The notes beneath the pieces are model-generated. The model had not been told where the DNA came from. It saw nothing but the letters and a program-made list of their open reading frames with translations, and made no database searches. A DNA stretch of 64,000 nt from an uncultured Flavobacteriales bacterium (GTDB lineage: Bacteria > Bacteroidota > Bacteroidia > Palsa-965). Every line of letters begins with the position of its first letter. Positions within the stretch are counted from its first letter, which is position 1. Location of the stretch: positions 36,498 to 100,497 of the forward strand of contig CALJIF010000041.1 in NCBI GenBank assembly GCA_937974275.1. Direction: 5' to 3'. The position numbers were made by a program, and so were the translations under genes. Shown here piece after piece: positions 1 through 64,000 of this stretch.

Positions 1-797
1 ACTAATGCGTTGTCGTGATATGAATAAGTAATCACATCACCACCGGCGGCAATTACAGAACGATGCCATACCAACCACATTGCGGCGATAGACAACATCG
101 TGACTAAAGGAATCTTCACCTGATTCCATGACACTTTCTCAAACAAGAAAATCATCACGATTGCAAGAGGAATCAACAATATCGCTCCTTCTTTCGAAAG
201 CAGTGCCAGCAACAAATAGCCGCCCATTTTTAATCCGGATTTGATATTCGTTGTTCCTTCTCGAAAATTCTTCAACACCGTTTCCAAAAACAAAAACGAA
301 AACAACGTCATCAACAATTCGTCGGCACTTTTAATGTTCGCAACAACTTCGGTATGCACAGGCATGGCTAACCAAAGCGCAACGGCAGCAGCAGATAACC
401 AAACATTATATTGACTTAACAACGTTCTCAAAAACCGAAATGCGACAAAAGCAATTCCGGCATACAATGCCACGTTGACGAAGTGAAAGACAGCCGGCTT
501 ATCCGGAGCGAATTGCCATTCCACCGCGAATAACAGCAAAGACAATGGACGAAACAATCCTGCATTCGGATAACCGAAACCTTTCCAATAATAATTGGTT
601 AGTATTTCGGGGAATCCTTTAAAACCTTGCTTTACAAATTCGTTGTTAAACGTTACCGCACGATCATCCAATGCGTAACCGAATCCTATAGTCGAAGCAT
701 ACAACAAAAATGCAAGTGCTGCGAGCCCCCATCCGATCTTTGCTTCTAAAGACATTGATGAGGCGCTTTTGGTTGATTTTGTTTTTTGTTTCGACAT
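1..797 (-). CDS. N-terminal part of a polytopic membrane protein, GT-C/PMT-like glycosyltransferase family (DUF2723/TMTC-like); the gene continues beyond the window start
   Basis: Reverse-strand ATG at 797 gives an open frame to position 1 (MSKQKTKSTKSASSMSLEAKIGWGLAALAFLLYAS...). It has several hydrophobic helices and resembles the N-termini of Bacteroidota PMT_2/DUF1736 mannosyltransferase-like proteins. It is absent from the ORF track only because it runs off the window. Confidence 0.45.
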   Translation of the reverse strand, partial: MSKQKTKSTKSASSMSLEAKIGWGLAALAFLLYASTIGFGYALDDRAVTFNNEFVKQGFKGFPEILTNYYWKGFGYPNAGLFRPLSLLLFAVEWQFAPDKPAVFHFVNVALYAGIAFVAFRFLRTLLSQYNVWLSAAAVALWLAMPVHTEVVANIKSADELLMTLFSFLFLETVLKNFREGTTNIKSGLKMGGYLLLALLSKEGAILLIPLAIVMIFLFEKVSWNQVKIPLVTMLSIAAMWLVWHRSVIAAGGDVITYSYHDNAL

Positions 798-826
798 ACT
801 GCGAAGCTAAAAAATCAGGGGCAAAT

Positions 827-857
827 AAAAAGGCTTCCCGGTACGGAAAGCCTTTTT
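827..857 (-). terminator. Hairpin with a T-run downstream of the deoxyhypusine-synthase-like gene
   Basis: aaaaaggctt ... aagccttttt inverted repeat. On the minus strand it is followed by TTTATTTG. Confidence 0.4.
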
Positions 858-874
858 AAAAATGTGATGCTGTA

Positions 875-1849
875 TTACCAGCCCAGTATCCATGCAAAAA
901 TCAGCGGAGCCACAATAGTAGCATCCGACTCCACAATGTATTTCGGAGTATGAATATCCAATTTGCCCCAGGTAATTTTTTCGTTCGGAACAGCACCTGA
1001 ATATGAACCGTAAGAAGTGGTTGAATCAGAAATCTGACAGAAATAAGACCAGAACGGAACATCATGCCATTCCAAATCCTGATACATCATTGGCACAACA
1101 CAAATAGGAAAATCTCCTGCAATACCACCACCAATCTGGAAGAATCCAACACCTTTTCCGGATGAATTCTTTCTGTACCAGTCGCTCAGCCAAACCATGT
1201 ACTCAATTCCGCTTTTCATGGTCGAAGCCTTGATTTCATTCTTAATGACATAAGAAGCGAAAATATTTCCCATGGTTGAATCTTCCCATCCCGGAACCAC
1301 GATCGGCAAATTCTTTTCTGCCGCAGCAACCATCCATGAGTTCTTCGGATCAATTTCGTAGTACTGTTCCAATACGCCCGAATTAATCATTTGATACATG
1401 AATTCGTGCGGGAAATAACGCTCGCCAGTATCATCGGCCTTTTTCCACAACGCGTGAATATGTTTTTGTAAACGACGGAATGCTTCCTCTTCGGGAATAC
1501 ATGTATCCGTAACACGATTAAGACCATTCTCCAAAAGCTGCCATTCTTCCTGTGGTGTTAAGTCGCGATAATTCGGAATACGACGATAGTGCGAATGTGC
1601 AACCAGATTCATCAAATCTTCTTCGAGGTTTGCACCGGTACAAGAAATGATTGCAATTTTATCCTGACGAATCATTTCTGCAAGAGAAACACCTAACTCA
1701 GCAGTGCTCATTGCACCTGCAAGAGAAACAAGCATTTTTCCACCTTCCAGCAAATGGGTTTCATAACCTTTAGCAGCGTCTTTTAAAGCAGCGGCGTTAA
1801 AATGACGGTAGTGATGTTCGATGAATTGAGAGATAGGTCCTTTGTTCAT
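875..1849 (-). CDS. Deoxyhypusine synthase-like protein (homospermidine/deoxyhypusine synthase family)
   Basis: 324 aa. Family-typical segments: ...ISCTGANLEEDL..., GGGIAGDFPICVVP, WGKLDIHTPKYIVESDATIVAPLIF. Confidence 0.8.
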   Translation of the reverse strand: MNKGPISQFIEHHYRHFNAAALKDAAKGYETHLLEGGKMLVSLAGAMSTAELGVSLAEMIRQDKIAIISCTGANLEEDLMNLVAHSHYRRIPNYRDLTPQEEWQLLENGLNRVTDTCIPEEEAFRRLQKHIHALWKKADDTGERYFPHEFMYQMINSGVLEQYYEIDPKNSWMVAAAEKNLPIVVPGWEDSTMGNIFASYVIKNEIKASTMKSGIEYMVWLSDWYRKNSSGKGVGFFQIGGGIAGDFPICVVPMMYQDLEWHDVPFWSYFCQISDSTTSYGSYSGAVPNEKITWGKLDIHTPKYIVESDATIVAPLIFAWILGW

Positions 1850-1947
1850 GATTGTAAAATATAATATTAGGCGGCAAAGGTAATATTTTACCGTCCCACT
1901 TGGTGTAACGAATAGTTCGGTGTAATTTCACACCATCTGCACAAGAT

Positions 1948-2154
1948 TTGATCATGAAACGGGGCACGGTAAAGTTCTTCAATCGCAAAAGCAAATTTGG
2001 CTTCATTAAAGATGATGAAACCGCACAGGAGTATTACGTGCATGTTAAAGATACGAAGACACCCATCGACGAAGGCGATCGTGTGGAATTTGAGATTAAA
2101 GACATGGCGCGTGGTCCTGCAGCCATCAATGTCACTAAAATCGAGAACCCGTAA
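1948..2154 (+). CDS. Cold-shock domain protein (CspA family)
   Basis: MKRGTVKFFNRKSKFGFIKDDE... carries the RNP1-like KGFGFI motif. A CSD is 68 aa. Confidence 0.85.
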   Translation: MIMKRGTVKFFNRKSKFGFIKDDETAQEYYVHVKDTKTPIDEGDRVEFEIKDMARGPAAINVTKIENP

Positions 2155-2220
2155 TTCAAACGGTTCATTTTTCTTAATAAAAACATAACAAACTTCGGTC
2201 TTCGGTTTCAAAATTTGAGT

Positions 2221-2228
2221 TAATTTTG
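2221..2228 (+). promoter_or_regulatory. Candidate Bacteroidota -7 promoter element (TAnnTTTG) upstream of the LTD gene
   Basis: Exact match TAATTTTG to the Bacteroidetes sigma-A -7 consensus, about 120 nt upstream of the ATG at 2349. The position is unusually far upstream, so confidence is low. Confidence 0.25.
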
Positions 2229-2348
2229 CTATCGTCTTAAGTGAACATCCTCTCCGGAGTTGCGTCTGCAACCGTCCGAAACCGCTTAAGAACGTTCAAT
2301 GCTAAATTGCATTTAACGCGGACACACAACAGTTTAAATTATACACAC

Positions 2349-3278
2349 ATGAAAAAAGCTCTACTGGCTCTTGCTGCGTTTGGTTTTATGGGAACAACCC
2401 AAGCGCAAACTACAGGTTGTAACGAATTATTCTTCTCAGAATATGTAGAAGGTTCTTCTCACAGCAAAGCACTTGAAATTTACAACCCAACCGCTAACCC
2501 GGTTAATCTGAACAACTATCGTTTAGTGCGTTACAGCAATGGATCTCCAACCGGTGTTGATAGCATAGCTTTGGTTGGAACTATTCCTTCTCGCGATGTT
2601 TGGGTGGTAGTGAACGGACAAGCAACACCGGATCAGAATGGCGCATTTTGTGATCCGGCTCTGATTGCATTGGGTGATCAGGTTGGTCCTGCGAACTATG
2701 CCAATGGCACAGCAGTGTTATACTTTAATGGTGATGATGCTATCGTTTTAGTGCGCATTCAGCCTTACGCAATTATCGACATTTTCGGAAAAATCGGCGA
2801 AGATCCCGGCGTATCATGGTCCGATGTATTCCCTTATACTGATGCCCAAGGCGCTTGGTGGACTCGTGATCATACGTTAATTCGTAAATCAACCGTTACA
2901 TCAGGTGTTACCGTAAATCCAACTGCATTTAACGTTACTGCAGAATACGATTCTTTACCTGAAAACACATGGACTAATTTAGGTCAGCACGATTGCGCTT
3001 GTAACACGGTGGGAATTGCAGAGAATGTAGCTAACGGTAAAGTAACTGTATTCCCGAACCCTGCTAATGGTCAAATTAATGTAGTTGCCGGCGTGAATAT
3101 CACTGATGTTACCATCTACAACGTACTTGGTCAGTCTGTTTTAGTTAAAGATTACGATGCTGCTGAACAAAAGACTGCACAAAAGATTGATTTAACCGGT
3201 TTCGCTCCGGGCGTGTACATGGTTGAAGTAAAAACTGCGAACGGAAAAGTGCAGGTAATTAAGATTACCCAGCGCTAA
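2349..3278 (+). CDS. Secreted lamin-tail-domain (LTD) protein with a type IX secretion C-terminal sorting domain
   Basis: Internal start MKKALLALAAFGFMGTTQAQ gives a clean signal peptide (track ORF 2241-3278). LTD-like core CNELFFSEYVEGSSHSKALEIYNPTANPVNLNNYRL. The C-terminus (VTVFPNPANGQINV ... VYMVEVKTANGKVQVIKI) is typical of a T9SS C-terminal domain. Confidence 0.7.
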   Translation: MKKALLALAAFGFMGTTQAQTTGCNELFFSEYVEGSSHSKALEIYNPTANPVNLNNYRLVRYSNGSPTGVDSIALVGTIPSRDVWVVVNGQATPDQNGAFCDPALIALGDQVGPANYANGTAVLYFNGDDAIVLVRIQPYAIIDIFGKIGEDPGVSWSDVFPYTDAQGAWWTRDHTLIRKSTVTSGVTVNPTAFNVTAEYDSLPENTWTNLGQHDCACNTVGIAENVANGKVTVFPNPANGQINVVAGVNITDVTIYNVLGQSVLVKDYDAAEQKTAQKIDLTGFAPGVYMVEVKTANGKVQVIKITQR

Positions 3279-3308
3279 TATCAAGAAGCTATACCCGCAC
3301 AAACCTGA

Positions 3309-3342
3309 AAAATGCTGATGGATCGTCATCAGCATTTTTTCT
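3309..3342 (+). terminator. Rho-independent terminator after the LTD gene
   Basis: aaaatgctgatg-gatcgt-catcagcatttt followed by TTTTCT. Confidence 0.6.
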
Positions 3343-3353
3343 GAACCTGTATT

Positions 3354-6230
3354 ATGAAAAAAGTAGCTGCATTTATTCTTTGTTTTTTATCCGTACAGTT
3401 GTTTGCACAATACACCGTTAGTGGTATTGTTAAGGATGATTCAAACGGCGAAGTATTGATTGGTGCTGTTGTAGTGGCAGATGGCGGAAAGGCTTTCGCT
3501 ACCACAGATGTTGATGGCTCCTATAAATTGCAATTGGCAGACGGTGATCACATCCTGACGATTCAATACTCAGGTTATGCAGCTAGTCCCGTTAAAATTA
3601 AGGTTGCGGGTAAAGCACTTACCGTTGACATTCCTGCGAAAAGCAATACGTTGAAAGAAGTTGAAATTGTTGCGGATGTAGCAATTGAACGTAAAACTCC
3701 GGTTGCCTTTTCGAACATCGGTGATGCTAAAATTCGCGAAGAAGGCGGGACACGTGATATTACCATGATGCTGAATTCAACGCCCGGAGCTTACGCAACG
3801 GAGCAAGGCGGCGGTGCCGGTGATTCACGCGTAAACATTCGCGGAATTGACCAGCGCAACGTTGCTGTTATGGTTGATGGTGTTCCCGTTAATGATATGG
3901 AAAACGGCCAGGTGTACTGGAGTAACTGGGACGGACTAGCGGATGTCACACGTACTATGCAAGTACAACGCGGTCTTGGAGCTTCTCGTTTGGCGATCCC
4001 GTCGGTAGGTGGAACAATCAACGTATTAACGAGAGGAATTGATCAGAAGCAAGCGTTTTCGTTACGTTCCGAATTTGGAAACAATAACGGACAGAAATAT
4101 TCATTCGGTTTTAACTCCGGAGAATTTGGGAAAGGATGGGGCGTTACATTAGCCGGAAGCCGCAGAACGGGCGATGGTTGGGCAGATCAAACATGGACTG
4201 ATTCGTGGTCGTATTTTATAAAAGTTCAAAAACGCTTTGGTGATCGTCACCTGGTGTCCATTGGGGCGAACGGAGCTCCACAATCTCACGGTCAACGTTC
4301 CGAACGATTACCGATTAGTGTTTACGATCGTGCTTATGCCGAAAAATTGGGAATCAACATAGATTCTTCTTATCAAAACAATGCTTACACCACGCCTTTT
4401 CAGGGCGAACGCGGTTTACGATTCAATTCACGCTGGGGTTATTTAAATTATCCCGATGGTCAGCAAGGTCGTTTCAATGAACGTATCAACTTCTACCATA
4501 AGCCGCAAATTACAGCACAACATTATTGGACAATTACAGAACGTTTGTCGTTATCTACAATCGTGTATTTGTCACTGGGAAATGGCGGAGGAACTTCGTT
4601 TAATTCCATTCCAAACAGAGATACCTTGACAGGCCTTCTGAATATCACAGCGCCTTACTTATCGAATTCCAGCAACATTGATGCACTATACAGCACAACA
4701 GAAACGAAATCGACACGCATTCTTCAAGCATCAATGAACAACCATTTTTGGTACGGTGGATTAAGTACGTTAACCTACAAAGCCAACGAGAAATTCTCTG
4801 CTATGTTAGGTATTGATGGACGCTCATACACCGGTTATCATTACCGCAAAGTGTATGATCTCGTTGGAGGAGATTACTTCGTTGATTTTTCGAATCGCAA
4901 TCAACCGAACGGAGTTGGCAATTTGCAATACGCCATGAAAGGATTGAACGATACGATTGGTTATTACAATGTTGGCTTGGTTAATTGGGGCGGTGTATTT
5001 GCTCAGGCCGAATATGTTTCCGGAAAATGGAGTACGTTCGTTACAGTAACAGGCTCTATGACTTCGTACCAGCGTGTAGATTACTTCCGCAAGAAAGATA
5101 TTGTCATGGATGACGGAACCGTAGTGGAACAGATTGTCGGATATAACGAAGTGTTGTATACGAATGGACAACAACAAGGCGTTGCAGCCAACGGAGCAGT
5201 AGTAACTGTTTCCGGTGATACGACGTTCATTAATAATCCCAGCGGTGCAGATTATGCAATTACGAATGCACAGTCGTATGCATGGGCATCTGACAAAGCT
5301 CGATTTGCGCAAACCGAACGTAAGTTATTCCCGGGTTTCACGGTTAAGAGCGGCGCAAACTACAACATCAACGATCATTACCGCGTATTCTTAAATGCAG
5401 GATACATGAACATGGCTCCGCGTTTCAATACCGTTTTTGATAACGCCAACCGCGAATATCCCGGTGTGAAGAATCAAAAAATATATGCAGTTGAAGTTGG
5501 CTCCGGTGCACGATTCAAAGGGTTTGCTGCAAACCTGAACTTATACTACACCTACTGGGAAAATAAGCCTCCTACATTCTCGCCTACCATTAACATTGCG
5601 GGTGATGTTTTCACATACGACCTGATTGGATTAACAACAATTCATAAAGGAGTTGAAGTTGATGCGAATTGGCAAGTCTGGAGAAATGTTCAGGCGGAGT
5701 TCTTGATGTCTATTGGAGATTGGGTAAACAATTCAGCAGGCATTGTGTACCTGTACGATCAAAACCTTATCCTGGAAGACACCATCGAATACAGCGGACG
5801 AGGTGTGCATGTTGGCGATGCGGCTCAAACACAAATCGGCGGATCGCTGCGCTGGGAACCTATTAAAGGAGCATACATTAAGGCTCGATTCACATACTTC
5901 GCGCGTAATTATGCCAATTTTGATCCGATTGCGTTAACTCCGGTTTATAACACGCAAGGTGATATTATTAGAGACAATCGCGATCGCGAATCCTGGGTGG
6001 CTCCAAGTTATGGGTTGCTGGATATTTTCGGTGGATTTGAAATACGCGACATCGTTCCGAAAGATGAGAAACGATTTAGTCGTGTTGGCTTTACATTTAC
6101 CATATTTAATGTTCTCAATACTAAATACATTACCGACGCACAAAATGGAGTTAACTTTGATGCTTCTACAGCATTGGTGTACATGGGTCAAGGACGACGT
6201 TGGAATGCCGGGATGCGTTTTAGTTTTTAA
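3354..6230 (+). CDS. TonB-dependent outer-membrane receptor (CarbopepD_reg-like N-domain + plug + barrel), not SusC/SusD-paired
   Basis: 958 aa. Signal peptide. N-terminal YTVSGIVKDDSNGEVLIGAVV (carboxypeptidase-regulatory-like domain), then plug region ...DITMMLNSTPGAYAT...VNIRGIDQRN...VDGVPVND. The C-terminal residue is F (…GMRFSF). Confidence 0.85.
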   Translation: MKKVAAFILCFLSVQLFAQYTVSGIVKDDSNGEVLIGAVVVADGGKAFATTDVDGSYKLQLADGDHILTIQYSGYAASPVKIKVAGKALTVDIPAKSNTLKEVEIVADVAIERKTPVAFSNIGDAKIREEGGTRDITMMLNSTPGAYATEQGGGAGDSRVNIRGIDQRNVAVMVDGVPVNDMENGQVYWSNWDGLADVTRTMQVQRGLGASRLAIPSVGGTINVLTRGIDQKQAFSLRSEFGNNNGQKYSFGFNSGEFGKGWGVTLAGSRRTGDGWADQTWTDSWSYFIKVQKRFGDRHLVSIGANGAPQSHGQRSERLPISVYDRAYAEKLGINIDSSYQNNAYTTPFQGERGLRFNSRWGYLNYPDGQQGRFNERINFYHKPQITAQHYWTITERLSLSTIVYLSLGNGGGTSFNSIPNRDTLTGLLNITAPYLSNSSNIDALYSTTETKSTRILQASMNNHFWYGGLSTLTYKANEKFSAMLGIDGRSYTGYHYRKVYDLVGGDYFVDFSNRNQPNGVGNLQYAMKGLNDTIGYYNVGLVNWGGVFAQAEYVSGKWSTFVTVTGSMTSYQRVDYFRKKDIVMDDGTVVEQIVGYNEVLYTNGQQQGVAANGAVVTVSGDTTFINNPSGADYAITNAQSYAWASDKARFAQTERKLFPGFTVKSGANYNINDHYRVFLNAGYMNMAPRFNTVFDNANREYPGVKNQKIYAVEVGSGARFKGFAANLNLYYTYWENKPPTFSPTINIAGDVFTYDLIGLTTIHKGVEVDANWQVWRNVQAEFLMSIGDWVNNSAGIVYLYDQNLILEDTIEYSGRGVHVGDAAQTQIGGSLRWEPIKGAYIKARFTYFARNYANFDPIALTPVYNTQGDIIRDNRDRESWVAPSYGLLDIFGGFEIRDIVPKDEKRFSRVGFTFTIFNVLNTKYITDAQNGVNFDASTALVYMGQGRRWNAGMRFSF

Positions 6231-6262
6231 TAATCATTGATACGTCAATTAATTACACACAC

Positions 6263-8452
6263 ATGAATAAACTATTTACCTCATTACTCGTTCTGGTAAC
6301 GGGTATTTTATTTGGTCAGGCCACGTTGCCCTCAACATGGAGCTTTACCACAACGTCATTCCCTGCAGGCTGGACAGCAACGGGAACAGGATTTTATACC
6401 GGCTCTGGAAATACGCCTCCGGCCTTGCGTTTGGATAACACCGGCGATAACCTTGTGATTTGGTATGCAGGATCTGCAGGCCCACTTACTTACTACATTT
6501 CGGGTAATAGTTTTTCAGGCGGCACTTTTGAAGTTCAGGAATCTGTAAATGGCAACACTTGGACAACATTACGTACGTTCACGACGAACATGCCAACCAA
6601 TTACACCATGTTTACGGATCAACCTGCTGCGGCAAGTCGTTATGTTCGGTTTAACTATACTCAAAAAAACAGTGGCAACGTAGGACTGGATGACGTAAGT
6701 ATTGCAGCACCTGCAGCGGGGCCTCAACAAGAAATCAATGTTTTGTATAGCGCACAAACTGTGCTATCCGGTGGTTCTATCTGGACGTCATCAGCTGTTA
6801 GTTCAACGACTTCATTAACGTTAACCGTTGAAAATTTAGGAACTCAGAATGCGTTAAACATTGCGTCCGCAGTTATCAGCGGAACTAATGCTTCCGAGTT
6901 TGTAATTCAATCTGCACCAAGTGTTGTTAATGCATTAAGCACAGGAAATATCGTAATTGACTTCACACCAACTGCAGCAGGAACACGCGTCGCTACATTA
7001 ACAATCACTAACGATGACAGCGATGAGGGTTCGTACGTAATTAACTTATTTGGAGCGGGTGGCGGATTGGCATCAGAACCAAACGCACCTACGAATTTAA
7101 ATTTCACGAACGTAAAGTCGTATCGTTTCCAAACCAACTGGACGGCTTCATCTCCCGCTGCTGATGGCTACATCGTATTGCGTAAAAATGGAAGTGCAGT
7201 AACTGATGTTCCTGTCGATGGTGCGTCATATACCGTTGGGGATTATATCGGAACAAGTCAGGTTGCATATGTTGGAACATCTACTACCACTTGGATCAAT
7301 TACGTTGGAGCATCTTCACAATATGGAATTGCCGTGTTCGCGTATAACGGTCCCGGAGCATTTCGCAACTACACCGATGGAAGTCCATTAGCAAATGTAG
7401 TATCCTCTTCCGGTTCCATGCAGCCGGCAAATTATTATAGCGGGATCAATACCTCTTCATCAACTTTTGTTAATGACCTTACCTTGCTGACCAATCCACA
7501 TACCGACCGCTTCTACAGCAATTACGGACCGTACATGGTTACGAAGTTCTGGGCACGTGACACCACCAACGGTCAGCGGGTTGTTACCTGTGTTTATTCC
7601 GGAGAGAACTTGGTTTATACAGAACCATTCGCATGGGTAACGTTCAGTCGTGAACATACGTATTCGTTCAGCTGGATGCCTTCTAATCCAAATACGAACA
7701 CACCTGAATACAGTGATTACTTCAATCTATATCCGGTTAATCAGGATGATGCCAACGCTGTTCGCAGCAATTATCCTTTGGGAGAAGTTGTTAACGTAAC
7801 CAACACCTATTTAGGAGCGAAATATGGACAAGACGCCAACGGACGCACGGTTTACGAACCACGAGATGATCAGAAAGGCGATGCGGCACGTTCAATGTTC
7901 TATATGGCAACCTGCTACAATAGCACAGTTGCAGACTGGAGTTTCCCGAATCCGATCAGCACTTCCATCATGTATGGTCAGGACCAGAATTTGTTAAAGG
8001 CATGGCATTATCAGGATTTACCGGATGCACGTGAAATCGCCAAGAATGATTACATCGACTCATTGCAGGGTAATCGTAATCCGTTTATCGATAGCGTAAA
8101 CTATGCTTGTTACATTGACTTCTACACGATGAACAAAATCAATGGCCCTACTTTACCATGCTCGAATTCTACGATCGGAATCAGTGAAGTAAATCAACAA
8201 CCTATTGTGCTTAATACCATGCCTAATCCTGCCGGAGACAATTTCATGTTGTACGTATCCGCATTGGAAAATAAAACCGGGGTATTACAGGTTGTTGATG
8301 TTCAGGGCAAAGTAATCGATGAACAGACCGTTGTCTTAAATTCAGGTACTTCTGCATTCAGTTTTGATTGCAAAAATTGGAATTCAGGCATGTACACGAT
8401 CCGTATTCAGACCGAAAATCAGGTATTTTTGACCAGAATGATCAAGAATTAA
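6263..8452 (+). CDS. Secreted Endonuclease I-family (EndA/Vvn-like) nuclease with a long Ser/Thr-rich N-terminal region and a T9SS C-terminal domain
   Basis: The C-terminal half aligns by eye with E. coli EndA motifs: REHTYSFSWMP ~ VEWEHVVPAW, LGEVVNVTN ~ VGEVNGDRGN, GDAARSMFYMATCY ~ GAIARTYFYMRDQY, QGNRNPFIDSVNYAC ~ QGNHNPYVQRAC. The last ~90 aa are T9SS-C-terminal-domain-like (VLNTMPNPAGDNFMLYV...GMYTIRIQTENQVF). Confidence 0.7.
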   Translation: MNKLFTSLLVLVTGILFGQATLPSTWSFTTTSFPAGWTATGTGFYTGSGNTPPALRLDNTGDNLVIWYAGSAGPLTYYISGNSFSGGTFEVQESVNGNTWTTLRTFTTNMPTNYTMFTDQPAAASRYVRFNYTQKNSGNVGLDDVSIAAPAAGPQQEINVLYSAQTVLSGGSIWTSSAVSSTTSLTLTVENLGTQNALNIASAVISGTNASEFVIQSAPSVVNALSTGNIVIDFTPTAAGTRVATLTITNDDSDEGSYVINLFGAGGGLASEPNAPTNLNFTNVKSYRFQTNWTASSPAADGYIVLRKNGSAVTDVPVDGASYTVGDYIGTSQVAYVGTSTTTWINYVGASSQYGIAVFAYNGPGAFRNYTDGSPLANVVSSSGSMQPANYYSGINTSSSTFVNDLTLLTNPHTDRFYSNYGPYMVTKFWARDTTNGQRVVTCVYSGENLVYTEPFAWVTFSREHTYSFSWMPSNPNTNTPEYSDYFNLYPVNQDDANAVRSNYPLGEVVNVTNTYLGAKYGQDANGRTVYEPRDDQKGDAARSMFYMATCYNSTVADWSFPNPISTSIMYGQDQNLLKAWHYQDLPDAREIAKNDYIDSLQGNRNPFIDSVNYACYIDFYTMNKINGPTLPCSNSTIGISEVNQQPIVLNTMPNPAGDNFMLYVSALENKTGVLQVVDVQGKVIDEQTVVLNSGTSAFSFDCKNWNSGMYTIRIQTENQVFLTRMIKN

Positions 8453-8478
8453 GGTCGGATAAAGCTCTTAAAAATGTT

Positions 8479-8512
8479 AAAATGCGTCTCTTCGGAGGCG
8501 CATTTTATTTTT
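8479..8512 (+). terminator. Rho-independent terminator after the nuclease gene
   Basis: aaaatgcgtctc-ttcg-gaggcgcatttt followed by ATTTTT. Confidence 0.6.
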
Positions 8513-8667
8513 CACTAATACCTGAATAACAAGACATTACGCTTCTTTAGCCTTGCGATAAGGAGTTATAAACAATGTCGTGTGGCTCAAATTTTACTTG
8601 TTTTTTTGGTTTGAAACCTTAATTTAGCGCGTCTTAAAAAATAGAACAGTCTTCAACACACTACAAT

Positions 8668-9894
8668 TTGCATATAATCCGATATATCCCCCTGTTGTTC
8701 CTGTTGGTTTTATTAACCGGAACATTATCCGGCTTTAGACCGGGAGATCCTCCGGCTGCAGTTCGGGCGGAACTTGCTGTAAATGATACAGCGGAAGCAA
8801 CAGACGATCATCCTACAATAACTTCGGACACCTCAGGACCTGCCACTGCGACAATTGCAGTAACTGATCCTCCGGCAAAGAAAACAACCACAGAACCGGA
8901 TCACGACGAAGAAGGTCATGTTCACGGTGATGAAGAAGAGGATGATTTTGACACTACCTCCGTTCACATGGAGAAGTTTGATGCTCTGGCATTCAACGAT
9001 ACGGTTATGTTGTTGTTGAATGATCCTCAACATTGCGGATATGTTCATCCGTTTAATGGCTATGTTACTTCTAACTTTGGATTCAGAAAATCCCGCTATC
9101 ACTTTGGCGTTGACATTAAGTTAAATACAGGTGACTCCGTAGTTAGTTGCTTTGACGGCAAAGTGCGCATTGCTCAATACAGTAAAACGTATGGCAATTT
9201 GGTTGTTGTTCGTCACGCGAATGGACTGGAAACGTATTACGCACACTTATCCAAACTTTTGGTAAAAGTTGGAGATGATGTTGAAGCCGGAACTCTTGTT
9301 GGACTTGGCGGAAACACAGGTCGTTCGTTCGGAGCGCATTTGCATTTCGAAGTGCGTTACAAAGGACAGCCGATCAACCCGAACTACATTATTGATTTCG
9401 AAAAGAAATGTATTCGTACTAACGCTTATCCGCTTTGCAAATCTGATTTCAAGTATTTATCAGAAACACACAAAGTGGTGCGTCGTTCCCGAAAGAGTAA
9501 AAAGACGTATGTAACGTATTATACTCCGGGCGGTCCAAAATACGCCACTAAAGAAGCAAAAGCGATCATGGCTGTAGTTCCTGATCCAGTGATGCCTAAT
9601 ACGGATCCCAATTTGGTTCCTGACGGTTCTAAGACGCCTATTCAGGTTAAACCTCAACCTACACCAACAACATCCAACCCCAATACAGGTGTTAAGCCGG
9701 CTCCGAACGGTAAAACAACAACACCACCTGCCAATAAATCAGGTGCAGGAGCAAAAACATATGTGGTGAAAAAAGGCGACACCTTGGGAGCTATTGCTGC
9801 ACGTAATAACACAACAGTCGACAAGTTGTGCCAATTAAACGGGATCAAGAAGACTGCAATTCTTCAGATTGGTCAGAAGCTTCGCGTGAAGTAA
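8668..9894 (+). CDS. M23 family metallopeptidase with a C-terminal LysM domain
   Basis: HFGVDIKLNTGDSV...GNTGRSFGAHLHFEVRYKG is an M23 motif. C-terminal YVVKKGDTLGAIAARNNTTVDKLCQLNGIKKTAILQIGQKLRV is LysM. A Pro/Thr-rich linker lies between them. Confidence 0.8.
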   Translation: MHIIRYIPLLFLLVLLTGTLSGFRPGDPPAAVRAELAVNDTAEATDDHPTITSDTSGPATATIAVTDPPAKKTTTEPDHDEEGHVHGDEEEDDFDTTSVHMEKFDALAFNDTVMLLLNDPQHCGYVHPFNGYVTSNFGFRKSRYHFGVDIKLNTGDSVVSCFDGKVRIAQYSKTYGNLVVVRHANGLETYYAHLSKLLVKVGDDVEAGTLVGLGGNTGRSFGAHLHFEVRYKGQPINPNYIIDFEKKCIRTNAYPLCKSDFKYLSETHKVVRRSRKSKKTYVTYYTPGGPKYATKEAKAIMAVVPDPVMPNTDPNLVPDGSKTPIQVKPQPTPTTSNPNTGVKPAPNGKTTTPPANKSGAGAKTYVVKKGDTLGAIAARNNTTVDKLCQLNGIKKTAILQIGQKLRVK

Positions 9895-9899
9895 TTCCG

Positions 9900-12023
9900 T
9901 TACATTACGAAATCCTTTTCCTTCCACTGAAACTGCCTTGATCGAGCATTATAGTAAGCGAACTTACTATTTCGTTCCACGCGGTAAATTGTACCCGATA
10001 CGAGCGCTATCTTGTCCCAAACAGGCTGTAGTAAAATAGTACCCGATACGTCTGCAAGTCCTTTGCCGGAATCAGACTCAAGAGCTAAATAATTTGTAGC
10101 GATGTGATCAATACTGTTGTATGTGGCGGGCAAAATCCATTTACCACGCGCATCAATACAACCCACCAAACCATCTTTGCGAACACGCGCAACACCATCA
10201 GTGAATGACCATGCGTATTCATAATCGTAAGGGATTACCAGCTTCACCTGTTGATCAATAAATCCCCATTTTCCTTTCTTCTTTATCGGACAACGATTGT
10301 CAGCGAAAAAACCGACATCTTCATATTCTCTCGCTAGCACCGACTTGCCTGCCGTATCTATGATTCCCAATTTATTTTCAAGCAGGACTTTTGCGGTGCC
10401 GTGTTTGAATGAATTATCCCCTAACAACGCGCGATTATAATCGTACTTCATAGGAATTACCAATTCACCTGCACGATTGATATAACCGCAACTACCGTCT
10501 TGCACAACCAATGCACGATTATCACTGAACTCACCAATGAACTCATACTCGCATGCAGTAATGTACTTGCCTTCAGTATCTATTAATCCGAACAAATCGT
10601 TCTTCTGAACACGAGCAATTCCATTATTGAATTTGCCAACCCATTCATAAATAGTCGGAACTACTATTTTCCCGTAACGATCAATAAAACCGTAACCTGT
10701 GGAATCTTCTACGTACGCCAATCCTCCTGAAAAATCACCGCCCTTTTCGAACATGCAGCGTACCACTTCTTTCCCGGTTTGATCAATGTAACCGTGCTTA
10801 CCATTTCGCTCAACTCCTGCTCTGCCTTCAGAGAACTCGTAAATGGCATCATATTCAACCGGAACAATTAAAAATCCGGCTTTGTCTACAAGACCGAATT
10901 TCCGATTCAACTCTACAACAGCAACGCCTTTTCGAAATGAACTAACTTCATCATATTGAACCGGCACTAATAATTTGTTGCGCTTATTGATAAAACCGGC
11001 TTTCCCGTTTTTGCCAACTGCCGCCGCCCCTTCCTGAAAAACTTCAACCCATTCGTACTCACATGGAATTAGCACAGCTCCTGTGCTATCCGCAAAGCCC
11101 CAAAGTCCGTCTTCGCGTACCGGAAAAAATTCCGTCATCGACAAACGCAGATCTTCCGTTATCGTTTCTTTAAACGGAAAGTCAGGGTAATCAATCCAAA
11201 ATTGTGCAATGGTAGTTGAGGAACCATCCGCGGTGTACAAGCTGTATAACTTCATCCAGGCCTCGTCTCTATTACGATTGGTGGGATGTTTTCGGATAAA
11301 GGCACGGTAAGAATCAATATCCATTCCGCCCACAGACAATTTAAAAACGGCATCCTCTGCAACTCCTCGATACGGGCTTTCGGGATATTCAGCAACAAAA
11401 ATTTCATATGCCATTAATGAGCTATCCGCGGTTTTCGTTTCAAATAATACGCGATCGTAACGCGATTGGGCTTCCGAAAACAATAAGGACTTTGGATAAC
11501 GAAGCATAAAGTCATTATACGCCTCGTACGAATTAATTTTTTCCGCATCACGAAAAGCAAATGCATCACGGTTAACGATTGCAACAGAATCCCATCGCGA
11601 ATTGCAATGAATTTCGAGATAATTCTCCATCGCGGCCACTGTCGCTGTTTGCAAGGCTTGGGCTAATGCAACGGAATCAATTTGTGCTTCTAAATTTTTA
11701 ATAGCATTAAAATCAACACCCAACTTCAGCAAACGTTTTTTTTGTGCAGAAGAACTATTGGGATAAGAAAATTTCGCGGACAAGATTTGATTATGCGCAC
11801 GCGTATTATCCGAAAACGGGTTATCTCTTCGATGATAAATCAGCGCAAGACCATAACCACTTCCGGCCGGTTGACGCTTACTGCATTGTTGTAATAGTTT
11901 CCGTGCTTTGAAATAATCGTAACGTTCCAATGCATCGTAAGCGCGCTCTAATGTCCCGGCAAAAACACGAGAGGCACAGACAAGGAAACAAATTACAATT
12001 ACGATACGATTAAGCACGTCCAA
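9900..12023 (-). CDS. Large secreted WG-repeat (KWG) containing protein
   Basis: 707 aa. Signal peptide. The C-terminal two-thirds consists of more than 10 tandem WG repeats (…WGFADSTGAVLIPCEYEWV…, KFGLVDKAGFLIVPVEYDAI…, KHGYIDQTGKEVV…). Confidence 0.75.
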   Translation of the reverse strand: MDVLNRIVIVICFLVCASRVFAGTLERAYDALERYDYFKARKLLQQCSKRQPAGSGYGLALIYHRRDNPFSDNTRAHNQILSAKFSYPNSSSAQKKRLLKLGVDFNAIKNLEAQIDSVALAQALQTATVAAMENYLEIHCNSRWDSVAIVNRDAFAFRDAEKINSYEAYNDFMLRYPKSLLFSEAQSRYDRVLFETKTADSSLMAYEIFVAEYPESPYRGVAEDAVFKLSVGGMDIDSYRAFIRKHPTNRNRDEAWMKLYSLYTADGSSTTIAQFWIDYPDFPFKETITEDLRLSMTEFFPVREDGLWGFADSTGAVLIPCEYEWVEVFQEGAAAVGKNGKAGFINKRNKLLVPVQYDEVSSFRKGVAVVELNRKFGLVDKAGFLIVPVEYDAIYEFSEGRAGVERNGKHGYIDQTGKEVVRCMFEKGGDFSGGLAYVEDSTGYGFIDRYGKIVVPTIYEWVGKFNNGIARVQKNDLFGLIDTEGKYITACEYEFIGEFSDNRALVVQDGSCGYINRAGELVIPMKYDYNRALLGDNSFKHGTAKVLLENKLGIIDTAGKSVLAREYEDVGFFADNRCPIKKKGKWGFIDQQVKLVIPYDYEYAWSFTDGVARVRKDGLVGCIDARGKWILPATYNSIDHIATNYLALESDSGKGLADVSGTILLQPVWDKIALVSGTIYRVERNSKFAYYNARSRQFQWKEKDFVM

Positions 12024-12119
12024 AAATACGATCCTGCATGACGGCAGAAAACAACCTGTCCATGATGTTATTCAACATTTTTCCAATAACTGCGTTTACT
12101 TATTATCTAACTTTGTGGC

Positions 12120-12314
12120 ATGAAATTCAGCAGTGGTCAGATAGGGTTTATCATATTTTTCATTGTTGCTTTTATTGGCGGGCTAGTCTGGGCTTACAGT
12201 AAGGATAAAATCACCAACTCGAAATACTATCCCGGGGCGTGGAAAATGATTATTTATGTAATCGCCGGCTTTATCGGGTTATTTTTAATGATTAAAGCGG
12301 CCAAAAGTTTTTAA
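12120..12314 (+). CDS. Small 2-TM membrane protein, hypothetical
   Basis: 64 aa with two hydrophobic helices. There is no recognisable family, and the coding call is weak. Confidence 0.35.
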   Translation: MKFSSGQIGFIIFFIVAFIGGLVWAYSKDKITNSKYYPGAWKMIIYVIAGFIGLFLMIKAAKSF

Positions 12315-12439
12315 TCAATAAAACGAGACGATTAATCTGCCTTTTTTTTCGACGAACTGCTGTAATTTTCGATAAAAGCATTGTTTTGCTTTTGCGTATG
12401 ACCTACCTTCGTAATCTGATAACGTTAAAATTATCATCA

Positions 12440-13234
12440 ATGAAGAATTTGTTTGTCCTCTTTTTCCTTTTGTGCCTTCCTACGGTCGTTGTGTTTGGTA
12501 ATTCCGGAACCTTGATGGTGGAAGGAAAATACCAAAGCAAGAACGTGTACATACAAAACGCGTTTAACCAAAACGGCGTGGGCTTTTGTGCGTATGAAGT
12601 TCGCGTGAATGGGAAAGTGACTACAGACGAGGTGAATTCTTCCGCTTTTGAAATTGATTTGCGTCCGTTTAATTTGAATCCGGGAGATCCTGTCACCATA
12701 CAGATTTTCCACAAAAATGGTTGCGCACCGAAAGTATTAAATCCTGAAGCATTAAAACCGCGCCCAACATTTACAACCAAATCAATTAATATTTCGAATA
12801 CCGGATTGCTAACATGGACTACTACAGGCGAACAAGGATCACTTGTTTTTGTGGTGGAACAATATCGTTGGAACAAATGGGTATTTGTGGGCGAAGTTCA
12901 AGGCAACGGCACTGCAACTGAAAACACTTATAACTTCCAGGTATCAGCGCATTCGGGAGAAAATAAATTTCGCGTAAAGCAGGTAGGTTTTGGTAAGGAA
13001 GTTCGTTATTCTCCTGAAGTAAAATTCACACCTGATGCGCAGCCTAAGTTAACATTCAACCACAACGCATCGAAGAGCAACATTACGTTCAGCGGAGAGA
13101 CGATGTATGAGATGTACGATATGTACGGGAACGTGGTGTTAAAAGGTTTTGGCAAAAGCGCCGATCTGACCGGTTTTAACAAAGGTATCTACTACCTCTG
13201 CTTCGATAATGAAGTAGTTGAAGTTGCGCTGTAA
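12440..13234 (+). CDS. Hypothetical secreted protein
   Basis: Internal start MKNLFVLFFLLCLPTVVVFG is a signal peptide (track ORF starts at 12386). No recognisable domain. Confidence 0.5.
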   Translation: MKNLFVLFFLLCLPTVVVFGNSGTLMVEGKYQSKNVYIQNAFNQNGVGFCAYEVRVNGKVTTDEVNSSAFEIDLRPFNLNPGDPVTIQIFHKNGCAPKVLNPEALKPRPTFTTKSINISNTGLLTWTTTGEQGSLVFVVEQYRWNKWVFVGEVQGNGTATENTYNFQVSAHSGENKFRVKQVGFGKEVRYSPEVKFTPDAQPKLTFNHNASKSNITFSGETMYEMYDMYGNVVLKGFGKSADLTGFNKGIYYLCFDNEVVEVAL

Positions 13235-13864
13235 TTAAGATTTCAACAGCATTTCCAGTTCACGGACAATCATTGCCGTAGCTCCCCACAAAATTTCTTG
13301 CTCTACCAAATAGCATGGCGCGTTAACCCACATGTTGGGGCCGACCGGGATTTTGCGCGTTGTTTTCGCATCAGGAGAAAACAGTTCCTCCAGAGTTGGC
13401 GTCAATATTCTCTGCACTTCGCGACTATCCGGATTCCATATTGGAGTATCCTCCAATACCGCAACAAAAGGATGCACCAGGTAATTGCTCACGGGAATAT
13501 ACACCTTGCTTAATTCGCCCAGAACGTGTGCCTCGTTAATTCCTGTGCCGGTTTCTTCTTGCCATTCGCGGATTGCAGTGAACATCAACGTGCCGTCTTC
13601 GGGCTCCATTTTTCCACCGGGAAGTGCTATTTGTCCACTGTGCACACCATCGTAATCAGGGCGTTTCATGAGCGTGAGTTTCCATTGCTCATCATAAAAC
13701 AAACCAATAGTGACCGCGCTTAGTTTATGATTGAGTCCCCGCTGTAAATAATCATTTGTGGTAACGCGTGCCCTTGAGGTCATGTCAAAATGCGCACGAT
13801 CGCCGGGAAGTTCATCTTTAAGTTTTGCTGACAATAATTCCACTAACTCCTCACGACTCCACAT
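13235..13864 (-). CDS. NUDIX hydrolase, CoA pyrophosphatase-like
   Basis: Nudix box GGKMEPEDGTLMFTAIREWQEETG. Upstream LTLMKRP...IALPGG resembles the CoAse motif. Confidence 0.75.
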   Translation of the reverse strand: MWSREELVELLSAKLKDELPGDRAHFDMTSRARVTTNDYLQRGLNHKLSAVTIGLFYDEQWKLTLMKRPDYDGVHSGQIALPGGKMEPEDGTLMFTAIREWQEETGTGINEAHVLGELSKVYIPVSNYLVHPFVAVLEDTPIWNPDSREVQRILTPTLEELFSPDAKTTRKIPVGPNMWVNAPCYLVEQEILWGATAMIVRELEMLLKS

Positions 13865-13876
13865 CTCTCTTTTTTT

Positions 13877-14881
13877 CTAATATGTCCCATTTTGCTCTTC
13901 AGGAGGAGCAATACGCACCATCATTCCGGGGGTTAAGCGCACATAACCTTCCCAGCCGTTCCAGGCTTTCAACTGTTTAATAGAAACCGCATAACGTTGC
14001 GAAACTTTACTGAGATTATCGCCTTTTTTCACCAGATGCGTACATAGGCCAACAGGATGCACGGCATATCCGTAGCGTGTTCGGATCAACTCGATCTTGT
14101 TTGCATTTAGCTTTCTGGTGTCCCAATCAATAATAAAATACGGATCGATAGCAACGCCCCTGAAACGCATTTCGAAATGTAAATGAGTGCCGGTAGAATG
14201 TCCCGTTGAACCACCAAGCCCCAGCAACTGTCCGCTCGTAACGATATCACCCGGCTTCACCTTTATTTTCCACAAATGCGCATAAACGGTTTCCAATCCG
14301 TTGTAATGTCGCACAATGACAACATTACCATAGCCTCCACCTCGTCCTGCAAACCGCACCATTCCGCCGAAAGCACTTCTTACCGTATCGCCGCGATTCA
14401 AATCGATATCAATTCCGCGATGAAAAGCAGAATCACGGTATCCATACTTTGAAGTTACCACTCCGGAAAACGGATAGGTAAAATCACCACTAATCTGTGG
14501 CGATAAATCCAGTTCCGTAATTTGCTCGGATTTATACAGTGAATCGCGATAGGGAAACAATATGGTCGTATTCCAAACACCATAAAAGCGGTGCGCAGGC
14601 CAGAATGCAAAACCCGATTGAAACTGATTTTTAGGATTCATGGCATTCAATTCGTCGAGGCGTGTTCTGATTGCCACAAAAGCACAGGAATCTTTCGTAC
14701 CCGATTCAAACAGCGAATCCAGCATGAGTATCAATTCGGGTTCACTCAACTCATAAATTGAACCTGTTTCATACCCATGGTGTCCATCATCAAAGACGAC
14801 AGTAGAATCCTGTCCGAACAGCGGTGACAAGTTCAGGGTCGACAAGAAGATGACGACTATACCGAATAGACGATGACGCAT
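13877..14881 (-). CDS. M23 family metallopeptidase with a C-terminal LysM domain (paralogous architecture to 8668-9894)
   Basis: FHRGIDIDLNRGDTV...GSTGHSTGTHLHFEMRFRG is M23. C-terminal HLVKKGDNLSKVSQRYAVSIKQLKAWNGW...LTPGMMVRI is LysM. N-terminal signal peptide. Confidence 0.8.
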   Translation of the reverse strand: MRHRLFGIVVIFLSTLNLSPLFGQDSTVVFDDGHHGYETGSIYELSEPELILMLDSLFESGTKDSCAFVAIRTRLDELNAMNPKNQFQSGFAFWPAHRFYGVWNTTILFPYRDSLYKSEQITELDLSPQISGDFTYPFSGVVTSKYGYRDSAFHRGIDIDLNRGDTVRSAFGGMVRFAGRGGGYGNVVIVRHYNGLETVYAHLWKIKVKPGDIVTSGQLLGLGGSTGHSTGTHLHFEMRFRGVAIDPYFIIDWDTRKLNANKIELIRTRYGYAVHPVGLCTHLVKKGDNLSKVSQRYAVSIKQLKAWNGWEGYVRLTPGMMVRIAPPEEQNGTY

Positions 14882-14995
14882 TTTGGATTGAGGTGTTACT
14901 TAAAATTACCCATTTATTTGAAAATCACAACAAAACGGGCATAAGATTTGCGCTATCGCTATCATTAATGTAAATTGCGCTAAATAATACGGAAT

Positions 14996-15343
14996 ATGAA
15001 AAATCTATTGACTCTATTTCTATTTGTAGTAACTATTGGAGTTGCACAAGCACAAAATGCTCAGGTTGATCCAATTCGCGATCGCGCGCATCAGCAAGCA
15101 GTGCGTATGCAGAAGGTTGTTGCATTGACTCCGGAACAAACTACTAAAGTGGAAGAAATATTTTTCCAAAGAGCCACTGCAGTGGAAGCTGTCAACAACA
15201 ATGCTGCACTTTCTCCTGAACAAAAAGCTGCTGAGGTTGCTAAAATCAAGCGTGAAAAGGAAACAGAATTACAAGCCGTTTTAACACCTGAACAGTACCA
15301 GAAGTATCAGGAAATGCGCGAGGAACGCAAGAAGGGAAAATAA
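14996..15343 (+). CDS. Periplasmic LTXXQ-motif protein (Spy/CpxP-like, DUF4890-type)
   Basis: Signal peptide, two LTPEQ motifs (VALTPEQTTKV, AVLTPEQYQKY), helical and Lys/Glu-rich. Confidence 0.5.
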   Translation: MKNLLTLFLFVVTIGVAQAQNAQVDPIRDRAHQQAVRMQKVVALTPEQTTKVEEIFFQRATAVEAVNNNAALSPEQKAAEVAKIKREKETELQAVLTPEQYQKYQEMREERKKGK

Positions 15344-15358
15344 TACCAACTACTATAG

Positions 15359-15398
15359 AAAAAGCTCCGCATGTTGTAATGCGGAGCTTTTTTATTTT
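15359..15398. terminator. Bidirectional rho-independent terminator between convergent genes
   Basis: aaagctccgcat-gttgta-atgcggagcttt followed by TTTTATTTT on the plus strand. It sits directly after the stop of the minus-strand acyltransferase gene. Confidence 0.7.
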
Positions 15399-16141
15399 GT
15401 AACGGCTGCTTCCCACCTGTACTCGGGAGATTGCTCAATCGCTTTCATTATATCGGCTAGCACTTCATCTGCATTTTCAGAACCGTCGAAATGCAGTGGT
15501 GCTTTAAACCTTACGGTAAGCGTAATACCTTTCTTCTTCAACAATAGTCCTTTCTTATTAAATGCGCGTCGAAATCCGTCAATAACCACGGGTACTACAA
15601 CAGGATTGTATTTTTTGACCAACAGCGCAACGCCACGTCGGCCGGGCGCATAAACTTTAGTAGTTCCTTGCGGAAAATTAATCAGCCAACCATTTTCCAA
15701 TGCAATACCGATATTCGTTAAATCGTCCATCCGCACTTTGCGTTTTACATCCTGATTGCCATCACGCCATGTGCGTTGAATGGAAACAGACCCTACGTAT
15801 GCAAAAACTCTGGGCAACCAACCCTTTTTCATCGTTTCCTCTGCAGCTACAAAATACGTGTCGTGCTTAGGACGCATCAAATAAAACGGATTCTTCAAAC
15901 TGTTGCTCCTGCCGTTTTTGGCTGCACAAAACACATGCAACATGGCAATGACATCTGCGAAATACGTTTGGTGATTGGAGACAAAAAGTACGTTATGTTC
16001 AGGCAGCGACTCAAGAATTTCTCCACCTTCAATTTTTACGTTATTAATTCTTGCGTAACGTCGCCAAGTAAACCAGCCGATTGAGCTGATCAAGAACTTC
16101 TTTATAAAGATGACATGACCAAAAGGGTCGCGACGAAACAT
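15392..16141 (-). CDS. 1-acyl-sn-glycerol-3-phosphate acyltransferase (PlsC/LPLAT family)
   Basis: HX4D motif in FVSNHQTYFADVIAM. FPQGTT(K) is motif III. 249 aa. Confidence 0.75.
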   Translation of the reverse strand: MFRRDPFGHVIFIKKFLISSIGWFTWRRYARINNVKIEGGEILESLPEHNVLFVSNHQTYFADVIAMLHVFCAAKNGRSNSLKNPFYLMRPKHDTYFVAAEETMKKGWLPRVFAYVGSVSIQRTWRDGNQDVKRKVRMDDLTNIGIALENGWLINFPQGTTKVYAPGRRGVALLVKKYNPVVVPVVIDGFRRAFNKKGLLLKKKGITLTVRFKAPLHFDGSENADEVLADIMKAIEQSPEYRWEAAVTK

Positions 16142-16301
16142 ACTTTAAGGTTAAACAAATCCGGTGTTGTGAAGATACGATTTCCATCCGCTTGGAAAAT
16201 TCGAGGTAGACCGGACTTTATCACCGGCAACGTTTAATAAAATTCTATCTCAACATTGCTGAGCAACATCCAGAAGCGACTTGGATTTATACCTTTGTGC
16301 C

Positions 16302-17837
16302 ATGCGAAAAATGCTGACTATCATTGGAATTGCGCTTCTCATTGCCGGGGCATCGTGGATGATTGTAAGATATCTGTTTCTGAAGCAGGAATTTCCGAAT
16401 CATGCATTATACATTCCTAAAGATGCATTCGCTGTTGCAACAATAAATCTGAAAGCACTGGCACTAGATTCCAAAGAAATGATTTCGGAAGAATCTAATT
16501 CCACTGCATCAACCATCAGCCCTCTGAGCCCGATAAAGGATATCATCATGAATAAAGACTGCGGAGGAATTGATATCACGCAATCTGTGTTGGGTTTCTC
16601 TTGGCAGGAAGGTGAAGATGCATACGTAGGCGCAATAGCACAATTGAAAGACAGCGCTTTGCTTGGCAACTTACTTCGGTCGGAGGATTTTGCTCTTCCA
16701 TTATATCCGGAAGCCGGCAATTCAACGGTTTTACGCGTTGATACGGGCTCTGCAACCATCACGTACAATGCTAAAGTTGTAGTTTGGGCTATGCCGCTAA
16801 GTCACACAGAATACACCAACACGCGCAATGCTGTTGCGAAGCTGCTGCAGCAAACCGAAGCGCAGTCTATAATTTCCAACGAGAATTTCCGTCAGCAGCA
16901 AAGTCAGCAATTTGACGTAGCGTTATGGATGAACAGTGAACGATTTCTAAACTTCTCCGATTACGCCGGCATTATGTATACCCAGTTGTACAACACGCAA
17001 TATGTTTCATTTCTGCTTCAGTTTCGCGAAGGAGAGATTGCTGTGCAGCAACAATTGTATCGTACCAACGGAGCAGCACAGCCCGAACCACTCAGTAATT
17101 TACCGATAGACGGCAACAATTTCTTAGGGATGATTAATTATTACATGGATTTGAATTCCGAGCAATTGAAATCTTCCTGGGGCAAGTTACCTCCATTGGA
17201 TCAGTTGCCATTGGGAGATGAAGAGATTGCACAACTGTTGCCTGAATTAACGGGACGTGCGACATTGTTGTGGTATGACACCGCTTCTATCTATGTCAAT
17301 TATGAACGTGATGATTACTTTACCGGCGACAAAGAAATGATTCGCAAGAAGAAAATCTATTTACCCACGGCAGCAACGTACGAAATTAAAGATGCACAGA
17401 AGGTAAAACTACTGGTGGATGGATGGATGCAAAAAGACAGTGCCGAACGTGTGGGATCGGGATGGAGAACAAGAGATCAAATTCCGATGAATGTTTTTAT
17501 TGAAAATAATCAGCTCACGGTTTCTGATTTATCAATAGGTGATTACAAATTGCGACCAAAACCTGTGGCTTTAGGAAATATGAGCGCGTTCATTGATTTA
17601 GAAAAAACAATAAAACGTTCGCCGTGGACTATTCTGTCTTATTTTATACCTAACGATCAGGCTGTCATTGAGAATGCGGGGAATTTATTTACCAACTACG
17701 AATCCAGCACTACTGTTGAACATGAGAACAACAAGTTGGTACGTGACATTCGCATTAAAATGAAAAACGGCAAAACGAATGCGCTTGTACAGCTGCTTCG
17801 CTTTGCCGATACCAATAAGTTTCGCTTGTTCTACTAA
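16302..17837 (+). CDS. Hypothetical N-terminally anchored or exported protein (~510 aa), possibly a DUF4836-like Bacteroidota family
   Basis: MRKMLTIIGIALLIAGASWMIV is a TM/signal helix. No catalytic motifs recognised. Confidence 0.5.
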   Translation: MRKMLTIIGIALLIAGASWMIVRYLFLKQEFPNHALYIPKDAFAVATINLKALALDSKEMISEESNSTASTISPLSPIKDIIMNKDCGGIDITQSVLGFSWQEGEDAYVGAIAQLKDSALLGNLLRSEDFALPLYPEAGNSTVLRVDTGSATITYNAKVVVWAMPLSHTEYTNTRNAVAKLLQQTEAQSIISNENFRQQQSQQFDVALWMNSERFLNFSDYAGIMYTQLYNTQYVSFLLQFREGEIAVQQQLYRTNGAAQPEPLSNLPIDGNNFLGMINYYMDLNSEQLKSSWGKLPPLDQLPLGDEEIAQLLPELTGRATLLWYDTASIYVNYERDDYFTGDKEMIRKKKIYLPTAATYEIKDAQKVKLLVDGWMQKDSAERVGSGWRTRDQIPMNVFIENNQLTVSDLSIGDYKLRPKPVALGNMSAFIDLEKTIKRSPWTILSYFIPNDQAVIENAGNLFTNYESSTTVEHENNKLVRDIRIKMKNGKTNALVQLLRFADTNKFRLFY

Positions 17838-18272
17838 CTAGCCCTGAATGTTATCCAGTTGGGTCATTAGCTTTGACTGCTTCTCCACTTTTGCAAACGT
17901 CTCCTTCTCTACATTTAATACAGCCTTACGAGCCTGAGCGAGAACTTTGTTTCCTGCAGGTGTAATATTCACGAGGATGGCGCGCGAGTCCATTTTACTC
18001 GGCTTACGCTGAATCAATTTTCTCGTCGCCAGGTGACGCAATACTTTTGACGTCATCATGTGATCTGTTTGTGCGTATTCGGATAACTTCGATTGAGAAA
18101 TTCCGGCAGAAGCATCAGGCGCAGCAGCCAAATGTTCCAACAATAAATATTGTACGTGCGTAACTCCCAAAGGATCTAACGCCGCTTTCATGTTACGCTG
18201 CCAGGTGTTGCTGGCTTGCCAAATTTTAAAACCTAAATAAGCAGGACCGTTGTTCTTCTTAGACTTCGCCAT
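17838..18272 (-). CDS. MarR family transcriptional regulator
   Basis: Winged-helix segment ...HVQYLLLEHLAAAP...SQSKLSEYAQTDHMMTSKVLRHLATRKLIQRKPSKMDSRAILVNITPAGNKVL. Confidence 0.8.
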   Translation of the reverse strand: MAKSKKNNGPAYLGFKIWQASNTWQRNMKAALDPLGVTHVQYLLLEHLAAAPDASAGISQSKLSEYAQTDHMMTSKVLRHLATRKLIQRKPSKMDSRAILVNITPAGNKVLAQARKAVLNVEKETFAKVEKQSKLMTQLDNIQG

Positions 18273-18400
18273 AGTTCGATTAAGGGGTTAAAGTATGCGC
18301 AAAGATATATTTTATTCATTCAGCGCAAATTACTAACTCGTTAGTTGTTAGCTAAATACATGCCTGATAAAGACGTATTCTTCACACTTCATAAGCGCGC

Positions 18401-18991
18401 TTACATATCAGTTTCCAACCCTAAAGCCACGCCCGCTCTAACGCCCCACTTTTCCATTCCGGGTGATGGTGCATAGATCCATGTAGCTGCAGCAAACGGC
18501 GCCAAATAAATATCCCAAGTGCCAACGGTTTTGCGCATTTTACCGCGCACCATAAAATTGCAGGACATTTTAGCTTTCTCGTAATACGGATCACGTCTGT
18601 ACCAATACGACACACCCAATGGATTTACGGAGACATGCGTTGGAAATTTTCCGGTTGTGGTGTAATAACCGATTCCTTCCGGCAAAACGGTCATTAACAA
18701 ACCCAGAGCAGACAGCCAGCGTCCACCATTGGAATTGGCCAACAACCATCCTCCCCCAATCGCACCTGCCGGAGCATGAACGAAAAGTCCTTCCGGTTGA
18801 CGCGGCCCAATTCCGGCTTGATAGTTCAAGGTAAAACGCTCCGCGAATGGGAAATGAATCATCAATCCATACGATTGCTGCGCACGATCGCCAAGTTGAA
18901 AGTGCTCTCCGTAAATTCCGATATCAAGAACATCCTGTGCGTAACAGCAACGAATGCTTAATGCAATAATCAAGGTTAATACGAATCTCAT
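18401..18991 (-). CDS. Hypothetical secreted or outer-membrane protein (Gly/aromatic-rich, beta-rich)
   Basis: Signal peptide MRFVLTLIIALSIRCCYAQ. The start overlaps the stop of the upstream esterase gene (ATGA-type coupling). Confidence 0.45.
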   Translation of the reverse strand: MRFVLTLIIALSIRCCYAQDVLDIGIYGEHFQLGDRAQQSYGLMIHFPFAERFTLNYQAGIGPRQPEGLFVHAPAGAIGGGWLLANSNGGRWLSALGLLMTVLPEGIGYYTTTGKFPTHVSVNPLGVSYWYRRDPYYEKAKMSCNFMVRGKMRKTVGTWDIYLAPFAAATWIYAPSPGMEKWGVRAGVALGLETDM

Positions 18992-19638
18992 GGGATGATA
19001 AATTTCGAAAAAATATCCTGCATTGTTGCAGTATGAATTTCATGTTCCCCTTCAAATTTAACGTGATGTAAATCCGGATGACCTTCGCGCATCAGTTTCA
19101 ATTGTGTTGCAGCTTCATCGTCGGAGATAAATCTATCATTACTTGCAGTAACAACGGTTAACTCTGCTTTTTGGTCCAACTGCATTTGCACATCAGGAGG
19201 AAAAAATGCGCACCATAGTATTAACCGATCCGGATTAAAATTACCGGCACTCACCCATCTTGCTGCCGTAGCTCCTCCTTGTGAAAATCCTAACACAACT
19301 TCCTTCTCAAGATTCGGAAATTTCGCTGTAATAGCAGCTCTCACATCACTCAAATAAGAAACATAATCGCGGATATCATTTTCACGATCTTCCTTTGTCA
19401 TCCAAGAAGCAACGACAGTCCCTGCGCCTCCCCGTGCATAAAAACGATGTAATCCCTCCGGAGCAATGATAGCGATAGAATTACCGGAAACAGGTTCAAA
19501 TTGTGTCAGAAATTCAGAAGCTGCTTGAGCATATCCGTGCAACACATACACTACACATTTAACCTCGGCGGGCGATTTTGACTCCAAACTAAAATATCTG
19601 GCGGTCTTTTGTACCGCAATAGTATAGGACTGTATCAT
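18988..19638 (-). CDS. Alpha/beta hydrolase (phospholipase/carboxylesterase family)
   Basis: GFSQGG nucleophile elbow. 216 aa. The start overlaps the stop of the upstream serine hydrolase gene. Confidence 0.7.
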   Translation of the reverse strand: MIQSYTIAVQKTARYFSLESKSPAEVKCVVYVLHGYAQAASEFLTQFEPVSGNSIAIIAPEGLHRFYARGGAGTVVASWMTKEDRENDIRDYVSYLSDVRAAITAKFPNLEKEVVLGFSQGGATAARWVSAGNFNPDRLILWCAFFPPDVQMQLDQKAELTVVTASNDRFISDDEAATQLKLMREGHPDLHHVKFEGEHEIHTATMQDIFSKFIIP

Positions 19639-20846
19639 TTCTTCTTGCGAGTTGCGGGTGTGCTATCTTCACCACCTTCTTCAGCTTCTTCAGGTAAATC
19701 GACAACCGTACCACCGAGCAATTTCACGATAGCTCTGGTGTTGTAAATTCCCTTGTTGTATTTATTACACAGAATGATAATGGTAATGTCATCCGATAAA
19801 TCGCGATAGAAAGCCGATGTAAATCCGTGCCACCAACCGTTATGAAAAACAGCTTTCTTCCCGTTATCGAAATTGATAATTCGCCAACCGTAACCGTAAT
19901 TCCAATACCTCTTACCTTGAAGATCCGCACTGTATGGCGTGTACGCTTGGTCCAGTGTTTTTTTCGAAAGAATAGTTCCGTTCCGCAAAGCACGATCCCA
20001 CTTGAACATATCATCAACTGTAGAGTATACTCCTTTATCTCCGTTCACGCTATCCAAAAAATTATCTTGCCATCCGTTCCAATTTTTGTAGTAGCCCTTC
20101 GCCTGATGTTTATGCGGTTTGCCGTCGGTACCAACGTAAGTGTGATTCATTTCCAGCGGAACAAAAAAATTGACGCGCATAAACTCTGCAAATGCCGTGT
20201 CTGTTAGCGTTTCGACAATTTTGGCCAAATATGCGTAACCCGTATTACTGTAATCGAATTTCGTATCCGGTTGACGAGCAGGCCGCGGACATTTTAACTG
20301 AAGAATTTCCAAAGCACTATCCGTACTGAATCGTTCGGGTTCTTCACCAACCTGACGGTAGTAATTATCGCAAACATTGGTATAACGATCCAAACCTCCA
20401 CGATGTGTAAGGAGATGATGAACAGTAACGCCATCATACGGAAATGAAGGCAAATATTTTTTGACCGGATCTTGGTATCGCAGAACACCCCGCTGTTGCA
20501 GCAACATAATTGCAGCAGCAGTGAACTGTTTAGAAACAGAAGCCAATTGAATACTGCTACTATCTGTTAGCCTAATGCGATGCAGTTTATCTTCCCAACC
20601 GATATTTTTCTTGTATAAAATAATTCCGCGCTGCGCAATCAAAACAGATCCGCTAAACTGATCATTATCGAAACGCGCTTTGATAAATGTATCCAGCATA
20701 AGCTCATTCCTATCCGCATCGATCTGCTTGCGAATAAAAGAAGTACTATCAACTACAGGCGCATCATCTACTACAGGCGCATCATCTGCACATGCAGTGA
20801 ATAGTGCCGCAGATAACAGCGAAATGAAAATGAAAAAAATGCGCAT
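19635..20846 (-). CDS. Serine hydrolase, beta-lactamase/PBP4-like family (class C fold), lipoprotein
   Basis: SxxK motif in LASVSKQFTAAAIM, YSN-like YSNTGY, lipoprotein signal ...LFTACADD. The N-terminal linker contains a perfect DDAPVV-DDAPVV duplication. Confidence 0.8.
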   Translation of the reverse strand: MRIFFIFISLLSAALFTACADDAPVVDDAPVVDSTSFIRKQIDADRNELMLDTFIKARFDNDQFSGSVLIAQRGIILYKKNIGWEDKLHRIRLTDSSSIQLASVSKQFTAAAIMLLQQRGVLRYQDPVKKYLPSFPYDGVTVHHLLTHRGGLDRYTNVCDNYYRQVGEEPERFSTDSALEILQLKCPRPARQPDTKFDYSNTGYAYLAKIVETLTDTAFAEFMRVNFFVPLEMNHTYVGTDGKPHKHQAKGYYKNWNGWQDNFLDSVNGDKGVYSTVDDMFKWDRALRNGTILSKKTLDQAYTPYSADLQGKRYWNYGYGWRIINFDNGKKAVFHNGWWHGFTSAFYRDLSDDITIIILCNKYNKGIYNTRAIVKLLGGTVVDLPEEAEEGGEDSTPATRKKK

Positions 20847-20904
20847 AAAAAATCCCCTGCAAATTGCAGAGGATTTTCTATTACGTGAGCGTATGTTTTA
20901 AAAA

Positions 20905-21747
20905 CTATTTAACAATGATCACCAAATATTTGGAAACACTCCAGAATTTTTCGGCATCAATAATTACCAACTTGTCCGCGCGTCCATCTGCACCTTCAAT
21001 CTTATACGAATCTGCAGGGTGCGTTGTAGCAACAGTTGCCTTCTTTGCACTTAGTACCAACTCTGTAAACTGTGTCACATCAACGCGAGTAAAGTACTCT
21101 TTGTTCATATCGTCGCTAACCTTAGTTTGCTTTCCGATACCGATAAATCCACCTTCTTTATTCAGCACACCATTCTTAATTAATTCTTCCTTACTTCCGT
21201 AAGCGTAGAATGCAGTATTCAGCTTTTCTGTTTTCACATCAACTTCCTGCTGCAATTCCTGGTAGTTCATTGTTAAGTTGCTCAACTCTAAATTCATTTT
21301 CTCCAACTGCTCTTTCAACACCACAATTTCAGCTTCACGTTCAGCCAATGTTTTTTCCAGGTTAGCAATGGTTTCGTTTAATGAAGCAATTTTGGTTTCT
21401 GACTTTTTCAGATTCTTTTTTGCAGCAGCCAGACGTTGCTTATTGATGATCATCAAATCATAAATAGCCTGAATATCGCCTTTGATTTGTTGTTCGCGAC
21501 CGGCAACATCACCACCCGCAGTAGTCGAATTGATGATTTTCTCTTTCTGCTTGATTTCATCCAGATTAGCCTGAATGTCATTAAATGCTCGGAAGAAGGA
21601 GTCCAGGGCTGCATCTTGTGTAAGCACCTGCCCGCTTAGTTTTTCATTTTCTTCTGTTAAACTGTCTTTAACAGGATCTTTTTCCGGTTCGTTACTGCAC
21701 GCCATCCAGAACGGAAGTACGAGCAAAGAAAGAAGTAGCTTTTTCAT
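20905..21747 (-). CDS. Coiled-coil lipoprotein, hypothetical
   Basis: Internal start MKKLLLSLLVLPFWMACSNE is a lipoprotein signal. A long Glu/Lys/Leu-rich heptad-like region follows. Track ORF is 20905-21810. Confidence 0.5.
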   Translation of the reverse strand: MKKLLLSLLVLPFWMACSNEPEKDPVKDSLTEENEKLSGQVLTQDAALDSFFRAFNDIQANLDEIKQKEKIINSTTAGGDVAGREQQIKGDIQAIYDLMIINKQRLAAAKKNLKKSETKIASLNETIANLEKTLAEREAEIVVLKEQLEKMNLELSNLTMNYQELQQEVDVKTEKLNTAFYAYGSKEELIKNGVLNKEGGFIGIGKQTKVSDDMNKEYFTRVDVTQFTELVLSAKKATVATTHPADSYKIEGADGRADKLVIIDAEKFWSVSKYLVIIVK

Positions 21748-21902
21748 TTTTAGTAGTTTACGCTGCAAAATTAGAGAATTAACCGTGTCTTCAACGCAGG
21801 GATTTACCATTTATTAAGAAAGATTATCTTCAAAAAGATGAACTTTGTACAATAAACCGCTTCCGTGTGCGACCATAAGGTTGTTAGCAAATTAAACGGA
21901 AG

Positions 21903-22475
21903 ATGACCGCATTAATGGCGAATGAGCAAAACAGATTGTTAGAACAAACGCTTCTGAAGGAGCGCGGCAAGCTGCTGGAATTTATAAAACGCCGTATCCC
22001 AACCGATGAAGACCCTGAGGATGTTCTTCAAGATGTTTTTCACGACTTCACGGAATACTTAAGAATGGAGAAAGTCGTTGATCGCGTTTCGGGATGGCTT
22101 TATCGTGTAGCGAGAAATAAAATTGCCGACTTGTTCCGAAAACGAAGAACCGAATCGTTGGAGGCCCGTTACGAAGGATTGAATGATGAAGGCGATGAAG
22201 GTTTAACCTTAAATGATTTGTTGCCAGATCCCAATGCCGGAGCTGATGCGGCGTATGCACGACGTATCATCATGAACGAACTGATGAGCGCTCTGGATGA
22301 ACTTCCTGAAGAACAGCGCTATGTGTTCTGGGAAAACGAAGTTGAAGGCAGAACATTCAAAGAGTTATCGGAAGAATCCGGAGTTCCTATGAACACCTTA
22401 TTGTCGCGGAAGCGTTACGCTGTTTTGTTTTTAAGGGAACGGTTAAAAGAATTGTATCAAGATTTAAACTCCTGA
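21903..22475 (+). CDS. RNA polymerase ECF-type sigma-70 factor
   Basis: Region 2: DVLQDVFHDFTEYLRMEKVVDRVSGWLYRVARNKIADLFRKRR. Region 4: LPEEQRYVFWENEVEGRTFKELSEESGVPMNTLLSRKRYA. Confidence 0.85.
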   Translation: MTALMANEQNRLLEQTLLKERGKLLEFIKRRIPTDEDPEDVLQDVFHDFTEYLRMEKVVDRVSGWLYRVARNKIADLFRKRRTESLEARYEGLNDEGDEGLTLNDLLPDPNAGADAAYARRIIMNELMSALDELPEEQRYVFWENEVEGRTFKELSEESGVPMNTLLSRKRYAVLFLRERLKELYQDLNS

Positions 22476-22478
22476 GCC

Positions 22479-22823
22479 ATGAAGTGGATATTAAAAATTA
22501 TCGGAGGAATTATATTGTTCACAGCATTTGCCTTTGTCTTGGGCTGGGTAACGATGTGGTTATGGAACGAATTGGTTCCGGGCTTATTTAACGGACCAAC
22601 AATTCGTTACTGGGAAGCTGTTGGATTGATGGTGTTGGGGCGTTTGTTGGTAGGAGGATTTAAGGGAGGCGGGCGTTGCAAGTGCGGACACTCCGGCAGC
22701 GGACGCGGAGGTTACTGGAAGCAACGTTGGGAACAGAAAATGGAAAACATGTCGCCGGAGGAACGAGAGAAATTCATTTCCGGAATGCAGAAATGTTCGT
22801 GGTGGGAGAAGAAGGAGTGTTGA
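22479..22823 (+). CDS. Small 2-TM membrane protein with a Gly-rich segment and a Cys-rich cytoplasmic tail; candidate cognate anti-sigma or regulator
   Basis: It starts 4 nt after the sigma-factor stop. Two hydrophobic helices, then GGRCKCGHSGSGRGG...CSWWEKKEC (four Cys). Confidence 0.45.
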   Translation: MKWILKIIGGIILFTAFAFVLGWVTMWLWNELVPGLFNGPTIRYWEAVGLMVLGRLLVGGFKGGGRCKCGHSGSGRGGYWKQRWEQKMENMSPEEREKFISGMQKCSWWEKKEC

Positions 22824-22988
22824 ATGTTAAATGACGATTGTGGATTGTTGAATGTTGAATTACGATTGTTGAATGTTGAATGTTGAATTACGATTGTTGA
22901 ATGTTGAATGTTGAATGACGATTGTTGAATGTTGAATGTTGAATGTTGAATGACGATTGTTGAATGTTGAATGTTGAATGACGATTGA
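22819..22988. repeat. Heptanucleotide microsatellite (TGTTGAA)n punctuated by TGACGAT/TTACGAT units, ~24 heptads
   Basis: Direct reading: tgttgaatgttgaatgttgaatgacgattgttgaatg.... It begins inside the stop codon of the upstream gene. There are no spacer-like unique segments, so it is not CRISPR. Confidence 0.85.
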
Positions 22989-23012
22989 CAATTTTGTTGT
23001 TATGACAATAAT

Positions 23013-23048
23013 AAAGGGCGAACCGTGATGTTCGCCCTTTATTTATTT
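23013..23048. terminator. Bidirectional rho-independent terminator
   Basis: aaagggcgaac-cgtgat-gttcgcccttt followed by ATTTATTTT, immediately after the stop of the minus-strand gene 23048-24499. Confidence 0.65.
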
Positions 23049-24499
23049 TACTTCTTTCTTGTCAGCGCAAATACAATTAGTGCGGTGGTTGCGATTGTCA
23101 TTAAATAAGCTGAGAATGGCGTTTGCTGAGATTCAGATGTTGTCGGAGTGAAATTAGCCGGAGGAGCGATGGAACCTTGATCCGCTTTTTTTCCCTTCAA
23201 ATAACGATTGTATTCAGCCGGATAAGAACGATGCTTTTCAATATCACGACCTGTTAACCACTGGTAAGTCCACATTTCATTCCAACGACGCTGTCCTAAA
23301 TCACGCACATACTTTTGTCCTTCTTCACAATCGAACTCGCCCGTTGCAGGATTCGTCAGTACGTAACGAGCCTGGTAGTTTTGCTTGTTCGGTGTTTCCT
23401 GGAACATTAAATCCTGTGGAAAGTTCACACGATCGTAGGTTACGTGTAAACGCGTGTAATACGCCTGCCCGGTAACACCGCCCCATTGATTAGCAACCAG
23501 CCAATCCACTCCGGCCTGCTGGAATTCTGCAAACATTGGAGGAGGACCAACGCATGGGTCGCATTTCATTCCTGCATTCAAACTCACATCCCAAGCGTAT
23601 TCCAGGAACACTACATTTTTTCCTTCGCGCTTCCACGCACGGTTGTACAGGTCACGATAAAATTCACCAAACTCTTCGCGAACAAATAAAGGAACATTAT
23701 AATTCGTTGGCACCAATGCCGTACGGTAGTTTGTTGTCTCAATTCGCCCTGATTTAGAGAACGCATGCACTATCATATCCTGAGGTCCGTTAGCGTTAGC
23801 CATTCCCAAACGAATCGGCAACATAAATCGTGGAGACTCGAAAGAAATTTGCAATGGACGTAAAGGCACTGAACCCGCGGCTTTGTGCTGGTCCATATTC
23901 ACCTTCACCACAAAAAACTTCATATTATTTTTGATATACGGATCTAGCACTTCTTTCGCGCCTTCAGGGATTTTGTAGCCGTTATCCGTCAACCACATTT
24001 CCAATCCGTTCGATTCTTTAGCAGATAGAATAAGTATATCATACTCACCAACATTATATTTCGCTTCGATAGTTACTTTATAATCCTTCTTCTCCTCTAT
24101 TTCCATATTTTTCATACCGGCACTCTCTTGTCTGCTGGAAGGCACTGCGGCAATAGCCACATCATCGTAGGCATAATTCCAACACGGATTTTGGTCGTAA
24201 TATTCTACTAGTCTCGGTGCAGAATACGCGTCCAACTTATCGAACAAGAGGCGATCGACCACTTTAATATCTTTCTCCTGTAATACAACAGGCACAGGAA
24301 CCACCATTGCAAAATCTTTTACATCACCCTGAAAGTCGGACGACATAGTTATGGTGTTTTTGTCGCCATTGCGAACGATAATCACTTGTGAGGTTTTGTT
24401 GAACAGTTTCGTATCCGCCTTTGCGACATAAAATCCGCAGAATGCATATAAGGAAGCAACTCCTGTGATTAATGCGATTGAAAATAATATACGTTTCAT
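23048..24499 (-). CDS. Hypothetical exported protein with an N-terminal signal peptide and a single C-terminal TM anchor (possibly DUF2330-like; family assignment uncertain)
   Basis: 483 aa. MKRILFSIALITGVASLYAF N-terminal signal. C-terminal ...TPFSAYLMTIATTALIVFALTRKK is a hydrophobic helix plus a basic tail. No catalytic motif recognised. Confidence 0.55.
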   Translation of the reverse strand: MKRILFSIALITGVASLYAFCGFYVAKADTKLFNKTSQVIIVRNGDKNTITMSSDFQGDVKDFAMVVPVPVVLQEKDIKVVDRLLFDKLDAYSAPRLVEYYDQNPCWNYAYDDVAIAAVPSSRQESAGMKNMEIEEKKDYKVTIEAKYNVGEYDILILSAKESNGLEMWLTDNGYKIPEGAKEVLDPYIKNNMKFFVVKVNMDQHKAAGSVPLRPLQISFESPRFMLPIRLGMANANGPQDMIVHAFSKSGRIETTNYRTALVPTNYNVPLFVREEFGEFYRDLYNRAWKREGKNVVFLEYAWDVSLNAGMKCDPCVGPPPMFAEFQQAGVDWLVANQWGGVTGQAYYTRLHVTYDRVNFPQDLMFQETPNKQNYQARYVLTNPATGEFDCEEGQKYVRDLGQRRWNEMWTYQWLTGRDIEKHRSYPAEYNRYLKGKKADQGSIAPPANFTPTTSESQQTPFSAYLMTIATTALIVFALTRKK

Positions 24500-24518
24500 G
24501 ATAGTTTAGTTTAGAAGG

Positions 24519-25388
24519 TTATTTAATCCATTGAAATTTATTTCCGGGAAAATATTTATCGAGTACCGGCACCAACATCGACATAAAGAAGAGTGCCCAA
24601 ATTGGTGCAGTATGTACGAATAGTTTTGTCGCTATAAGAAAGGCCAACACACCCGTAACTACTGACCAAATAAGACGAACTTTTTGTGAAGAAGGTGTTG
24701 CCATCGGATCCGTGATCATGAAAAACGAGAACAAGAGCAACGAACCTGTATTAAGTTGGTGAAAGAAAAAATCAGCCGGCCATCCCTGATAAACAACATG
24801 TCTGAAAAAACTTAGTGAGAGAAATGTAATGAGGAAACCGAAAGCTGTTTCAAGTCGCTTTACACGCAACAACACCAGCAGCCCGGTGATACCGACAAGA
24901 AATAATATCAGTCCTTCACTTCCCCATTGTCCCGGAGAAATCCATGCGTCGTCGGTAATTAAAATGGCAGCTACCATACCAAAGTTGGTTGGATTAAAAA
25001 CGTGTTTGCCGTTTACTCTGAACACAAACTTGCTAACGATGGCAAGCGAGGCTGCCAGTACCAAAGTCCATATACTGTTTGCCTGAAACATCAGACATAA
25101 GCTCAAACCTGAAATCAGTGCACTTTTTAAACCTGACCAAGGCAAACCTTTTAAATGAATCCAAACGCCTTGCACCAACATAGTTGTAAGCAACGTGACG
25201 TTCAACTTCATCAGGGAAACATCCCAGTTAAGTAATGTGTAACCATACACCAGAAATGTGATTTGAAAAAGGATCTGATAATGTCTTGGATCAGAAGAAA
25301 ACCAAGTGTAAATGGACCGAATGTTACTTAATGGTCCTGATCGAGGTGAGAGTGTTACGACATCCATGGTATAGAGATTTATACCCAT
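24519..25388 (-). CDS. RnfD/NqrB-family-like polytopic membrane protein (short, orphan homologue)
   Basis: By-eye alignment to E. coli RsxD: FNPTNFGMVAAILI ~ FNPAMIGYVVLLIS; FSFFMITDPMATPSS ~ GAFFILTDPVTASTT; RLIWSVVTGVLAFLI ~ RLIFGALAGLLVWLI; VPVLDKYF ~ VPLIDYYT. No other rnf/nqr genes are nearby. Confidence 0.6.
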   Translation of the reverse strand: MGINLYTMDVVTLSPRSGPLSNIRSIYTWFSSDPRHYQILFQITFLVYGYTLLNWDVSLMKLNVTLLTTMLVQGVWIHLKGLPWSGLKSALISGLSLCLMFQANSIWTLVLAASLAIVSKFVFRVNGKHVFNPTNFGMVAAILITDDAWISPGQWGSEGLILFLVGITGLLVLLRVKRLETAFGFLITFLSLSFFRHVVYQGWPADFFFHQLNTGSLLLFSFFMITDPMATPSSQKVRLIWSVVTGVLAFLIATKLFVHTAPIWALFFMSMLVPVLDKYFPGNKFQWIK

Positions 25389-25433
25389 AGGATGCGGGAA
25401 TCAACAAGATTCCATAATCGAAACAAAAAAAAA

Positions 25434-25910
25434 TTAATTGGGATCCGTTATAGCCAGTTTTCTAACCTTATATCCGGCAGAGGAATAGATGTATATATAA
25501 TAAATACCGATCGGATAGTTGGTGCAATCAACCTGAAACAAGTACTGATTAAAACCAACGAAAGAATTGTTGTAATACAATTTGCCGTAGCGATCAATAA
25601 TTTGAACGTAGATTGGTTCCGGATACCACAAAAGCACATTCACATTGATGTAATCAATAGGCGGATTGGGCAAAAAATCGAAATCCAAAGGATCGCAAAT
25701 TCCATACACAAAGGTTTGTACACCGGCATTACGGGAGAAGCAATCATTACGATAAGTAATACCATCACATCCACATACCGGTTCCCATCGAGGATCGCAG
25801 TATGCTCCGTATTGAATCATTGATGAATCGACACATTGAGCTTGCAACACCCTTGGTGCAGAAAACAAAACAAACACAATTGTCAGATATTTTATTACCC
25901 GTAATTTCAC
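25434..25910 (-). CDS. Secreted Kazal-type protease-inhibitor-domain protein with a T9SS-like C-terminal domain
   Basis: Signal peptide. Kazal signature PVCGCDGITYRNDCFSRNAG. The C-terminal ~80 aa resemble a T9SS C-terminal domain (FLPNPPIDYINVNV...GIYYIYIYSSAGYKVRKLAI). Confidence 0.6.
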   Translation of the reverse strand: MKLRVIKYLTIVFVLFSAPRVLQAQCVDSSMIQYGAYCDPRWEPVCGCDGITYRNDCFSRNAGVQTFVYGICDPLDFDFLPNPPIDYINVNVLLWYPEPIYVQIIDRYGKLYYNNSFVGFNQYLFQVDCTNYPIGIYYIYIYSSAGYKVRKLAITDPN

Positions 25911-26009
25911 TTATCGAATTTAGTTATATCATTCCGCGAATATCACCGGTAATTCACAAAAGTTATTAAACACGAAATATCCATATCTAATACTGAAGCC
26001 CGTGATCGT

Positions 26010-27143
26010 GTGTTGAATGCACAATTTCGCGCCTTTAACGGACGAACAACGATACACAAGACGTTTCAGCACCTGGAGCATATCGGTTATGTACAGATTG
26101 ACACGCTGAGCGTTGTTCAGAGGGCCCACCATCACGTGTTATATGCTCGCAACCCGCTATACACTTGCGATCATATTGCACAATTATTAGCCGAGAAGAA
26201 AATATTTGAATACTGGAGTCATGCTGCTGCTTATTTACCCATGCGTGACTTTCGATTCAGCTTGATTAAGAAACAACAGTACATTGACGGACACCATCAT
26301 TGGTTCAAGAAAAACTCCCGCCTCATGAAATATGTTTTGGACCGGATTAGAGCCGAAGGTCCTATGGAATCGAAAGATTTTGAACATGAAGGAAAGCGTG
26401 GTTCATGGTTCGACTGGAAGCCGGCGAAAATTGCTTTGGAGCAATTGTACATGGACGGTTCATTGATGGTTTTGAAGCGCAACGGATTTCGCAAAGTGTA
26501 TGATCTGACTGAGCGTGTACTTCCTTCCAACATTTCGACTGTTTGTCCAAGTCCGGCAGAGCATGCTGAACACCTGATAATTGGTTACCTCAAAGCACAA
26601 GGCGTTGGAACTATCAGCGACATCTGTCATTTACAAACAAGCCACAAAGCAGAAGTAACGAAACAAATACATCGGCTTGTTGAAGAAAATAAAGTGATCA
26701 CGATTAAAGTGCAGCACTCCACTCAGCAATGGTATTCACTACCTGAGATAAAATCAGATTACAAATTCACCGGCATTCGGATATTATCTCCGTTTGATAA
26801 TTTGATCATAAAACGAGACAGGACCAAAACGCTATTTGACTTTGACTACCAGCTGGAATGCTACCTTCCTGAATCGAAAAGGAAATTCGGTTATTTCAGT
26901 CTGCCGATTTTATCCAACAATAATCTAATTGCAAGAAGTGACATGAAAGCAGACTCGAGGTCAAAAACACTTACGATAAGGTCCTTTCATTTCGACAGTA
27001 AACAAAAACTGACAGCTGAAGAGGAATATCATTTGCTTGAGTGTGTACTTGCATTTGCACGATTCAACAACTGCCTACACGTTCACTGCGAAAAAAATGT
27101 ACCGATTGCAATACGCCGTTTATTGCTTAGTCCAGGAATTTAG
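26010..27143 (+). CDS. YcaQ-family winged-helix DNA-binding protein (DUF1006; putative interstrand-crosslink DNA glycosylase family)
   Basis: 377 aa. N-terminal HLEHIGYVQIDTLSVVQRAHHHVLYARNP...YWSHAAAYLP is typical of the family. Confidence 0.65.
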   Translation: MLNAQFRAFNGRTTIHKTFQHLEHIGYVQIDTLSVVQRAHHHVLYARNPLYTCDHIAQLLAEKKIFEYWSHAAAYLPMRDFRFSLIKKQQYIDGHHHWFKKNSRLMKYVLDRIRAEGPMESKDFEHEGKRGSWFDWKPAKIALEQLYMDGSLMVLKRNGFRKVYDLTERVLPSNISTVCPSPAEHAEHLIIGYLKAQGVGTISDICHLQTSHKAEVTKQIHRLVEENKVITIKVQHSTQQWYSLPEIKSDYKFTGIRILSPFDNLIIKRDRTKTLFDFDYQLECYLPESKRKFGYFSLPILSNNNLIARSDMKADSRSKTLTIRSFHFDSKQKLTAEEEYHLLECVLAFARFNNCLHVHCEKNVPIAIRRLLLSPGI

Positions 27144-28145
27144 ATTCCTCACCGGCTTCCACACACCATTCTCTCTCTTGTATAAGGTTGCTCCACCGTT
27201 ACCGCATTGCACACCGCAATGAAATGCCACATACACTATTGCCAAATTACCATCGGAGGAATAAATCGGTTTTGACACTTCATAATAGCCTTTCTTATGA
27301 ACGCCAAAATACTTTCCCCATGCTTTGGTAGCTTTCTTTGAAGATAAGCCTTTAGCGGGAGTCACCTTGCTATTAACGACAGTCGCATTTCTTATACTAT
27401 CGCCATTCCAAACGAATTTGGCCCCGGACGACAACTGCTTTTTCATATAGACTACATCTGCAGTGGTGATGATTCCCTTCATGCTTAAATCACTCAGGAT
27501 AATCGAATCTGTATCCAAATCGCCTGAAATCATACACAACGCCGAGTCTCGCAACAGGAAGGTATCAGGTGCTGTCGAATTAATCAGCGCTGTTTTCAAT
27601 AAGTCTTTGCTGGTTTGACCTTTAAGCCCGAGGTTAAGTGCGAGTACAAGAATTATCGCAAGTCGTATATGTTTCATGCCGACTAAGTTAGTGAAGTTTG
27701 TGGTGAACCAAGAGTCATTTTTAAATGGTTTCATCGCCCCCAGTTGTACCATCTCCTTCTGAATTTGTTCGGGCATGAAATAATCTTGCCCCGGTAGTTT
27801 ATCAGATTGCACTCGAGCTAAAGTATGGGCAAATAATCTTCCGCATCGTCGATATTGTTTGTTCAAAGCCTTGACGTATCCATTCAGAAAGTTTGCGAAT
27901 TTTTGAAGAACCACATCATGAACAACACTTGCATCCGGATGCTCAAAAGTTATTTCTATCAGCAAATGGAATTCGTTTGGCAAAAAGTAGTGATCCCTCA
28001 GAACAACAAATCCATTAAGACGCTGATGCAGCATTTTCAAAAAGTAGGAATAATTGCCTTTATTTTTAAAGATATTTTCGAACGCAATGGCTTTGCTGTA
28101 GACGTGATAAGTGCAGCCGGTTTTGAAAGAGTCTTTGGGTATCAT
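27120..28145 (-). CDS. Single open frame fusing a decayed IS200/RAYT-like HuH transposase domain (N-terminal ~155 aa) to a secreted hypothetical protein (internal signal peptide at MKHIRLAIILVLALNLG, ATG at 27677)
   Basis: N-terminal YHVYSKAIAFENIFKNKGNYSYFLKMLHQRL...FLPNEFHLLIE and ALNKQYRRCGRLFA match the Bacteroidota PF01797-type transposase family (consensus ...MPNHFHLL...). The first His of the HuH motif is Glu and the C-terminal Tyr region is not recognisable. The frame runs on without a stop into a signal-peptide protein. Confidence 0.5.
   Translation of the reverse strand: MIPKDSFKTGCTYHVYSKAIAFENIFKNKGNYSYFLKMLHQRLNGFVVLRDHYFLPNEFHLLIEITFEHPDASVVHDVVLQKFANFLNGYVKALNKQYRRCGRLFAHTLARVQSDKLPGQDYFMPEQIQKEMVQLGAMKPFKNDSWFTTNFTNLVGMKHIRLAIILVLALNLGLKGQTSKDLLKTALINSTAPDTFLLRDSALCMISGDLDTDSIILSDLSMKGIITTADVVYMKKQLSSGAKFVWNGDSIRNATVVNSKVTPAKGLSSKKATKAWGKYFGVHKKGYYEVSKPIYSSDGNLAIVYVAFHCGVQCGNGGATLYKRENGVWKPVRNLNSWTKQ
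27678..28145 (-). mobile_element. Remnant of an IS200/IS605-family (Y1 HuH / REP-associated tyrosine transposase-like) transposase gene, probably inactive
   Basis: See the entry above. HuH is degenerate (NEFHLL) and the catalytic Tyr segment is absent. No IS ends were recognised. Confidence 0.45.
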
Positions 28146-28227
28146 GAAAAAAAATTGGACGGCGAAGGTATAGTGGGGATGAGGGGTGAAGCAAGTGATG
28201 TTGATAACTTCGTTTTGATGTAATAAA

Positions 28228-28260
28228 AAACATTCAATGTCTATAAGACATTGAATGTTT
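28228..28260 (-). terminator. Perfect 15-bp-stem palindrome (aaacattcaatgtct-ata-agacattgaatgttt) with a T-run on the minus strand; likely terminator for icmF and/or a REP-like element
   Basis: Perfect inverted repeat flanked by A-runs. On the minus strand it is followed by TTTTTTATTAC. Confidence 0.55.
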
Positions 28261-28305
28261 AAAAAAATTAAATCAAAACGACTTCGTATGTTTAATTTGC
28301 AACTT

Positions 28306-28340
28306 TATACATTAAAGGTCTTAAAGACCTTTAATGTATA
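28306..28340. repeat. Second perfect palindrome (tatacattaaaggtctt-a-aagacctttaatgtata), 7 nt downstream of the icmF stop, no T-run
   Basis: 35-nt perfect inverted repeat, different in sequence from the first palindrome. Confidence 0.6.
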
Positions 28341-28346
28341 AGCCTA

Positions 28347-31300
28347 CTACATATTTCTTCTATACTGTCCACCAACCTCAAACAACGCCTCCGTTATCTG
28401 ACCTAACGAACAAACCTTCACGGCCTCCATCAATTCAGTAAACACATTACCATTACGAATTGCGGTATCTTGCAGTCTCGACAATGCAACTTTAGAGTGC
28501 TCTTCTCTAGACGCATGTAGATTCTTCAGCATACTTATTTGGTACTCCTTCTCTTCAGTTGTAGCCCTGATAACTTCGGCAGGCACAATTGTCGGTGAAC
28601 CTTTTGATGACAAAAATGTATTTACTCCAATAATTGGATATTCACCGGTATGTTTCAGTGTTTCATAATACAGCGACTCCTCCTGAATCTTCCCGCGTTG
28701 ATACATGGTCTCCATTGCACCTAACACACCTCCGCGCTCGCTTATTTTATCAAATTCTCCAAGCACAGCTTCCTCAACCAACTCGGTTAACTCCTCAATA
28801 ACAAACGAACCTTGAAGAGGATTCTCATTCTTCGCTAATCCCAACTCACGATTGATAATAAGCTGAATAGCCATTGCACGACGAACACTTTCTTCAGTAG
28901 GTGTTGTAATTGCCTCATCATATGCATTAGTGTGAAGTGAATTACAGTTATCGTATAACGCGTACAACGCTTGCAATGTAGTTCTGATATCGTTAAAGTC
29001 AATTTCTTGGGCATGCAAGGAACGCCCGGATGTTTGAATATGATATTTCAACATCTGAGAACGTTCGTTCCCCCCGTATTTCAGCTTCATTGCCTTTGCC
29101 CAAATTCTGCGTGCAACACGACCCAATACAGAATATTCCGGATCCATGCCGTTACTAAAGAAAAACGATAAGTTCGGCGCAAAATCATCAATGTGCATAC
29201 CGCGTGACAGGTAATACTCAACGAATGTAAAACCGTTCGAAAGTGTTAGTGCAAGCTGTGTTATAGGATTAGCACCCGCTTCTGCAATGTGATAACCTGA
29301 AATCGAAACAGAATAAAAATTGCGAACCTTGTTGTCAATAAAATATTGCTGCACATCACCCATCAATCGCAACGAAAATTCAGTCGAGAAAATACAGGTA
29401 TTCTGAGCCTGATCTTCCTTCAGAATATCTGCCTGAACCGTACCTCGAACCTGTGATAATGTTTCCGCTTTAATCTTTTGATAAACATCCGCCGGCAATA
29501 CTTGATCCCCGGTAACACCAAGCAACATTAAACCCAAACCGTCGTTTCCTTCAGGAAGCTGTGCTGCATTATACTTCGGCCGTTGTACTCCTTTTGCGTC
29601 CCACAACGCCTGAATTTTTTTCTCAACTTCAGCCTCTAAACCATTGGCTTTAATGTACAACTCGCACTGCTGATCAATCGCTGCATTCATAAAAAAGGCT
29701 GCGATGGTAGGAGCCGGCCCGTTAATCGTCATGGATACAGATGTCTTCGGACTTGCCAGATTGAAACCGCTATACAATTTTTTAGCATCGTCCAAACAAC
29801 AAATGGAAACACCTGAATTTCCAATTTTACCGTAAATATCGGGGCGGTGATCAGGATCACGGCCATATAGTGTTACGGAATCAAATGCTGTAGAAAGACG
29901 ATGTGCAGGCATACCAAGTGACACGTAATGGAAACGCTTGTTGGTTCGTTCCGGTCCTCCTTCACCTGCAAACATTCGCGTCGGATCTTCTCCTTCACGC
30001 TTGAATGGATAAATTCCTGAAGTGTATGGAAATTCTCCAGGAAAGTTTTCTTGACCCATCCAGGTAAGCAAATCGCCCCATGCTTGATAACGAGGTGAAG
30101 ACACTTTCGGAACCATCGTGTGTGATAATGATTCGTAGTGCGTTTTTATTTTCACCTCTTTATCTCGAACCTTAAAGATGTAATACTCATCCTTATACTG
30201 CTGCGCTTTCGCACTAAATGACTCGATCATCTTCATGTTCTTCGGATCGAGCTCGAGTAACAATTGATCGTATTGATTTTGTAACAACTTCAACAATTCA
30301 CTATTGAGATCCTTTTGCTCTGAACGTAATGTTGAAATTGTCGTGTGTATTGCATATAACTTTTGCGCTATTGCCGACTGATCCTGCAAACGACGATCGT
30401 AAGCGCGGTTATTTTCTGAAATTTCCGACAAATAGCGTGTTCGTGCAGGAGGGATGATGTAAACCTTTTCAGACATCTCTTTAGAAATCTGAAATGTCGA
30501 TTCCAAATTAGCCCCTGTTCGCTCAACAACTTTATCAATCACTGCACGGTACAAACGATTCATTCCGGGATCGTTGAACTGGGAAGCAATAGTGCCGTAT
30601 ACCGGCAACTGCTCGTCGTCTGTTTCCCAAAGTTGATGATTGCGCTTAAACTGCTTCTTCACATCACGCAACGCATCCAAAGCACCGCGTTTATCAAACT
30701 TGTTTAGTGCAATGATATCCGCGAAATCGAGCATGTCTATCTTCTCCAACTGAGTTGCGGCGCCGTATTCAGGAGTCATTACATATAAACTGACGTTGCT
30801 GTGTTCAATAATCTCAGTATCACTCTGACCAATGCCGGATGTTTCCAAAATAATTAAATCGAACTGCGCCGCCTTCAACACATCAACCGCTTCCTGCACG
30901 TGTTTCGATAATGCAAGATTACTCTGTCTGGTTGCCAGTGAACGCATATAAACACGCGAGTTGCTAATCGCATTCATCCGAATTCGATCTCCCAATAATG
31001 CTCCACCTGTTTTGCGTTTCGATGGATCTACTGAGATAATGCCGATGTTTTTGTCTTTGAAGTCTACAAGAAATCTTCTAACCAATTCATCAACCAACGA
31101 CGACTTTCCCGCTCCGCCTGTACCTGTAATTCCAAGCACAGGAGTTTTGCTTTTTTGCGCTAACGCTTTGATCTCTGCTGCAGCACCACCATGTTGCTCA
31201 GAAAAATTTTCGAAAGCAGAAATAAGTCTTCCTAATTCTTTATGATTCTTCGGATCAAGATGTTTGACTTCTCCATTCAAATGAACGCCGGTAGCAAAAT

Positions 31301-31730
31301 CACACTTCTCCAGCAAATCATTAATCATTCCCTGCAAACCCATAGCACGCCCGTCATCAGGATGATAGATGCGCGTAATACCATAATCGTGCAACTCCTT
31401 AATCTCCTCGGGAAGAATTGTTCCGCCTCCGCCACCAAATATTTTGATCTGCTCGCAACCTCTTTCTTTCAATAGATCATACATGTATTTAAAAAACTCC
31501 ATGTGACCACCCTGATACGATGTGATAGCGATTGCATTCGCATCTTCCTGTATGGCACAATTCACAATTTCTGCAACACTTCGGTCGTGACCCAAATGAA
31601 TTACCTCAGCACCACTCGACTGAATAATTCTGCGCATAATATTTATTGCTGCATCATGACCGTCAAATAATGAAGCGGCTGTTACAATTCGAACTTTATT
31701 CTTCAGTTGATAAGGCTTTACCTCTTGCAT
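28347..31730 (-). CDS. icmF: Fused isobutyryl-CoA mutase (IcmF-type: N-terminal B12-binding domain + MeaB-like GTPase + acyl-CoA mutase catalytic domain)
   Basis: 1127 aa. N-terminal B12 domain with DxHxxG (FDGHDAAIN). P-loop [12 protein letters not shown] with MeaB-like switch regions. The C-terminal ~600 aa is a methylmalonyl-CoA-mutase-like TIM-barrel substrate domain. Confidence 0.85.
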
Positions 31731-31979
31731 AGTGCTCTCTTTTTATCTGTACTCCCAGAATCTTTGCGACGGCGGTAAAATTAACCTTTCAAACGCAAAG
31801 AACAAAAGGCATCACATTCTACTACAGCCTGATATTGAAATAGTTACGCCTACGTCACACAAAAAATCATAAAACTGACAATCCTCATTTGCTTTCCCGT
31901 TCAAATTGATCTATTTCGCAATATGAAAATTCTGTGGCTAACAGCTAAACTTTTGTTCCGAATTGCATCACAACTTCCT

Positions 31980-33059
31980 TCAATTTTGTTGGTGCGAAAT
32001 CACTAGCCGTGCAATATAATCGCGCAGTGAAAATCCCGAGTTTCGGAAGTCCTTTCGAAATTGATCCTGCTGAGATTCGTAGCGCATAGAAGACATAAAA
32101 ACAGTATTCCCTGATTGCTTCATTCGACGAGCCAATGAATTGGCGAACGTAGAATCTTTACCCGTGAATTTCAAATTCGCCCATCGCTCAATCGTTTCGA
32201 AAGACTGCTTCCTGATGTTCTCCATTGCCGTTATATCTACAACATCTTCCAACATATATTGATATTGCAACCAACCGGAAACTCCGGCCATAAAAATGCG
32301 CCGCTGTTCATCGGCTCTTTTGCCGGCAAGGTATTCAGACTCTTGAATGGACAATGCACCGAATTTGTGTCGAAGAAAAAGTCTTGCACCCTCTTCACCA
32401 ACAAACGTTGCAAAATTTTCATTCCATTCAGTATTATCCGGAATATAAATTGTGCCGTGCAATAATTCATGAATAATCAACTCGGCTAAATCACCTTCAC
32501 TCAACGATAACATCTGGCTTAACACAGGATCCTTCAACCAGCCCAATGTAGACCAACCGGACGCCCCGCCAATGTGAACATCATACCCTAATAACTTCAA
32601 TCGGTCTGCTTCTTCAACGGCCAATTCCTTTTTAAAAAAACCCTTGTACCCGACAGTTCCAATAACAGGGAAACGCCACACATAAGGCTTTAAACGAAAT
32701 CGTTCAGAGGCTGTAACAACATACATTAATCGTTGTCCGCGTTGATCGAAAAACGTCGTATAATTTTCGTTACGGGTTAAACCGAGTGAATCAAAGGCAA
32801 ACTCACGAATTTCCTGAATTAGTAACAATTTAACTTTTACAGAATCGGGCACTTGTGAATCATCTAACACATCTACGATTTCGCGCGAATTAATGACGAT
32901 ATTCAATTGCCCGTTCAACTGTCGCAAACCATAACCACACAGCTCATGGTTGATCACAAAAAAAATCAACAGCGGCACAAACACCAGATCAACTAAAATC
33001 GCGCGAAGCCACCGATAGGTCATTCCCAAAGTTATAGTAACTTTCGCCGTGTTTTTCAT
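31980..33059 (-). CDS. Putative zinc metallopeptidase, 'predicted aminopeptidase' (PF10023-like) family
   Basis: HEXXH in LAELIIHELLHGTIYIPDNTEWNENFATFVGEEG. N-terminal TM/signal. Start chosen at MKNTAKV... (track ORF extends to 33131). Confidence 0.55.
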   Translation of the reverse strand: MKNTAKVTITLGMTYRWLRAILVDLVFVPLLIFFVINHELCGYGLRQLNGQLNIVINSREIVDVLDDSQVPDSVKVKLLLIQEIREFAFDSLGLTRNENYTTFFDQRGQRLMYVVTASERFRLKPYVWRFPVIGTVGYKGFFKKELAVEEADRLKLLGYDVHIGGASGWSTLGWLKDPVLSQMLSLSEGDLAELIIHELLHGTIYIPDNTEWNENFATFVGEEGARLFLRHKFGALSIQESEYLAGKRADEQRRIFMAGVSGWLQYQYMLEDVVDITAMENIRKQSFETIERWANLKFTGKDSTFANSLARRMKQSGNTVFMSSMRYESQQDQFRKDFRNSGFSLRDYIARLVISHQQN

Positions 33060-33810
33060 CCTTTCAAAACTTCTGGCCTTTGCAACCATGCCCTTCACAT
33101 GGATTTGTCTTCTTGTTGCTTTGGCTATCAAAACGAAACACGAGACGAATAGAAAACGTTACATCATTGGAGCAGGAACATTGCTGCTTTTTTTTAGTAA
33201 CAGCTTTATTCTGGATGAAGTAATGCGTAAATGGGAAATTAATTCTACTCCGGAACCACCTGCACAATCTTTCGATGCTATTGTAGTTTTAGGTGGCGTA
33301 AGTAATTGGGATGATGAATTACAACGCACACATTTCTCTCGCGGTGTTGATCGTTTACTGCAAGGAATAATTCTTCATCGCAAAGGCGTTGCACCGAAAT
33401 TGATATTTACAGGAGGCTCCGGTCTGATAGCTTTTCCGCAATACAAAGAAGGCGACCGCATCAGAACGTTCTTTCAACAAATGAATATTCCGGATTCCAG
33501 TTTCCTCATCGAAAATGAATCGCGAAACACCTACGAAAATGCGGTTATGACAGCTGAACTGATAAAGAACAACAACATCGGCAAACGTATTCTGCTCGTC
33601 ACATCAGGATTCCATATGCGTCGGTCATTGGCCTGTTTTCATAAAGCAGGTATCAACGCTGTCCCATTTTCAACTGATCGATACAGCGGGCCGCGCAAAT
33701 TCCTTCCGGATCATCTGCTGTTGCCCAACGCCGAATGTTTTATGGGTTGGAACCAACTTACCCACGAGTGGATAGGCTGTATTATGTACAAAATGAAAGG
33801 TTATTTGTAA
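33049..33810 (+). CDS. YdcF/ElyC/SanA-family (DUF218) membrane-associated protein
   Basis: DUF218 core GGSGLIAFPQYKEGDRIRT...ENESRNTYENAVMTAELIK...ILLVTSGFHMRRS. The frame opens with GTG at 33049. An alternative ATG at 33088 would remove the head-to-head overlap with the divergent gene. Confidence 0.65.
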   Translation: MFFILSKLLAFATMPFTWICLLVALAIKTKHETNRKRYIIGAGTLLLFFSNSFILDEVMRKWEINSTPEPPAQSFDAIVVLGGVSNWDDELQRTHFSRGVDRLLQGIILHRKGVAPKLIFTGGSGLIAFPQYKEGDRIRTFFQQMNIPDSSFLIENESRNTYENAVMTAELIKNNNIGKRILLVTSGFHMRRSLACFHKAGINAVPFSTDRYSGPRKFLPDHLLLPNAECFMGWNQLTHEWIGCIMYKMKGYL

Positions 33811-33816
33811 GCGCAC

Positions 33817-36468
33817 TTACAAATTGGCCAGCTGATCCTGCAGCGCTTTAATCTTAGCTTCAGCATCTGCTTGCTTTCTGCGCTCAACGTCTATCACTTC
33901 AGGCTTCGCATTCTGAACAAAACGCTCATTCGCTAATTTTTTCTGAACAGCATTCAAGAACCCGATATTATATTCAATCTCCTTCTGAAGTTTTGCGCGC
34001 TCTTCGTCCACATTGATATTTCCGGCAATAGGAACAAAGTACTCCACTCCTTTCACAACAAAACCTAATGCACCCTGCGGCTTGTCGGCTACAAACTGAA
34101 TGGAGTCGACAGGTGCTAATTTGACAATAATACCATCAAAAGCACTCTGCGCATCCGCAGACTTTACAAACAAATCAAGCGGTTGCTTTGCGGGAATATT
34201 CTTTTGTTTACGAATCGTTCTTATCTCGGCGATGATTTGTTGTGCAATTGCAAACTGATCCAAAACCTTTTGATCGTATGGTAATACAGTTGGCCATGAT
34301 GCAACAATAATTCCGTCATTAGCACCACGCTCTTCCAAATGGTGATAAAGTTCTTCCGTAATAAACGGCATAAATGGATGTAGCAATTTCAGAACATCTT
34401 CGAAGAATGCAACGGTGGAATTATAGGTCAATGCGTCAACCGGCTTTGCTTGTCCATCAACAAACTCGGGCTTGATCATCTCTAAATACCAGGCGCAAAA
34501 ATCATCCCACACTAACTTGTACGTTGCCATCAAAGCATCCGACAAACGAAACTTAGCATAGTGATCATTAATTTCTCCTAACTGCTGATGGAATCGATTT
34601 TGAAACCACGTAATTCCTGCAGCACAAGATGCAGGTTGCTCCAAATTCGGATCAACTTGCCAGCCACTTACTAAGCGAAATGCATTCCAGATTTTGTTAG
34701 AAAAATTGCGCCCCTGCTCACACAACGATTCGTCAAACGGCAAATCGTTTCCTGCAGGAGAACACAATAACATGCCTACACGTACACCATCCGCACCGTA
34801 CTTTTCAATTAAATCCAATGGATCCGGTGAGTTGCCCAACGACTTCGACATTTTACGACCTTGCTTGTCGCGAACGATACCCGTCAAATAAACATTCTGA
34901 AAAGGTTTTTTTCCGGTGTATTCGTATCCTGCAATAATCATACGAGCTACCCAGAAGAACAAAATTTCAGGCGCTGTTACCAGATCATTGGTTGGATAGT
35001 AATATGCCAAATCTTCATTCCACTTCGCTCCTTTTTCCTTCCCGAAAATTGTAGGATCAAAAACCGAAATAGGCCATAACCACGACGAAAACCATGTATC
35101 CACAACATCTTCATCCTGCGATAAAGTATCCGGTTTACCTGCGGGATATAATTTCAAATATTGCTCAACAGCTTCATCTTTAGTTTTTGCTACTACAAAA
35201 TTCCCGTCCGCGTCATACCATGCAGGAATGCGCTGTCCCCACCACAACTGACGTGAAATGCACCAATCCTGCACATTCTCCATCCAGTAACGATAAGTGT
35301 TAATGAACTTATCAGGAATCAAATTCACATCTCCATTAACTACAGCAGCTAATGCCGGCTCTGAAATTTTCTTCATAGCCACAAACCACTGCGGTGACAA
35401 ACGCGGTTCAATTACTGCGTTCGTACGTTCAGAATAACCCACATTATTCTTGATATCATCCACCTTCACCAAATGCCCCTTCTCTTCCAAATCACGAACG
35501 ATCTGCTTCCGCACTGCAAAACGATCCATCCCAACGTATAACTGCGCGGCAGCATTCAACTTACCATCAGGTGTTAAAATATCAATTGACTCCAGATTGT
35601 GCTTCTTACCTAACTCGTAGTCATTCTTGTCGTGAGCAGGCGTTACTTTTAGTGCTCCGGTACCGAATTCTTTGTCCACGTATTCATCGGCAATAATTGG
35701 AACTGCACGATTGATCAATGGAACCAAAGCACGCTTACCAACCAAATCAGCGTAACGTTCATCTTCAGGATGTACGCAAATTGCAGTATCACCTAAAATT
35801 GTTTCGGGACGCGTCGTTGCAATCGTAATATAACGATCAACCGTTCCTTCAATTTTGTATTGCAGATAATACAATTTCGAAGTCGCTTCCTTCATATTTA
35901 CTTCTTCATCGGATACCGCTGTTAATGCCACCGGATCCCAATTCACCATTCGTGTTCCACGATAGATGTATCCTTTCTTATACAAATCAATGAACACATC
36001 TACCACGGCCTTAGACATATCTTCATCCATGGTAAATCGCGTTCTGTTCCAATCTACCGAAGCGCCCAGCTTTTTCAATTGTTCCAGAATTATCCCTCCA
36101 TACTTCTCTTTCCAGTCCCACGCATGCTTTAAAAAATCTTCGCGGGATAAATCGCCTTTTTTAATTCCTTGATCCGCTAAAAGCTTCACCACCTTCGCCT
36201 CCGTCGCAATAGATGCGTGATCCGTCCCGGGAACCCAACATGCATTTTTACCCTGCATACGTGCGCGGCGTATCAACACATCCTGAATGGTATTATTCAG
36301 CATATGCCCCATGTGTAATACACCTGTTACGTTTGGCGGCGGGATAACTACGGTATAAGGTTCGCGCTCATCGGGAGTAGAGTTAAAGAATCCTTTTTCT
36401 AACCACCATGCGTACCACTTATCTTCCGTAGACTGGGGACTGTATGTTTTGGGTAATTCCATTGCCAT
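33817..36468 (-). CDS. valS: Valine--tRNA ligase
   Basis: HIGH-class motif [21 protein letters not shown] ([10 protein letters not shown]), ValRS editing and anticodon-binding segments, C-terminal coiled coil. Start set at [11 protein letters not shown] (ATG 36468, or 36462); the track ORF extends further upstream. Confidence 0.9.
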
Positions 36469-36635
36469 AAATGAATGTCTGATTATTAAACCGATGATGC
36501 AGACAATGCAGAAAAAATATAACTTTACAATGCCGTGCAAAAAAGCGTCTGCAAAGCTAAAAAAAAATGAAGCGTGCAGCGGAAGTGGCACGATTTTGGA
36601 TACTCATAAAAAGAACTTAAACACAATAACACATC

Positions 36636-37235
36636 ATGAAAAAGCTACTTATTCTTCCATTTTTGTTTATCGCGGCGGTAACCGTAAAGGCTCAAGGTCC
36701 TGTAACATCGGCACCAATTGACAATCCAACTGCGCCTAACATGTCATTTGATCAAAAAGAACACAAGTTTGGCACGATCAAGCAAGGCGAATCCGTTACT
36801 TATGAATTCAAATTCACCAATACAGGCAAAGAACCGTTGATCATTACAAATGCACAGGGATCTTGCGGATGCACAGTTCCTGAATACCCGAAAGAACCAA
36901 TTAAGCCAAACGGTAACGGCACAGTTAAAGTTACTTTTAACTCCACCGGCAAAATGGGCCCACAGGACAAGACGGTAACATTAACTTACGACAACGGTCG
37001 CACAGAAACATTGCACATGATCGGAACGGTTGAGGCTGCAAACACCCAGGCTCCTGCTGCTGCTCAGCCTGCTGCTGCTCCTGCCGGAAAAACAACTGCT
37101 CCTGCCGGAAAAACAACTGCTCCTGCTAACAATAGCAAGGCTACTCCGGCTCCTTCCTCAAAAACAACTGCTCCGGCTGCTAAGCCTGCGACTCCGGCCG
37201 CTAAGCCTGCACCTGCATCTAAACCAAAAAACTAA
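36636..37235 (+). CDS. DUF1573 domain secreted protein (paralogue 1 of 4) with Ala/Pro/Thr/Lys-rich C-terminal tail
   Basis: Signal peptide. Core KFGTIKQGESVTYEFKFTNTGKEPLIITNAQGSCGCTVPEYPKEPIKPNG. The tail carries a perfect 21-nt tandem repeat (APAGKTT x2). Confidence 0.7.
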   Translation: MKKLLILPFLFIAAVTVKAQGPVTSAPIDNPTAPNMSFDQKEHKFGTIKQGESVTYEFKFTNTGKEPLIITNAQGSCGCTVPEYPKEPIKPNGNGTVKVTFNSTGKMGPQDKTVTLTYDNGRTETLHMIGTVEAANTQAPAAAQPAAAPAGKTTAPAGKTTAPANNSKATPAPSSKTTAPAAKPATPAAKPAPASKPKN

Positions 37236-37259
37236 TTTAAAATTCATTTTATTTCAGTC

Positions 37260-37787
37260 ATGAAATCATTAGTTACTTCAATTGCAATCTTCGGATTGGC
37301 GGTATCGGTTGCTGCGCAAGCTCCGGCAAAGCCGACTCCTACAGCTAAACCTGCTCCTGCTGCGAAACCCGCTCCTGCTGCAAAGCCAACTGCGGGCGAA
37401 CAAAAAGGTGATAATGGTTATAAATTCGATAAAACGGTTCACGACTACGGTACAATTAAAAAAGGTGCGGATGGAACTTGCGAATTTAAAATCACCAACA
37501 CCAGCAAAGAGCCTTTAGTGATACAGTCGGCTGTAGGAAGCTGCGGTTGCACTGTTCCTAAATATGATAAAGAGCCAATTATGCCCGGTAAAAGCACAGT
37601 AATCACTGTAAAGTACGACACTAACCGTGTAGGACCTTTCACTAAAGAAGTTACTGTAATGTTCGAAGGCAAGCCTGAACCGGCTAAAGTTCAAATTAAA
37701 GGTAACGTTGAAGCTCCTCCTGCAGACACCCCGTTCCCGGCTCCGGGTTCAGGTGCTCCGGGTTCAGGCGCTCCGGTAAATAACTAA
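37260..37787 (+). CDS. DUF1573 domain secreted protein (paralogue 2) with N- and C-terminal low-complexity Ala/Pro/Lys linkers
   Basis: DYGTIKKGADGTCEFKITNTSKEPLVIQSAVGSCGCTVPKYDKEPIMPGK. KPAPAA and PGSGA tandem microrepeats. Confidence 0.7.
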   Translation: MKSLVTSIAIFGLAVSVAAQAPAKPTPTAKPAPAAKPAPAAKPTAGEQKGDNGYKFDKTVHDYGTIKKGADGTCEFKITNTSKEPLVIQSAVGSCGCTVPKYDKEPIMPGKSTVITVKYDTNRVGPFTKEVTVMFEGKPEPAKVQIKGNVEAPPADTPFPAPGSGAPGSGAPVNN

Positions 37788-37791
37788 CAAA

Positions 37792-38223
37792 TTGAAATAC
37801 ATTTTCAATATAGCATTCCTACTAGTTGCGGGCTTGTCTGTGCTTCACGGACAAGCCCCTTCTGCAACTGTGAGTGGCCCGGTGATCACATTCCAAGAGG
37901 TTGTGGTAGATTACGGCACTATCTCCCAAGGTAGTGAAGCGGTTCGCGTATTTACATTTACAAATACCGGCAACGAACCATTGGTCATTTCTTCAATCAA
38001 AGGTCAGTGCGGATGCACCAGTATCGGTGACAGTTGGAACAAACAACCTATTCCTCCGGGAGGAACCGGAACATTTTCTGTTAAATACGATACTTCCATC
38101 CGGGTTGGACAATTCGAAAAAAAAATCATGGTGTATTCCAATGCAACCAATGGAACGGGAGGAATTGTAGAAGTACGCGTTAAGGGTAATGTACTACCGG
38201 CCGGAGTTCCAATACCGAAATAA
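37792..38223 (+). CDS. DUF1573 domain secreted protein (paralogue 3)
   Basis: DYGTISQGSEAVRVFTFTNTGNEPLVISSIKGQCGCTSIGDSWNKQPIPPGG. Starts 4 nt after paralogue 2. Confidence 0.7.
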   Translation: MKYIFNIAFLLVAGLSVLHGQAPSATVSGPVITFQEVVVDYGTISQGSEAVRVFTFTNTGNEPLVISSIKGQCGCTSIGDSWNKQPIPPGGTGTFSVKYDTSIRVGQFEKKIMVYSNATNGTGGIVEVRVKGNVLPAGVPIPK

Positions 38224-38231
38224 TTTTTCAA

Positions 38232-38633
38232 ATGGCACAGAAAATAAAAGCATATGGTGGTTTAATCGCAGTTATGTGCATTGTGATCTTGAGTACTGCC
38301 ATGATTGCCGGTGCTGCACTAACATTTGAAGAAACCAAACACAATTTCGGGATGATTCGTCAGGGCGAAGTTGTCTCGCATGATTTTAAATTTACGAATA
38401 CCGGCGATGCACCTTTGATTATCAGTGACGCTGTTGTTACCTGCACCTGTACAAAAGTTGATTTCCCCAAACAGCCTATAGCCAAAGGAGAATCAGGCGT
38501 TGTAAAAGTTACTTTTGAATCGAAAAGTGCTATTGACCGCCAAGAAAGAGCTGTGGTTATAAAATCCAACGCTATTAAGCCTGAAACTACACTTACGATC
38601 AAATGTGTAGTGCTTAAACCAAAAGGCGAATAA
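38232..38633 (+). CDS. DUF1573 domain protein (paralogue 4; N-terminal TM anchor, CGC replaced by CTC)
   Basis: NFGMIRQGEVVSHDFKFTNTGDAPLIISDAVVTCTCTKVDFPKQPIAKGE. Confidence 0.65.
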   Translation: MAQKIKAYGGLIAVMCIVILSTAMIAGAALTFEETKHNFGMIRQGEVVSHDFKFTNTGDAPLIISDAVVTCTCTKVDFPKQPIAKGESGVVKVTFESKSAIDRQERAVVIKSNAIKPETTLTIKCVVLKPKGE

Positions 38634-38687
38634 ATCTGCTTCTTTTTCATTGTAATTACGATCTTTGGCGCTACTAAAAATTGCGTT

Positions 38688-39887
38688 ATGCCGAAGATTT
38701 CCTCAAAAGCAGGTAACATGCCTGCCTCTCCAATCCGTAAACTCGTTCCATTCGCGGAAAAAGCGAAAAAAGAAGGCAAAAAAATCTATCACCTGAATAT
38801 TGGGCAACCGGACATCGAAACTCCGGAAGTGATGTTAAATGCAATTAAGAACTCACCTGTTCGTGTGATCGAATATTCACATTCGGCAGGAAACGAAAGC
38901 TATCGCATAAAACTGGCGGAGTATTACCGTAAATTCAAAATGCCGGTTAATACAGAAGACATCATTATAACCACAGGTGGTTCTGAAGCGATTGAAATTG
39001 CAATGATGACATGCTTCAATCCCGGTGATGAAATTATTATCCCGGAACCATTTTACGCCAATTACAATGGATTTTCTTGTGCGGCAGATCTTGTTATTAA
39101 GCCTGTTCGATCCTACATCGAAAGCGGATTTGCTTTGCCTCCGATAGCAGAATTTGAAAAATTAATCACGTCAAAAACACGTGGTATCATGATCTGTAAT
39201 CCCGGCAATCCGACAGGTTACCTTTACAGCAAGGAAGAGTTGGAACAGCTGAAAACATTAGTTCAGAAATACGATCTTTTTTTGTTGTCCGACGAAGTGT
39301 ATCGTGAGTTTTGTTATGATGGGAAACAATATACTTCGGTGCTTCACCTGGAAGGAATTGAGAACAATACGATTCTCCTCGATTCTATTTCTAAACGCTA
39401 TAGCGCCTGTGGAGCCCGAATTGGCGCCATGATTTCAAAGAACAAAGAAGTGATGGCAGCTGCCATGAAATTCGCGCAAGCTCGATTATCTCCTCCAACT
39501 TTTGGCCAAATCGGTGCAGAAGCTGCATTAAACACACCGGACTCGTATTTCACGGAAGTAATCAACGAATACACCGCACGTCGTGATTATTTGATTGATG
39601 CACTCAATGCTATGCCGGGCGTTTTTTGCCCTAAACCTAGCGGCGCATTTTATTGCATAGCTCGCCTACCTATCGACAACGCAGATAAATTCTGCCAATG
39701 GATGTTGGAATCGTTCAGCCATAACAATGGCACAGTGATGATGGCTCCCGCAACCGGATTCTATTCTACACCGGGAGCAGGTCACAACGAAGTTCGCCTG
39801 GCATACGTACTTAAGAAAAGTGACCTCGAAGCAGCAATATCTTGTTTGGCGGAAGGATTAAAGCAATACCCCGGCAAGACGAACTAG
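38688..39887 (+). CDS. Pyridoxal-phosphate-dependent aminotransferase, class I (aspartate/aromatic aminotransferase-like)
   Basis: 399 aa. SISKRYSACGARIGAM is the PLP-Lys region, and the fold-type I layout fits. Confidence 0.85.
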   Translation: MPKISSKAGNMPASPIRKLVPFAEKAKKEGKKIYHLNIGQPDIETPEVMLNAIKNSPVRVIEYSHSAGNESYRIKLAEYYRKFKMPVNTEDIIITTGGSEAIEIAMMTCFNPGDEIIIPEPFYANYNGFSCAADLVIKPVRSYIESGFALPPIAEFEKLITSKTRGIMICNPGNPTGYLYSKEELEQLKTLVQKYDLFLLSDEVYREFCYDGKQYTSVLHLEGIENNTILLDSISKRYSACGARIGAMISKNKEVMAAAMKFAQARLSPPTFGQIGAEAALNTPDSYFTEVINEYTARRDYLIDALNAMPGVFCPKPSGAFYCIARLPIDNADKFCQWMLESFSHNNGTVMMAPATGFYSTPGAGHNEVRLAYVLKKSDLEAAISCLAEGLKQYPGKTN

Positions 39888-39911
39888 GATGCTCATTCGC
39901 TCAAAGTTGTA

Positions 39912-39942
39912 ACGCGACCATATCGATGGTCGCGTTTTTTTT
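39912..39942 (+). terminator. Rho-independent terminator after the aminotransferase gene
   Basis: acgcgaccat-atcg-atggtcgcgt followed by TTTTTTTT. Confidence 0.75.
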
Positions 39943-40013
39943 GAACAATTACTAAAGCGAGTTGGCGGTGTGAAAGATTGTTCTAAATTGCAGTACACAT
40001 TTAACCCAATCCT

Positions 40014-40514
40014 ATGTACAAAAAAAACCTCTCAGCAGCGGCTTTGGCGTTGTGCATTACTGCGTTTTCGCAGGCACAATCAATTGCCCCAAGCGTCATT
40101 TCGAGTGGTGGTGAATTCTTTTCGAATTCTTCCGGTATGATAGAATGGACCGTTGGTGAACCGATGATTGAAACGTACTCTGCGAGTGGTTTCTTTATCA
40201 CTCAAGGTTTTCATCAGCCCGAGGATGTTAACTCTTCAATTGGAGAGACCGGCATTCCCGTAAACGCGTCCGTTTATCCTAACCCCACCACTGACTTTGT
40301 CAACATTCAATTTGGAGAAGACGTATCCGGTCTTTTCGTAATTGATGTTTACAATGCTCTCGGTCAGCGTATGCAGACCGAACAATTTTCGGCTTCTTCA
40401 TCAGGCAGAACTCAAATTAACCTAAGCGGTTACGCTACCGGAGTGTATTTCATTCAGGTACGTGCTGTAAATGGTAAGGCAAACACCACATTCAAAATCA
40501 CTAAAAATTCTTAA
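40014..40514 (+). CDS. Small secreted protein consisting of a short N-terminal module plus a T9SS C-terminal sorting domain
   Basis: Signal peptide. The C-terminal ~85 aa are T9SS-C-terminal-domain-like (VYPNPTTDFVNIQF...GVYFIQVRAVNGKANTTFKITK). Confidence 0.6.
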   Translation: MYKKNLSAAALALCITAFSQAQSIAPSVISSGGEFFSNSSGMIEWTVGEPMIETYSASGFFITQGFHQPEDVNSSIGETGIPVNASVYPNPTTDFVNIQFGEDVSGLFVIDVYNALGQRMQTEQFSASSSGRTQINLSGYATGVYFIQVRAVNGKANTTFKITKNS

Positions 40515-40526
40515 CCCATCCACTTT

Positions 40527-42440
40527 ATGAAAAAAGTATATACACTGGTTGCTGCGTTGATGTTAGCCTGGGGCGTTTATGCTCAGGCACCAGCCAGTAT
40601 CAAGTACCAGGGTGTAGCTCGTAACTCAACTGGAGCACCAATTGCTAACGGCACAATCACGGTACAATTTGATATTCACAGCGGTTCTGCTTCAGGCCCT
40701 GTAGTATGGACAGAAACTCACACAGGTGTTACAACCAACCAGTTTGGTTTGTTCAACATCAACATGGGTTCGATCACCGCAGGTTTAGATACTGTATTCT
40801 CTGCAGGTCAGGAATTTTTGGAAGTATCCGTTGACTTCGGTACAGGTTTAACTTCCATGGGAACTTCACAGTTCTTATCAGTTCCTTATGCATTGTACGC
40901 ACAAAACTCAGCGAATCCGGGTCCACAAGGTCCTGCAGGTCCACAAGGTCCTTCAGGTGATCCTGGCGTTGCAGGTCCAACTGGTCCTTCAGGTGATCCG
41001 GGCTTGACAGGTCCAACAGGTCCTCAGGGCGATCCGGGAATTGCAGGTCCGACAGGTGCAACAGGTGACACAGGTCCTACAGGAGCAGTTGGCGCAACAG
41101 GTGATATCGGACCAACAGGAGCGCAAGGTCCTATTGGATTAACAGGTGCAACGGGTCCGCAAGGAGCTAACGGGGCGACCGGGGCAACCGGTGCAGCTGG
41201 AGCTAACGGAGCAACCGGTCCGGTTGGTCCTACAGGTTTAACAGGTGCTGCGGGTCCTGCAGGTCCTACCGGTGCTAATGGAGCTAACGGTGCAACGGGT
41301 GCTACAGGAGCTACAGGTGTTACAGGTCCAACAGGCCCGGGCGGCGTAACAGGAACAACAGGTTACCATCCTAAGTTCCTTTCGGCTAACACACTTGGTA
41401 ACTCTATCATGCAAGAGAACACGAATGGTAACATTGGTGTTAATATTTCACCACTAATCCAGTATCGCATGTACGTTTATTCTCAACAATTGACAGCAAA
41501 CGGTGATGGACAAACTACATTGTTTGGCTATCGTACGCGCGACTCCCAAAACGACGGAACAGGTTATGCGCAGTCTGTAGCAAACGACGCTACTCGCGGA
41601 TTCAACTTCTGGGGTGACCTCTATACATTTGGCGTTGGTGGTTGGAACTATAACGACTACACTCGTTGCGGTGGTACATTAGGTGCCGAAGTTTCAGGAA
41701 CCTATTGGGGCTCTATGGGCTACAGAAGTTCAGGATTGCTGAATTATGGTGTTTATGGAACGTCTGCTTACGCTAACGGTGGTGGTCGCATGGCGAACGG
41801 CAACTTCAATGGTATTGGTGGCGCATTCTACGGCGATATGATGGGTGGTTGGGTTCGCGGTGATATCGCAGGTTTAACTACTATGGGTTCTATGTATGCT
41901 GCTTTGAACGTAGGTAACACATACAACTACGGTTACCATGCAGATCTTGTGAACACAGGTGCTGCTATCACTCCTGCTTACGCGGTTACTTCTACTACTG
42001 TAAAAGTATACGACGACGGTTCCGCTCAATTGAACAACGGCACTATTCGTGTAAACTTTACTCCTGAATACGCTGCATTAATTAAAGGAAACGGTAAGCC
42101 GACTATTACTGTTACTCCACAGGGTCAGTGCAACGGTTTGTACATTGTTTCTGTTGACGAAAACGGTTTCAACGTAGCTGAATTGAATAACGGTTCATCT
42201 AATGTTGAATTCTCTTGGATCGCTGTTGGTAAGCGTGTTGACGCTGCACAGAACAGCACTCCTGAGCAGTTGACAAACCGTAACTTCGCTGAAAACATTC
42301 AGGGTGTTATGTTCAATGAAGGTAACACTTCACAGTCCGGAACTCCAATGTTCTGGAATGGTACTAGCTTCCAGTTCACTCCTGCTCCTGTTGCTCCGAA
42401 AGGGCCAAAAATTGAGCCGGGCGTAGCTCCTAGAAACTAA
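40527..42440 (+). CDS. Collagen-like triple-helix repeat protein with a Bacteroidota adhesin/tail-fibre-like N-terminal domain and a Gly/Tyr/Asn-rich C-terminal domain
   Basis: Signal peptide. N-domain [41 protein letters not shown].... About 50 uninterrupted G-X-Y triplets ([28 protein letters not shown]...), then a ~360-aa G/Y/N-rich region. Confidence 0.8.
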
Positions 42441-42458
42441 TACAGTCTTTTTTAAAAC

Positions 42459-42494
42459 AAAGCCTATCCGTTGCAGGATAGGCTTTGTTTTTAT
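42459..42494 (+). terminator. Rho-independent terminator after the collagen-like gene
   Basis: aaagcctatcc-gttgca-ggataggcttt followed by GTTTTTAT. Confidence 0.7.
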
Positions 42495-42621
42495 ATGCAA
42501 GCAAAACGCATTTGTAAGATTATTAGTCTTACAAATCACAATGGCGATAATTGCATGACATTAACAATGCATCACGGCACTACTTTTGCTCTCTACCTTT
42601 GTCTCATTTAGGACGCAATCA

Positions 42622-43542
42622 ATGAAGCAACTTATTCTTTTTATTTCTGCTTGCATTGCTCAAATCTGCACAGGTCAATCTGTTGCACCAACCGTTAGCA
42701 CCTCATACTTCCAATATGTCGTACAAACTCTTGCGCATGATTCAATGCAAGGTCGCTTACCGGGAACACATGAGGAAAAAGTTGCAGCGAATTTCATCGC
42801 ACAAGAATTTCAAAAGGCCGGTTGCGCTCCTGTAAAAGAGAATCAATGGCTATTCCCCTTCACCTATGTAAACCCGGACACCGCTCTCGTTCAATCAGCA
42901 GGAAATGTAATTGGTAAAATAGAAACCAAACATAAAAAGTGCATCGTTGTATCTGCTCATTATGACCATATCGGTTACGGCAAATTCCACTCCAAGGATC
43001 CGTTCTCCAGAAAAATTCATAACGGAGCAGATGATAATGCCAGCGGTGTTGCCATGATGTTAGGACTCGCGGCTTATTGTAAAACCAAAATCGACCAACT
43101 TCAGTATGACGTCATCTTTGTCGCATTCTCCGGAGAAGAAGATGGTCTTTGGGGTGCACTAGCATTACTACAGCAAAATATCATTGATACGTCAACAATT
43201 GTTGCAAACATTAATTTGGACATGGTAGGTCGCTTAGATATACTAACGCCTATTTTGGAAATTCAAACCAAACACGCAGGTTCCTGTATTTTCCAAGTTG
43301 CACAAACAGTTAAGTCGGATAAATTCAAAACAATTGTTGCGGAAGACAAAGTGCGCTTCGGCTCAGACCATGCTATTTTTAATGAAAACAGGATTCCTGC
43401 GATACTCGTTTCTACCGGACTTGGCAGTCACTACCACCGCCCCAGCGATGATGCCGCGACCATCAACTATAGCGGCATGATGGCTATCGCTGCGGAAATT
43501 CAAAAACTTATTCTAAACGGAGAACTACTCCGTTGTCAGTAA
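42622..43542 (+). CDS. M28 family zinc aminopeptidase (secreted)
   Basis: Signal peptide MKQLILFISACIAQICTG. HYDHIGYG, GADDNASGVAMML, FSGEEDGLWGA are M28 metal-ligand motifs. Confidence 0.75.
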   Translation: MKQLILFISACIAQICTGQSVAPTVSTSYFQYVVQTLAHDSMQGRLPGTHEEKVAANFIAQEFQKAGCAPVKENQWLFPFTYVNPDTALVQSAGNVIGKIETKHKKCIVVSAHYDHIGYGKFHSKDPFSRKIHNGADDNASGVAMMLGLAAYCKTKIDQLQYDVIFVAFSGEEDGLWGALALLQQNIIDTSTIVANINLDMVGRLDILTPILEIQTKHAGSCIFQVAQTVKSDKFKTIVAEDKVRFGSDHAIFNENRIPAILVSTGLGSHYHRPSDDAATINYSGMMAIAAEIQKLILNGELLRCQ

Positions 43543-45107
43543 ACAATAATTTGTTTAGACTTTCGGGAAGTACCTGTATTCAGGCTAATCGTATAGGTGC
43601 CCGCAGGCATATCTGCAGTCGCAATTTCCATACGATACATTCCTGCACCTTGAGCTCCTCTATTCCACTCTTTAACCAAACGCCCATTTTGATCAAACAG
43701 TTGTAATACTACCGAACTATTCTGAGGAATGAAATAACTCACATTAACAGGAGTATTACCCGCTGTCGGAACAGGGTAAGGATCGTATAACTGAGGTGTT
43801 CGAATAATGTTCTGATAGGCGTTTTGTTGAACAGAATTCAATACTACGCTATCAATAATTATATTTTCATCACCTGCCTGATAAGGCAAATACGCGTAAT
43901 AGATCACCATCATTTCATCATCCGTAGCTTCGCCCGCAGTAACCAATTGCGGAGGATTATTCGGATTGTTCGGATTATTCGCAGTGTTGTCGTAATACGC
44001 ACTTGCATAAACCACGCTGTTTCCGGGAATCACGACAGGCTGCCGGTAAGTGTAAAATCCTTGCCAGTGAAAATTCCAATCAGGAATACTGATCAATGGT
44101 ATGGTATCTCCGGATGGATCTACAGCCCATGACCAAATCGACTTACCGATCAAATGCATGTGCGGAGCAACACTTATCAATGTTAAAGGTGAAGAGACAG
44201 CCACCTGCGCGTTAAACGTACGCGTTGTATTCGCAGGAATAACAAGAGGTCCATTGGTTAATGATGTGGTGTGATTGATAGCCGGCGCTAAAGTCACATT
44301 ACGAACTACTCCGCTTGAAAAAGTAAATCGCACATGAGTACTGTCGGTCTGATTAAACGTACCGGACGGATAATGAATTTGCATAATGATGTAACTGTTC
44401 GCTTCCAGTTTGATACCCATATTTGGCGGCAGTTCATAAACACCTTGACCAGGAACCCAACCCGCTATAAGTGTTGCAGTATTTGAACCTACACCACCAA
44501 AACTGGTATACCCCGGCCCCGGATCATTATTATCCAATGTCACGCAAGTATTCTGCACATCCTGATACACGAGCACGTGGTGTACAATCGGTCTGTTTCC
44601 CGGAACAACTTCAACTTTAGTTATGTATTCATCTTGCGTAATACCTGATGGTACAACAAAACAACGGTACAAATCTGTGGCAGTATTCACGGTGTACGTT
44701 TGCATTTGAGCAGACAAATCCGGATTCGTAATAGCTGGTCCTGCTGTATAAGTTGGCGCCGGCGGAGCATTCGCAATGTTTCCCGATGGAAATCCTGCAG
44801 TTACCCAATTATCAATCGTTGTTATTTCCTGCTGTGTTAAAGCTCGTTCATGGGCAAATCTGGTATATGCGGTATCAGGAGGCCATGGCGGCATTCTGCG
44901 CATAGTTACCGCATTCTGAATATTTGGTGCAACATTAGCTGCATCGTTATAGGTAATCAATGAAAATGGTGCAATACCGCCCGGATGGTGACAATTGGTA
45001 CATTTCCCGTAAAGAATATTCGCCACATCATCTGCCCATGTCGGACTCTGAGCATCTACAGTAGAAGCAATAGTTGCAAGAACAGCAACGAGTAAAAACT
45101 TTTTCAT
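43536..45107 (-). CDS. Secreted copper type II ascorbate-dependent monooxygenase-like (PHM/DBH-like) protein with an N-terminal CxxCH motif and a T9SS C-terminal domain
   Basis: CuH-like IVHHVLVY + MQIHYP. CuM-like APHMHLIGKS + EATDDEMMVIYYAY (compare PHM HTHHLGK and TTDEMC). NFHWQGFY is also PHM-like. N-terminal ILYGKCTNCHHPGG. C-terminal T9SS domain (SVVLQLFDQNGRLV...GTYTISLNTGTSRKSKQIIVY). Confidence 0.65.
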   Translation of the reverse strand: MKKFLLVAVLATIASTVDAQSPTWADDVANILYGKCTNCHHPGGIAPFSLITYNDAANVAPNIQNAVTMRRMPPWPPDTAYTRFAHERALTQQEITTIDNWVTAGFPSGNIANAPPAPTYTAGPAITNPDLSAQMQTYTVNTATDLYRCFVVPSGITQDEYITKVEVVPGNRPIVHHVLVYQDVQNTCVTLDNNDPGPGYTSFGGVGSNTATLIAGWVPGQGVYELPPNMGIKLEANSYIIMQIHYPSGTFNQTDSTHVRFTFSSGVVRNVTLAPAINHTTSLTNGPLVIPANTTRTFNAQVAVSSPLTLISVAPHMHLIGKSIWSWAVDPSGDTIPLISIPDWNFHWQGFYTYRQPVVIPGNSVVYASAYYDNTANNPNNPNNPPQLVTAGEATDDEMMVIYYAYLPYQAGDENIIIDSVVLNSVQQNAYQNIIRTPQLYDPYPVPTAGNTPVNVSYFIPQNSSVVLQLFDQNGRLVKEWNRGAQGAGMYRMEIATADMPAGTYTISLNTGTSRKSKQIIVY

Positions 45108-45168
45108 AGGTTGAATTTGAATACAAGTTACCGTATTTGCTAGTTGGACGCAAACCGAAGCGAATGGT

Positions 45169-46380
45169 TTAATTGAAATCCGGATACAGGAGATATTTTA
45201 CACGAATATCACGAAACGCTGACAACCCTGGCTGCCACGATGCCCTGATTTGCTCTTCTGTTTTACCCGAAATAACCTGGTTCCGTAAATTGGAAGTGCC
45301 TGCAAGCTTATCGAAGAAATTATTAAAAAATTCACCTTTCGTCTTCAATTGGTTGTAACTCGCAATCAGCCAATACAAGTACAACGATTTGTAATCTTTG
45401 ATATACAACAAACCAAATTCTCGTAAATCATATCCATTACACAATTGTCCTTCGTACAACGGTTTTTTCGCCCCGGGTTTTGGTAGTGGTGTAAATGAAA
45501 AATGTGTGCCCTGTAATTGCGGATGACCAAACATCTGAAAAGGCGCATCTGTCCCTCGCCCAACGCTTACAATAGTACCCTCAAACAAACACAAAGACGG
45601 ATACAAATACACACTGCTCATGTTCGGCAAATTGGGAGAGGGTTTTATCGGCAATTGATACAAATCATCATGAGTATAATTAATACATGTAATCACTTTC
45701 AAATCACACTTCACACCTCCTGTTAACCACTTTTCGCCATTCACCATTTGTGCATATTCGCCAACTGTCATTCCGTGAACAATTGGAACCGGATGCAGCC
45801 CGACGAAAGACTTGAACGCCGGCTCAAGTATTGGTCCATCCAGGTAATGTCCGTTTGGATTGGGACGATCCAACACAATCATTCTTACGTTATGCTCGGC
45901 GCAGGCTTCCATTACATAAGTCATGGTGGAGATGTACGTGTAAAAACGAACTCCTACATCTTGAATATCGAATAACACGACATCAATCCCTTTCATATCC
46001 TTTGCCGTAGGTTTGCGATGATCACCATACAACGAAATCACAGGTAGCCCGGTGCGTTGATCTTTTCCTGAACCTATTTCTTCACCGTTATCTGCTGTAC
46101 CGCGAAATCCGTGCTCGGGAGAAAATATTTTCACCACTTTAATCTTCCTAGACAATAACGTGTCCACTAAATGCGTAGTACCAACAAACGAAGTATGATT
46201 AGCAACAATCGCCACACGCTTACCGCTTAATTCGGATAGATATTGATCAAAACGAGCTGCACCGACAGTAATATCTTTATCTGTTTTCTCCGCATTTTGC
46301 TTGGCTCGGATTAAAACTTGCGCCGGCAGCTGACTCATCTGCACAACAACCAGTAAGAAGCAAAATAGCACTCGCATCAT
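45169..46380 (-). CDS. DUF1343 family protein (exo-beta-N-acetylmuramidase NamZ-like)
   Basis: 403 aa. Signal peptide. Family-typical KRVAIVANHTSFVG...PEHGFRG...DVVLFDIQDVGVRFYTYISTM. Confidence 0.75.
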   Translation of the reverse strand: MMRVLFCFLLVVVQMSQLPAQVLIRAKQNAEKTDKDITVGAARFDQYLSELSGKRVAIVANHTSFVGTTHLVDTLLSRKIKVVKIFSPEHGFRGTADNGEEIGSGKDQRTGLPVISLYGDHRKPTAKDMKGIDVVLFDIQDVGVRFYTYISTMTYVMEACAEHNVRMIVLDRPNPNGHYLDGPILEPAFKSFVGLHPVPIVHGMTVGEYAQMVNGEKWLTGGVKCDLKVITCINYTHDDLYQLPIKPSPNLPNMSSVYLYPSLCLFEGTIVSVGRGTDAPFQMFGHPQLQGTHFSFTPLPKPGAKKPLYEGQLCNGYDLREFGLLYIKDYKSLYLYWLIASYNQLKTKGEFFNNFFDKLAGTSNLRNQVISGKTEEQIRASWQPGLSAFRDIRVKYLLYPDFN

Positions 46381-46444
46381 GACGTGAATGTAGCAAGAAT
46401 TGTGCTATTCTTTTAGTCCGGGATTTACACGTATTTTTGAAGCA

Positions 46445-47677
46445 ATGGCAAAATCCGGTTTCGAACAATTGATCGCCTCGCGAATGCTGCTGCAAAAGGA
46501 CGGTGAAGGACGTATGTCCAAACCGATTCTGCGTGTGGCCGTTGTCGGTATAGCTATTGGCATCGCTGTAATGATACTTACGTTGGGCGTCATGACCGGC
46601 TTTCAGAATGAAGTGCGTCAAAAAGTGATTGGCTTTGGGTCGCACATTCAAATAACAGGAATTGACACCAACGAATCTTTCGAAAACGACTCACTCAATC
46701 GCAATCAACCTTCCGTAACCGCAGTTAATGCTGTTCCGGGTGTGCGGCATGTGCAGGTTTTTGCAACAAAAGCCGGCATCATGAAAAATAAAGAACAGCT
46801 CTTAGGTGTTGTTCTAAAGGGCGTAGACTCCGATTTCGACTGGAGTTTCTTTAAAGAAAAAATGGTGGAAGGTAAAATCCTGTCAACTCCTGACTCATTG
46901 AATGAAGTGATTGTTTCTAAAACTATCGCCAATAAAATGCAGCTGCAGTTGAACGATAAATTCAGAATGTTCTTCCTGCGCAACAATGAAACCAAGCAAC
47001 GTTTATTCAAAGTTGTCGGTATTTATGAAACAGGTTTATATGATGGCTTTGACGATCGTTTTCTCATTTGTCATTTACGACAAGTCCAAAAACTGAATAA
47101 CTGGGACAGTGTCCATGTCGGCGGCTTTGAAGTATTGGTTGATAATTACAATGCGCTGCAGCCTGTAACTGAATCAATACGTGAAACTTTGGATTATGAT
47201 TTGGATGCGATCAATATCAGAGAACTTACTCCACAAATATTTTCATGGCTGGATATTTTAGATACTAATGCAATGATCATTATTGTGCTCATGTTATTTG
47301 TTAGTATGATTAACATGATCAGCGCGTTAATTATTTTAATTCTGGATCGCACCAACATGATTGGGATACTAAAAGCAATGGGCGCCGGTAATAAAGCGAT
47401 CATGCGAATTTTTATGCGACAAGCTGTACGCCTTATTGGAATTGGATTATTGTGGGGTAATATGGTTGGCATTGCGTTCGGCTTTCTACAAAACAAATTT
47501 GGACTCATTCAGCTGGATGAACGGTCATATTATGTCGATCACGTCCCGGTAGACTTTGTGGCATGGCAACTAATTACACTTAACCTCGCAACTCTGGTGC
47601 TATGTACATTGGCGCTGATCATTCCTGCACTCATCGTAACACGAATTTCTCCTGTTAAGGCGATACGTTTTAGCTAA
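46445..47677 (+). CDS. ABC transporter permease, LolC/LolE (FtsX-like) family with a MacB-like periplasmic domain
   Basis: N-terminal TM, large periplasmic domain, C-terminal FtsX 3-TM bundle. Start chosen at MAKSGFEQLIASRMLLQKDG. Confidence 0.75.
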   Translation: MAKSGFEQLIASRMLLQKDGEGRMSKPILRVAVVGIAIGIAVMILTLGVMTGFQNEVRQKVIGFGSHIQITGIDTNESFENDSLNRNQPSVTAVNAVPGVRHVQVFATKAGIMKNKEQLLGVVLKGVDSDFDWSFFKEKMVEGKILSTPDSLNEVIVSKTIANKMQLQLNDKFRMFFLRNNETKQRLFKVVGIYETGLYDGFDDRFLICHLRQVQKLNNWDSVHVGGFEVLVDNYNALQPVTESIRETLDYDLDAINIRELTPQIFSWLDILDTNAMIIIVLMLFVSMINMISALIILILDRTNMIGILKAMGAGNKAIMRIFMRQAVRLIGIGLLWGNMVGIAFGFLQNKFGLIQLDERSYYVDHVPVDFVAWQLITLNLATLVLCTLALIIPALIVTRISPVKAIRFS

Positions 47678-47711
47678 AAGCCGTTACTTTTGTCCTCTAA
47701 TCCAAACTACC

Positions 47712-49091
47712 GTGAATACTAACAAACTGGTTTTCGACAACATCCTGCAGACGATAGGTAAAACGCCTTTAGTGCGTATCAATAATATTACAAAAGGAAC
47801 TGTTAAGGCAAAAGTGTATGCCAAAATTGAAACCTTTAATCCGGGCAACTCCATTAAGGATCGCATGGCGTTGAAGATGATCGAGGATGCGGAAAAAGAT
47901 GGACGTCTTAAACCGGGAGGAACAATCATTGAAGGAACTTCCGGCAACACCGGAATGGGCTTGGCGATTGCTGCGATTATTAAAGGTTACAAGTGCATAT
48001 TTACAACAACTGACAAACAGTCGAAAGAAAAAGTAGATGCATTAAAGGCATTCGGCGCAGAGGTTATTGTTTGTCCAACGAACGTTGATCCCGAAGATCC
48101 GCGTTCCTATTATTCTGTTTCCTCACGATTAGAAAAAGAAGTTCCCAATTCCTGGAAACCGAATCAATATGACAACCTGAGCAATTCGCAAGCACACTAT
48201 GAACAAACCGGTCCTGAAATTTGGGAACAAACCGAAGGAAAGATTACACATCTTGTGGTGGGAGTTGGAACCGGCGGGACAATTTGCGGAACAGGTCGCT
48301 TTTTGAAAGAAAAAAATCCAAACATCAAGATTCTGGGTATCGACACATATGGTTCTGTGTTTAAAAAATACAAGGAAACCGGAATCTTTGATAAGAATGA
48401 AATTTACCCGTACATAACAGAAGGTATTGGAGAAGATTTCTTACCGCAAAACGTAGACTTCAACATTATTGACCATTTCGAAAAAGTAACGGATAAAGAT
48501 GCAGCAGTAATGACGCGTCGCATCACAAAAGAAGAAGGAATCTTTGCAGGAAACTCAGCAGGATCTGCAATGGCTGGTTTACTGCAAATGGCGAATCAGT
48601 TTAACGAAAACGATGTTGTAGTTGTTATTTTCCACGATCACGGCACCCGTTATCTGGGTAAAATGTTTAATGACGATTGGATGCGTGCGAAAGGTTATCT
48701 CGATCCGACCGGTCAGACTGCTAAAGATATTGTAGCTGCTGTGAAACACAACAAAGTCATGTCTGTGGAAGTAACCGAAACGATCGAAAGTACAGCACGA
48801 CTAATGCACGAGCGCGACTTCTCTCAGCTAACCATTACAAAAGACGGACGTATTGTAGGTTCAATTAATGAACAAAATATTTTCGAATGCCTGACTAAAC
48901 ATCCAAACAACAAAGGCAATTCCGTAGAAAGTATCATGAGTCCTGCGTTTCCTTTCGTGGATATTACAACACCTCTGGAAGCGTTAAGCAACATGATCAC
49001 TCCTGAAAACCCTGCTGTGTTAGTGCGTGATTTCAAAACCGACGAAATTTATATTATCACCAGACACGACATTATCAGCATGATGTGCTAA
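47712..49091 (+). CDS. Cystathionine beta-synthase (PLP-dependent CysK/CBS fold + tandem CBS domains)
   Basis: PLP-Lys region NPGNSIKDRMAL, GTSGNTGMGLA, GVGTGGTICG. The C-terminal ~120 aa form a CBS pair. Confidence 0.8.
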   Translation: MNTNKLVFDNILQTIGKTPLVRINNITKGTVKAKVYAKIETFNPGNSIKDRMALKMIEDAEKDGRLKPGGTIIEGTSGNTGMGLAIAAIIKGYKCIFTTTDKQSKEKVDALKAFGAEVIVCPTNVDPEDPRSYYSVSSRLEKEVPNSWKPNQYDNLSNSQAHYEQTGPEIWEQTEGKITHLVVGVGTGGTICGTGRFLKEKNPNIKILGIDTYGSVFKKYKETGIFDKNEIYPYITEGIGEDFLPQNVDFNIIDHFEKVTDKDAAVMTRRITKEEGIFAGNSAGSAMAGLLQMANQFNENDVVVVIFHDHGTRYLGKMFNDDWMRAKGYLDPTGQTAKDIVAAVKHNKVMSVEVTETIESTARLMHERDFSQLTITKDGRIVGSINEQNIFECLTKHPNNKGNSVESIMSPAFPFVDITTPLEALSNMITPENPAVLVRDFKTDEIYIITRHDIISMMC

Positions 49092-49096
49092 TTCGA

Positions 49097-49128
49097 AAAA
49101 CCGCCATACTTCGGCGGTTTTCTTTTTT
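49097..49128 (+). terminator. Rho-independent terminator after the CBS gene
   Basis: aaaaccgcc-atacttc-ggcggtttt followed by CTTTTTT. Confidence 0.7.
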
Positions 49129-49149
49129 AATCACATTGCATCTTGTATC

Positions 49150-51606
49150 TTGCTGTATTACATGATTACTCGATTACTAATACTATTATGTTTTTTTGCT
49201 GTCCGTGTTTCTGCTCAAACACCGGTAATCGATTCTTTGCAAAAAGAAATTACCAAAGAAAAGAATCAGGAAAAAAAAGCAAGTCTTTTGAATCAACTTG
49301 CATTTGAATACCGCGGTATTGATGCGATGCAAACGCGCAACTTAGCGCGAGAAGCATACTCCATCGGACAACAAGTAAAGAATCAAAAAATTCAAGCCGA
49401 TGCTTTGCATAAAGAAGGTTTGAGTTATTATTATGTCGATTCTTATGATACGGCTAAAGTCCTTTATAAGAAAAGTCTTCAACTGGCACAAAAACTCAGT
49501 GATTCATCATTAATAGCTCAAGCATATACAGGAATTGGAAACGTTTATCGCCTTCAAGGAATTAACGATACCGCATTGCATTATCTCACCTCTGCATTAC
49601 GTATCTACAAAGGTCTAAACGACAAAGCCAATGTTGCTCAATGCCAAAGTACGATTGGTGATGCTTACCTATTTTCATCTCAATATGACAAAGCGATGGA
49701 GTATCACCGCCAGTCATTTAAAACTGCACAAGAAACAGGTAACAGACGCTTACAGGCATTCAATCTTAGCAGCATGGGAAATAATTACCACATGCGCGGC
49801 GACTTTAAACAAGCAATAGCATATCATTCCAGGACGATTCAAATTGCAGATTCGATTGGCGAGTTGAACATTAAAGCGGGTAGCTTAGGTACCATGGCTG
49901 ATGCATACACGCAACTGTATAATTATCCGAAAGCAATTGAATGCTTCCTCGCAGCACTTGATATCGCCGAAGGAGCGAATGACAAGCACAACATGTCATT
50001 CATTTACAACGGCATGTCCGACTTGTATTTAAAACAACACGACACCATTCAGGCGATTAAATACATTGATGAAAGTATTCGACTTTCGCGTGAAATCGGA
50101 GATTACAATCGCACAGTTTACAACCTGATTTTTGAGTCGCAGATTCATTTTGCACAACAAGACACTGCAAAAGCAAATGTACTTGTAGCAGAGGCTTTGC
50201 AACTGGCCAAGCAATACAACTACCCAAACCATATTGCAGCAGCACAGCGTATGCAGGGACAAATTGCAATGTTCCAAAAAAAATACGACAAAGCTGAAGT
50301 ACTTATAAATACAGCGTTACAGTCATTCATTACATTACAAGACAATCAGGGAATAGCGGAGTGTTACAAACTCTTAACTGTAAGTGCAATTGAGCAAAAA
50401 AAATATAAAGATGCTATTCGACTGGGCGAGGAAGGAATGAAATATTCCCGTGAACTCAACTCTCCAACATTACAAATTGAATTCGCTTACCGTTTGTGGA
50501 AAGCCTATCAAGCAGATGGAAACCAAAACAAAGCATTGGAGTTTGCTCAATTATATATTGAACTGAAAGAGCAATACAGTTCGGAAGAAAATACGCGACG
50601 ACAAGCCGAATTGATGTTGCAATATTCGTTTGACAAGGAAAAAGAAAAAGAAAAGATTGCACAAGCGAAACGCGATGCCGAGCAAGAAGCGCGCTTCCGC
50701 CAACAACAATTCATTTTGTACGCCGGCGCCATTGCTATCCTATTATTGTTAGCACTTGCATTTTTTATCTACCGCGGATATCGCGCTAAGAAGACTGCCA
50801 ATGAAGTGATATCACGCCAGAAAAAACTTGTTGAAGATATTAATCAGGAAATCACAGATAGTATCAACTATGCTAAGAACATACAGTTGGCTATGCTTCC
50901 CGCAGAATCCAATATTAAACAACTTTTCCCGGAACACTTTATAGTGTTCAAACCACACGGTATAGTTAGTGGTGACTTCTATTGGGTTGGAGAATACGAA
51001 CAATTCAAGTATTTCGCGGTAGTAGATTGCACAGGTCATGGCGTTCCCGGCGGTTTTATGAGTATGTTGGGCATTACATTGCTTAACGAGATTCTATCCG
51101 AAAAGAAAATACATTCACCGGAAAAAATGCTGAACGAATTACGTGATATGGTAATTCAGTCTTTGAATAAAGAAGGCAGCGGAAGTTTGTCCCGAGATGG
51201 TATGGATATCAGCATTTGCAGATTGGACACCAACACGATGGAGTTGTCATATAGCGGCGCCAACAACAGCGTTTACGTTCTTCGAGGCCAAGAAATAATC
51301 GAGTTAATTCCGGACAAACAACCGATTGGCGTTCACGTCACCAAAAACCCGTTCACGTTAAAACAACTTTCATTGCAACGCGGAGATGTTGTCGTTAGTT
51401 TCTCTGATGGCTATGCCGATCAGTTTGGAGGTCCGAAAGGAAAAAAGTTGATGTACAAAAAATTCAAGGAAATTCTGCAGCGTGCAACAAGCGGTAATAT
51501 ACATAACGCCGCAGCGATAATCACCGAAGAATTTGAAAACTGGAAAAACTATTCCTCCAAACAAGATCAAGTTGATGACGTTTGTATTATGGGGGTGAAA
51601 ATTTAA
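49150..51606 (+). CDS. TPR-repeat sensor protein with one TM helix and a C-terminal PP2C/SpoIIE-type serine phosphatase domain
   Basis: Signal peptide, ~10 TPR units, coiled coil, TM (FILYAGAIAILLLLALAFFIY). Phosphatase motifs: GDFYWVGEY...VVDCTGHGVPGGFMS...DGYADQFGG...DDVCIMGV. Confidence 0.75.
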   Translation: MLYYMITRLLILLCFFAVRVSAQTPVIDSLQKEITKEKNQEKKASLLNQLAFEYRGIDAMQTRNLAREAYSIGQQVKNQKIQADALHKEGLSYYYVDSYDTAKVLYKKSLQLAQKLSDSSLIAQAYTGIGNVYRLQGINDTALHYLTSALRIYKGLNDKANVAQCQSTIGDAYLFSSQYDKAMEYHRQSFKTAQETGNRRLQAFNLSSMGNNYHMRGDFKQAIAYHSRTIQIADSIGELNIKAGSLGTMADAYTQLYNYPKAIECFLAALDIAEGANDKHNMSFIYNGMSDLYLKQHDTIQAIKYIDESIRLSREIGDYNRTVYNLIFESQIHFAQQDTAKANVLVAEALQLAKQYNYPNHIAAAQRMQGQIAMFQKKYDKAEVLINTALQSFITLQDNQGIAECYKLLTVSAIEQKKYKDAIRLGEEGMKYSRELNSPTLQIEFAYRLWKAYQADGNQNKALEFAQLYIELKEQYSSEENTRRQAELMLQYSFDKEKEKEKIAQAKRDAEQEARFRQQQFILYAGAIAILLLLALAFFIYRGYRAKKTANEVISRQKKLVEDINQEITDSINYAKNIQLAMLPAESNIKQLFPEHFIVFKPHGIVSGDFYWVGEYEQFKYFAVVDCTGHGVPGGFMSMLGITLLNEILSEKKIHSPEKMLNELRDMVIQSLNKEGSGSLSRDGMDISICRLDTNTMELSYSGANNSVYVLRGQEIIELIPDKQPIGVHVTKNPFTLKQLSLQRGDVVVSFSDGYADQFGGPKGKKLMYKKFKEILQRATSGNIHNAAAIITEEFENWKNYSSKQDQVDDVCIMGVKI

Positions 51607-51614
51607 TAGGCCAC

Positions 51615-52409
51615 ATGAATTTAGTGATAGATCAAACCGGCTTCAGCGTAGCAATTCCCTCTTTTCCCAATCGCATTATCTCCTTGGTCCCAAGTCAAAC
51701 AGAATTGCTTCATGATCTTGGACTAGAAGATCGCGTTGTCGGTATCACTAAATTTTGCATTCATCCTAATGAATGGTTTCAAAACAAGGCAAGAGTTGGA
51801 GGCACCAAAACAGTTAACATTGAAAAAGTACGACAACTTCAGCCGGACCTAATTATTGCGAACAAAGAAGAGAACACAAAAGAAGACATCGAATTACTTC
51901 GCAAAGAATTCAACGTCTGGACCAGCGATATTCTAACGCTTGAAGACGCATTAAAGATGATTGTAAGTGTCGGAGAAATTAGCGGAACTGCGGATCGAGC
52001 GTTAGAACTACAATTAACAATCGATAACTCATTCAAGAACTTGACACGAGGTCCGCAAGTCAATGTGTTATATTTAATTTGGAGCAACCCCTGGATGTGT
52101 GCCGGCACGTCAACTTTTATTCACGATTTAATTTCGAAATGCGGCTGGAATAATCTGGGTACTGAATTTGATGGACGCTATCCGCAATTAACTGATGCAC
52201 AGATTGCACAAAGTGATCCCGATATTATTTTATTATCATCCGAACCTTTTCCGTTCAAGGAACAACATATCCATCAATTAAAAATGATCAGCCCCGGAAG
52301 TCGAATAATTGAAGTAGATGGAGAACTTTTTTCTTGGTACGGATCTCGGTTGCTGCAAACCGTGCGTTATCTTAATGAGTTGAATGCCGCGTGGGTAAAA
52401 GAGTGGTAA
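51615..52409 (+). CDS. Periplasmic-binding-protein-like 'helical backbone' protein (BtuF/cobalamin-binding-like), apparently without a signal peptide
   Basis: RIISLVPSQTELLHDLGLEDRVVGITKF...QPDLIIAN is typical of class III substrate-binding proteins. No N-terminal hydrophobic leader after MNLVIDQ. Confidence 0.5.
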   Translation: MNLVIDQTGFSVAIPSFPNRIISLVPSQTELLHDLGLEDRVVGITKFCIHPNEWFQNKARVGGTKTVNIEKVRQLQPDLIIANKEENTKEDIELLRKEFNVWTSDILTLEDALKMIVSVGEISGTADRALELQLTIDNSFKNLTRGPQVNVLYLIWSNPWMCAGTSTFIHDLISKCGWNNLGTEFDGRYPQLTDAQIAQSDPDIILLSSEPFPFKEQHIHQLKMISPGSRIIEVDGELFSWYGSRLLQTVRYLNELNAAWVKEW

Positions 52410-52436
52410 TTCGTACCTTTGATAAAACCATGAGCC

Positions 52437-54767
52437 ATGCGGGCTGCTAATATTATTAACGTACTCATATTGTTGTTGGTTGGCACATACGCATATGCGC
52501 AGCCTCAGCCTCCTGTGGTATATGGTAAGCAAGACAAAGTTGGAGTAGTCTTAAGTGGTGGCGGAGCATCCGGAATGGCACACATCGGCGTTCTGAAAGC
52601 TTTAGAAGAAAATCAAATTCCTATTGACTATATCTGCGGAACTTCCAGCGGTGCGCTTATCGGAGCCATGTACGCAATGGGGTACAGCCCCTGGGAAATT
52701 GAACAACTCGTAAAAACAGAAGATTTTAAAAGTTGGGCTACCGGAGTTATTCAACCACAGTATGTATACTATTTCAAAAAGAAAGAAGACAATGCTTCAT
52801 GGTTGTCTTTTAAAATGTCACTAGACACTTCATTGATTACGAGTTTACCTACCAACTTAATTTCACCGATTCCCATGGATTTTGCGTTGATGGAACGAAC
52901 TGCTGCAGCGAGCGCCGCTGCTAATTATAAGTTCGATAGCTTGTTTATTCCGTTTCGTTGCGTGGCGTCTGATGTAGCAAATAAAGAATCAGTGGTCTTC
53001 CGTAACGGTGATTTAGGCCAAGCTGTTCGCGCTTCAATGTCATACCCGTTTTATTTAAAACCGATTACCGTAAACGGAAGACTACTATTTGATGGTGGTT
53101 TGTACAACAACTTTCCGTCGAATATCATGTACACTGATTTCTTTCCGGATTTTATCATTGGTAGTAATGTTGCCACAGCATTTGCAAATCCTGAAGAAGA
53201 TAACCTCATTTCACAAATACGGGCTATGCTCACCAGTAAAACCGATTTCACACCACAATGCGAAAACGGAATCATCATTGAACCGAATGCGGATTGGGTG
53301 GGGTTATTTGATTTTGAAAATGCACAAGCTGTAATTGACAGTGGCTACGCCGCAACGATAAGACAAATCGAGGAAATTAAACTGCATGTTACTCGTCGTG
53401 TTGCTCCGGATGAATTAAAAACACGCAGAGAAAATTTCAAGAAAAAATTACCGCCACTCGTCTTTGGCAATCTCATAATTGAAGGAGATAAGCTTACTCG
53501 TGCACAAGTAAACTATACTTCATCTATACTTCGTAAGAAGAAAAAAAGTATTCCGTTAATAGAATTAAAACCGCAGTACTTTCGTTTGGCTGCGGATGAT
53601 AAACTCAAATCAATTTATCCTTTGGCTCGCTACAACAAATCAACCGGATTATATGATTTGACCTTGAATATCAAAAAAGAGCGTCCTTTCACCACACAAT
53701 TCGGAGGCAACTTTTCTAATCGTCCCATAAATATGGGATTCATTGCCATGCAATACGATCTGCTTAGCAATCCTTCCTTATCTGTTATGGGTAATGCGTA
53801 TCTCGGAAAGCTGTATAGTTCGGTGCAGCTAAAAACGCGAATCGATTTCTCTACACAACTTCCGTTTTACATAGAACCGTCATTCACATGGAATCGATTT
53901 GATTATTTCCGGAGTAGTCCGGCATTCTTTGAAGATACTAAACCTGCTTACCTCATCATGTGGGATCGTTGCGGTGAACTAAGTTTGGGATTGCCGATCA
54001 ACAACAAAACAAAACTCTCAATAGCAACTTCGTACGCGTTTATACGCGACCTGTATTATCAGGTTGATGCTTTTCAATCTGCCGATACCGCAGACCGTAC
54101 AGATTTCACGACGTTTAGCTCGCATTTATTATATGAACGAAGCACACTCAACCGCAAACAATATGCATCACAAGGAACATACTTCGCATTTAAAGCACGA
54201 TTTGTTCAAGGTGAAGAATACTATCAACCGGGGTCAACAGCTATAATACAAGACCGCTTTCGTGCTGTACACAACTGGGTAGTGTTACGTCTTGTTTATG
54301 ATACTTACTTTAAAGAACGAGGAAGCTGGCGACTTGGTTTTTATGGAGAAGCCGTTTATTCCTCGCAACCATTTTTCAGCAACTACTTCGCTACTATGCT
54401 TAGTGCTCCTGCATTTATGCCGACTCCCGAAAGTAAAACCTATTTTATTCCGGAGTTTCGAGCACATCAATTCGCAGGCGCAGGATTGAAAAATGTCTTT
54501 GTATTAAATAAGAGTATTGATGTCCGGCTGGAAGGATTTGTAATGCTTCCCTATCAAGCAATTCAGAAAGAATTTGACAATACTGCTGGATATAGCGCGC
54601 CACTTTCTATTTCTGATTTGGAATTTATTGCAATGTCTGCGTTAGTTTGGCACTCACCGCTGGGTCCGGTTAGTTTATCCGCAAACTATTACTCATCACG
54701 CACAGATCAGGTGAGTGTGCTGTTTCATTTCGGTTACATCATTTTCAATCGCAAAGCATTGGATTAA
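52437..54767 (+). CDS. Patatin-like phospholipase fused to an Omp85-type beta-barrel (type Vd autotransporter-like, PlpD/FplA architecture)
   Basis: Signal peptide. GGGASGMAHIGV oxyanion motif and GTSSGA nucleophile. DGG catalytic Asp region (LFDGGLYNN). The C-terminal ~400 aa are beta-strand-rich. Confidence 0.75.
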   Translation: MRAANIINVLILLLVGTYAYAQPQPPVVYGKQDKVGVVLSGGGASGMAHIGVLKALEENQIPIDYICGTSSGALIGAMYAMGYSPWEIEQLVKTEDFKSWATGVIQPQYVYYFKKKEDNASWLSFKMSLDTSLITSLPTNLISPIPMDFALMERTAAASAAANYKFDSLFIPFRCVASDVANKESVVFRNGDLGQAVRASMSYPFYLKPITVNGRLLFDGGLYNNFPSNIMYTDFFPDFIIGSNVATAFANPEEDNLISQIRAMLTSKTDFTPQCENGIIIEPNADWVGLFDFENAQAVIDSGYAATIRQIEEIKLHVTRRVAPDELKTRRENFKKKLPPLVFGNLIIEGDKLTRAQVNYTSSILRKKKKSIPLIELKPQYFRLAADDKLKSIYPLARYNKSTGLYDLTLNIKKERPFTTQFGGNFSNRPINMGFIAMQYDLLSNPSLSVMGNAYLGKLYSSVQLKTRIDFSTQLPFYIEPSFTWNRFDYFRSSPAFFEDTKPAYLIMWDRCGELSLGLPINNKTKLSIATSYAFIRDLYYQVDAFQSADTADRTDFTTFSSHLLYERSTLNRKQYASQGTYFAFKARFVQGEEYYQPGSTAIIQDRFRAVHNWVVLRLVYDTYFKERGSWRLGFYGEAVYSSQPFFSNYFATMLSAPAFMPTPESKTYFIPEFRAHQFAGAGLKNVFVLNKSIDVRLEGFVMLPYQAIQKEFDNTAGYSAPLSISDLEFIAMSALVWHSPLGPVSLSANYYSSRTDQVSVLFHFGYIIFNRKALD

Positions 54768-54825
54768 AAAAAAGGCCCTCATCATTGATGAAAGCCTTTT
54801 CAGTAATAAATGAATGTACTATCGA

Positions 54826-55137
54826 TTAAGCCATTCCTTTAGTTCCGCCGAAATTCAACGGGAATGCATTTGGCATTTCACTTTCTGCAATTGCACCATT
54901 CGTTTGTTCAAAGCGCGTAATATTATCCTTTAGTGCACGCATCAATCGTTTTGCGTGTTGAGGAGTTAATACGATTCGCGATTTCACTTTGGCCTTGGGC
55001 ACTCCCGGCATGATTTGAATAAAATCCAATACAAACTCGGAATTAGAGTGTGTGATGATCGCCAAATTGGAATAAATACCTTCTGCGACCTCTTCCGTAA
55101 GCTCAATATTCAGTTGCTGTTCTTCTTGCATAACCAT
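54826..55137 (-). CDS. DUF3467-like small protein encoded immediately downstream of rpoC
   Basis: MQEEQQLNIELTEEVAEGIYSNLAIITHSNSEFVLDFIQIMPG.... Start chosen at MVMQ/MQEE (track ORF 54826-55203). Confidence 0.55.
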   Translation of the reverse strand: MVMQEEQQLNIELTEEVAEGIYSNLAIITHSNSEFVLDFIQIMPGVPKAKVKSRIVLTPQHAKRLMRALKDNITRFEQTNGAIAESEMPNAFPLNFGGTKGMA

Positions 55138-55235
55138 TATGTTTTTATCAAAGTTAATGAAACTCGTACACTCCGTTTTATAAAAGTAAAAGAGGCGATT
55201 CAAATGAATCGCCTCTTATGTCATCAACTGCTTAA

Positions 55236-58200
55236 TTAAACTTCTTCTTCCAAAGTTTCTTTCTTCGCAGCCATGAGTTTTTCGTACTCTTCTTTCGAAC
55301 CTACAACGAGTTTCTCGTAAGTGCGTAAGCCTGTACCTGCAGGAATCAAGTGACCAACGATCACATTCTCCTTCAGTCCAACAAGCGTATCTTGCTTGCC
55401 ATGTACCGCTGCCTCGTTCAACACTTTTGTAGTTTCCTGGAACGACGCTGCAGATACCCAACTGTTGGTTTGCAACGACGCACGAGTAATACCTTGCAAA
55501 ATCTGTTGTGAAGTTGCAGGAACTGCGTCGCGCGCTTCAACAGGCTTCAAATCTTTACGCTTAAGCATAGAGTTTTCATCACGAAGCTTACGTGCTGAAA
55601 TAATCTGACCTGCTTTAAAGTTTTGTGAATCACCCGGATCAACAACAACTTTCTTAGCAAACAAGCGATCGTTCTCTTCCATGAAATCAGCCTTATTAGC
55701 CAATTGCGTTTCCAACAACATGGTATCGCCCGGATCAGAAATCTCAACTTTACGCATCATTTGACGTACGATAACCTCAAAATGCTTGTCGTTGATTTTT
55801 ACACCCTGCAAACGATAAACTTCTTGAATTTCGTTTACCAGATATTCCTGAACTGCAGTTGGTCCTTTAATCGCCAGAATATCACCCGGACTAATCACTC
55901 CGTCCGATAATGCTTCACCTGCGCGGATAAAGTCATTCTCCTGAACCAAAATATGCTTCGACAACGGAATAAGATAAGTCTTACGTTCGCCGGTGCGCGA
56001 TTCAACAGAAACCTCACGATTACCACGCTTGATCTTACCAAAAGAAACAACTCCGTCAATCTCAGAAACAACAGCCGGGTTGCTTGGGTTACGAGCTTCA
56101 AATAACTCTGTAACTCGTGGAAGACCACCGGTGATATCTCCTTGCTTACCTACAGCACGTGGAATTTTAACGAGGATATGACCTGCATCAATTTTCGCTC
56201 CGTCTTCAATCACAATATGAGCAGAAACCGGAATGTTGTAGTTTTTCAAGATATCGCCGCCGTTAACAATACGGATAGACGGGTTCTTAGTTTTATCTTT
56301 TGATTCGATGATTACCTTCTCACGGAATCCGGTTTGTTCGTCAGCCTCTTCGCGGAACGTAATACCTTCTTCGATGTTATCAAACTCAACCTTGCCGGCA
56401 AATTCAGAAACGATAACTGCGTTATACGGATCCCATTCGCAAATCGTAACACCTTTCTTCACGTTATCACCATGCTTAACATACAAGATAGATCCGTAAG
56501 GAACGTTACCCGTAGTTAATACAATTCCGGTGTTAGGATCGATGATACGCATTTCAGCTGAACGACCGATAACCACATCAACTGCACCTTCTTCTGTCTT
56601 ACGCTTTACTGTACGCAATTCATCCATCTCAATGATACCGTCGTGTTTCGCTTCCAACTTAGATGAAGCCGCAGAACCTCCTGCAACACCACCCACGTGG
56701 AACGTACGTAACGTCAACTGAGTACCCGGCTCACCGATAGACTGCGCGGCAATTACACCTACAGCCTCACCCATTTGAACCATGCGTGCAGATGCAAGAT
56801 TACGTCCGTAACACTTAGCACATACACCTTGCTTCGATTCACAAGTTAATACAGAACGAATTTCAACAGCCTCAATAGCGCTTTGATCAATTCGCGTTGC
56901 ATACTCCTCGGTGATTTCCATACCTGCACTGATAATCAAATTACCCGTGCGTGGCTCATATACATCATGGACTGCAGTACGACCCAAAATACGATCATAC
57001 AACGATTCAACGATTTCTTCATTCTTCTTTAATGCAGTCGCAACAAGTCCGCGCAACGTACCGCAATCATCTTCAGTAATTACGACATCCTGTGCCACGT
57101 CAACCAAACGACGAGTCAGATATCCTGCATCCGCCGTTTTCAACGCCGTATCCGCAAGACCTTTACGTGCACCGTGTGTGGAGATGAAATACTCCAAGAT
57201 GGAAAGGCCTTCTTTAAAGTTAGAGATAACGGGGTTTTCGATAATCTCGCCGCCGCCGGCTCCGCCTTTAGATGGCTTAGCCATCAAACCACGCATACCA
57301 CCCAACTGCTTAATCTGTTCTTTAGATCCACGAGCACCGGAATCCAACATCATGTACACAGGGTTGAAGCCCTGACGATCAGATGATAACTGATCCAATA
57401 CTTTTTTAGTGATACGGTTGTTAGTGTGCGTCCAGATATCAATGATCTGATTATAACGTTCGTTGTTGGTGATGAAGCCCATGTTATAGTTCGTACGAAC
57501 TTCTTCAACCTGAGCATTAGCATCATCAATCATCTTCACCTTATCTTCAGGAACGATGATATCACCTAAGTTAAACGACAAGCCGCCCTTGAATGCCATG
57601 CGGAAACCTAATTCCTTGATGTCATCCAAGAACTTCGCAGTGCGAGCCATTCCGGTTTCTTTCAATACATAACCGATAATATCACGCAACGACTTCTTCG
57701 TCAATAACTCATTGATATAACCTGCTTCAAAAGGAACTACCTGATTGAACATGATACGACCAACAGTAGTTTCAATAATGCCCGGCTTTAACTCGCCGTC
57801 CACCTTCATATTGTTGATACGAACTTTCACCCAAGCATGCAAATCAACGCGCTTTTCGTTGTATGCAATAATTGCTTCTTCTGCGCTATAGAACGTCAGA
57901 CCCTGACCTTTAACCGTAACACGGTCGTCAGTCTTCATGCCTTTGGTAATATAGTACAGACCCAACACCATGTCCTGAGAAGGAACCGCGATTGGCGCTC
58001 CGTTTGCAGGGTTCAAAATGTTATGAGCAGCAAGCATCAATACCTGAGCTTCCAATACCGCAGCATTTCCTAGTGGAACGTGCACAGCCATCTGGTCACC
58101 GTCGAAGTCAGCGTTGAATGCAGTACACACTAATGGGTGCAACTGAATCGCTTTTCCTTCGATCAATTTTGGCTGGAACGATTGGATACCCAAACGGTGA

Positions 58201-59528
58201 AGTGTTGGTGCACGGTTCAATAATACAGGATGTCCTTTCAATACGTTTTCAAGAATATCCCAAACAACAGCGTCTTTGCGATCTACGATCTTCTTCGCTG
58301 ATTTAACCGTCTTTACAATACCTCTTTCGATCAGTTTACGAATAATAAACGGCTTGAATAACTCAGCAGCCATTTCCTTCGGCAAACCACATTCGTGCAA
58401 TTTCAATTCAGGACCTACAACAATTACCGAACGCGCAGAATAGTCTACACGCTTACCAAGTAAGTTCTGACGGAAACGACCTTGCTTACCTTTCAATGAA
58501 TCAGAAAGTGATTTCAAAGCACGGTTAGACTCCGTTTTCACAGCATTTGCCTTACGTGAATTATCGAACAACGAATCTACCGCTTCCTGAAGCATACGCT
58601 TCTCGTTACGCAAGATTACATCCGGAGCTTTGATTTCAATCAAACGCTTCAAACGGTTGTTACGAATAATTACACGACGATACAAATCGTTCAAGTCGGA
58701 TGTTGCGAAACGTCCACCATCCAGCGGAACTAACGGACGCAATTCCGGTGGAATTACCGGCACAACTTTGATAATCATCCACTCAGGACGATTTTCAACG
58801 ATCTTGTTCGCATGACGGAAAGCCTCAACAACTTGCAAACGCTTCAATGCTTCGTTCTTACGCTGCTGAGAAGTCTCTGTGTTGGCCTTGTGACGTAATT
58901 CGTACGACAATTCGTCCAACTTCAAGTTACGCAACAAATCGTAAAGTGCTTCTGCACCCATTTTTGCGATGAACTTGTTTGGATCGGCATCATCCAGATA
59001 CTGATTATCTTTTGGAAGAGTTTCCAAAATCTCAAGGTACTGCTCTTCAGTAAGGAAATCCATGTACTGAATTCCGTCTTCTGATTTTACACCGGCATTA
59101 ATAACTACATAACGCTCGTAGTAAATGATCATATCCAACTTCTTTGTTGGAAGACCAAGCAAATAACCAATTTTATTTGGCAATGAACGGAAATACCAAA
59201 TGTGCGCAACAGGTACAGTCAAGTTGATATGACCCATACGCTCGCGACGCACTTTCTTTTCCGTTACTTCAACACCGCAACGATCGCACACGATCCCCTT
59301 ATAACGGATACGCTTGTATTTTCCGCAATGACATTCCCAATCCTTCACAGGACCGAAAATGCGCTCACAGAATAATCCGTCGCGTTCCGGCTTATAGGTA
59401 CGATAGTTTATCGTCTCCGGCTTTAGAACTTCTCCACTTGAACGCTCCAGAATAGACTCCGGAGAGGCCAAACTGATCGTAATTGTAGAGAAGTTACTCT
59501 TTATTTTTGGTTCTTTTCTGAAAGACAT
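55236..59528 (-). CDS. rpoC: DNA-directed RNA polymerase subunit beta'
   Basis: 1430 aa. [14 protein letters not shown] catalytic motif. Zn-finger [20 protein letters not shown]. Confidence 0.97.
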
Positions 59529-59568
59529 AATTCAGATTTTTTCGTTCGTCAAATTACTTGTTCCTTAC

Positions 59569-62500
59569 TTAGTCGAGTGATACATTCAACGCCAATCCAC
59601 GCAATTCGTGCATCAATACGTTAAATGATTCAGGAATACCCGGAGTCGGTAAATTATCTCCTTTAACAATCGACTCGTAAGCCTTAGCACGGCCTACAAC
59701 GTCATCCGACTTAATGGTAAGGATTTCCTGCAAGATATTAGCTGCACCGAATGCTTCCAGCGCCCATACTTCCATCTCACCGAAACGCTGACCACCAAAC
59801 TGAGCTTTACCGCCTAATGGCTGCTGCGTAATCAATGAATATGGTCCGATAGAACGTGCGTGCATCTTGTCATCAACCATGTGACCCAGTTTCAACATAT
59901 AGATAATACCTACAGTTGCCGGCTGGTCAAAGCGCTCTCCCGTTCCGCCGTCAGTTAAGAATGTACGACCATAACGTGGCAATCCTGCATCGTCAGTATA
60001 CTGATTGATTTCATCAATCGTAGCACCATCGAATATAGGAGTCGAGAACTTCAATCCAAGCTTCTCACCTGCCCAGCCTAATACGGTTTCATAAATCTGA
60101 CCAAGGTTCATACGGGAAGGTACGCCCAGTGGGTTCAATACAATATCAACAGGTGTTCCGTCTTCCAGGAACGGCATGTCTTCTGCACGAACAATACGAG
60201 CAACAATACCTTTGTTACCGTGGCGCCCGGCCATCTTATCACCTACTTTCAGCTTACGCTTCTTAGCGATGTAAACTTTAGCCAACTGAACGATACCTGC
60301 AGGTAATTCGTCACCAACTTGCAATGCAAACTTTTTGCGCTTGTATGCCCCACCCAAATCGTTGAATTTAATCACGAAGTTGTGGATCACCATACGCACC
60401 ATCTGGTTCGTCTCGTCATCGCTTGTCCAGCGTACAGGATTCACATTGACATAGTCAATCTTCTCCAACATCTTACGAGAGAACTTAGTTCCTTTCGCAA
60501 CTACTTCCTCGTTCAAGTTATTGGTAACACCTGCAGATGTTTTACCGGAAAGAATTTGATCCAGCTTATCCATCAAGATATTCAACAATGCTGCTTCTTC
60601 CTGAGCCTGCTCCTTGTCGATTTTCTCAACAACTAACTTCTCTTCAGCCTTTGCCTTCTTATCTTTCATTGCACGCGAGAACAACTTCTTGTCGATAATT
60701 ACACCACGAATAGATGGCGGAACTTTCAATGAAGCATCTTTCACATCACCGGCTTTGTCACCGAAGATCGCACGAAGAAGCTTTTCTTCCGGAGAAGGAT
60801 CGGTTTCACCTTTTGGTGTAATCTTACCAATAAGGATATCTCCTTCCTTAACCTCTGCACCAATACGAATCAAACCACTTTCATCCAAATCTTTCGTTGC
60901 TTCTTCAGAAACGTTTGGAATGTCCGCTGTCAATTCTTCCAATCCACGCTTGGTATCACGAACTTCCATCACATACTCATCGATGTGAATTGAAGTGAAG
61001 ATATCATCGCGAACTACTTTCTCATTAATTACGATCGCATCCTCGAAGTTGTAACCCTTCCATGGCATGAACGCCACTTTCAAGTTACGTCCCAGCGCCA
61101 ACTCGCCGTCGCGTGTAGAATAACCTTCACACATGATCTGACCGGCCTTCACCTTGTCGCCTTTTTTAACGATAGGACGCAAGTTGATGCAAGTACTTTG
61201 GTTGGTCTTGCGGAATTTGGTCAAACGATACGATTTTGCGTCATCTTCGAAGCTCACCAAACGATCTTTGTCGGTACGGTTGTAACGAACAATGATTTCG
61301 TTCGCGTCAACATACTCTACAACACCGTCACCTTCTGCCTGAAGCAGAACTCGTGAGTCACGTGCAATACGACCTTCGAGACCTGTGCCCACAATAGGAG
61401 CTTCAGGACGCAACAGCGGTACCGCCTGACGTTGCATGTTCGATCCCATCAACGCACGGTTCGCGTCATCATGTTCCAAGAAAGGAATTAATGAAGCCGC
61501 AATAGATGCGATCTGGTTTGGAGCAACGTCCATCAATGCAATCTGCTCGGGATCTACAACCGGATAATCAGACTCGTAACGAGCCTTGATACGAGGATGC
61601 TTGAAATTACCTTTCTCATCCAACTCTGCGTTGGCCTGAGCGATAATCTTGCGATCTTCTTCTTCCGCAGTTAAATAGATCACCGGCTTATTCAAATCAA
61701 CCTTACCGTTGGTAACCGTTTTGTAAGGTGTTTCGATAAATCCAAGTTTGTTGATCTTAGCGTATACACACAAAGAAGAAATCAAACCGATGTTTGGACC
61801 TTCCGGTGTTTCGATTGTACACAAACGACCATAGTGCGTATAGTGTACGTCACGAACTTCGAAACCTGCGCGTTCACGTGATAAACCTCCCGGCCCAAGA
61901 GCGGAAAGACGACGCTTGTGCGTAATCTCTGCCAACGGGTTGGTCTGATCCATAAACTGTGATAACTGGTTGGTTCCGAAGAATGAATTGATCACAGAAG
62001 ACAATGTCTTCGCGTTAATCAAATCAGTAGGCGTAAATACTTCGTTGTCACGAACGTTCATGCGCTCGCGGATAGTACGCGCCATACGCGCCAAACCAAC
62101 TCCGAATTGAGCATACAATTGTTCACCAACGGTACGTACACGACGATTTGACAAGTGATCGATATCATCAATATCCGCTTTCGAGTTAATCAACTCGATC
62201 AAATACTTGATGATGGCCACGATGTCATCTTTCGTCAATACGCGTGTTTCGTACGACGTGTTGCGCTCTAGTTTTTTATTCAGGCGATAACGACCAACTT
62301 CACCCAAATCGTAACGCTTATCAGAGAAGAACAACTTGTCGATAATTCCACGAGCAGTTTCTTCATCCGGCGGTTCTGCATTACGCAACTGACGGTAAAT
62401 ATGTTCTACAGCTTCTTTCTCAGAGTTAGAAGTATCTTTCTGTAGCGTATTGTAAATGATAGAATAATCCAGGTGCGCTGCATCTTCTTTATGCAGGATG

Positions 62501-63378
62501 ATGGATTTCACATTGGCATCAACGATCAAGTCGATGTGAGCGTTCTCAAGAACAGTTTCACGATCGATGATTACTTCGTTACGCTCAATGGACACCACTT
62601 CACCGGTATCTTCATCAACGAAATCTTCAATCCAGGTTTTCAATACACGTGCTGCCAACTTACGGCCAATAACGGCTTTCAGCGCTGCCTTGCTAACTTT
62701 CACTTCGTCTGCAAGTCCGAAAAGTTCCAAAATTTGTTTGTCACTTTCCCAACCGATTGCACGCAATAACGTAGTTACAGGCAACTTTTTCTTACGATCG
62801 ATGTAAGCATACATCACGTTGTTGATGTCTGTAGCAAATTCGATCCATGATCCTTTGAATGGGATCACACGTGCAGAATACAATTTCGTGCCGTTAGCGT
62901 GTCGGCTTTGACCGAAGAACACACCCGGAGAACGGTGCAATTGAGAAACAATTACACGCTCAGCGCCGTTGATCACGAAAGTAGCGCGAGGAGTCATGTA
63001 CGGGATAGTTCCCAAATACACATCCTGCACGATTGTTTCGAAATCTTCGTGTTCAGGGTCGGTACAATAAAGTTTCAATTTTGCCTTCAGCGGAACGCTG
63101 TAGGTAAGACCGCGCTCAATACACTCATCTATAGAGTAACGTGGCGGATCAATGAAATAATCCAGAAACTCAAGAACGAAGTTGTTTCTGGCATCAGAGA
63201 TAGGGAAGTTTTCTGCGAAAACTTTATACAACCCTTCATCCTGACGGTTTTCGCTGGTAGTCTCCAGCTGAAAGAAATCCTGAAATGATTTTAACTGTAC
63301 ATCCAGGAAATCGGGATATTCGATTTGTGCTTTGCTCTTTGCAAAGTTAATGCGTTGCTGTTTTTTGGTCGTTTCCAA
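59569..63378 (-). CDS. rpoB: DNA-directed RNA polymerase subunit beta
   Basis: 1269 aa. Rifampicin-cluster region ...[30 protein letters not shown].... C-terminal [19 protein letters not shown]. Confidence 0.97.
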
Positions 63379-63440
63379 GGTCGTTGAAAATTAATTGTGA
63401 AACAAAAGCTCAGATGTAGCAACAAACAGGTTAAGACCTG

Positions 63441-63465
63441 AGCCCTTATTGATTCGATAAGGGCT
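63441..63465 (-). promoter_or_regulatory. Intergenic rplL-rpoB hairpin (candidate attenuator/partial terminator)
   Basis: agcccttat-tgattcg-ataagggct, a 9-bp stem with no clear U-run. The position matches the known L7/L12-rpoB attenuator in other bacteria. Confidence 0.35.
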
Positions 63466-63498
63466 TCAAGTCTATAGCCTTAAGCAGTAAGTAGAGGA

Positions 63499-63873
63499 TT
63501 ACTTAACCTCAACTTCAGCGCCTGCTTCAGTAAGTTGCTTTTTCAAAGCTTCTGCATCTTCTTTGCTGATGCCTTCCTTAACTGGTTTTGGAGCGCCGTC
63601 AACTAAATCTTTAGCTTCTTTCAAGCCAAGACCTGTAACATCTTTCACAACCTTAACAACCTGAAGCTTGTTAGCTCCACCGTTTTTCAAGATTACATCA
63701 AAAGATGTCTTTTCTTCTGCGCCACCACCTGCACCGCCTGTAGGTGCAGCTACTGCTACTGCTGCTGCAGCAGGCTCGATGCCGTATTCATCTTTAAGGA
63801 TTTTAGCCAACTCATTAACTTCTTTAACAGTAAGATTTACGAGTTGATCAGCAAGGGCTTTAACGTCTGCCAT
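63499..63873 (-). CDS. rplL: 50S ribosomal protein L7/L12
   Basis: 124 aa. [19 protein letters not shown]...[10 protein letters not shown] hinge...[24 protein letters not shown]. Confidence 0.95.
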
Positions 63874-63950
63874 TGTATGTTGATTTTTGGTGATTAGACT
63901 TAATTGAATTGTTTTCTTATTGTACTATTTTCCTTTGAGGAACGCCTAAA

Positions 63951-64000
63951 TTATTCAGGACGCTCTGAGAGTGTTTTAACCACACCGGCGATAGTTGACC
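63951..64000 (-). CDS. rplJ: 3' end of 50S ribosomal protein L10 gene (partial; continues beyond the window)
   Basis: The reverse-strand frame ends ...STIAGVVKTLSERPE* with stop at 63951-63953, in the expected position upstream of rplL. Only 16 codons are visible. Confidence 0.4.
   Translation of the reverse strand, partial: STIAGVVKTLSERPE

Follow-up and report, generated by a model that had tools for sequence, protein, structure and literature searches.

Surface nuclease systems and the three-gene locus

Loci for DNA utilisation that are centred on a TonB-dependent transporter (TBDT) were described in Bacteroidota in September 2025 (Sharan et al., PNAS 2025, PMC12478041). The ddbABCDEF locus of Bacteroides thetaiotaomicron, which occurs in Bt and Pv subtypes, comprises a CarboxypepD_reg+Plug TBDT, DdbC, with secreted nucleases and a surface protein that is not an enzyme on its flanks, and is needed for DNA depletion (PMC12478041). 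B. thetaiotaomicron itself grows poorly on DNA as the sole C, N or P source (PMC12478041), and 'nutrition' is thus unproven even in the model system. In Riemerella RA0C_RS04915/RA0C_RS04920, which is tied to exogenous DNA, standard models recognise the transporter barrel only through CarboxypepD_reg, as in the locus studied here; a surface protein and a nuclease adjoin, the partner combining choice-of-anchor J, DUF5689 and DUF5017 (PMC8459023). Flavobacterium johnsoniae secretes long Endonuclease I enzymes, EndA1 and EndA2/NucA, through the T9SS; in these, the nuclease itself contains fn3 modules and a fused lamin-tail domain (LTD), and the genes are listed as 'orphan' with no transporter reported (PMC8115612, PMC10994853). 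When phosphate is depleted, expression of the fn3+LTD+Endonuclease_1 nucleases Fjoh_4721 and Fjoh_4723 rises (log2 fold changes of 4.7 and 4.1, respectively), and both occur in the exoproteome (PMC8115612); Fjoh_4723/NucA is a proven T9SS substrate (PMC10994853). Vvn, E. coli EndA, V. cholerae Dns and Shewanella EndA, the last being required to use DNA as a P source, are periplasmic or extracellular single-domain Endonuclease I enzymes of ~230 aa, while ExeM (an EEP nuclease) and Xds bear an LTD; none of these is T9SS cargo or has a dedicated TonB-dependent transporter.

The window, by which we mean the whole 64-kb stretch of DNA analysed, holds three consecutive genes (g1, g2 and g3) that encode an LTD protein, a TBDT and an Endonuclease I. 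We read them, with a probability of about 0.6, as a single operon-like module, autonomous and serving to harvest extracellular nucleic acid at the surface of the cell. The locus comprises the following features.

2349-3278, + strand: g1 (ORF call, 309 aa); signal peptide, LTD beta-sandwich ~23-146, low-confidence region 147-230, T9SS type-A C-terminal domain (CTD) 234-302
3307-3340, + strand: stem-loop between g1 and g2, 15-bp stem whose 3' arm is a U-tract, terminator- or attenuator-like
3354-6230, + strand: g2 (ORF call, 958 aa); signal peptide, CarboxypepD_reg-like domain 22-103, TonB-box-like EVEIVADV ~102-109, plug 113-220, beta-barrel ~221-958 that no Pfam barrel model recognises
6263-8452, + strand: g3 (ORF call, 729 aa); signal peptide, galactose-binding-like module ~20-160, Ig-like choice-of-anchor-D module 171-270, fn3-like module 275-365, Endonuclease I catalytic domain ~381-640 (REH 463-465, N498), T9SS CTD 654-726
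8478-8507, + strand: intrinsic-terminator-like hairpin ending the operon, 13 bp and a T-run

The locus has in common with ddb the PUL-like logic of binding, cutting outside and importing. However, it consists of three genes instead of six, and its hosts are free-living freshwater Bacteroidota; it has neither a DUF5689 (DdbD) partner nor SPII lipoproteins, and both accessory proteins carry T9SS CTDs. Its nuclease is an Endonuclease I on beta-sandwich modules, and its non-enzymatic partner is an LTD protein. Neither the partner architecture of Riemerella nor a function in transformation is in evidence for the window. In contrast with F. johnsoniae, the LTD is a separate and probably over-expressed protein, and a transporter gene lies between the LTD and nuclease genes. 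SusC/SusD PULs also join a surface binding protein and a surface hydrolase to a TonB-dependent importer, but the window has no SusD, g2 fails the SusC/RagA model, and the substrate would not be a glycan. The original prediction was not aware of a description of such a locus type; the kind as such has been known since September 2025, while the T9SS/LTD/Endonuclease-I variant is undescribed.

Gene layout and domain evidence

The gene boundaries and the ATG start of g1 that had been chosen from the letters alone were the same in the ORF calls, and the gaps measure 75 nt and 32 nt, as had been given. The hairpin predicted in the first gap is real, and the whole gap folds at dG -18 kcal/mol. Hairpins of dG <= -10 that lie no more than 100 nt from the stop codon of the LTD gene were present in 57 of 77 related loci, with differing sequences, and in 36 of the 38 loci in the clade nearest the window. 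A pattern search found no TAnnTTTG box between the hairpin and g2. The operon signals are the -7 box ahead of the leader described below, the two short gaps, the hairpin after g1 and the strong terminator after g3.

In g1, the Pfam model LTD (PF00932) scored 48.9 bits (cut-off 34.3), and the CTD was matched by Por_Secre_tail/PF18962 (50.8 bits) and by TIGR04183 of NCBIfam (46.1 bits), so the profile searches agree with the LTD and T9SS domain proposed for this protein. The N-terminal part (residues 24-179) of the NCBIfam ExeM model was also matched by the g1 N-terminus. The AF2 model had a mean pLDDT of 75.9, with residues 25-146 at 85-94; Foldseek matched it to the lamin A/B1 tails 1IFR, 3UMN and 3GEF at probability 1.0 and also to T9SS CTDs, and the modelled CTD superposes on the RemA CTD within the translocon (8GL6_D) with a TM of 0.81. 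Mature g1 is acidic (pI 4.3, net charge -13; orthologue median pI 4.3), which counts against simple electrostatic DNA binding by its LTD part. ExeM does not need its LTD to degrade DNA (PMC6085458).

[quoted passage not shown] The CarboxypepD_reg-like N-domain of the proposed receptor was recovered by Pfam as CarbopepD_reg_2 (45.6 bits), with Plug (50.5 bits) behind it. The TonB-box-like EVEIVADV was identified by eye, and E102, V103 and D108 are conserved. The AF2 model has a pTM of 0.73 with barrel pLDDT 80-92 and matched solved TBDTs in Foldseek at E 1e-28, yet it is only 10-15% identical to all of them, and g2 falls outside the siderophore and B12 receptors, a grouping that had been named as a refuting outcome. 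The SusC/RagA model TIGR04056 reached 69 bits on g2 against a cut-off of 368, over residues 21-181 only, and neither the ORF list nor Pfam gave a SusD-like gene at the locus; the description as an orphan receptor is borne out.

In g3, Endonuclease_1 (PF04231) scored 104.6 bits (cut-off 25) over residues 461-611, and Por_Secre_tail/PF18962 and the NCBIfam model TIGR04183 scored 41.8 and 46.2 bits on the CTD, both domains having been proposed before. A profile of 33 g3 orthologues matched Vvn 1OUP at E 1e-9, the other Vvn/EndA structures 1OUO, 2PU3 and 2G7E, and the NucA CTD 8glk_D. g3 carries the motifs R463-E464-H465 and N498-A-V-R501-S502-N503, and H465, N498, R463, D485, R501 and S502 are invariant in the 33 aligned orthologues; the stretch around N498 can be aligned with the Vvn structure. 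We take His465 to correspond to the catalytic Vvn His80 of the E-H motif and Asn498 to the metal ligand Asn127 of N-x-x-R-S-N. The His and Asn of the beta-beta-alpha-Me core that Vvn, E. coli EndA, Dns and Shewanella EndA have in common are kept, and g3 belongs to the Endonuclease I family. The original prediction gave g3 a long Ser/Thr-rich N-terminal extension: the composition holds (S+T 24%), but the region is made up of three beta-sandwich modules, one F5/8-type-C-like, one choice-of-anchor-D/ASH Ig-like and one fn3-like, and is not a low-complexity linker. With their CTDs and N-terminal signal peptides, the latter read from sequence, g1 and g3 are predicted T9SS type-A cargo.

Conservation of the triad and its possible functions

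We compared 80 related loci, in which transporter identity varies between 44% and 97%. Wherever the flank was long enough, the transporter gene was preceded by the LTD gene (71/71 loci) and followed by the nuclease gene (57/57 loci). These three were the only ubiquitous ORF clusters (80, 77 and 69 loci; the next cluster occurred in 25), the flanking genes turn over with no neighbour outside the triad conserved, and the Pfam triad was the same when independent gene calls were used. The triad, whose conservation had been suggested as a check, is therefore more than a chance neighbourhood. Related transporters and LTD proteins were found in the thousands, and the triad is common in freshwater metagenomes.

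The transporter also has kin at nuclease loci. A Phocaeicola TBDT is a full-length homologue of g2: the two are 37% identical over 600 residues (E 2e-108) and 29% identical in the C-terminal barrel. Next to this TBDT are encoded a choice-of-anchor-J/DUF5017 protein and an Exo_endo_phos (EEP) nuclease, an arrangement that matches published ddb (Pv-type) loci and the DNA-uptake pair of Riemerella (PMC12478041, PMC8459023). A kinship of g2 to DdbC (WP_008762511.1) and RA0C_RS04915 would thus be indirect, through this one Phocaeicola intermediary. A Persicobacter homologue of 33% identity has no nuclease neighbour. On plasmid p1 of Flammeovirga kamogawensis, the co-directional cluster KM029_RS25055-RS26970 holds two EEP nucleases, a TBDT and two DUF5689 fusions, namely a DUF5689+DUF6359+LTD protein and a DUF5689+Endonuclease_1 protein whose REH motif aligns with that of g3. 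DUF5689, the signature of DdbD, is thereby joined in Flammeovirga to both LTD and Endonuclease_1. This cluster resembles the window in combining TBDT, LTD and Endonuclease_1, but there the last two each form a fusion with DUF5689 (and DUF6359), a search of it for T9SS CTDs gave none, and its transporter is only ~24% identical to g2. In g1 and g3, no choice-of-anchor J, DUF5689 or DUF5017 domain was found, DUF5689 giving no match even at E 10; when a DUF5689 domain was compared by hhalign with the family profiles of g1 and g3, the probability stayed below 1%, and the same comparison with the Phocaeicola partner protein was negative.

The same machinery could instead take up DNA across the outer membrane for natural transformation, with long DNA brought into the periplasm for ComEC/DprA processing and with the nuclease making ends or trimming, not feeding the cell. 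We consider this rather unlikely. Endonuclease I enzymes are aggressive non-specific nucleases, and Vibrio Dns antagonises transformation, which counts against such a role; no competence genes lie nearby in the 64-kb window, and the closest characterised nucleases, F. johnsoniae EndA1/EndA2, belong to a phosphate-starvation response. The window organism is closer to Flavobacteriales than to gut Bacteroidales, and in Riemerella anatipestifer RA0C_RS04915 with RA0C_RS04920, a transporter of homologous type with a nuclease beside it, is essential for transformation (PMC8459023, PMC12478041), but the partners differ, DUF5689 and choice-of-anchor J being absent from the window. Nutrition and transformation can coexist as fates of the DNA, and neither excludes the other.

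It is also possible, but quite improbable in our view, that the system in fact acts on a small molecule or on some other polymer that is phosphorylated or anionic (extracellular RNA, polyphosphate, phospho-glycans), with the nuclease mainly clearing or remodelling an extracellular-DNA matrix (in biofilms, particle attachment or escape from traps) and the cargo not being its product. In favour, RNA is also cut by Endonuclease I enzymes, the LTD protein has an acidic pI, ExeM influences biofilms, and related CarboxypepD_reg+Plug transporters of F. johnsoniae adjoin a phytase (Fjoh_1368). However, an unrelated cargo fits poorly with a transporter kept between an LTD gene (71/71) and a nuclease gene (57/57) across many lineages, and the ddb locus, including the putatively related DdbC, is needed for DNA depletion. 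That the adjacency is coincidental or historical, and the three surface proteins have no joint function, seems highly improbable: although the U-tract hairpin parts g1 from g2, so that g1 could be its own transcription unit, the synteny is perfect while the flanks turn over, the gaps are short with no promoter box between g1 and g2, and in Flammeovirga domains of these types occur as fusions or in a cluster.

For nucleic-acid harvesting, the idea that the locus binds and digests extracellular DNA and imports the products is supported by the computational checks of profiles, synteny and transporter grouping. From these we infer the substrate, direction of flow, stoichiometry, LTD role and regulation as follows. 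The T9SS would export g1 and g3, which would then either stay bound to the outer surface or be set free there. At this site g3, a putative EndA/Vvn-family endonuclease of the beta-beta-alpha-Me type, non-specific and Mg2+-dependent, would cleave DNA, and probably RNA, into fragments, its three beta-sandwich modules serving as spacers or binding modules for the catalytic domain. TonB-powered g2 would import the fragments through the outer membrane, and in the periplasm housekeeping nucleotidases and phosphatases encoded elsewhere may free phosphate, nucleosides and bases; the 64-kb window itself has no Pho gene and no gene for a periplasmic nuclease, a nucleotidase or a phosphatase. g1 may be made in excess because the hairpin would attenuate read-through into g2 and g3. 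As a surface accessory, it may replace the DUF5689/choice-of-anchor-J lipoprotein partner of related transporters, and it would either capture substrate, possibly via divalent cations, or dock nuclease and substrate at the transporter. Expression would be controlled by a structured 5' leader RNA that is common to other T9SS cargo genes.

Dissolved and particle-bound DNA is a large P and N pool of lakes, where Bacteroidota are major polymer degraders. So far, gut Bacteroidales are the only group for which DNA-utilisation loci have been defined, and one bird pathogen requires a related outer-membrane pair for its transformation. If the harvesting reading is true, the triad would be a genomic marker of DNA foraging in environmental Bacteroidota, would link the T9SS to TonB-dependent import, and would give bacterial lamin-tail domains their first concrete job.

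A structured leader RNA upstream of g1

The region upstream of g1 contains the following elements.

2221-2228, + strand: inferred promoter, Bacteroidota-type -7 box TAATTTTG (consensus TAnnTTTG), 7 nt ahead of P1
2233-2293, + strand: structured 5' leader RNA of ~60 nt (covariance model R1, 40 bits, E 1e-6)
2236-2243 paired with 2283-2290, + strand: leader P1 stem
AACAUCCUCUCC: conserved 5' junction of the leader (consensus AACAYCCUAYA)
~2256-2278, + strand: leader P2, a variable hairpin
GAAAC: conserved 3' junction of the leader

The leader is a well-supported candidate regulatory RNA of riboswitch-like structure, backed by covariation and located, in sense orientation, within the 5' UTR. P1 pairing was 80%, versus 34-45% when slid, and five pairs show double changes; in 49 distinct metagenome copies, P1 was 96% paired versus 9-51% when slid (33-51% for one- and two-column slides). 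G-U pairs are frequent in P1, which fits a sense-strand RNA, and the P2 hairpin was present in 82 of 87 distinct copies. A TAnnTTTG box lies within 45 nt upstream in 71/94 leader copies elsewhere, at a median of 14 nt before P1. The Rfam 15 covariance models gave no match at E <= 1 in window positions 1800-8800 and none overlapping the motif at five other leader loci.

One bolder reading, which we hold to be conceivable though doubtful, is that the locus encodes an outer-membrane nucleic-acid importer whose capture partner is a T9SS-delivered LTD protein and not a lipoprotein, and that the leader belongs to a new ligand- or factor-responsive RNA class co-regulating LTD-rich T9SS cargo genes across Bacteroidota. 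With its link to T9SS cargo genes, the leader RNA is a lead in its own right: its copies are not specific to DNA genes, are often in tandem and precede many T9SS cargo genes in metagenomes.

Layout and conservation of the triad

Three consecutive + strand genes had been predicted, encoding a lamin tail domain (LTD) protein, a TonB-dependent transporter (TBDT) and an Endonuclease I nuclease (g1, g2 and g3, respectively, together the triad), and open reading frames were found at exactly those positions, with gaps of 75 nt between g1 and g2 and 32 nt between g2 and g3. Every domain call made for the three products was confirmed using Pfam and NCBIfam, and the hairpin proposed for the first gap was located. 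The features are as follows.

2349-3278, + strand: g1, LTD protein gene, 309 aa
3307-3340, + strand: 15-bp stem-loop between g1 and g2, its 3' arm being a U-tract
3354-6230, + strand: g2, TBDT gene, 958 aa
6152-6159, + strand: second TAnnTTTG box (TAACTTTG), within the 3' part of the g2 coding sequence and ~110 nt upstream of the g3 start
6263-8452, + strand: g3, Endonuclease I nuclease gene, 729 aa
8478-8507, + strand: strong terminator-type hairpin, 3' of g3

The box inside g2 might allow g3 to be transcribed from an internal promoter. Scanning one genome per species, we found 311 relatives of g2 and retained 80 loci with identities from 97% to 44%, whose neighbourhoods were compared by tblastn with the window proteins and by ORF clustering. 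Only three families were ubiquitous, namely the transporter (80 loci), the LTD protein (77) and the nuclease (69), and each absence of an LTD or nuclease gene coincided with a contig end; no fourth gene is conserved with them, and the three thus form a self-contained module. The conservation of the triad in relatives held throughout, as the LTD gene was upstream of the transporter gene in 71/71 loci where 1.1 kb or more of flanking sequence was available and the nuclease gene downstream in 57/57 loci where 2.4 kb or more was available. The next commonest neighbour, a deoxyhypusine-synthase-like gene, occurred in 25 loci, and below ~60% identity the M23/LysM and WG-repeat genes that flank the triad in the window were gone. 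The same triad was present in two closed metagenome genomes of 4.8-4.9 Mb, based on independent gene calls and precomputed Pfam annotation.

Most of the hosts are uncultured freshwater bacteria (Bacteroidia, Flavobacteriales, Crocinitomicaceae and Fluviicola), and the closest record, at 97% identity, is a MAG from Lake Mendota (L001). The transporter family is very large, and the 120 matches listed in the homologue search all had at least 50% identity. The complete genome CP034120.1 (L046), titled Glaciecola amylolytica, a gammaproteobacterial name, bears a Bacteroidota triad with T9SS C-terminal sorting domains (CTDs), as do MAG contigs titled Synechococcus, Akkermansia and Chitinophaga pinensis (L010, L054, L067, L074); these records are likely mislabelled or mis-binned.

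The remainder of the window is housekeeping, including rpoB/rpoC, ValRS, an IcmF-like mutase and peptidoglycan peptidases, and none of the 28 neighbouring ORFs was another DNA- or phosphate-related gene. Two paralogous Peptidase_M23+LysM genes (8668-9894, + strand; 13877-14881, - strand) flank the gene of a 707-aa WG-repeat protein (9900-12023, - strand), and only in the closest relatives are the WG-repeat gene and the first of these M23 genes found beside the triad. The mutase gene is a fused MeaB-B12-binding-methylmalonyl-CoA-mutase gene (28347-31730, - strand), and 40527-42440 (+ strand) encodes a 637-aa collagen triple-helix repeat protein.

Properties of the three proteins

The nuclease g3 contains an Endonuclease_1 domain (104.6 bits) and a T9SS CTD, according to Pfam and NCBIfam. 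A Ser/Thr-rich N-terminal extension had been proposed, and while Ser and Thr do account for 24% of the N-terminal 380 residues, this part is not a low-complexity linker but consists of three folded modules, which are F5/8-type-C-like, choice-of-anchor-D/ASH Ig-like and fn3-like. A phmmer search of the PDB with the single g3 sequence gave no match. A profile of 33 orthologues matched Vvn (1OUP, E 1e-9) and Vibrio EndA structures, and its C-terminus matched the CTD of F. johnsoniae NucA as in the T9SS translocon (8glk_D). The R463-E-H465 motif and N498-x-x-R501-S502-N were invariant in the 33 orthologues, and we take the H465 and N498 motifs to be equivalent to His80 (general base) and Asn127 (metal ligand) of Vvn. 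The enzyme should be active.

In the case of g1, the LTD scored 48.9 bits against a cut-off of 34.3 and was followed by a T9SS type-A CTD (Pfam and NCBIfam), and the protein aligned to the N-terminal residues 24-179 of the extracellular nuclease ExeM with an E-value of 2e-19. The LTD sandwich (residues 25-146) and the CTD were confident in the AF2 model (pLDDT 75.9), residues 147-230 were poorly predicted, and the Foldseek matches of g1 were lamin tails and T9SS CTDs only. Mature g1 without the CTD (residues 22-230; window 2415-3038) is strongly acidic, with a pI of 4.3 and a net charge of -13 (orthologue median pI 4.3), so that direct electrostatic DNA binding is not obvious. The nuclease domain of g3 is acidic as well (pI 4.7). 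Acidity in both would not be expected if these proteins hold DNA, as has been supposed; it may indicate cation-bridged binding or a non-DNA partner. The LTD of ExeM is dispensable for DNA clearing (PMC6085458).

In 57/77 loci, a stable stem-loop (dG <= -10) followed the LTD gene at no more than 100 nt from its stop codon, and the stem-loop sequences were unrelated between clades, the structure being kept but not the sequence. In the clade nearest to the window, 36/38 loci carried the stem-loop, 31 of them with a T-rich tail, and a search of the window revealed no TAnnTTTG box between the hairpin and g2. The simplest reading is that read-through is attenuated or that mRNA segments differ in stability, as a result of which the LTD protein would be the most abundant product.

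For g2, Pfam detected CarbopepD_reg_2 and Plug domains, and no Pfam barrel model recognised the barrel. The AlphaFold model was a plug-and-barrel TBDT with a pTM of 0.73 and a barrel pLDDT of 80-92, and a PDB fold search returned only the generic TBDT fold, with 10-15% identity to the solved TBDTs. The model also has a beta-rich insertion of ~65 residues in the barrel region (residues ~581-643; window 5094-5282), and the Crocinitomicaceae/Fluviicola-type orthologues, at ~910 aa, are ~50 residues shorter overall.

Relation to known DNA loci and proposed mechanism

The locus type had been considered undescribed, which was only partly upheld. TBDT-centred loci for DNA utilisation or DNA uptake in Bacteroidota are a kind known since 2021-2025, whereas no description of a strictly conserved T9SS/LTD/Endonuclease-I triad in environmental lineages was found in a full-text literature search. 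The six-gene ddbABCDEF locus of B. thetaiotaomicron, described as PUL-like, is required for exogenous DNA depletion and encodes three nucleases, the TBDT DdbC, the DUF5689 protein DdbD as a predicted DNA binder, and DdbE (PMC12478041). DdbC and DdbD are homologous to RA0C_RS04915 and RA0C_RS04920 of Riemerella anatipestifer, respectively, which are essential for natural transformation (PMC12478041, PMC8459023), and the Bt and Pv subtypes of DdbC share only ~25% identity (PMC12478041).

A tblastn comparison of g2 with PLSDB identified a Phocaeicola massiliensis transporter that is 37% identical to g2 across 600 residues (E 2e-108) and 29% identical in the remaining barrel. The Phocaeicola locus, seen in P. 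massiliensis and gut metagenomes (L083, L086-L088), consists of the transporter (900 aa), a 627-aa choice-of-anchor-J/DUF5017 protein and a 463-aa Exo_endo_phos nuclease, in this order. The 627-aa partner has the annotation published for RA0C_RS04920 apart from DUF5689, which was not detected in it. The locus fits the published description of the Pv-type ddb locus, with a DdbC homologue and nucleases, and the putative tie between g2 and the DdbC family runs through this one homologue, by description. The PLSDB record OY726028.1, 'plasmid 54', is 21 kb, unannotated and carries chromosomal-looking housekeeping genes; it is probably a chromosomal contig.

Plasmid p1 of the cultured Cytophagales species Flammeovirga kamogawensis (L132, NZ_CP076130.1 185007-195235) carries a co-directional ddb-like cluster in which a TonB-dependent receptor is encoded together with two EEP nucleases and two DUF5689 proteins, one of them DUF5689+DUF6359+LTD and the other DUF5689+Endonuclease_1. 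No Pfam model matched the receptor at E 0.001. In the DUF5689+Endonuclease_1 protein, the catalytic core shares 37% identity with g3 and has the REH motif as well. In this cluster, beside a transporter, the DdbD signature domain is thus joined to both of the domain types that the window encodes separately as T9SS proteins. DUF5689, DUF5017 and choice-of-anchor J were undetectable in g1 or g3 by HMM search at E 10 and by profile-profile comparison, and homology of g1 or g3 to DUF5689-type partner proteins was rejected, with Pfam at E 10 and hhalign both negative. In contrast with DdbD-type lipoproteins, g1 and g3 have no lipoprotein cysteine behind the signal peptide and carry T9SS CTDs instead.

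The best explanation, to which we assign a probability of about 0.6, is that the triad is a module for surface nucleic-acid cutting and TonB-driven import, with g1 as a partner. T9SS would place g1 and g3 on the cell surface, where extracellular DNA or RNA would be cut by g3 and the fragments imported by TonB-energised g2. Overproduced g1 would be a capture or docking partner replacing the DdbD-type lipoproteins, and periplasmic enzymes encoded elsewhere would complete the breakdown. The capture, digestion and import of nucleic acid in the original prediction is supported as far as computation reaches. Of all parts of the model, the role given to g1 is the least secure, and the triad offers a possible first function for bacterial LTDs.

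The same uptake step might serve natural transformation, for which Riemerella is a precedent. We consider this unlikely, however, as Endonuclease I is non-specific, the partner proteins differ and the nearest characterised nucleases respond to phosphate starvation: Fjoh_4721 and Fjoh_4723 (fn3+LTD+Endonuclease_1) of F. johnsoniae are both induced by phosphate depletion and present in the exoproteome (PMC8115612), and Fjoh_4723/NucA is a T9SS substrate (PMC10994853). A Persicobacter transporter with 33% identity to g2 has no nuclease neighbour, and a link to DNA is therefore not shared by all members of the wider transporter family. That the triad acts on another polymer, or that its nuclease is a matrix-remodelling enzyme, seems quite unlikely. 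Chance adjacency of three genes that stay together across the compared loci is very improbable.

Conserved leader upstream of the LTD gene

To our knowledge, there is no established consensus for a Pho box in Bacteroidota. Lidbury et al. do not mention a Pho box, and a k-mer search aimed at one yielded instead, among the shared upstream signals, an element that is conserved 13-105 nt upstream of where the LTD gene starts. This structured 5' element (the leader) was located in the window and in related loci as follows.

2233-2293, + strand: leader before g1, just after the -7 box TAATTTTG at 2221
L018:2503-2565: leader copy
L037:1071-1135 and 1145-1211: two leader copies
L089-L131: further leader copies

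The leader consists, in order, of stem P1 (GAAGYG/CRCUUC), an 11-nt conserved junction AACAYCCUAYA, a P2 hairpin variable in sequence and length, a conserved GAAAC junction and P1'. P1 was 80% paired in a seed of 25 sequences, compared with 34-45% when the partner was slid, with double changes in five pairs, and the covariation score of the seed was reached by 0/500 shuffles. The covariance model found 40 sites in the related loci compared, all in sense orientation and directly upstream of the gene for the LTD protein or another T9SS protein, with one tandem pair. A pattern scan of JGI metagenomes added 43 loci with 54 model matches and at least 7 tandem pairs, where P1 was 96% paired compared with 9-51% when slid (33-51% when the shift was one or two columns), and its outermost pair, unconstrained by the search pattern, occurred as AU, GC, UA and CG. 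The P2 hairpin was present in 82/87 distinct copies (median z -2.7). A TAnnTTTG box preceded P1 in 71/94 copies at a median of 14 nt, a position from which the transcript would begin with the leader. The possibility that the blocks are a DNA promoter or operator was rejected, since P1 and P2 vary yet stay paired, G-U pairs occur and the -7 box is upstream.

The leader had no match in Rfam 15 and was undescribed in the literature searched, including a Flavobacterium transcriptome paper. The model found no copy in the Crocinitomicaceae/Fluviicola-type loci (L041-L071), a few of which have variants visible by eye. At 43536-45107 (- strand), the window encodes a protein that resembles copper type II monooxygenases and carries a T9SS CTD, and the leader motif is absent before its gene. 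Genes downstream of the leader begin 6-193 nt after the motif, and 10/10 of those scanned encode a T9SS CTD (type A or CHU_C), with an LTD in 5 and SprB or PKD repeats in others. The leader is not specific to DNA genes. It is well supported as a candidate cis-regulatory RNA of genes for T9SS cargo, among which LTD proteins are enriched.

Follow-up and report, generated by a model that had tools for sequence, protein, structure and literature searches.

A short RnfD/NqrB-like membrane protein without Rnf or Nqr partners is paired with an exported DUF2330 protein in an uncultured Flavobacteriales bacterium and its relatives

The window, i.e., the whole stretch of 64,000 nucleotides from an uncultured Flavobacteriales bacterium that was analyzed (GCA_937974275.1, CALJIF010000041.1:36498-100497), carries on its minus strand a gene for a short, ten-helix RnfD/NqrB-like membrane protein (24519..25388, 289 aa, identified by PF03116 and by alignment with RnfD), followed by a gene for an exported, C-terminally anchored protein of 483 aa (23048..24499) that belongs to PF10092 (DUF2330). 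In a near-identical homologue of the membrane protein, Met8 (25365-25367) is called as the start, so the product possibly has 282 aa. The two genes are co-directional and, as read directly from the sequence, are separated by 19 nt (24500..24518, minus strand), rather than the 20 nt given in the initial annotation. A spacer of only 19 nt implies co-transcription of the pair, and a terminator scan found no terminator-like site within it. The terminator scan placed a hairpin with a 14-bp stem and a T run, unassigned to strand, at 23010..23043, in the gap where the DUF2330 and p114 genes converge; this hairpin is likely to be the operon terminator. The convergent genes (21903..22823, plus strand) encode an ECF sigma factor with Sigma70_r2/r4 matches (21903-22475) and a 114-aa Cys-rich membrane protein (22479-22823). 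This gene pair is retained downstream in related loci L002-L006. Of the 80 Bacteroidota loci, 14 have an ECF sigma factor near the module, some with an LTXXQ protein beside it, and none was seen in the distant clade described below; we regard the two genes as context only, possibly with a regulatory role. On the other side, 45 nt upstream of the pair and co-directional with it, lies a gene for a small Kazal-like protein that ends in a T9SS sorting domain (25434..25910, minus strand; Kazal_1/2 and Por_Secre_tail matches). In L002-L007 and L171 this gene likewise stands at this position; most of the 160 loci compared lack it, and it counts as an accessory gene, shared by the closest relatives.

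In the Pfam scan, PF03116 was the sole significant domain of the membrane protein (63.9 bits, cut-off 27.7; E = 2.1e-17), and A. vinelandii RnfD matched it at E = 1e-12. The profile search therefore agrees with the initial annotation, which had described a clear, 289-aa homologue of RnfD/NqrB. The curated NCBIfam models gave scores far below their cut-offs: 46 bits versus 207 for rnfD (TIGR01946), 37.9 versus 415 for RsxD (NF002011), and 21.1 versus 414 and 16.5 versus 350 for the NqrB models NF003756 and TIGR01937, respectively. The alignment with RnfD chain 8ahx_D pairs residues 45-143 with 32-133 and residues 151-281 with 210-338. An exact look-up of the sequence returned no record, and the homologue search yielded 4861 proteins at E<=0.001, a count that may include canonical RnfD/NqrB; lengths in the RnfD-like family are ~273-332 aa. 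Homologues are annotated in the source databases as RnfD or NqrB. The fold was inferred from the homologous domain of a natural fusion protein, P0408, which is 40% identical to the window protein (alignment A7) and was modeled with AF2 in its place (pLDDT 80-96 for this domain). Foldseek matched the P0408 domain to RnfD chains at E values of 1.8e-8 to 1.6e-5 (TMt 0.57-0.65) and to NqrB with TMt ~0.44. The best matches after RnfD and NqrB were the urea transporter 3k3g (probability 0.98, TMt 0.43) and AmtB/Rh (AmtB probability 0.3-0.75), both of which denote likeness at the level of the fold only. Across 26 sequences that are 47-60% identical to the window protein (alignment A2), 49 columns are invariant; these include a single Cys, C98, and there are no conserved Cys pairs.

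The Rnf and Nqr partners were sought across the window. When E. coli RsxA, RsxB, RsxC, RsxG, RsxE and ApbE/Ftp were used as phmmer queries against the 64-kb window, nothing was found at E<=10; only RsxD matched, and it matched this reading frame. Pfam scans of the flanking genes likewise contained no Rnf, Nqr, ApbE or FMN_bind domain, and no ApbE was seen in the annotated neighborhoods of relatives. These searches bear out the earlier statement that the window lacks RnfA/B/C/E/G and Nqr partners, and the ApbE flavin transferase whose presence near the pair was to be checked was not found in the window. The evidence supports the view that the membrane protein is a member of the RnfD/NqrB superfamily without Rnf/Nqr partners. 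The label "orphan" used in the initial annotation undersells the protein: rather than a stray RnfD copy, it is a member of a separate and ancient subfamily that occurs in several phyla and carries signature motifs of its own.

The first of these signatures is DPRHYQ, where helix I begins on the cytoplasmic side (25275..25292, minus strand); it follows the family pattern D-x-R-x-[YF]-Q in the alignment. A2 shows no variation at D33, R35, H36 or Q38, and the D, R and Q are retained in the distant clade. Other features are common to RnfD. The FNP half-helix motif (24990..24998, minus strand) is invariant in A2, and its N132 corresponds to Asn124 of C. tetanomorphum RnfD in the alignment to 7zc6_D. 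The FFMITDP motif (24705..24725, minus strand), also invariant in A2, aligns with FMATDY of 7zc6_D and FFIATDP of 8ahx_D, such that D227 corresponds to Asp248 of the C. tetanomorphum protein; R35, S89, K120, R178 and R238 are common to the window protein and RsxD. In C. tetanomorphum RnfD, Asn124 and Asp248 flank riboflavin and a putative Na+ site (PMC9588780). Because the retained Asn/Asp pair is also this proposed Na+ site, it does not discriminate between redox chemistry and ion conduction.

The main departure from RnfD lies between the two halves of the fold. Where RnfD and NqrB have a "five-helix linker" of ~80 residues bearing the FMN-threonine, the window protein has an 11-residue extracytoplasmic stub, DAWISPGQWGS (24918..24950, minus strand; alignment with E. 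coli RsxD), and in the alignment residues 144-150 take the place of RnfD 134-209. The flavinylation threonine of E. coli RsxD, T187 (DGISQATPLD), falls inside the missing segment, and the W-x-SPGQWG pattern of the stub is conserved in both Bacteroidota and the distant clade. With the entire FMN loop gone, the sequence gives no reason to expect covalent FMN on this protein. The initial annotation had reached the same conclusion for a different reason, which does not hold: DPMATPS, taken there for a degenerate flavinylation site, is part of the conserved FFxxTDPxT motif in the C-terminal half of RnfD. The flavinylation motif D..[ST]G[AS][TS] occurs in none of 120 RnfD-like proteins and in only 1 of 269 DUF2330 proteins, and no haem or covalent-flavin motif was found on either protein of the pair. 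RnfD consists of two inverted five-helix repeats, like the UT/Amt channels, and a hairpin in its linker blocks the outer half-channel (PMC9588780). Since this linker is deleted here, the outer vestibule should open.

The partner protein had been described as lacking any recognizable domain. This is not the case: PF10092 matches it with 259.5 bits (cut-off 24.7; E = 4e-77) over profile positions 5-278 of 279, and the DUF2330 family comprises 5076 clusters at 50% identity matching at E<=1e-3. The signal peptide, the C-terminal helix and the RKK tail that had been noted are all present. The signal peptide (aa 1-19; 24443..24499, minus strand) contains a model helix at residues 2-17 and a small-x-small end of the signal-peptidase-I type. 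It is followed by FCGFYVAKAD (24413..24442, minus strand), the near-invariant predicted mature N-terminus with Cys21, which is invariant in alignments A1/A3. The cleavage pattern (A/G/S)-x-(A/S/T)|FCGF holds throughout the family, and the signal peptide is kept internally in fusion proteins; the F, C and G of FCGF are retained in more than 100 of ~118 aligned representatives, and FCGFYV occurs in both clades. Probably, then, cleavage by signal peptidase I leaves a near-invariant free N-terminus, F-C-G-F-Y-V. Cys106, in a PC motif just before a variable disordered loop (24182..24184, minus strand), is Cys in 131 of the 136 representatives aligned; the protein's AF2 model (pLDDT 74.7) falls below 50 at residues 108-138. 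The CxxC motif CDPC (aa 313-316; 23552..23563, minus strand) is invariant in Bacteroidota, present in ~90% of aligned representatives, and missing from a minority subfamily (P0313, P0335, P0362). C21, C106, C313/C316 and C391 persist at identities as low as ~35-40%. The C-terminal transmembrane helix (aa 462-480; 23060..23116, minus strand; model helix 462-481) is followed by R-K-K and the stop codon. In other clades the tail consists of a Cys-containing motif, a transmembrane segment and an Arg-rich end, e.g., in P0339, or of LTGW...WWxxLW; P0339 is named "MYXO-CTERM domain-containing protein" in its source.

Comparisons of DUF2330 with solved structures gave no matches. Foldseek against the PDB returned nothing at E<=0.001 for either the single-protein model or the DUF2330 part of the fusion model, and phmmer and profile hmmsearch against PDB sequences returned nothing even at E<=10. 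A thioredoxin-like identity was recognized neither in the Pfam scan nor by Foldseek against the PDB. We also considered DUF2330 as a divergent RnfG/NqrC and rejected this assignment, given an hhalign probability of 0.1% against E. coli RsxG. The extra domains of longer DUF2330 proteins are only TPR or an AMP-binding fragment, each in single cases. A literature search (DUF2330, PF10092, COG4402, IPR019283) found no paper mentioning the family.

Among 80 Bacteroidota species loci, 78 have an RnfD-like sequence as the immediate same-strand neighbor upstream of DUF2330, and in 14 of those 78 the two are fused in a single reading frame. In a distant soil clade, ~40% identical, an RnfD-like match was present in 68 of 68 loci with room upstream, i.e., with >=300 nt ahead of the first DUF2330 reading frame. 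When look-ups were begun from the RnfD-like side, DUF2330 was the next gene in 5/5. At least 120 gene-called proteins combine PF03116 and PF10092; both domains were verified in the Myxococcota and Binataceae representatives with the HMMs built here, and an Acidobacteriota cluster member is a candidate fusion by its length (761 aa). One candidate, P0122 (782 aa), was rejected as a fusion; it consists of two tandem DUF2330 copies. All-against-all clustering of the 160 loci found no third conserved gene, and rnf or nqr genes adjoin the pair in 0/160 loci and in none of the Pfam-annotated neighborhoods. In several genomes one RnfD-like gene precedes two to six tandem DUF2330 paralogues. Cultured carriers include Flavitalea sp. 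BT771 and Ferruginibacter sp. SUN106. The RnfD-like and DUF2330 genes are co-inherited in a constant order, frequently as a fusion. Synteny in other genomes, set beforehand as the test of the pairing, proved near-universal, and together with the gene fusions it supports the earlier proposal that the membrane protein works with its extracytoplasmic neighbor; the surface-modification role suggested at the same time found no support. It should be noted that a natural fusion modeled with AF2 from a shallow MSA (pTM 0.50, pLDDT <50 at the linker and FCGF) gave no predicted interface between the two domains; with confidence low at the junction, this model does not bear on docking.

These results make it very probable that the locus encodes a self-contained two-gene membrane module, composed of an RnfD-type core and an exported DUF2330 protein. 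What the module does can be proposed only tentatively. Our best guess is an electron relay, in which electrons would pass via a non-covalent flavin or a quinone to the DUF2330 cysteines, and a channel role is nearly as likely. In the proposed relay, DUF2330 would sit on the outer face of the RnfD-like core, above the cavity opened by loss of the FMN lid; the core would bind a flavin or quinone non-covalently, with no covalent flavin involved, in the retained Asn/Asp pocket, and electrons would move between the membrane or cytoplasmic side and the DUF2330 cysteines. The result would be a minimal extracytoplasmic thiol/redox relay with a logic like that of DsbB-DsbA or of two-subunit "Nqr/Rnf-like" complexes. 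Several observations count against such a relay. No electron-input module (NAD-binding domain, Fe-S protein or cytochrome) was found in the gene, the operon or the conserved neighbors; the RnfD-like protein has C98 as its only invariant Cys; the CxxC is absent in the minority subfamily, and the DUF2330 cysteines could be purely structural disulfides. As to a 1:1 complex, the pattern of two to six paralogues fits an enzyme-substrate relationship at least as well.

The strongest competitor, itself doubtful, holds that the core has reverted to, or kept, the channel function of its fold, as in urea/ammonium transporters and in RnfD as the putative Na+-translocating subunit of Rnf, without any redox role. 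An ion or small molecule would then pass through it toward or away from DUF2330, an enzyme or receptor at its outer mouth, or DUF2330 would control the flow. Such a function would fit the rank of urea transporters and AmtB/Rh as the next structural matches after RnfD and NqrB, the UT/Amt-like repeats of RnfD with the occluding linker deleted here and the outer vestibule expected to open (PMC9588780), the invariance of the Asn/Asp pair proposed as Na+ ligands, and the absence of every recognizable redox feature. However, the substrate cannot be named, no characterized PF03116 member is a plain channel, transport-related genes are not conserved nearby, and this reading offers no explanation for the conserved cysteines of DUF2330 or for its free N-terminus.

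That the RnfD-like protein is a dedicated maturation or anchoring factor, which processes, modifies or positions DUF2330, e.g., at the F-C-G-F N-terminus after cleavage, and is not its permanent partner, appears unlikely. A single helper serving two to six tandem paralogues would suit this role, as would the fact that the first ten residues past the predicted cleavage site are the most conserved part of DUF2330, the fusions that tether the helper directly to the signal peptide of its substrate, and the C-termini that vary by lineage like sorting signals, including tails like that of the MYXO-CTERM-named protein. Conversely, the RnfD fold has no known or apparent catalytic motif, the conserved residues of the helper are mostly common to true RnfD rather than new, and the arrangement is without precedent.

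It is very improbable that the protein serves as an extra or substitute subunit for a canonical Rnf or Nqr complex whose genes lie elsewhere, with DUF2330 as an unrelated neighbor or add-on. Many Bacteroidota do carry nqr and rnf operons elsewhere in the genome, and the source annotations name the protein RnfD or NqrB; against this, its scores fall far short of the curated rnfD, RsxD and nqrB cut-offs, the FMN on which the Rnf/Nqr electron path depends is missing, near-universal synteny and fusion bind it to DUF2330, and in the 160 loci it never stands beside rnf/nqr genes. A decayed remnant, i.e., a truncated RnfD pseudogene beside an unrelated exported protein by chance, would account for the shorter length (289 versus ~350 aa) and the missing central segment and is refuted by conservation (49 invariant columns in 26 sequences, the same signature in a clade from other phyla, a confident fold prediction, 4861 relatives at E<=0.001 that may include canonical RnfD/NqrB) and by synteny and fusions.

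RnfD/NqrB is otherwise known only in the Rnf and Na+-NQR redox pumps, with the exception of one predicted NAD-linked two-subunit derivative. Here a widespread subfamily has shed the covalent FMN and the pump partners, kept the Asn/Asp pocket, and become locked to one partner, even by fusion. It represents a natural "minimal" version of a subunit whose role in ion translocation versus electron transfer is still debated, and it provides the first functional context for DUF2330. The automatic names "RnfABCDGE type electron transport complex subunit D" and "NqrB" are misleading for this subfamily and are corrected here, and the cultured carriers make the system experimentally tractable. The module could perhaps be an unrecognized envelope machine, in which an RnfD-derived core without covalent flavin couples the membrane or cytoplasm, by a flavin, quinone or ion path, to a cysteine-bearing extracytoplasmic enzyme of a new fold. 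If so, Bacteroidota, Acidobacteriota, Myxococcota, Binatota and Gammaproteobacteria would possess, e.g., a new transmembrane pathway for thiol redox or stress response, the RnfD fold would have its first job outside Rnf/Nqr, and a DUF with thousands of members would gain a function.

Among known systems, DsbB-DsbA and VKOR resemble the pair as a functional analogy only, in that an integral membrane protein works with an exported Cys/CxxC partner; there is no homology, and the membrane partner here is without conserved Cys pairs. These are quinone-linked thiol oxidation systems, and those of the VKOR type also occur as fusions. The urea transporters and Amt/Rh have a like architecture and no flavin-bearing lid, whereas they show no detectable sequence similarity to the RnfD-like protein and are not paired with DUF2330. 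With RnfD/NqrB themselves the window protein shares the ten-helix fold, the FNP and TDP motifs, the Asn/Asp pair and core residues; unlike them, it has neither the FMN linker nor its flavinylation threonine, carries signatures of its own (DxRx[YF]Q, W-x-SPGQWG and a C-terminal F-x-W), and is paired with DUF2330 instead of being encoded with Rnf/Nqr subunits. A precedent for the proposed relay is the two-subunit "Nqr/Rnf-like" complex (Meheust/Huang/Light, mSystems 2024; PMC11334425), in which an NqrB/RnfD-like domain without the flavinylation threonine is fused to a cytosolic NAD-binding domain (PF00175) and is encoded next to a membrane-anchored extracytosolic partner, an NqrC/RnfG-like flavinylated FMN_bind protein. 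The module described here differs in having no PF00175 domain, a DUF2330 rather than an FMN_bind partner, and no ApbE in the window, whereas both systems combine a reduced RnfD-like domain that lacks the flavinylation threonine with an extracytoplasmic partner.

In the 64-kb window, an RnfD-like gene (24519-25388, minus strand, 289 aa) is followed after a spacer of 19 nt by a DUF2330 gene (23048-24499, minus strand, 483 aa), and together they form an obligate, self-contained pair. Upstream of the RnfD-like gene, at a distance of 45 nt, a third gene on the same strand (25434-25910, 158 aa) encodes a Kazal-type protease-inhibitor motif and a T9SS C-terminal sorting domain. On the 3' side of the DUF2330 gene, a hairpin (23010-23043; 14-bp stem, T run) faces a convergent gene pair. 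The GC content is even across the region. The RnfD-like gene has an uncertain start codon (25365-25388): both P0001, an 89%-identical homologue, and the gene called in L002, one of the closest related loci, begin at a position equivalent to Met8, for a length of 282 aa.

The RnfD-like protein has the RnfD fold without the FMN lid, and keeps the central Asn/Asp pocket. Its membership in the RnfD/NqrB family, proposed in the initial annotation, was borne out by the match to Pfam PF03116 (NQR2_RnfD_RnfE; 63.9 bits, cut-off 27.7), and the curated NCBIfam models are far from reached (RnfD, 46 vs 207 bits; RsxD, 38 vs 415; NqrB, 21 vs 414). In the alignment to A. vinelandii RnfD, for which a structure has been solved, residues 45-143 match 32-133 and residues 151-281 match 210-338, so that RnfD residues 134-209, between the two blocks, have no counterpart. 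The same gap appears in the alignment with E. coli RsxD; the RsxD sequence DGISQATPLD, with the FMN-attachment residue T187, falls in the absent block (position checked), and DAWISPGQWGS stands in its place. In the Rnf structure of C. tetanomorphum, the corresponding RnfD segment, named the "five-helix linker", bears the FMN-threonine and covers the FMN cavity, and its hairpin occludes the outer half-channel (PMC9588780). The sequence DPMATPS, previously read as the flavinylation site, was misassigned: it belongs to FFMITDP, which aligns with FMATDY of C. tetanomorphum RnfD, D227 corresponding to Asp248, and N132 (in FNP) aligns with Asn124. In RnfD, Asn124 and Asp248 flank the riboflavin ring and mark a putative Na+ site (PMC9588780); N132 and D227 are invariant across the short RnfD-like family. 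In the AF2 model of P0408, a natural fusion homologue from Flavitalea, the RnfD-like domain has pLDDT of 80-96, and its nearest structural match in Foldseek is RnfD (E 1.8e-8, TMt up to 0.65), followed by NqrB (TMt ~0.44) and then by urea transporters (probability 0.98) and AmtB/Rh.

The partner had been described as having no recognisable domain, which is incorrect, as it matches Pfam PF10092 (DUF2330) with 259 bits. This family comprises 5076 clusters at E<=1e-3, and 698 at E<=1e-30, when clustered at 50% identity; a literature search found no paper on it, and no PDB chain resembles it in sequence, or in fold at Foldseek sensitivity. DUF2330 is an exported protein tethered to the membrane, in which the free N-terminus and cysteines are conserved. 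The AF2 model of the window protein is mixed alpha/beta (pLDDT 74.7, pTM 0.72); residues 108-138 form a variable, disordered loop, residues 392-416 a long helix and residues 462-481 the C-terminal transmembrane helix. A small-x-small site closes the signal peptide, and the near-invariant F-C-G-F-Y-V comes directly after it, with cleavage predicted before Phe20; this pattern matches a signal peptidase I site, not a lipobox. Conservation extends to ~35-40% identity for five cysteines: C21, C106, C313/C316 (CDPC) and C391. A minority subfamily (P0313, P0335, P0362) is devoid of CDPC; it has the variant N-termini TCTCF, MCGGMF and MCTMF, and retains the N-terminal Cys, the C106 equivalent and C391. 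The C-termini are lineage-dependent and of three types: a transmembrane helix with a basic tail (the window protein); a Cys-containing motif, transmembrane helix and Arg-rich tail, e.g., in P0339, a homologue named "MYXO-CTERM domain-containing protein" at its source; and a conserved LTGW...WWxxLW tail. The latter two were seen among P0321, P0322, P0337-P0339, P0341, P0347 and P0373-P0375; the C-terminal anchoring device is swapped between lineages.

The pairing was followed in two scans. In Bacteroidota (one genome per species, DUF2330 alignment as the query), 80 loci were recovered from Flavobacteriales, Chitinophagaceae, Crocinitomicaceae, Cytophagales and Saprospirales, and in 78 of them an RnfD-like sequence lies immediately upstream of DUF2330 in the same orientation; in 14 of the 78 the two are joined in a single uninterrupted ORF of 763-798 aa, cut off at a contig end in one case. 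A metagenome scan seeded with distant DUF2330 proteins yielded 80 high-GC loci (~40% identity to the window protein); where 300 nt or more precede the first DUF2330 ORF, an RnfD-like match was always present (68/68). Starting from the RnfD-like proteins, the neighbourhood survey proposed in the initial annotation found DUF2330 as the next gene in all five look-ups. A search with a fusion ORF gave at least 120 gene-called proteins that contain both Pfam domains, one of them from Flavitalea sp. BT771, which is in culture. Ferruginibacter and Chitinophagaceae also include cultured carriers. Both domains are likewise present in the fusion representatives of Binataceae and Myxococcota, Acidobacteriota contributed one protein of fusion length (761 aa, by length alone), and unfused forms occur in Gammaproteobacteria. 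In the fusions, the signal peptide persists internally, as does the AxA|FCGF site, which fits a cytoplasmic RnfD C-terminus followed by DUF2330 export. Clustering of all neighbouring ORFs revealed no third conserved gene in either the Bacteroidota or the distant set. The synteny (78/80, 68/68, 5/5) and the fusions strongly reinforce the earlier proposal of a domesticated RnfD acting with an extracytoplasmic partner; that annotation was largely right, apart from its motif assignment and its statement on the partner's domain content. In some genomes, 2-6 tandem DUF2330 copies stand behind one RnfD-like gene; in some Bacteroidia MAGs (related loci L004, 5183-11509; L007, 9932-17593; L171, 4959-8927) the amplification amounts to 3 to 6 paralogues, 55-65% identical, with a single RnfD-like gene.

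The closest relatives (L002-L007, L171) carry a homologue of the Kazal-like gene in the corresponding place, and most other loci lack it. Convergent with the DUF2330 gene is an ECF sigma factor gene (21903-22475, plus strand), located 3 nt upstream of a gene for a 114-aa membrane protein (22479-22823, plus strand). This protein has a tail rich in Cys (CKCGH...C...C), matches no Pfam family and may be the cognate anti-sigma factor; the two genes are kept at the same place in L002-L006. In Chitinophagaceae, an ECF sigma factor and an LTXXQ (CpxP/Spy-like) protein are found downstream instead (11-14 of the 80 loci), and no such link was seen in the distant clade. These neighbours hint at envelope-stress control, which is not general. 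The window is ordinary chromosomal DNA of Bacteroidota, encoding numerous T9SS cargo proteins and a TonB-dependent receptor. Among its other genes are a 1127-aa B12-binding, MeaB G-protein and methylmalonyl-CoA mutase fusion of IcmF-like architecture (28347-31730, minus strand; domains taken from the Pfam matches of its near-identical counterpart in L002); a protein resembling copper type II ascorbate-dependent monooxygenases, in which PHM/DBH N- and C-terminal domains are joined to a T9SS sorting domain and which is unusual among bacterial secreted enzymes (43536-45107, minus strand); a 637-aa protein with collagen triple-helix repeats (40527-42440, plus strand), preceded by a small T9SS-tailed protein (40014-40514, plus strand); and a bacterial deoxyhypusine synthase homologue (875-1849, minus strand; PF01916, E 2e-39).

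We tentatively favour an electron relay through a non-covalent flavin or quinone to the DUF2330 cysteines, because every characterised relative is a redox subunit, the riboflavin-flanking residues persist in the RnfD-like protein, and DUF2330 is cysteine-rich. DUF2330 would sit over the uncovered outer cavity of the RnfD-like core; no usable interface could be read from the AF2 model of the fusion (pTM 0.50; pLDDT below 50 at the junction). The main weaknesses of the relay are that no electron-input module was found for the pair and that the riboflavin-flanking residues also form the putative Na+ site. For these reasons, a channel or transporter function of the RnfD-like protein, doubtful by itself, is nearly as likely. 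A role as maturation factor for DUF2330, to which the occurrence of one RnfD-like gene with many DUF2330 genes and the invariant DUF2330 N-terminus point, appears improbable. The RnfD-like/DUF2330 system is uncharacterised and widespread.

With respect to known systems, no further homologues of Rnf or Nqr subunits are present in the 64-kb window, as initially noted, nor is an ApbE flavin transferase, a search for which had been suggested. The flavinylation motif occurs in 0/120 RnfD-like and 1/269 DUF2330 proteins, and CxxCH in none of either set. A relationship of DUF2330 to RnfG was ruled out (hhalign probability 0.1%). Among described systems, the nearest is the two-subunit "Nqr/Rnf-like" complex. 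Like the RnfD-like/DUF2330 pair, it has lost the flavinylation Thr and has an extracytosolic partner; unlike the pair, it includes a fused domain for NAD binding and a partner of the FMN_bind type (PMC11334425).

Follow-up and report, generated by a model that had tools for sequence, protein, structure and literature searches.

The 64-kb stretch of DNA analysed here (the window) contains a reading frame that is rather probably a derived gene fusion, formed by loss of a stop codon, in which a dead core of about 113 residues from a RAYT-type transposase has been retained for a non-catalytic role. An initial annotation of this DNA had stated that the frame runs on without a stop into a signal-peptide protein, and this was confirmed (27120..28145, 341 aa). 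It had also described the transposase part as decayed or pseudogenised, which the selection data presented below contradict.

Layout of the reading frame and kinship of its N-terminal core

The features of the locus are listed in Table 1. Within the frame, the motif YHVY corresponds to residues 13-16, FLPNEFHLLIE to residues 54-64 and ALNKQYRRCGRLFA to residues 93-106. The internal Met at 27677, which is followed by MKHIRLAIILVLALNLG, is residue 157 and not 156. The products proposed by gene callers had 364-372 aa and carried spurious N-terminal extensions. Caution is therefore needed in annotation, as gene callers over-extend the N-terminus of the fusion and profile libraries miss its Y1 domain.

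Table 1. Features of the fused gene and of its upstream region (window coordinates)
Feature	Position	Strand	Description
Read-through ORF	27120..28145	minus	341 aa, ATG start, stop codon 27120-27122, no internal stop
Predicted Y1/HuH (RAYT-derived) core, residues 1-113	27807..28145	minus	beta-alpha-beta-beta-alpha-beta; from homology, AF2 and Foldseek
HuH relic E58-F59-H60	27966..27974	minus	ancestral H-Y/F-H; from alignment with intact genes
Linker, residues 114-156	27678..27806	minus	what remains, in decayed form, of the ancestral alphaD/Tyr helix and C-terminal tail; under relaxed constraint, kept open
Tyr-motif relic E126-Q-I-Q-K-E-M132	27750..27770	minus	aligned to E-Y-I-R-Q-N-P
Longest stretch of invariant nucleotides in the ORF, CTTCACTAACTTAG	27683..27696	minus	stops 5 nt short of the internal ATG; may signal initiation of the C-domain protein
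Internal ATG (M157) and signal-peptide-like segment MKHIRLAIILVLALNLGLKG	27618..27677	minus	n/h/c regions, small residue at -1
Mature C-domain, residues 177-341	27123..27617	minus	widespread ~190-aa secreted/lipoprotein family, CGxxCGxGG motif
Conserved leader blocks GAAGTTATCAACATCACTTGC and ATACCTTCGCC	28161..28211	minus	downstream of pal2 and upstream of the ATG; possible promoter of the Bacteroidota type, from conservation
pal2	28228..28260	minus	two inverted 15-nt units (AAACATTCAATGTCT / AGACATTGAATGTTT), 15-nt arms, then a T-run; REP-derived, terminator-like for icmF
pal1	28305..28341	minus	two inverted units (TTATACATTAAAGGTCTT / AAGACCTTTAATGTATAA), 18-nt arms, just past the icmF stop

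To judge from sequence kinship and from the structural model, the N-terminal part derives from a Y1/HuH transposase of the RAYT type, in agreement with the initial proposal. It was 43% identical (E=1e-21) to the Y1 protein of an intact syntenic ortholog (locus L009), and the intact orthologs at L009 and L014 passed the gathering score of PF01797 (23.9 and 24.6 bits vs 23). A search of the ORF and of both its halves against Pfam and NCBIfam gave no match at E<=1, including PF01797 for the N-domain, and nothing meaningful was obtained for this domain when phmmer and a small profile were run against PDB sequences. Because there was no direct profile match, the kinship with PF01797, which had been claimed for residues 1 to ~155, is only transitive and structural: it stands through the intact orthologs and the fold, but not as a direct hit.

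The AlphaFold (AF2) model had a pLDDT of 82-98 across residues 1-120 and displayed the RRM-like beta-alpha-beta-beta-alpha-beta core fold that is one of the criteria of the Y1 superfamily. When this model was compared with the PDB using Foldseek, the best 29 matches were all TnpA proteins of the IS200/IS605 family, while the RAYT 4er8 ranked 31. The strongest matches were the TnpA of IS608, ISDra2 and a Sulfolobus IS200 (PDB 2a6m, 2xma, 2f4f and 2ec2), with E values of 4e-5 to 7e-4 and TM scores up to 0.67.

Loss of the catalytic centre

Neither the His-hydrophobic-His motif of the Y1 superfamily nor its catalytic Tyr on alphaD, with a Gln or Asn ligand four residues downstream, was found in the window protein. 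As initially noted, the first His of the HuH motif is lost: the window protein and all fused orthologs have E58-F59-H60, compared with NH[YF]H in all intact relatives, this motif being invariant across 16 intact family members. A collinear alignment with the intact gene placed Q127 in the Tyr column and E131 at the Asn ligand, and the aligned Tyr column was Gln or Glu in all fused orthologs. The NPVxHGF motif was missing from the window protein together with the Asn ligand. Y---NP is the motif of class 2 RAYTs, for which residue roles have been described (PMC6006769). The segment carrying the Tyr had been reported as not present; the Tyr is indeed gone, but the segment persists as a decayed collinear relic (EQIQKEM). 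In the AF2 model the Tyr-helix region was predicted to be disordered, with a pLDDT below 50 in the linker.

These substitutions indicate that the window N-domain has ceased to be an enzyme. If it were still an active RAYT or transposase, with Glu in place of His and a different nucleophile, it could take advantage of the ability of Glu to coordinate metal ions and of the presence of Y122 in the linker. This residue is however replaced by Phe in L003 and L010 and by Ile in L007, and such an enzyme appears extremely improbable in view of the Gln or Glu that occupies the Tyr column throughout the fused orthologs, the loss of the Asn ligand and of NPVxHGF, and the predicted disorder of the helix.

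Purifying selection on the fused frame

The fused ORF of 1026 nt was found, with no indel and no stop, in seven independent assemblies of relatives, obtained from different samples and with different pipelines (ENA, JGI, Logan, NCBI MAG) and sharing 79-100% identity. A sequencing or assembly error in the window, the true locus consisting of two genes, would be suggested by relatives with a separate, intact transposase gene ending in a stop, as the initial annotation had pointed out. Such genes do exist, but only in distant relatives (L014, L009, L015, L017 and L018), and for this reason they represent the ancestral state rather than evidence of an error. The identical, uninterrupted frame in the seven assemblies refutes this explanation, which retains practically no probability.

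In the N-domain, dN/dS amounted to 0.046 at a dS of 1.22 (saturated, ~1.2) over 113 codons, which is equal to the value for the C-domain (0.046), and the identity was 89% at the amino acid level vs 84% at the nucleotide level. The N-domains of the window and of L005 differed by 4 synonymous changes and no non-synonymous one. The fused ORF is collinear with intact orthologs at its start codon and its N-terminus. The N-domain is under strong purifying selection and is therefore a repurposed domain, not a decaying pseudogene. A pseudogenised IS200/RAYT remnant, in which the N-terminal 156 codons would be debris and only the downstream gene alive, would agree with the loss of catalytic residues, the lack of a Pfam match and the conservation of the internal start. 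It is nevertheless very improbable, considering a dN/dS as low as that of the bona fide C-domain, the collinear start, the confidently predicted fold and the conservation of promoter-like blocks upstream. Of the two possibilities that had been offered, a pseudogene or a genuine domain capture, the second is thus the better one, although gene fusion by stop loss describes it more precisely.

The linker evolves faster (dN/dS 0.52, 43% amino acid identity) and has no indels; its off-frames carry 1-7 stops. Under neutrality, a stop would be expected in the linker with a probability of ~0.65 per lineage, yet none of the 5-6 lineages has one. A neutral simulation, which assumes a star tree and consequently overstates the independence of the lineages, gave a chance of 0.08-2% that the linker stays stop-free in all of them.

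Probable internal start and secreted domain

The strongest synonymous conservation of the whole ORF surrounds the internal ATG (M157), synonymous-site invariance reaching 7/8 in the intervals spanning codons 149-165 vs 0.31 overall. Because of this conservation, M157 is probably still used for production of the C-domain protein. Read by eye, the putative signal peptide comprises MKHIR (n), LAIILVLALNLGL (h) and KG↓Q (c); standalone homologs begin at the equivalent Met and have canonical ASA↓Q and SFA↓Q sites. A helix was predicted by AF2 at residues 156-171. The internal hydrophobic segment has only ~13 residues, a length that would suit a cleavable signal peptide, not a stable membrane anchor. 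The C-domain was modelled with a pLDDT of 95, and searches with it gave no Pfam match and no significant fold match in the PDB.

These features bear on another explanation, namely that two independent proteins share one stop-less frame, the core working alone, the linker being junk, the secreted protein being made from M157 only and the fusion having no function. This would account for the synonymous conservation around M157, the retained signal-peptide features and the disordered, fast-evolving linker, and it is in line with the fact that the ancestral genes were separate and can be unlinked. It does not account for the lack of indels and of any linker stop in 5-6 lineages, nor for a linker omega of 0.52 instead of 1, and we consider it unlikely, though far from negligible.

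Ancestral gene order and origin of the fusion

The ancestral gene order is icmF, hairpins, an intact 156-aa RAYT-like gene with its own stop, and the secreted-protein gene, the ancestral Y1 gene having its stop 19 nt ahead of the next ATG. The fusion is derived; it occurs in a monophyletic clade of freshwater Bacteroidia and is unique among 482 representative C-domain clusters, the others being essentially all standalone. The succession icmF, Y1, C gene and AlkZ-like gene was kept from 100% down to 54% Y1 identity. No second copy of Y1 was found in the window, and Y1 protein clusters occurred on 1-4 contigs each. Single copy, vertical inheritance and stable position, as expected for class 2 RAYTs, were thus all observed. 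The intact Y1 gene has been lost in the sister lineages L004 and L012/L013, in which it is dispensable. In one MAG, other genes lie between Y1 and the C gene. Such gene losses and unlinking suggest that a functional tie between the two halves may not be obligatory.

We looked for transposon-like ends and target duplications by aligning the loci L012 (empty), L015 (occupied) and L013 (alternative). None was readable, because the three differ all the way between the icmF stop and the end of the signal peptide. The gene is a single, syntenic copy with hairpins on just one side and without its catalytic residues, and an IS200/IS605 insertion sequence was therefore rejected. The trace read in the initial annotation as a past mobile-element insertion is that of an ancient, positionally fixed RAYT domestication, not of a recent IS insertion.

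We propose that in the ancestor icmF and a small secreted-protein gene were separated by a single-copy class 2 (Y---NP) HuH gene of the RAYT type, 156 codons long. In the window's clade, the first His of HuH would have been replaced by Glu, the Tyr/Asn helix would have decayed into a fast-evolving spacer and the stop would have been lost with a 1-nt frame adjustment, so that ribosomes starting at M1 would now also translate the former signal peptide and the downstream protein. As an example of genes fused by loss of a stop codon, with a signal peptide ending up inside the protein, the locus is clean and datable.

Hairpins upstream of the gene

The two perfect REP-like palindromes reported next to the gene are indeed present, with DNA folding z-scores of -7.9 (pal1) and -10.4 (pal2). 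Their unit has 15 nt (AGACCTT-S-AAGGTCT). The stems of pal2 are invariant in 7 orthologs and its loop is variable; pal2 is equally well explained as a terminator of icmF. A general repeat listing gave pal1 but not pal2. The unit was confined to the icmF-Y1 spacer (4 matches vs 0.55 expected), and neither the 64-kb window nor ~150 kb of orthologous loci yielded any extra copy. All loci that bear Y1 and have sequence available contain two to four units immediately upstream of it, compared with 0 in four Y1-less loci. We found no units downstream of Y1, so that the cognate REP hairpins that flank class 2 RAYT genes are present on the upstream side only. The canonical unit pair was dispersed in at least 120 metagenome contigs, as counted with a fixed-gap pattern search whose matches do not include the window's own clade; several contigs were multi-copy, and the pairs were in or next to RAYT genes. 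The initial view of the palindromes as REP-related is supported, and their unit belongs to a hairpin family dispersed in metagenomes. An Rfam search with the hairpins gave only sub-threshold chance matches. A GTAG-type REP tag beside pal1 was discarded, since it stems from the region of the icmF stop and other clades do not conserve it.

The promoter consensus in Bacteroidota is TTTG / TAnnTTTG. A sigma-70 promoter scan of the upstream region, the model of which does not cover Bacteroidota promoters, found nothing. An intergenic alignment showed the leader blocks to be conserved. A ACTTTCGCC-like block was also observed upstream of the intact Y1 genes in L014 and L015.

Comparison with known systems

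The locus resembles class 2 RAYT / TnpA-REP systems (Quentin et al. 2018, PMC6006769; E. coli TnpA-REP, 4ER8) by the fold of the N-domain, by its intact syntenic orthologs with NHxH and Y---NP, which are single copy and positionally fixed, and by hairpin repeats that lie beside the gene and are also dispersed elsewhere in metagenomes. The self-complementary hairpin arms are reminiscent of the 'double foot' REPs of subclass 2.4 (Bacteroidetes/Cyanobacteria). The window protein differs from class 2 RAYTs in having no first His, Tyr or Asn ligand and a decayed alphaD, in being fused in frame to a secreted protein, and in having 0 dispersed hairpin copies within the 64-kb window. At 156 aa, its intact relatives fall below the median lengths of subclasses 2.4 and 2.6 (194 and 179 aa, respectively), and they have FQ, not WQ.

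The immobilisation, purifying selection and vertical inheritance are shared with domesticated or exapted prokaryotic transposases (review PMC8987985; Bertels et al. 2017, PMC5581495). In known RAYT domestication the catalytic centre is retained, whereas here the domain has outlived the destruction of this centre and is joined to its neighbour by translation. IS200/IS605 TnpA proteins are the best structural matches of the domain and share its PF01797 relation via the intact orthologs. Unlike them, the window gene is not mobile and multi-copy, has long been syntenic, has no right-end hairpin and no tnpB, derives from a class 2 (Y---NP) and not a class 1 (Y---Q) motif, and is catalytically dead.

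Possible role of the dead core

RAYTs are single-copy, vertically inherited and conserved, and their benefit to the host is a long-standing question. To our knowledge, the only RAYT activity demonstrated is the cleavage and mobilisation of REPs. For the dead core, hairpin binding is the most plausible role: we infer that its targets would be the conserved REP-derived hairpins immediately upstream, in the form of single-stranded DNA or of RNA, and that the locus could thereby be regulated or insulated. The internal ATG probably still gives rise to the C-domain protein on its own. The long form may be exportable via its internal signal sequence, the dead RAYT domain staying cytoplasmic, tethered or cut off by signal peptidase. 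The membrane topology, the use of two starts and any advantage brought by the fusion are putative. A bolder proposal is that the dead domain now serves, by exaptation, as the cytoplasmic part of a membrane-spanning protein, where it would bind hairpin DNA or RNA, with the former secreted protein in the periplasm. The result would be a new kind of one-component transmembrane regulator, built from a transposase, that acts on the conserved REP-derived hairpins at its own locus. We regard this as improbable; if true, it would be the first evidence that RAYT-family proteins serve the host by DNA recognition alone.

Destruction of the catalytic centre (His, Tyr, Asn), with the core still under selection and the flanking hairpins invariant, amounts to a natural experiment. 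Intact and dead orthologs (e.g., L014 and the window) form a matched pair for biochemical comparison. The pattern in this clade suggests a function that is selectable but not catalytic, most simply hairpin binding.

Homology of the N-terminal domain to Y1 transposases

The initial annotation described an ORF in which a HuH (Y1, PF01797) transposase domain is read through into a signal-peptide protein. The ORF indeed has the coordinates claimed, lacks internal stops and contains the motifs quoted (see table). Searches of its N-region with Pfam and NCBIfam profiles gave no match at E ≤ 1, and PDB sequence searches gave no meaningful match. At the same genomic position, distant relatives have a separate 156-aa gene (locus L014; partial in L009), whose product exceeds the PF01797 gathering score of 23 (24.6 bits in L014, 23.9 bits in L009) and with which the window's N-region is collinear from residue 1 to the end (43% identity, E=1e-21). 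The AlphaFold2 model of residues 1-120 (pLDDT 82-98) has a beta-alpha-beta-beta-alpha-beta topology. When the N-domain model was compared with the PDB using Foldseek, the top 29 matches were all TnpA of IS200, ISDra2 or ISHp608 (E 4e-5 to 7e-4), the E. coli REP-associated tyrosine transposase (RAYT) 4er8 ranking 31st. Two independent routes, transitive sequence similarity and predicted structure, establish at this level that the N-region is homologous to Y1 transposases. The N-terminal PF01797 match thus holds as homology, via the intact orthologs and the model, but not as a direct profile match.

Intact Y1 genes and their loss

In L014, L009, L017 and L015/L016, icmF is followed by hairpins, an intact Y1 gene with its own stop, about 19-30 nt, the C-domain gene and an opposite-strand AlkZ-like gene; L018 keeps icmF, hairpins and Y1, with a different downstream region. 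Y1 identity across the syntenic loci with an intact gene goes down to 54%. Since the catalytic motifs are common to the whole superfamily, the intact, separate state is ancestral. The fused sequences form a single clade in the C-domain tree, and in a set of 482 representative clusters for the C-domain family this clade alone had the long N-terminal extension.

Sequence comparison indicates that the intact Y1 gene is dispensable in other lineages. It is deleted in L004, where its last nucleotides and the spacer remain (GCGGCTTGATATTTGTTAC); L012 and L013 are without it, although in the mature C-domain they hardly differ from L015, which has Y1. The stretch from the icmF stop to the end of the signal peptide is wholly unlike among these three close relatives (see table) and is a local replacement hotspot, in which even the signal peptide was swapped.

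One MAG (GCA_964495745.1) has inverted A2M-like genes between Y1 and the C-domain gene. In L018 (CAZBYM010000084), inverted alpha-2-macroglobulin-like genes follow icmF, hairpins and intact Y1; L011 (CAZBYM010000146, same MAG as L018) has the N-terminal part of an A2M-like gene, then the C-domain and AlkZ-like genes. This layout suggests that an insertion parted Y1 from the C-domain gene.

Coordinates and properties of the features (window positions unless a locus or contig is named; dN/dS are Nei-Gojobori estimates on divergent sequences)
Feature	Position	Strand	Properties
Fused ORF	27120-28145	minus	ATG start, 341 codons, 0 internal stops
N-domain	codons 1-113		dN/dS 0.046 (dS 1.22, dN 0.057)
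Linker	codons 114-156		dN/dS 0.52; 43% aa identity
Signal peptide	codons 157-176		dN/dS 0.45
Mature C-domain	codons 177-341		dN/dS 0.046
pal1	28305-28341		18-nt arms
pal2	28228-28260		15-nt arms
AlkZ-like gene	26010-27143		intact
ORF/AlkZ-like 3' overlap	27120-27143		24 nt
AlkZ-like region	L003:7096-8224		out-of-frame fragments
AlkZ-like region	L010:4538-5667		out-of-frame fragments
AlkZ-like region	L008:1140-1490		gene missing
Kazal-like gene	25434-25910	minus	T9SS (Por_Secre_tail) sorting domain
Intact Y1 gene	L014:423-893		156 aa
Replaced stretch	L012:3926-4001		75-nt spacer
Replaced stretch	L013:2516-4001		491-aa ORF with own signal-like N-terminus
Replaced stretch	L015:4854-5501		hairpin and intact Y1
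RAYT-like gene	L077:5859-6467		NHFH...YIHNNP; hairpin 6070-6098
RAYT-like gene	L037:885-1343		NHFH...YIHNNP; hairpin 1111-1139
Hairpin array	L020:4425-4786		four copies, 111-bp period
Hairpin array	L136:42-162		three copies, 46 bp
Hairpin array	L125:1208-1254		tandem, 18 bp

Loss of the catalytic residues

The motifs NH[YF]H and Y-I-x-x-N-P-V-x-H-G-F were invariant in 16 of 16 divergent intact family members. Y---NP is the signature of class 2 (TnpA-REP/RAYT), its Asn being the third metal ligand (PMC6006769). The loss of the first HuH histidine noted initially is shared by the window and every fused ortholog, which have N-E-F-H at this position. In the fused orthologs, the Tyr column of the alignment contains Q or E, the window having Q127, and another residue (E131 in the window) stands in place of the Asn ligand. 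Only one of the four catalytic residues is left. Y122 of the linker shows no conservation, and the ancestral tail ...KSPEKW... remains only as ...K-PFKNDSW... The Tyr-bearing segment had been reported as absent; collinear with the intact gene, it has instead decayed in place and forms the present linker. A still-active transposase is effectively excluded.

Start sites, selection and the C-domain

Gene callers give products of 364-372 aa, with upstream extensions (window 28146-28240; equivalents in L001 and L005; MNVFLLGQNEV... vs MFFYCGKPKLSTSL...) that overlie the conserved leader and pal2. Because their frame differs between relatives, these extensions are artefacts. The true start, judged from the alignments, is M1 at 28145, as in the intact orthologs.

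Orthologous ORFs occur in seven independent assemblies (ENA, JGI, Logan, NCBI MAG; L001/L002, L003, L005/L006, L007, L008 and L010), with 79-100% identity in the N-region. Each spans exactly 1026 nt, counted from the MIPKD start through the stop, and none has an indel or a premature stop. In the closest pair, the window and L005, the N-domain has four synonymous and no non-synonymous differences. The proposed pseudogenisation is contradicted by the N-domain dN/dS of 0.046 at a dS of 1.22 and by the uninterrupted frame in all seven assemblies. Pseudogene and assembly error are both effectively excluded.

Each observed linker was also evolved neutrally in simulation over the observed divergence, assuming a star tree. 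It remained free of stops in about one-third of runs per lineage and in all five lineages in 0.08-2% of runs, a figure that becomes about 1-4% if 3-4 lineages are effectively independent. In its other two frames, the linker segment contains 1-7 stops per sequence. Indels are many in the inter-palindrome spacer and none in the linker. A selective value of the read-through is supported statistically.

The internal Met opening MKHIRLAIILVLALNLG is at 27677 (residue 157). Synonymous-site conservation of the ORF peaks at codons 149-165, centred on M157 (7/8 third positions invariant, the figure for the ORF as a whole being 0.31). The longest invariant nucleotide run, CTTCACTAACTTAG (27683-27696), ends 5 nt before the M157 ATG, and a TAnnTTAG-like element is similarly placed before the ATG of standalone C-domain genes. 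The signal peptide retains n-, h- and c-region features as well as a small -1 residue. We infer that the C-domain protein is probably still initiated at M157, directed by either a translational signal or an internal -7 box of Bacteroidota type. An incidental fusion of two independently acting modules, the main rival to the mechanism proposed below, seems to us rather unlikely.

The C-domain is a member of a widespread family, not represented in Pfam, of secreted proteins or lipoproteins of ~190 aa that share a CGxxCGxGG motif. Its model from a deep alignment (pLDDT 95) had no significant match in the PDB (best E=0.04, a weak NTF2- or cystatin-like resemblance).

At their 3' ends, the ORF and the convergent AlkZ-like gene overlap; the latter is intact in the window, L001 and L005. 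Two genes off lies a syntenic gene for a small Kazal-like protein, and beyond it RnfD/NqrB-like and DUF2330 genes.

Palindromes and the dispersed hairpin family

Both palindromes are perfect and are located in the stretch that separates the icmF stop (28347) from the ORF start; compared with shuffled sequence they folded far more stably, with z-scores of -7.9 (pal1) and -10.4 (pal2). They are built from 2-4 copies, in alternating orientation, of a nearly self-complementary ~15-nt unit, AGACCTT-S-AAGGTCT. ACMTTNAAKGT occurs four times in pal1 and pal2 (0.55 expected in the window) and nowhere else in the 64 kb. In other loci the unit is restricted to the spacer between icmF and Y1; all Y1-bearing loci for which upstream sequence is available have it (L015 in variant form), and the four Y1-less loci all lack it. 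A paired C:G to A:T change distinguishes the pal2 unit from the canonical one (ACCTTCAAGGT to ACATTCAATGT; window 28230-28258 vs L018:4807-4853); the arms remain self-complementary and therefore foldable as one long hairpin or two short ones. Stems do not vary among members of the fused clade, in contrast to the freely varying loops and inter-palindrome spacer.

Scanning metagenomes for pairs of adjacent units retrieved at least 120 contigs. Among the matches listed, the prevailing form was AAACCTTSAAGGTTT-N4-AAACCTTSAAGGTTT, with CAGTTAG...GCCCTA and its complement as recurrent conserved flanks. Several contigs carry multiple copies (four in L020, six in L062; arrays in L136 and L125), and many stem from single samples, e.g. 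Ga0164315. By their sequences, these hairpins behave as a dispersed REP/BIME-like family. The designation of the palindromes as REP-like is justified by the homology of their unit to this family and its linkage to the Y1 gene, with the qualification that pal2 also fits an intrinsic-terminator-like hairpin for icmF, which is compatible with a REP role.

Three hairpin contigs among the matches listed (L081, L037, L077) encode RAYT-like proteins. The hairpin is directly upstream of the gene in L081 and L037, and in frame within it, past the HuH strand, in L077 and L037, where it encodes NLQGFKNLEG / NLEGFENLQG. This is the same feature as the REP insertions inside tnpAREP genes of Bacteroidetes/Cyanobacteria subclass 2.4 described by Quentin et al. 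(PMC6006769).

Proposed function of the fused protein

RAYTs as such, the subclasses found in Bacteroidetes and REP insertions within genes are already known (PMC5581495, PMC6006769). Our literature search found no RAYT with a lost catalytic centre, under strong purifying selection and N-terminal in the ORF of a neighbouring secreted protein. The fused form is limited to a single clade of uncultured freshwater Bacteroidia, for which we infer the following mechanism. Between icmF and the secreted-protein gene, a RAYT-type gene had long been fixed; it lost catalysis and then its stop. Translation starting at M1 would cross the relic helix and enter what was once the signal peptide. The resulting long protein would insert N-in/C-out and then either hold the dead domain at the membrane or be cut by signal peptidase; a second product would start at M157. 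In the structures of IS608 and RAYT proteins, the part corresponding to the N-domain core is the body that recognises the hairpin. The core would have been kept for a non-catalytic function, most likely a putative binding to the invariant hairpins of REP origin just upstream, whether in DNA or in the transcript; this would affect icmF termination or the expression of the fused gene itself.

Follow-up and report, generated by a model that had tools for sequence, protein, structure and literature searches.

The window, as we call the whole stretch of 64,000 nucleotides that was analysed, contains four consecutive open reading frames on the plus strand between positions 36636 and 38633 (g1–g4; Table 1). 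They are separated by gaps of 24, 4 and 8 nt, as the preliminary description had reported, and lie divergent from the valyl-tRNA synthetase gene valS, again as described; the true valS start, at position 36468 (MAMELPKTY), leaves an intergenic region of 167 nt. The g3 frame opens with TTG 4 nt past the g2 stop codon, and this start is kept in the closest relative (L001); other g3 orthologues have an ATG start followed by a similar signal peptide. A class I/II aminotransferase gene lies 3′ of the array here and in L001, L043–L051 and L038; we found no terminator in the 54-nt gap between it and g4, and it is possibly co-transcribed with the array. The GC content of the array (0.44–0.46, versus 0.40–0.46 in the flanks) is native and rules out a horizontal island.

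Table 1 Features of the DUF1573 array and its surroundings (positions in the window)
Feature	Position (nt)	Strand	Details
valS, valyl-tRNA synthetase	33817–36468	−	ORF; divergent left neighbour; synteny in L001 and L043–L049
Divergent intergenic region	36469–36635		167 nt; strong constraint; 98.2% identity to L001 (165/168)
Putative valS promoter element, TAGCTTTG	36552–36559	−	Bacteroidota sigma-A type −7 box (TAnnTTTG); exact match
Candidate array promoter, TGGCACGATTTTGGAT	36586–36601	+	sigma-54-like −24/−12 element; 50 nt 5′ of the g1 start codon (ATG)
g1, DUF1573 protein	36636–37235	+	199 aa; Pfam 118.4 bits
g1 signal peptide			~aa 1–19, ending VKA before QG; predicted, judged by eye
g1 domain	36735–37037	+	aa 34–134
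g1 CxC codons	36864–36872	+	C77-G78-C79, TGC GGA TGC
g1 tail			aa 135–199; Ala/Pro/Thr/Lys; disordered (AF2); KPKN at end
Perfect 21-nt tandem repeat, g1 tail	37075–37126	+	×2.5; APAGKTT ×2; TRF, 100% matches
Second 21-nt repeat, g1 tail	37171–37210	+	×1.9; TPAAKPA; TRF
g2, DUF1573 protein	37260–37787	+	175 aa; Pfam 114.2 bits
g2 signal peptide			~aa 1–19, predicted; then Pro/Ala/Lys N-terminal spacer
18-nt repeat, g2 N-terminal spacer	37336–37381	+	×2.6; AKPAPA units; TRF
g2 domain	37413–37715	+	aa 52–152
g2 CGC codons	37542–37550	+	third, conserved Cys is C74
g2 C-terminal tail			PFPAPGSGAPGSGAPVNN
15-nt repeat, g2 C-terminal tail	37740–37776	+	×2.5; PGSGA units; TRF
g3, DUF1573 protein	37792–38223	+	143 aa; TTG start; Pfam 97.3 bits
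g3 signal peptide and domain			~aa 1–20 (predicted); aa 30–136
g3 CGC codons	38008–38016	+	
g4, DUF1573 protein	38232–38633	+	133 aa; Pfam 107.9 bits
g4 N-terminus and domain			26 apolar residues, signal anchor or signal peptide; aa 28–129
g4 CTC codons	38442–38450	+	TGC ACC TGT
Aminotransferase, class I/II	38688–39887	+	right flank; Pfam PF00155
Terminator-like hairpin	39911–39936	+	strong; 11-bp stem, then T run; after aminotransferase

Each protein carries one full-length DUF1573 domain. All four pass PF07610 far above its gathering threshold of 26.1 bits, aligning to model positions 1–98 or 2–98 of 98, so that a Pfam search bore out the family assignment of the preliminary description, and all four also match PF22544 (HYDIN/VesB/CFA65 Ig-like domain) above cutoff. 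The AF2 model of g1 is confident over residues 33–135 (pLDDT 94–98) and poor in the tail (50–68), and it places the cysteine pair within a 4-residue coil between strands 70–75 and 80–83. Fold comparison matched Hydin (E = 2.5e-8) and gave PDB 2qsv (Porphyromonas gingivalis) as the top match. In agreement with the Ig/MSP-like fold predicted earlier, the array domains fold as ASH/MSP/PapD-like Ig β-sandwiches, one end of which carries the CxC in a tight turn. Related Ig domains of this type (HYDIN, CEP192, VAP, pilus chaperones and 2qsv) lack the CxC and act by protein binding. Nor are g1–g4 oxidoreductases of the thioredoxin fold (DsbA/C/G or TlpA type), having an Ig-like sandwich and CxC rather than CxxC. 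Judged singly they differ in nothing from the family, sharing its CxC and an N-terminal export signal with full-length, high-scoring matches. PF07610 is very large: in a library of 1.84 billion proteins about 42,000 clusters (50% identity) match it, and single proteins carry up to 23 repeats. The four proteins are therefore typical of the family, and it is the conserved arrangement in which they stand that is newly described. What is new is a conserved, ordered array of 4–6 genes with paralogue-specific tails and a sigma-54-like element; none of this is described in the literature found mentioning DUF1573.

The quoted sequence motif and its conserved cysteine pair also held up. The pair reads CGC in g1–g3 (TGC GGN TGC) and CTC in g4, and provides the only cysteines of g1 and g3. 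Across 41 loci from Bacteroidota and one from Phycisphaerales, CxC is kept in 47/47 domains; it is missing only from lineage-specific extra or fused copies, which indicates that the fold does not depend on it. The middle residue is variable (T, E or K) among orthologues of g4, which is the last array gene in every case. The preliminary description was right that g4 has CTC in place of CGC, and its impression of a transmembrane anchor applies to the window and its closest relative only: the long apolar N-terminus is common to these two, and in more distant g4 orthologues the signal peptide is of the usual short kind. A homologous domain occurs in the OS_HP2 selenoproteins (NCBIfam NF041425; Zhang & Gladyshev 2008, PMC2398784), in which UxC (UGC) stands where CGC stands here. 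All four array proteins score 49.7–60.4 bits against this model, below its 100-bit cutoff, and use cysteine codons (TGC or TGT), with no Sec codon at the first motif position. A scan of viral contigs for Sec-form homologues returned chance matches in non-coding frames only. By sequence, g1–g4 are Cys homologues of OS_HP2 and not selenoproteins.

We next consider the array in related genomes. The order valS, g1-g2-g3, none to two extra genes, g4, aminotransferase recurs in nine loci of related uncultured Bacteroidia, giving valS-linked arrays of 4–6 genes. Same-position orthologues in distant arrays are 59–75% identical and neighbouring paralogues 30–45%. Against L001, dN/dS is 0.03–0.24, with 18 synonymous and 0 non-synonymous changes in the g1 domain and 35 and 0 in the g2 domain. 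These values, and the strict positional orthology, contradict the diversifying pressure that had been proposed, and diversifying selection on the domains is ruled out; the tails evolve faster (dN 0.105 in the g1 tail, 0 in the g1 domain), yet even there dN/dS is about 0.2. On this comparative evidence g1–g4 are four distinct, non-redundant paralogue types in a fixed order under strong purifying selection. We gave essentially no weight to, and consider refuted, the idea that the array is one multi-domain gene broken by frameshifts or stops into a pseudogene. Multi-domain DUF1573 fusions are known (for example, L043_g4 has three domains and P0121 seven), but here every ORF begins with a signal peptide, the same four genes stand apart at similar spacing in all related loci and dN/dS is well below 1. 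The array is thus native and ancient, encoding in order four separately translated, Sec-exported single-domain DUF1573 proteins in a clade of uncultured Bacteroidia, and we hold this anatomy of the locus with high confidence.

Rapid change, in the form of indels, is confined to the Ala/Pro/Thr/Lys tails, which are predicted to be disordered and form indel-prone spacers. TRF recovered the in-frame microrepeats where they had been noticed, and all four periods are divisible by 3; being short and in frame, the repeats would change tail length and not switch genes on or off. Length variation through repeat-associated indels, as had been suggested, is seen among near-identical relatives, whose g1 proteins measure 199, 200, 191 and 183 aa; only the window has the perfect 21-nt duplication, which L001 and P0001–P0003 lack. 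More widely, g1 orthologue tails span 12–95 aa (median 61). The ends of the tails are conserved, as KPK(N/H) in g1, where KPK falls within the last five residues in 26 of 52 orthologues, and as GAPVN(N/Q) in g2, whose orthologues also keep the N-terminal spacer. The Ala/Pro/Lys-rich composition reported for these regions stands, but they are not linkers: they lie at the C terminus of g1 and at both termini of g2 and not between domains. This, together with their short conserved end motifs, sets them apart from the inter-domain Ala/Pro-rich linkers of 2-oxoacid dehydrogenase E2 subunits, which are similar in composition; one g1 homologue (P0036) even carries the mistaken source name 'E2 component'.

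Proteins are known to reach the Bacteroidota surface by two routes, marked by the T9SS C-terminal sorting domain and by the lipobox. Neither PF18962 nor TIGR04183 matched g1–g4, while four genes in the same window that carry a T9SS sorting domain served as positive controls (2241–3278, 6263–8452, 40014–40514 and 43536–45107). No lipobox was found in g1–g4; the signal peptides of g1–g3 contain no cysteine, and C16 of g4 lies in the middle of the apolar run, outside a lipobox context. Lacking both signals, the mature proteins are more likely to stay in the periplasm than to reach the cell surface, and g4 may stay anchored in the inner membrane. The earlier proposal of surface-layer proteins or adhesins shaped by diversifying selection, here taken to include phase or length variation through slippage, is accordingly very doubtful. 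The differing tail lengths of close relatives and a 133-aa DUF1573 protein detected in the vesicle proteome of Tannerella forsythia speak for it; the missing surface signals, the purifying selection, the in-frame repeats and the housekeeping genes on the flanks speak against it. The chaperone role named in the same breath is possible.

The intergenic region is 98.2% identical to that of L001, compared with only 65–87% at the third codon positions of the flanking genes. On its minus strand TAGCTTTG is probably the valS promoter element, the TAnnTTTG block being kept in 6/7 aligned lineages. The plus strand of the region contains no exact TAnnTTTG, and a sigma-70 consensus scan of that strand upstream of g1 found nothing. 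The sole block invariant across seven aligned arrays is TGGCACGATTTTGGAT, which resembles the −24/−12 consensus for sigma-54 (TGGCAC-N5-TTGC, or GG-N10-GC, relative to the transcription start). Its −24 half matches perfectly and does not vary between lineages; at −12 the full GG-N10-GC form is present in L043, L044/45, L048, L049 and L051, and the dinucleotide is GA instead of GC in the window, L001 and L046/47, which counts against a sigma-54 assignment. Of the 14 occurrences of TGGCAYGRTT on both strands of 1.1 Mb, nine stand at the array-promoter position, and the regions upstream of DUF1573 genes hold more sigma-54-like sites than chance predicts (7 observed versus 0.76 expected). Inside the window alone, matches to the consensus are at chance level (94 versus 93.7 expected with up to three mismatches), so the case for sigma-54 rests on conservation across lineages. 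No rpoN, enhancer-binding protein or chaperone genes occur within the window. A structured leader RNA was unsupported (fold z-score −0.22; no Rfam family anywhere in the window). With a constrained divergent region and a conserved candidate element, the claim that the array has its own promoter region gains support.

We tentatively favour, at somewhat below even chances, the reading that g1–g4 are periplasmic thiol-redox or folding helpers by analogy with CsgC and nDsbD. The array would be transcribed from a sigma-54-type promoter, of a kind that in Bacteroidota would typically precede chaperone and proteostasis genes; GroEL/ES, DnaK/J, GrpE, HSP90 and Clp/Lon are over-represented in the sigma-54 regulons predicted for Bacteroidota and Planctomycetota (PMC12316311). 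The CxC turn would be the working site, carrying out thiol–disulfide exchange on exported proteins or among g1–g4 as a relay. Its invariance, its status as the sole cysteines of g1 and g3, its loss only in extra or fused copies and its UxC form in marine selenoprotein homologues (PMC2398784, PMC9312934 and PMC13188914 for Pfam07610/OS_HP2) all point to a functional site. CsgC is a periplasmic Ig-fold protein with an invariant CxC (E0′ = −139 mV) and is related to nDsbD, and the CGC tripeptide has a potential of −167 mV (PMC3173608). Like the array domains, CsgC and nDsbD are single Ig-like sandwiches in the periplasm with an invariant, exposed cysteine pair, and we propose them as mechanistic analogues, by function only. 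None of the loci examined links the array to a thioredoxin-fold, DsbB, VKOR or DsbD-like partner, and published work mentioning DUF1573 yielded no experimental datum on any protein of the family. On a wider reading, DUF1573 would join nDsbD and CsgC as a third class of periplasmic thiol oxidoreductases with an Ig fold, and a very large one, with the four paralogues here acting as a sigma-54-controlled envelope folding relay; we regard this as unlikely.

In Bacteroidota and Planctomycetota, DUF1573 is one of the larger exported domains that have yet to be characterised, and from this the stakes follow. Should the redox or folding reading be true, a large family would gain a function and envelope proteostasis a non-thioredoxin player; were the third-class reading true as well, part of the gap in exported-cysteine handling in these two phyla would be filled. 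If the redox or folding reading fails, the locus amounts to four ordinary hypothetical exported proteins.

The redox reading has to be weighed against a non-catalytic binding or chaperone scaffold, in which the domains hold or space periplasmic partners and the CxC is only a local staple or oligomerisation disulfide. As an accessory module, DUF1573 is attached to unrelated exported proteins, namely a PL8 lyase and a TPR-OmpA protein, and it recurs in giant multi-repeat proteins, a distribution that fits a generic binding module and argues against redox chemistry; certain of its repeats lack the CxC. The precedent for a binding disulfide is BslA, a Bacillus subtilis biofilm protein that is likewise secreted and Ig-like and has a functionally important CxC (bioRxiv 10.1101/138099). 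That CxC lies in a flexible C-terminal tail and forms intermolecular disulfides, unlike the one inside the array domain, and the likeness is without demonstrated homology. Partners could be each other, through the conserved tail ends, or T9SS cargo, including a nearby collagen-like protein: the collagen-binding PapD-like domain of TMEM131 had been modelled on 2qsv, the top structural match here, and genes for a collagen-like protein and T9SS-tailed proteins lie downstream of the array in the window, L046, L047 and L050. The collagen block is missing, however, from L001, L043, L044, L048 and L049. PapD chaperones, moreover, have two domains and sit beside genes for their usher and pilin partners; g1–g4 are single-domain proteins without a match to PF00345 or PF02753, and no usher or pilin gene was found in any examined locus. 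Against a scaffold, too, stand Sec substitution, unexpected for a purely structural cysteine, and the invariance of the CxC across all core paralogues. On balance we think a scaffold improbable.

The presence of Sec is no guide to whether the chemistry is redox or metal-based, since U/C substitution is also known in metal-binding selenoproteins. The Ig-like scaffold might use its CxC, or UxC in marine relatives, as a bidentate thiolate ligand, making g1–g4 periplasmic carriers of soft metals (Cu(I), Zn or Hg/Cd) that deliver metal to envelope enzymes or buffer it. Many of the novel selenoproteins of the ocean survey are metal-handling proteins that bear U/C motifs (MerP/MerT-like proteins, a cation ATPase and a YHS-domain protein), and every complete locus keeps, in synteny with the array, a minus-strand gene for a T9SS-tailed Cu2-monooxygenase-like protein (43536–45107 in the window). 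A β-sandwich fold is found in several periplasmic copper chaperones, but periplasmic Cu(I) sites are usually built of Met or His rather than Cys. In g1–g4 the CxC comes without a conserved His or Met, and the array shows no linkage to a metal transporter or sensor; the monooxygenase-like gene is on the opposite strand and one to six genes away, as part of the general gene order of the clade. We consider metal carriage decidedly unlikely. A functional link of the array to either the aminotransferase or the monooxygenase-like gene was likewise set aside, as it is not separable from general clade synteny.

The locus offers a compact set for experiment: four ordered paralogues, an invariant CxC, Sec homologues, a sigma-54-like element and relatives linked to yajC or to exbBD-tonB. 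Two gene neighbourhoods of relatives speak for a periplasmic location. In 17 loci, single-copy DUF1573 relatives are lipoproteins, with a lipobox, in nusB-DUF1573-yajC-ybbR-coaE clusters, and relatives in Rikenellaceae are positioned after exbB-exbD-tonB-like genes. Both neighbouring systems are inner-membrane machines that face the periplasm.

The four neighbouring plus-strand genes g1–g4 are consecutive small ORFs separated by 24, 4 and 8 nt, as the preliminary description had them, and in a Pfam profile search each matches PF07610 (DUF1573) end to end at 97–118 bits (gathering threshold, 26.1 bits). This excludes ORFs that fall below the family threshold; a single gene split by frameshifts is likewise excluded. 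All four also match PF22544, the HYDIN/VesB/CFA65 Ig-like model. The composition of the region is native. The probability of a pseudogene is negligible. g1 is 35–43% identical to the other window paralogues, and the residues invariant among them include G46, I48, G51, F58, T61-N62-T63, P67-L68, I70, C77, C79, T80, K86 and P88-I89. The cysteine motif (CxC) reads CGC in g1, g2 and g3 and CTC in g4, with all cysteine codons TGC or TGT, and it provides the sole cysteines of g1 and of g3. Extra paralogue-specific cysteines occur in g2 (C74) and g4 (C125); the former is kept in strand B of g2 types (a 'CEF' motif), and most g4 types keep a cysteine within 'FKCVVLK'. g1–g4 are ordinary members of a large known family (42,420 cluster representatives at E ≤ 1e-3; 18,194 at E ≤ 1e-10), catalogued in Pfam and as a selenoprotein family since 2008 (PMC2398784). 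Newly described, relative to the four papers mentioning DUF1573 in the searchable library, are the ordered array with paralogue-specific tails, the domain constraint, a sigma-54-like element and the recurrent yajC and exbBD–tonB contexts of relatives.

Coordinates of the array, its upstream elements and related features (window positions unless a locus is named; dN/dS, window versus L001; identity, versus the gene at the same place in other arrays)
Feature	Position	Strand	Remarks	Identity	dN/dS
valS–g1 spacer	36469–36635		167 nt		
TAnnTTTG block, TAGCTTTG	36552–36559	-	conserved in 6/7 lineages		
TGGCACGATTTTGG(C/A) block, sigma-54-like	36586–36601	+	conserved in seven aligned arrays		
g1	36636–37235	+	199 aa, DUF1573	72–75% (first)	0.095
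21-nt repeat, perfect, 2.5 copies	37075–37126		in frame, APAGKTT ×2		
Second 21-nt repeat	37171–37210		in frame		
g2	37260–37787	+	175 aa, DUF1573	64–71% (second)	0.025
18-nt repeat	37336–37381		in frame, AKPAPA		
g2 C74	37479–37481		extra Cys		
15-nt repeat	37740–37776		in frame, PGSGA		
g3	37792–38223	+	143 aa, TTG start, DUF1573	62% (third)	0.10
g4	38232–38633	+	133 aa, DUF1573	59–71% (last, always)	0.24
g4 C125	38604–38606		extra Cys		
Antisense ORF	38360–38779	-	139 aa; L001 2670–3089 (-)		
Aminotransferase	38688–39887	+			0.013
IcmF-like fusion	28347–31730	-	1127 aa		
PHM/DBH-like gene	43536–45107	-	T9SS C-terminal domain		
nusB–DUF1573–yajC–ybbR–coaE	L004 8837–10750		example cluster		
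exbB–exbD–tonB-like loci	L016 1–1761; L040 8054–10327; L041 6386–8666				
TPR...OmpA fusion	L029 5956–8553		C-terminal DUF1573		
Fused g1-like protein	L043 9900–10931				
PorX-like gene	L051 5495–7120				
TGGCACGGTTTCTGCA	L044/L045 8961	+	105 nt upstream of g3		

A genome-collection scan with g4 as query returned 42 loci, among which only the closest relative, L001 (a 'Bacteroidetes bacterium' MAG; g4 83% identical), matches the window in having these four genes flanked by valS and the aminotransferase. By following g1 homologues on long contigs, we found further arrays, bringing the valS(-)/DUF1573(+)/aminotransferase(+) layout to eight loci besides the window. Copy number among these nine is four (window, L001, L044, L045), five (L046–L048) or six (L043, L049); the truncated locus L050 has at least three genes, and two-gene forms adjoin the same aminotransferase in the more distant L051 and L038 (Chitinophagaceae). 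All-against-all comparison of the domains revealed strict positional orthology, with identity between genes of one array just 30–45%; the extra copies, located between g3 and g4, resemble g1 (48–55% identity). By these sequence comparisons, the array is old, ordered and conserved. An antisense ORF overlapping g4 and the g4–aminotransferase gap is open in L001 too; the simplest account of it is a shadow of the conserved coding region, and it is not counted as a gene. Around the array, a fusion of B12-binding, MeaB GTPase and methylmalonyl-CoA-mutase domains (IcmF-like) is conserved upstream in L043–L046, and every complete related locus also carries, in synteny with the array, a gene whose product resembles the copper type II ascorbate-dependent monooxygenases (PHM/DBH-like). 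In L051, a response-regulator/PglZ (PorX-like) gene lies directly upstream of the DUF1573 pair.

The low dN/dS values (Nei–Gojobori estimates) and the absence of non-synonymous differences from L001 in the g1 domain (18 synonymous) and the g2 domain (35 synonymous) indicate strong purifying selection on the domains and do not support the diversifying pressure proposed previously. The tails, by the same comparisons, are spacers under relaxed constraint and prone to indels: dN is 0.105 and dS 0.52 in the g1 tail, and near-identical g1 relatives (199, 200, 200, 191 and 183 aa) differ in length only there, which supports the suggested variation by slippage. Tandem Repeats Finder recovered the four in-frame microrepeats, and the perfect 21-nt duplication in the g1 tail is private to the window among the compared relatives. 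Across g1 orthologues the C-terminal Ala/Pro/Thr/Lys tail (A 28%, P 22%, T 16%, K 9.5%) has a median of 61 aa (range 12–95), and 26 of the 52 orthologues have KPK within their final five residues. Genes at the g2 position keep an N-terminal Pro/Ala/Lys spacer, a third Cys and the ending PFPGPG...GAPVN(N/Q); those at the g3 position are compact, and those at the g4 position vary in the middle CxC residue (T, E or K).

All four proteins begin with signal-peptide-like segments. Type IX secretion (T9SS) and lipoprotein export are the two established routes to the Bacteroidota cell surface. None of g1–g4 carries a T9SS C-terminal domain, which four other window genes do, or a lipobox, so the periplasm is their most likely destination. 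The surface adhesin set of the preliminary description, which these absences argue against, is very improbable. As to the membrane anchor that it proposed for g4, the apolar N-terminal run of this protein (26 residues, against 9–17 in g1–g3) fits a signal anchor, but the more distant g4 orthologues carry short signal peptides of the usual kind, so anchoring is not a conserved property. In 17 loci within L003–L033 (Sphingobacteriales, Flavobacteriales, Chitinophagales and Saprospiraceae), a single DUF1573 lipoprotein (CGC) lies between nusB and yajC–ybbR–coaE, about 4 nt from yajC. Three Rikenellaceae/Alistipes loci have a g4-type gene (CTC or CSC) immediately after exbB (PF01618), exbD (PF02472) and a TonB-like gene (weak TonB_C-like match), with a TamB-sized ORF (about 1,500 aa) upstream and an amidohydrolase downstream. 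Both contexts face the periplasm from the inner membrane. DUF1573 is also fused, with CGC kept, N-terminally to PL8 polysaccharide lyase in Bacteroidales (about 770 aa; L025, L030–L032) and C-terminally to a TPR...OmpA peptidoglycan-associated protein in Saprospiraceae, and repeat proteins have up to 23 repeats. Fused g1-like proteins of 3–7 repeats (one in L043; P0121, P0123, P0125, P0133) have degenerate repeats (SGG, GHG and others in place of CxC) beside intact ones.

Modelled with AlphaFold2 on a 56-sequence alignment, g1 forms an eight-strand, Ig-like sandwich (pLDDT 94–98 at residues 33–135; signal peptide and tail, 50–68), in which S76-C77-G78-C79 forms a four-residue coil joining strands 70–75 and 80–83. 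A profile search of PDB sequences found Hydin (E = 2.5e-8) and no solved DUF1573 protein. All 47 domains from 41 broader loci retain CxC (42 CGC, 3 CTC, 2 CSC), and the copies without it are all lineage-specific extra or fused ones (L043_g4 domains 1–2, L049_g4, L050_g2 and, in P0121, P0123 and P0125, several of the repeats). The fold is thus independent of the cysteines, and their loss from extra copies yet never from core paralogues is what a functional site would be expected to show. Overall, the array encodes four exported Ig-like modules that are non-redundant and conserved as a set, and the CxC turn of each looks reactive.

We tentatively predict, at somewhat less than even confidence, that g1–g4 would act in the periplasm in thiol–disulfide exchange or as folding helpers. 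The nearest working analogues are the two known redox-active Ig folds, nDsbD and CsgC, the latter with an invariant CxC of E0' = −139 mV (CGC tripeptide, −167 mV; PMC3173608). Three papers (PMC2398784, PMC9312934, PMC13188914) list the family, as OS_HP2, among selenoprotein families, with a UxC/UGC motif; in the ocean survey it is represented by 2 Sec sequences and 354 Cys homologues. g1–g4 match the NCBIfam OS_HP2 (seleno)protein model, all below its cutoff, and a scan of viral contigs for in-frame TGA at the first Cys gave chance matches only. The redox reading is weakened because the array has no linked redox partner, the domain serves as an accessory module on unrelated enzymes and it does not specifically resemble CsgC or nDsbD in structure. 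A binding or chaperone scaffold with no catalytic role is somewhat unlikely, and a soft-metal carrier quite improbable.

Upstream of g1, the window and L001 share 98.2% identity over the valS–g1 spacer, against just 65–87% at third-codon positions of the flanking genes. Only two blocks are conserved across seven independent arrays. The first matches the Bacteroidota sigma-A −7 box, correctly placed for valS, and is probably the valS promoter. The second matches the sigma-54 −24/−12 consensus, and in each of the nine valS-linked loci it lies 40–68 nt ahead of the g1 ATG. L043, L044/L045, L048 and L049 have the full GG-N10-GC, as does the more distant L051; the window, L001 and L046/L047 have GA at the −12 position. 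Judged on the window by itself, the match is no better than chance. Nine of 14 occurrences of TGGCAYGRTT in 1.1 Mb (two strands) fall at the array-upstream position, and at a stringent score sites precede the first DUF1573 gene in seven loci, against 0.76 expected (Poisson P about 1.5e-5, for loci not fully independent); they are the only high-scoring non-coding sites with a gene start just downstream. The leader has no significant RNA fold and no Rfam match, and the window contains no rpoN or enhancer-binding protein gene. In L024, a lone and unrelated DUF1573 gene is likewise preceded by a canonical sigma-54-like site. A 2025 comparative study (PMC12316311) reports that genes for GroEL/ES, DnaK/J, GrpE, HSP90 and Clp/Lon are over-represented downstream of predicted sigma-54 promoters in Bacteroidota and Planctomycetota. 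DUF1573 is common in the same two phyla, and the link is suggestive. That DUF1573 would be an Ig-fold oxidoreductase family under sigma-54 control is unlikely. A near-perfect sigma-54 consensus, TGGCACGGTTTCTGCA, also lies inside the 3′ end of g2 in L044/L045; it encodes HGTVSAP and could be either a chance product of the coding sequence or an internal promoter.
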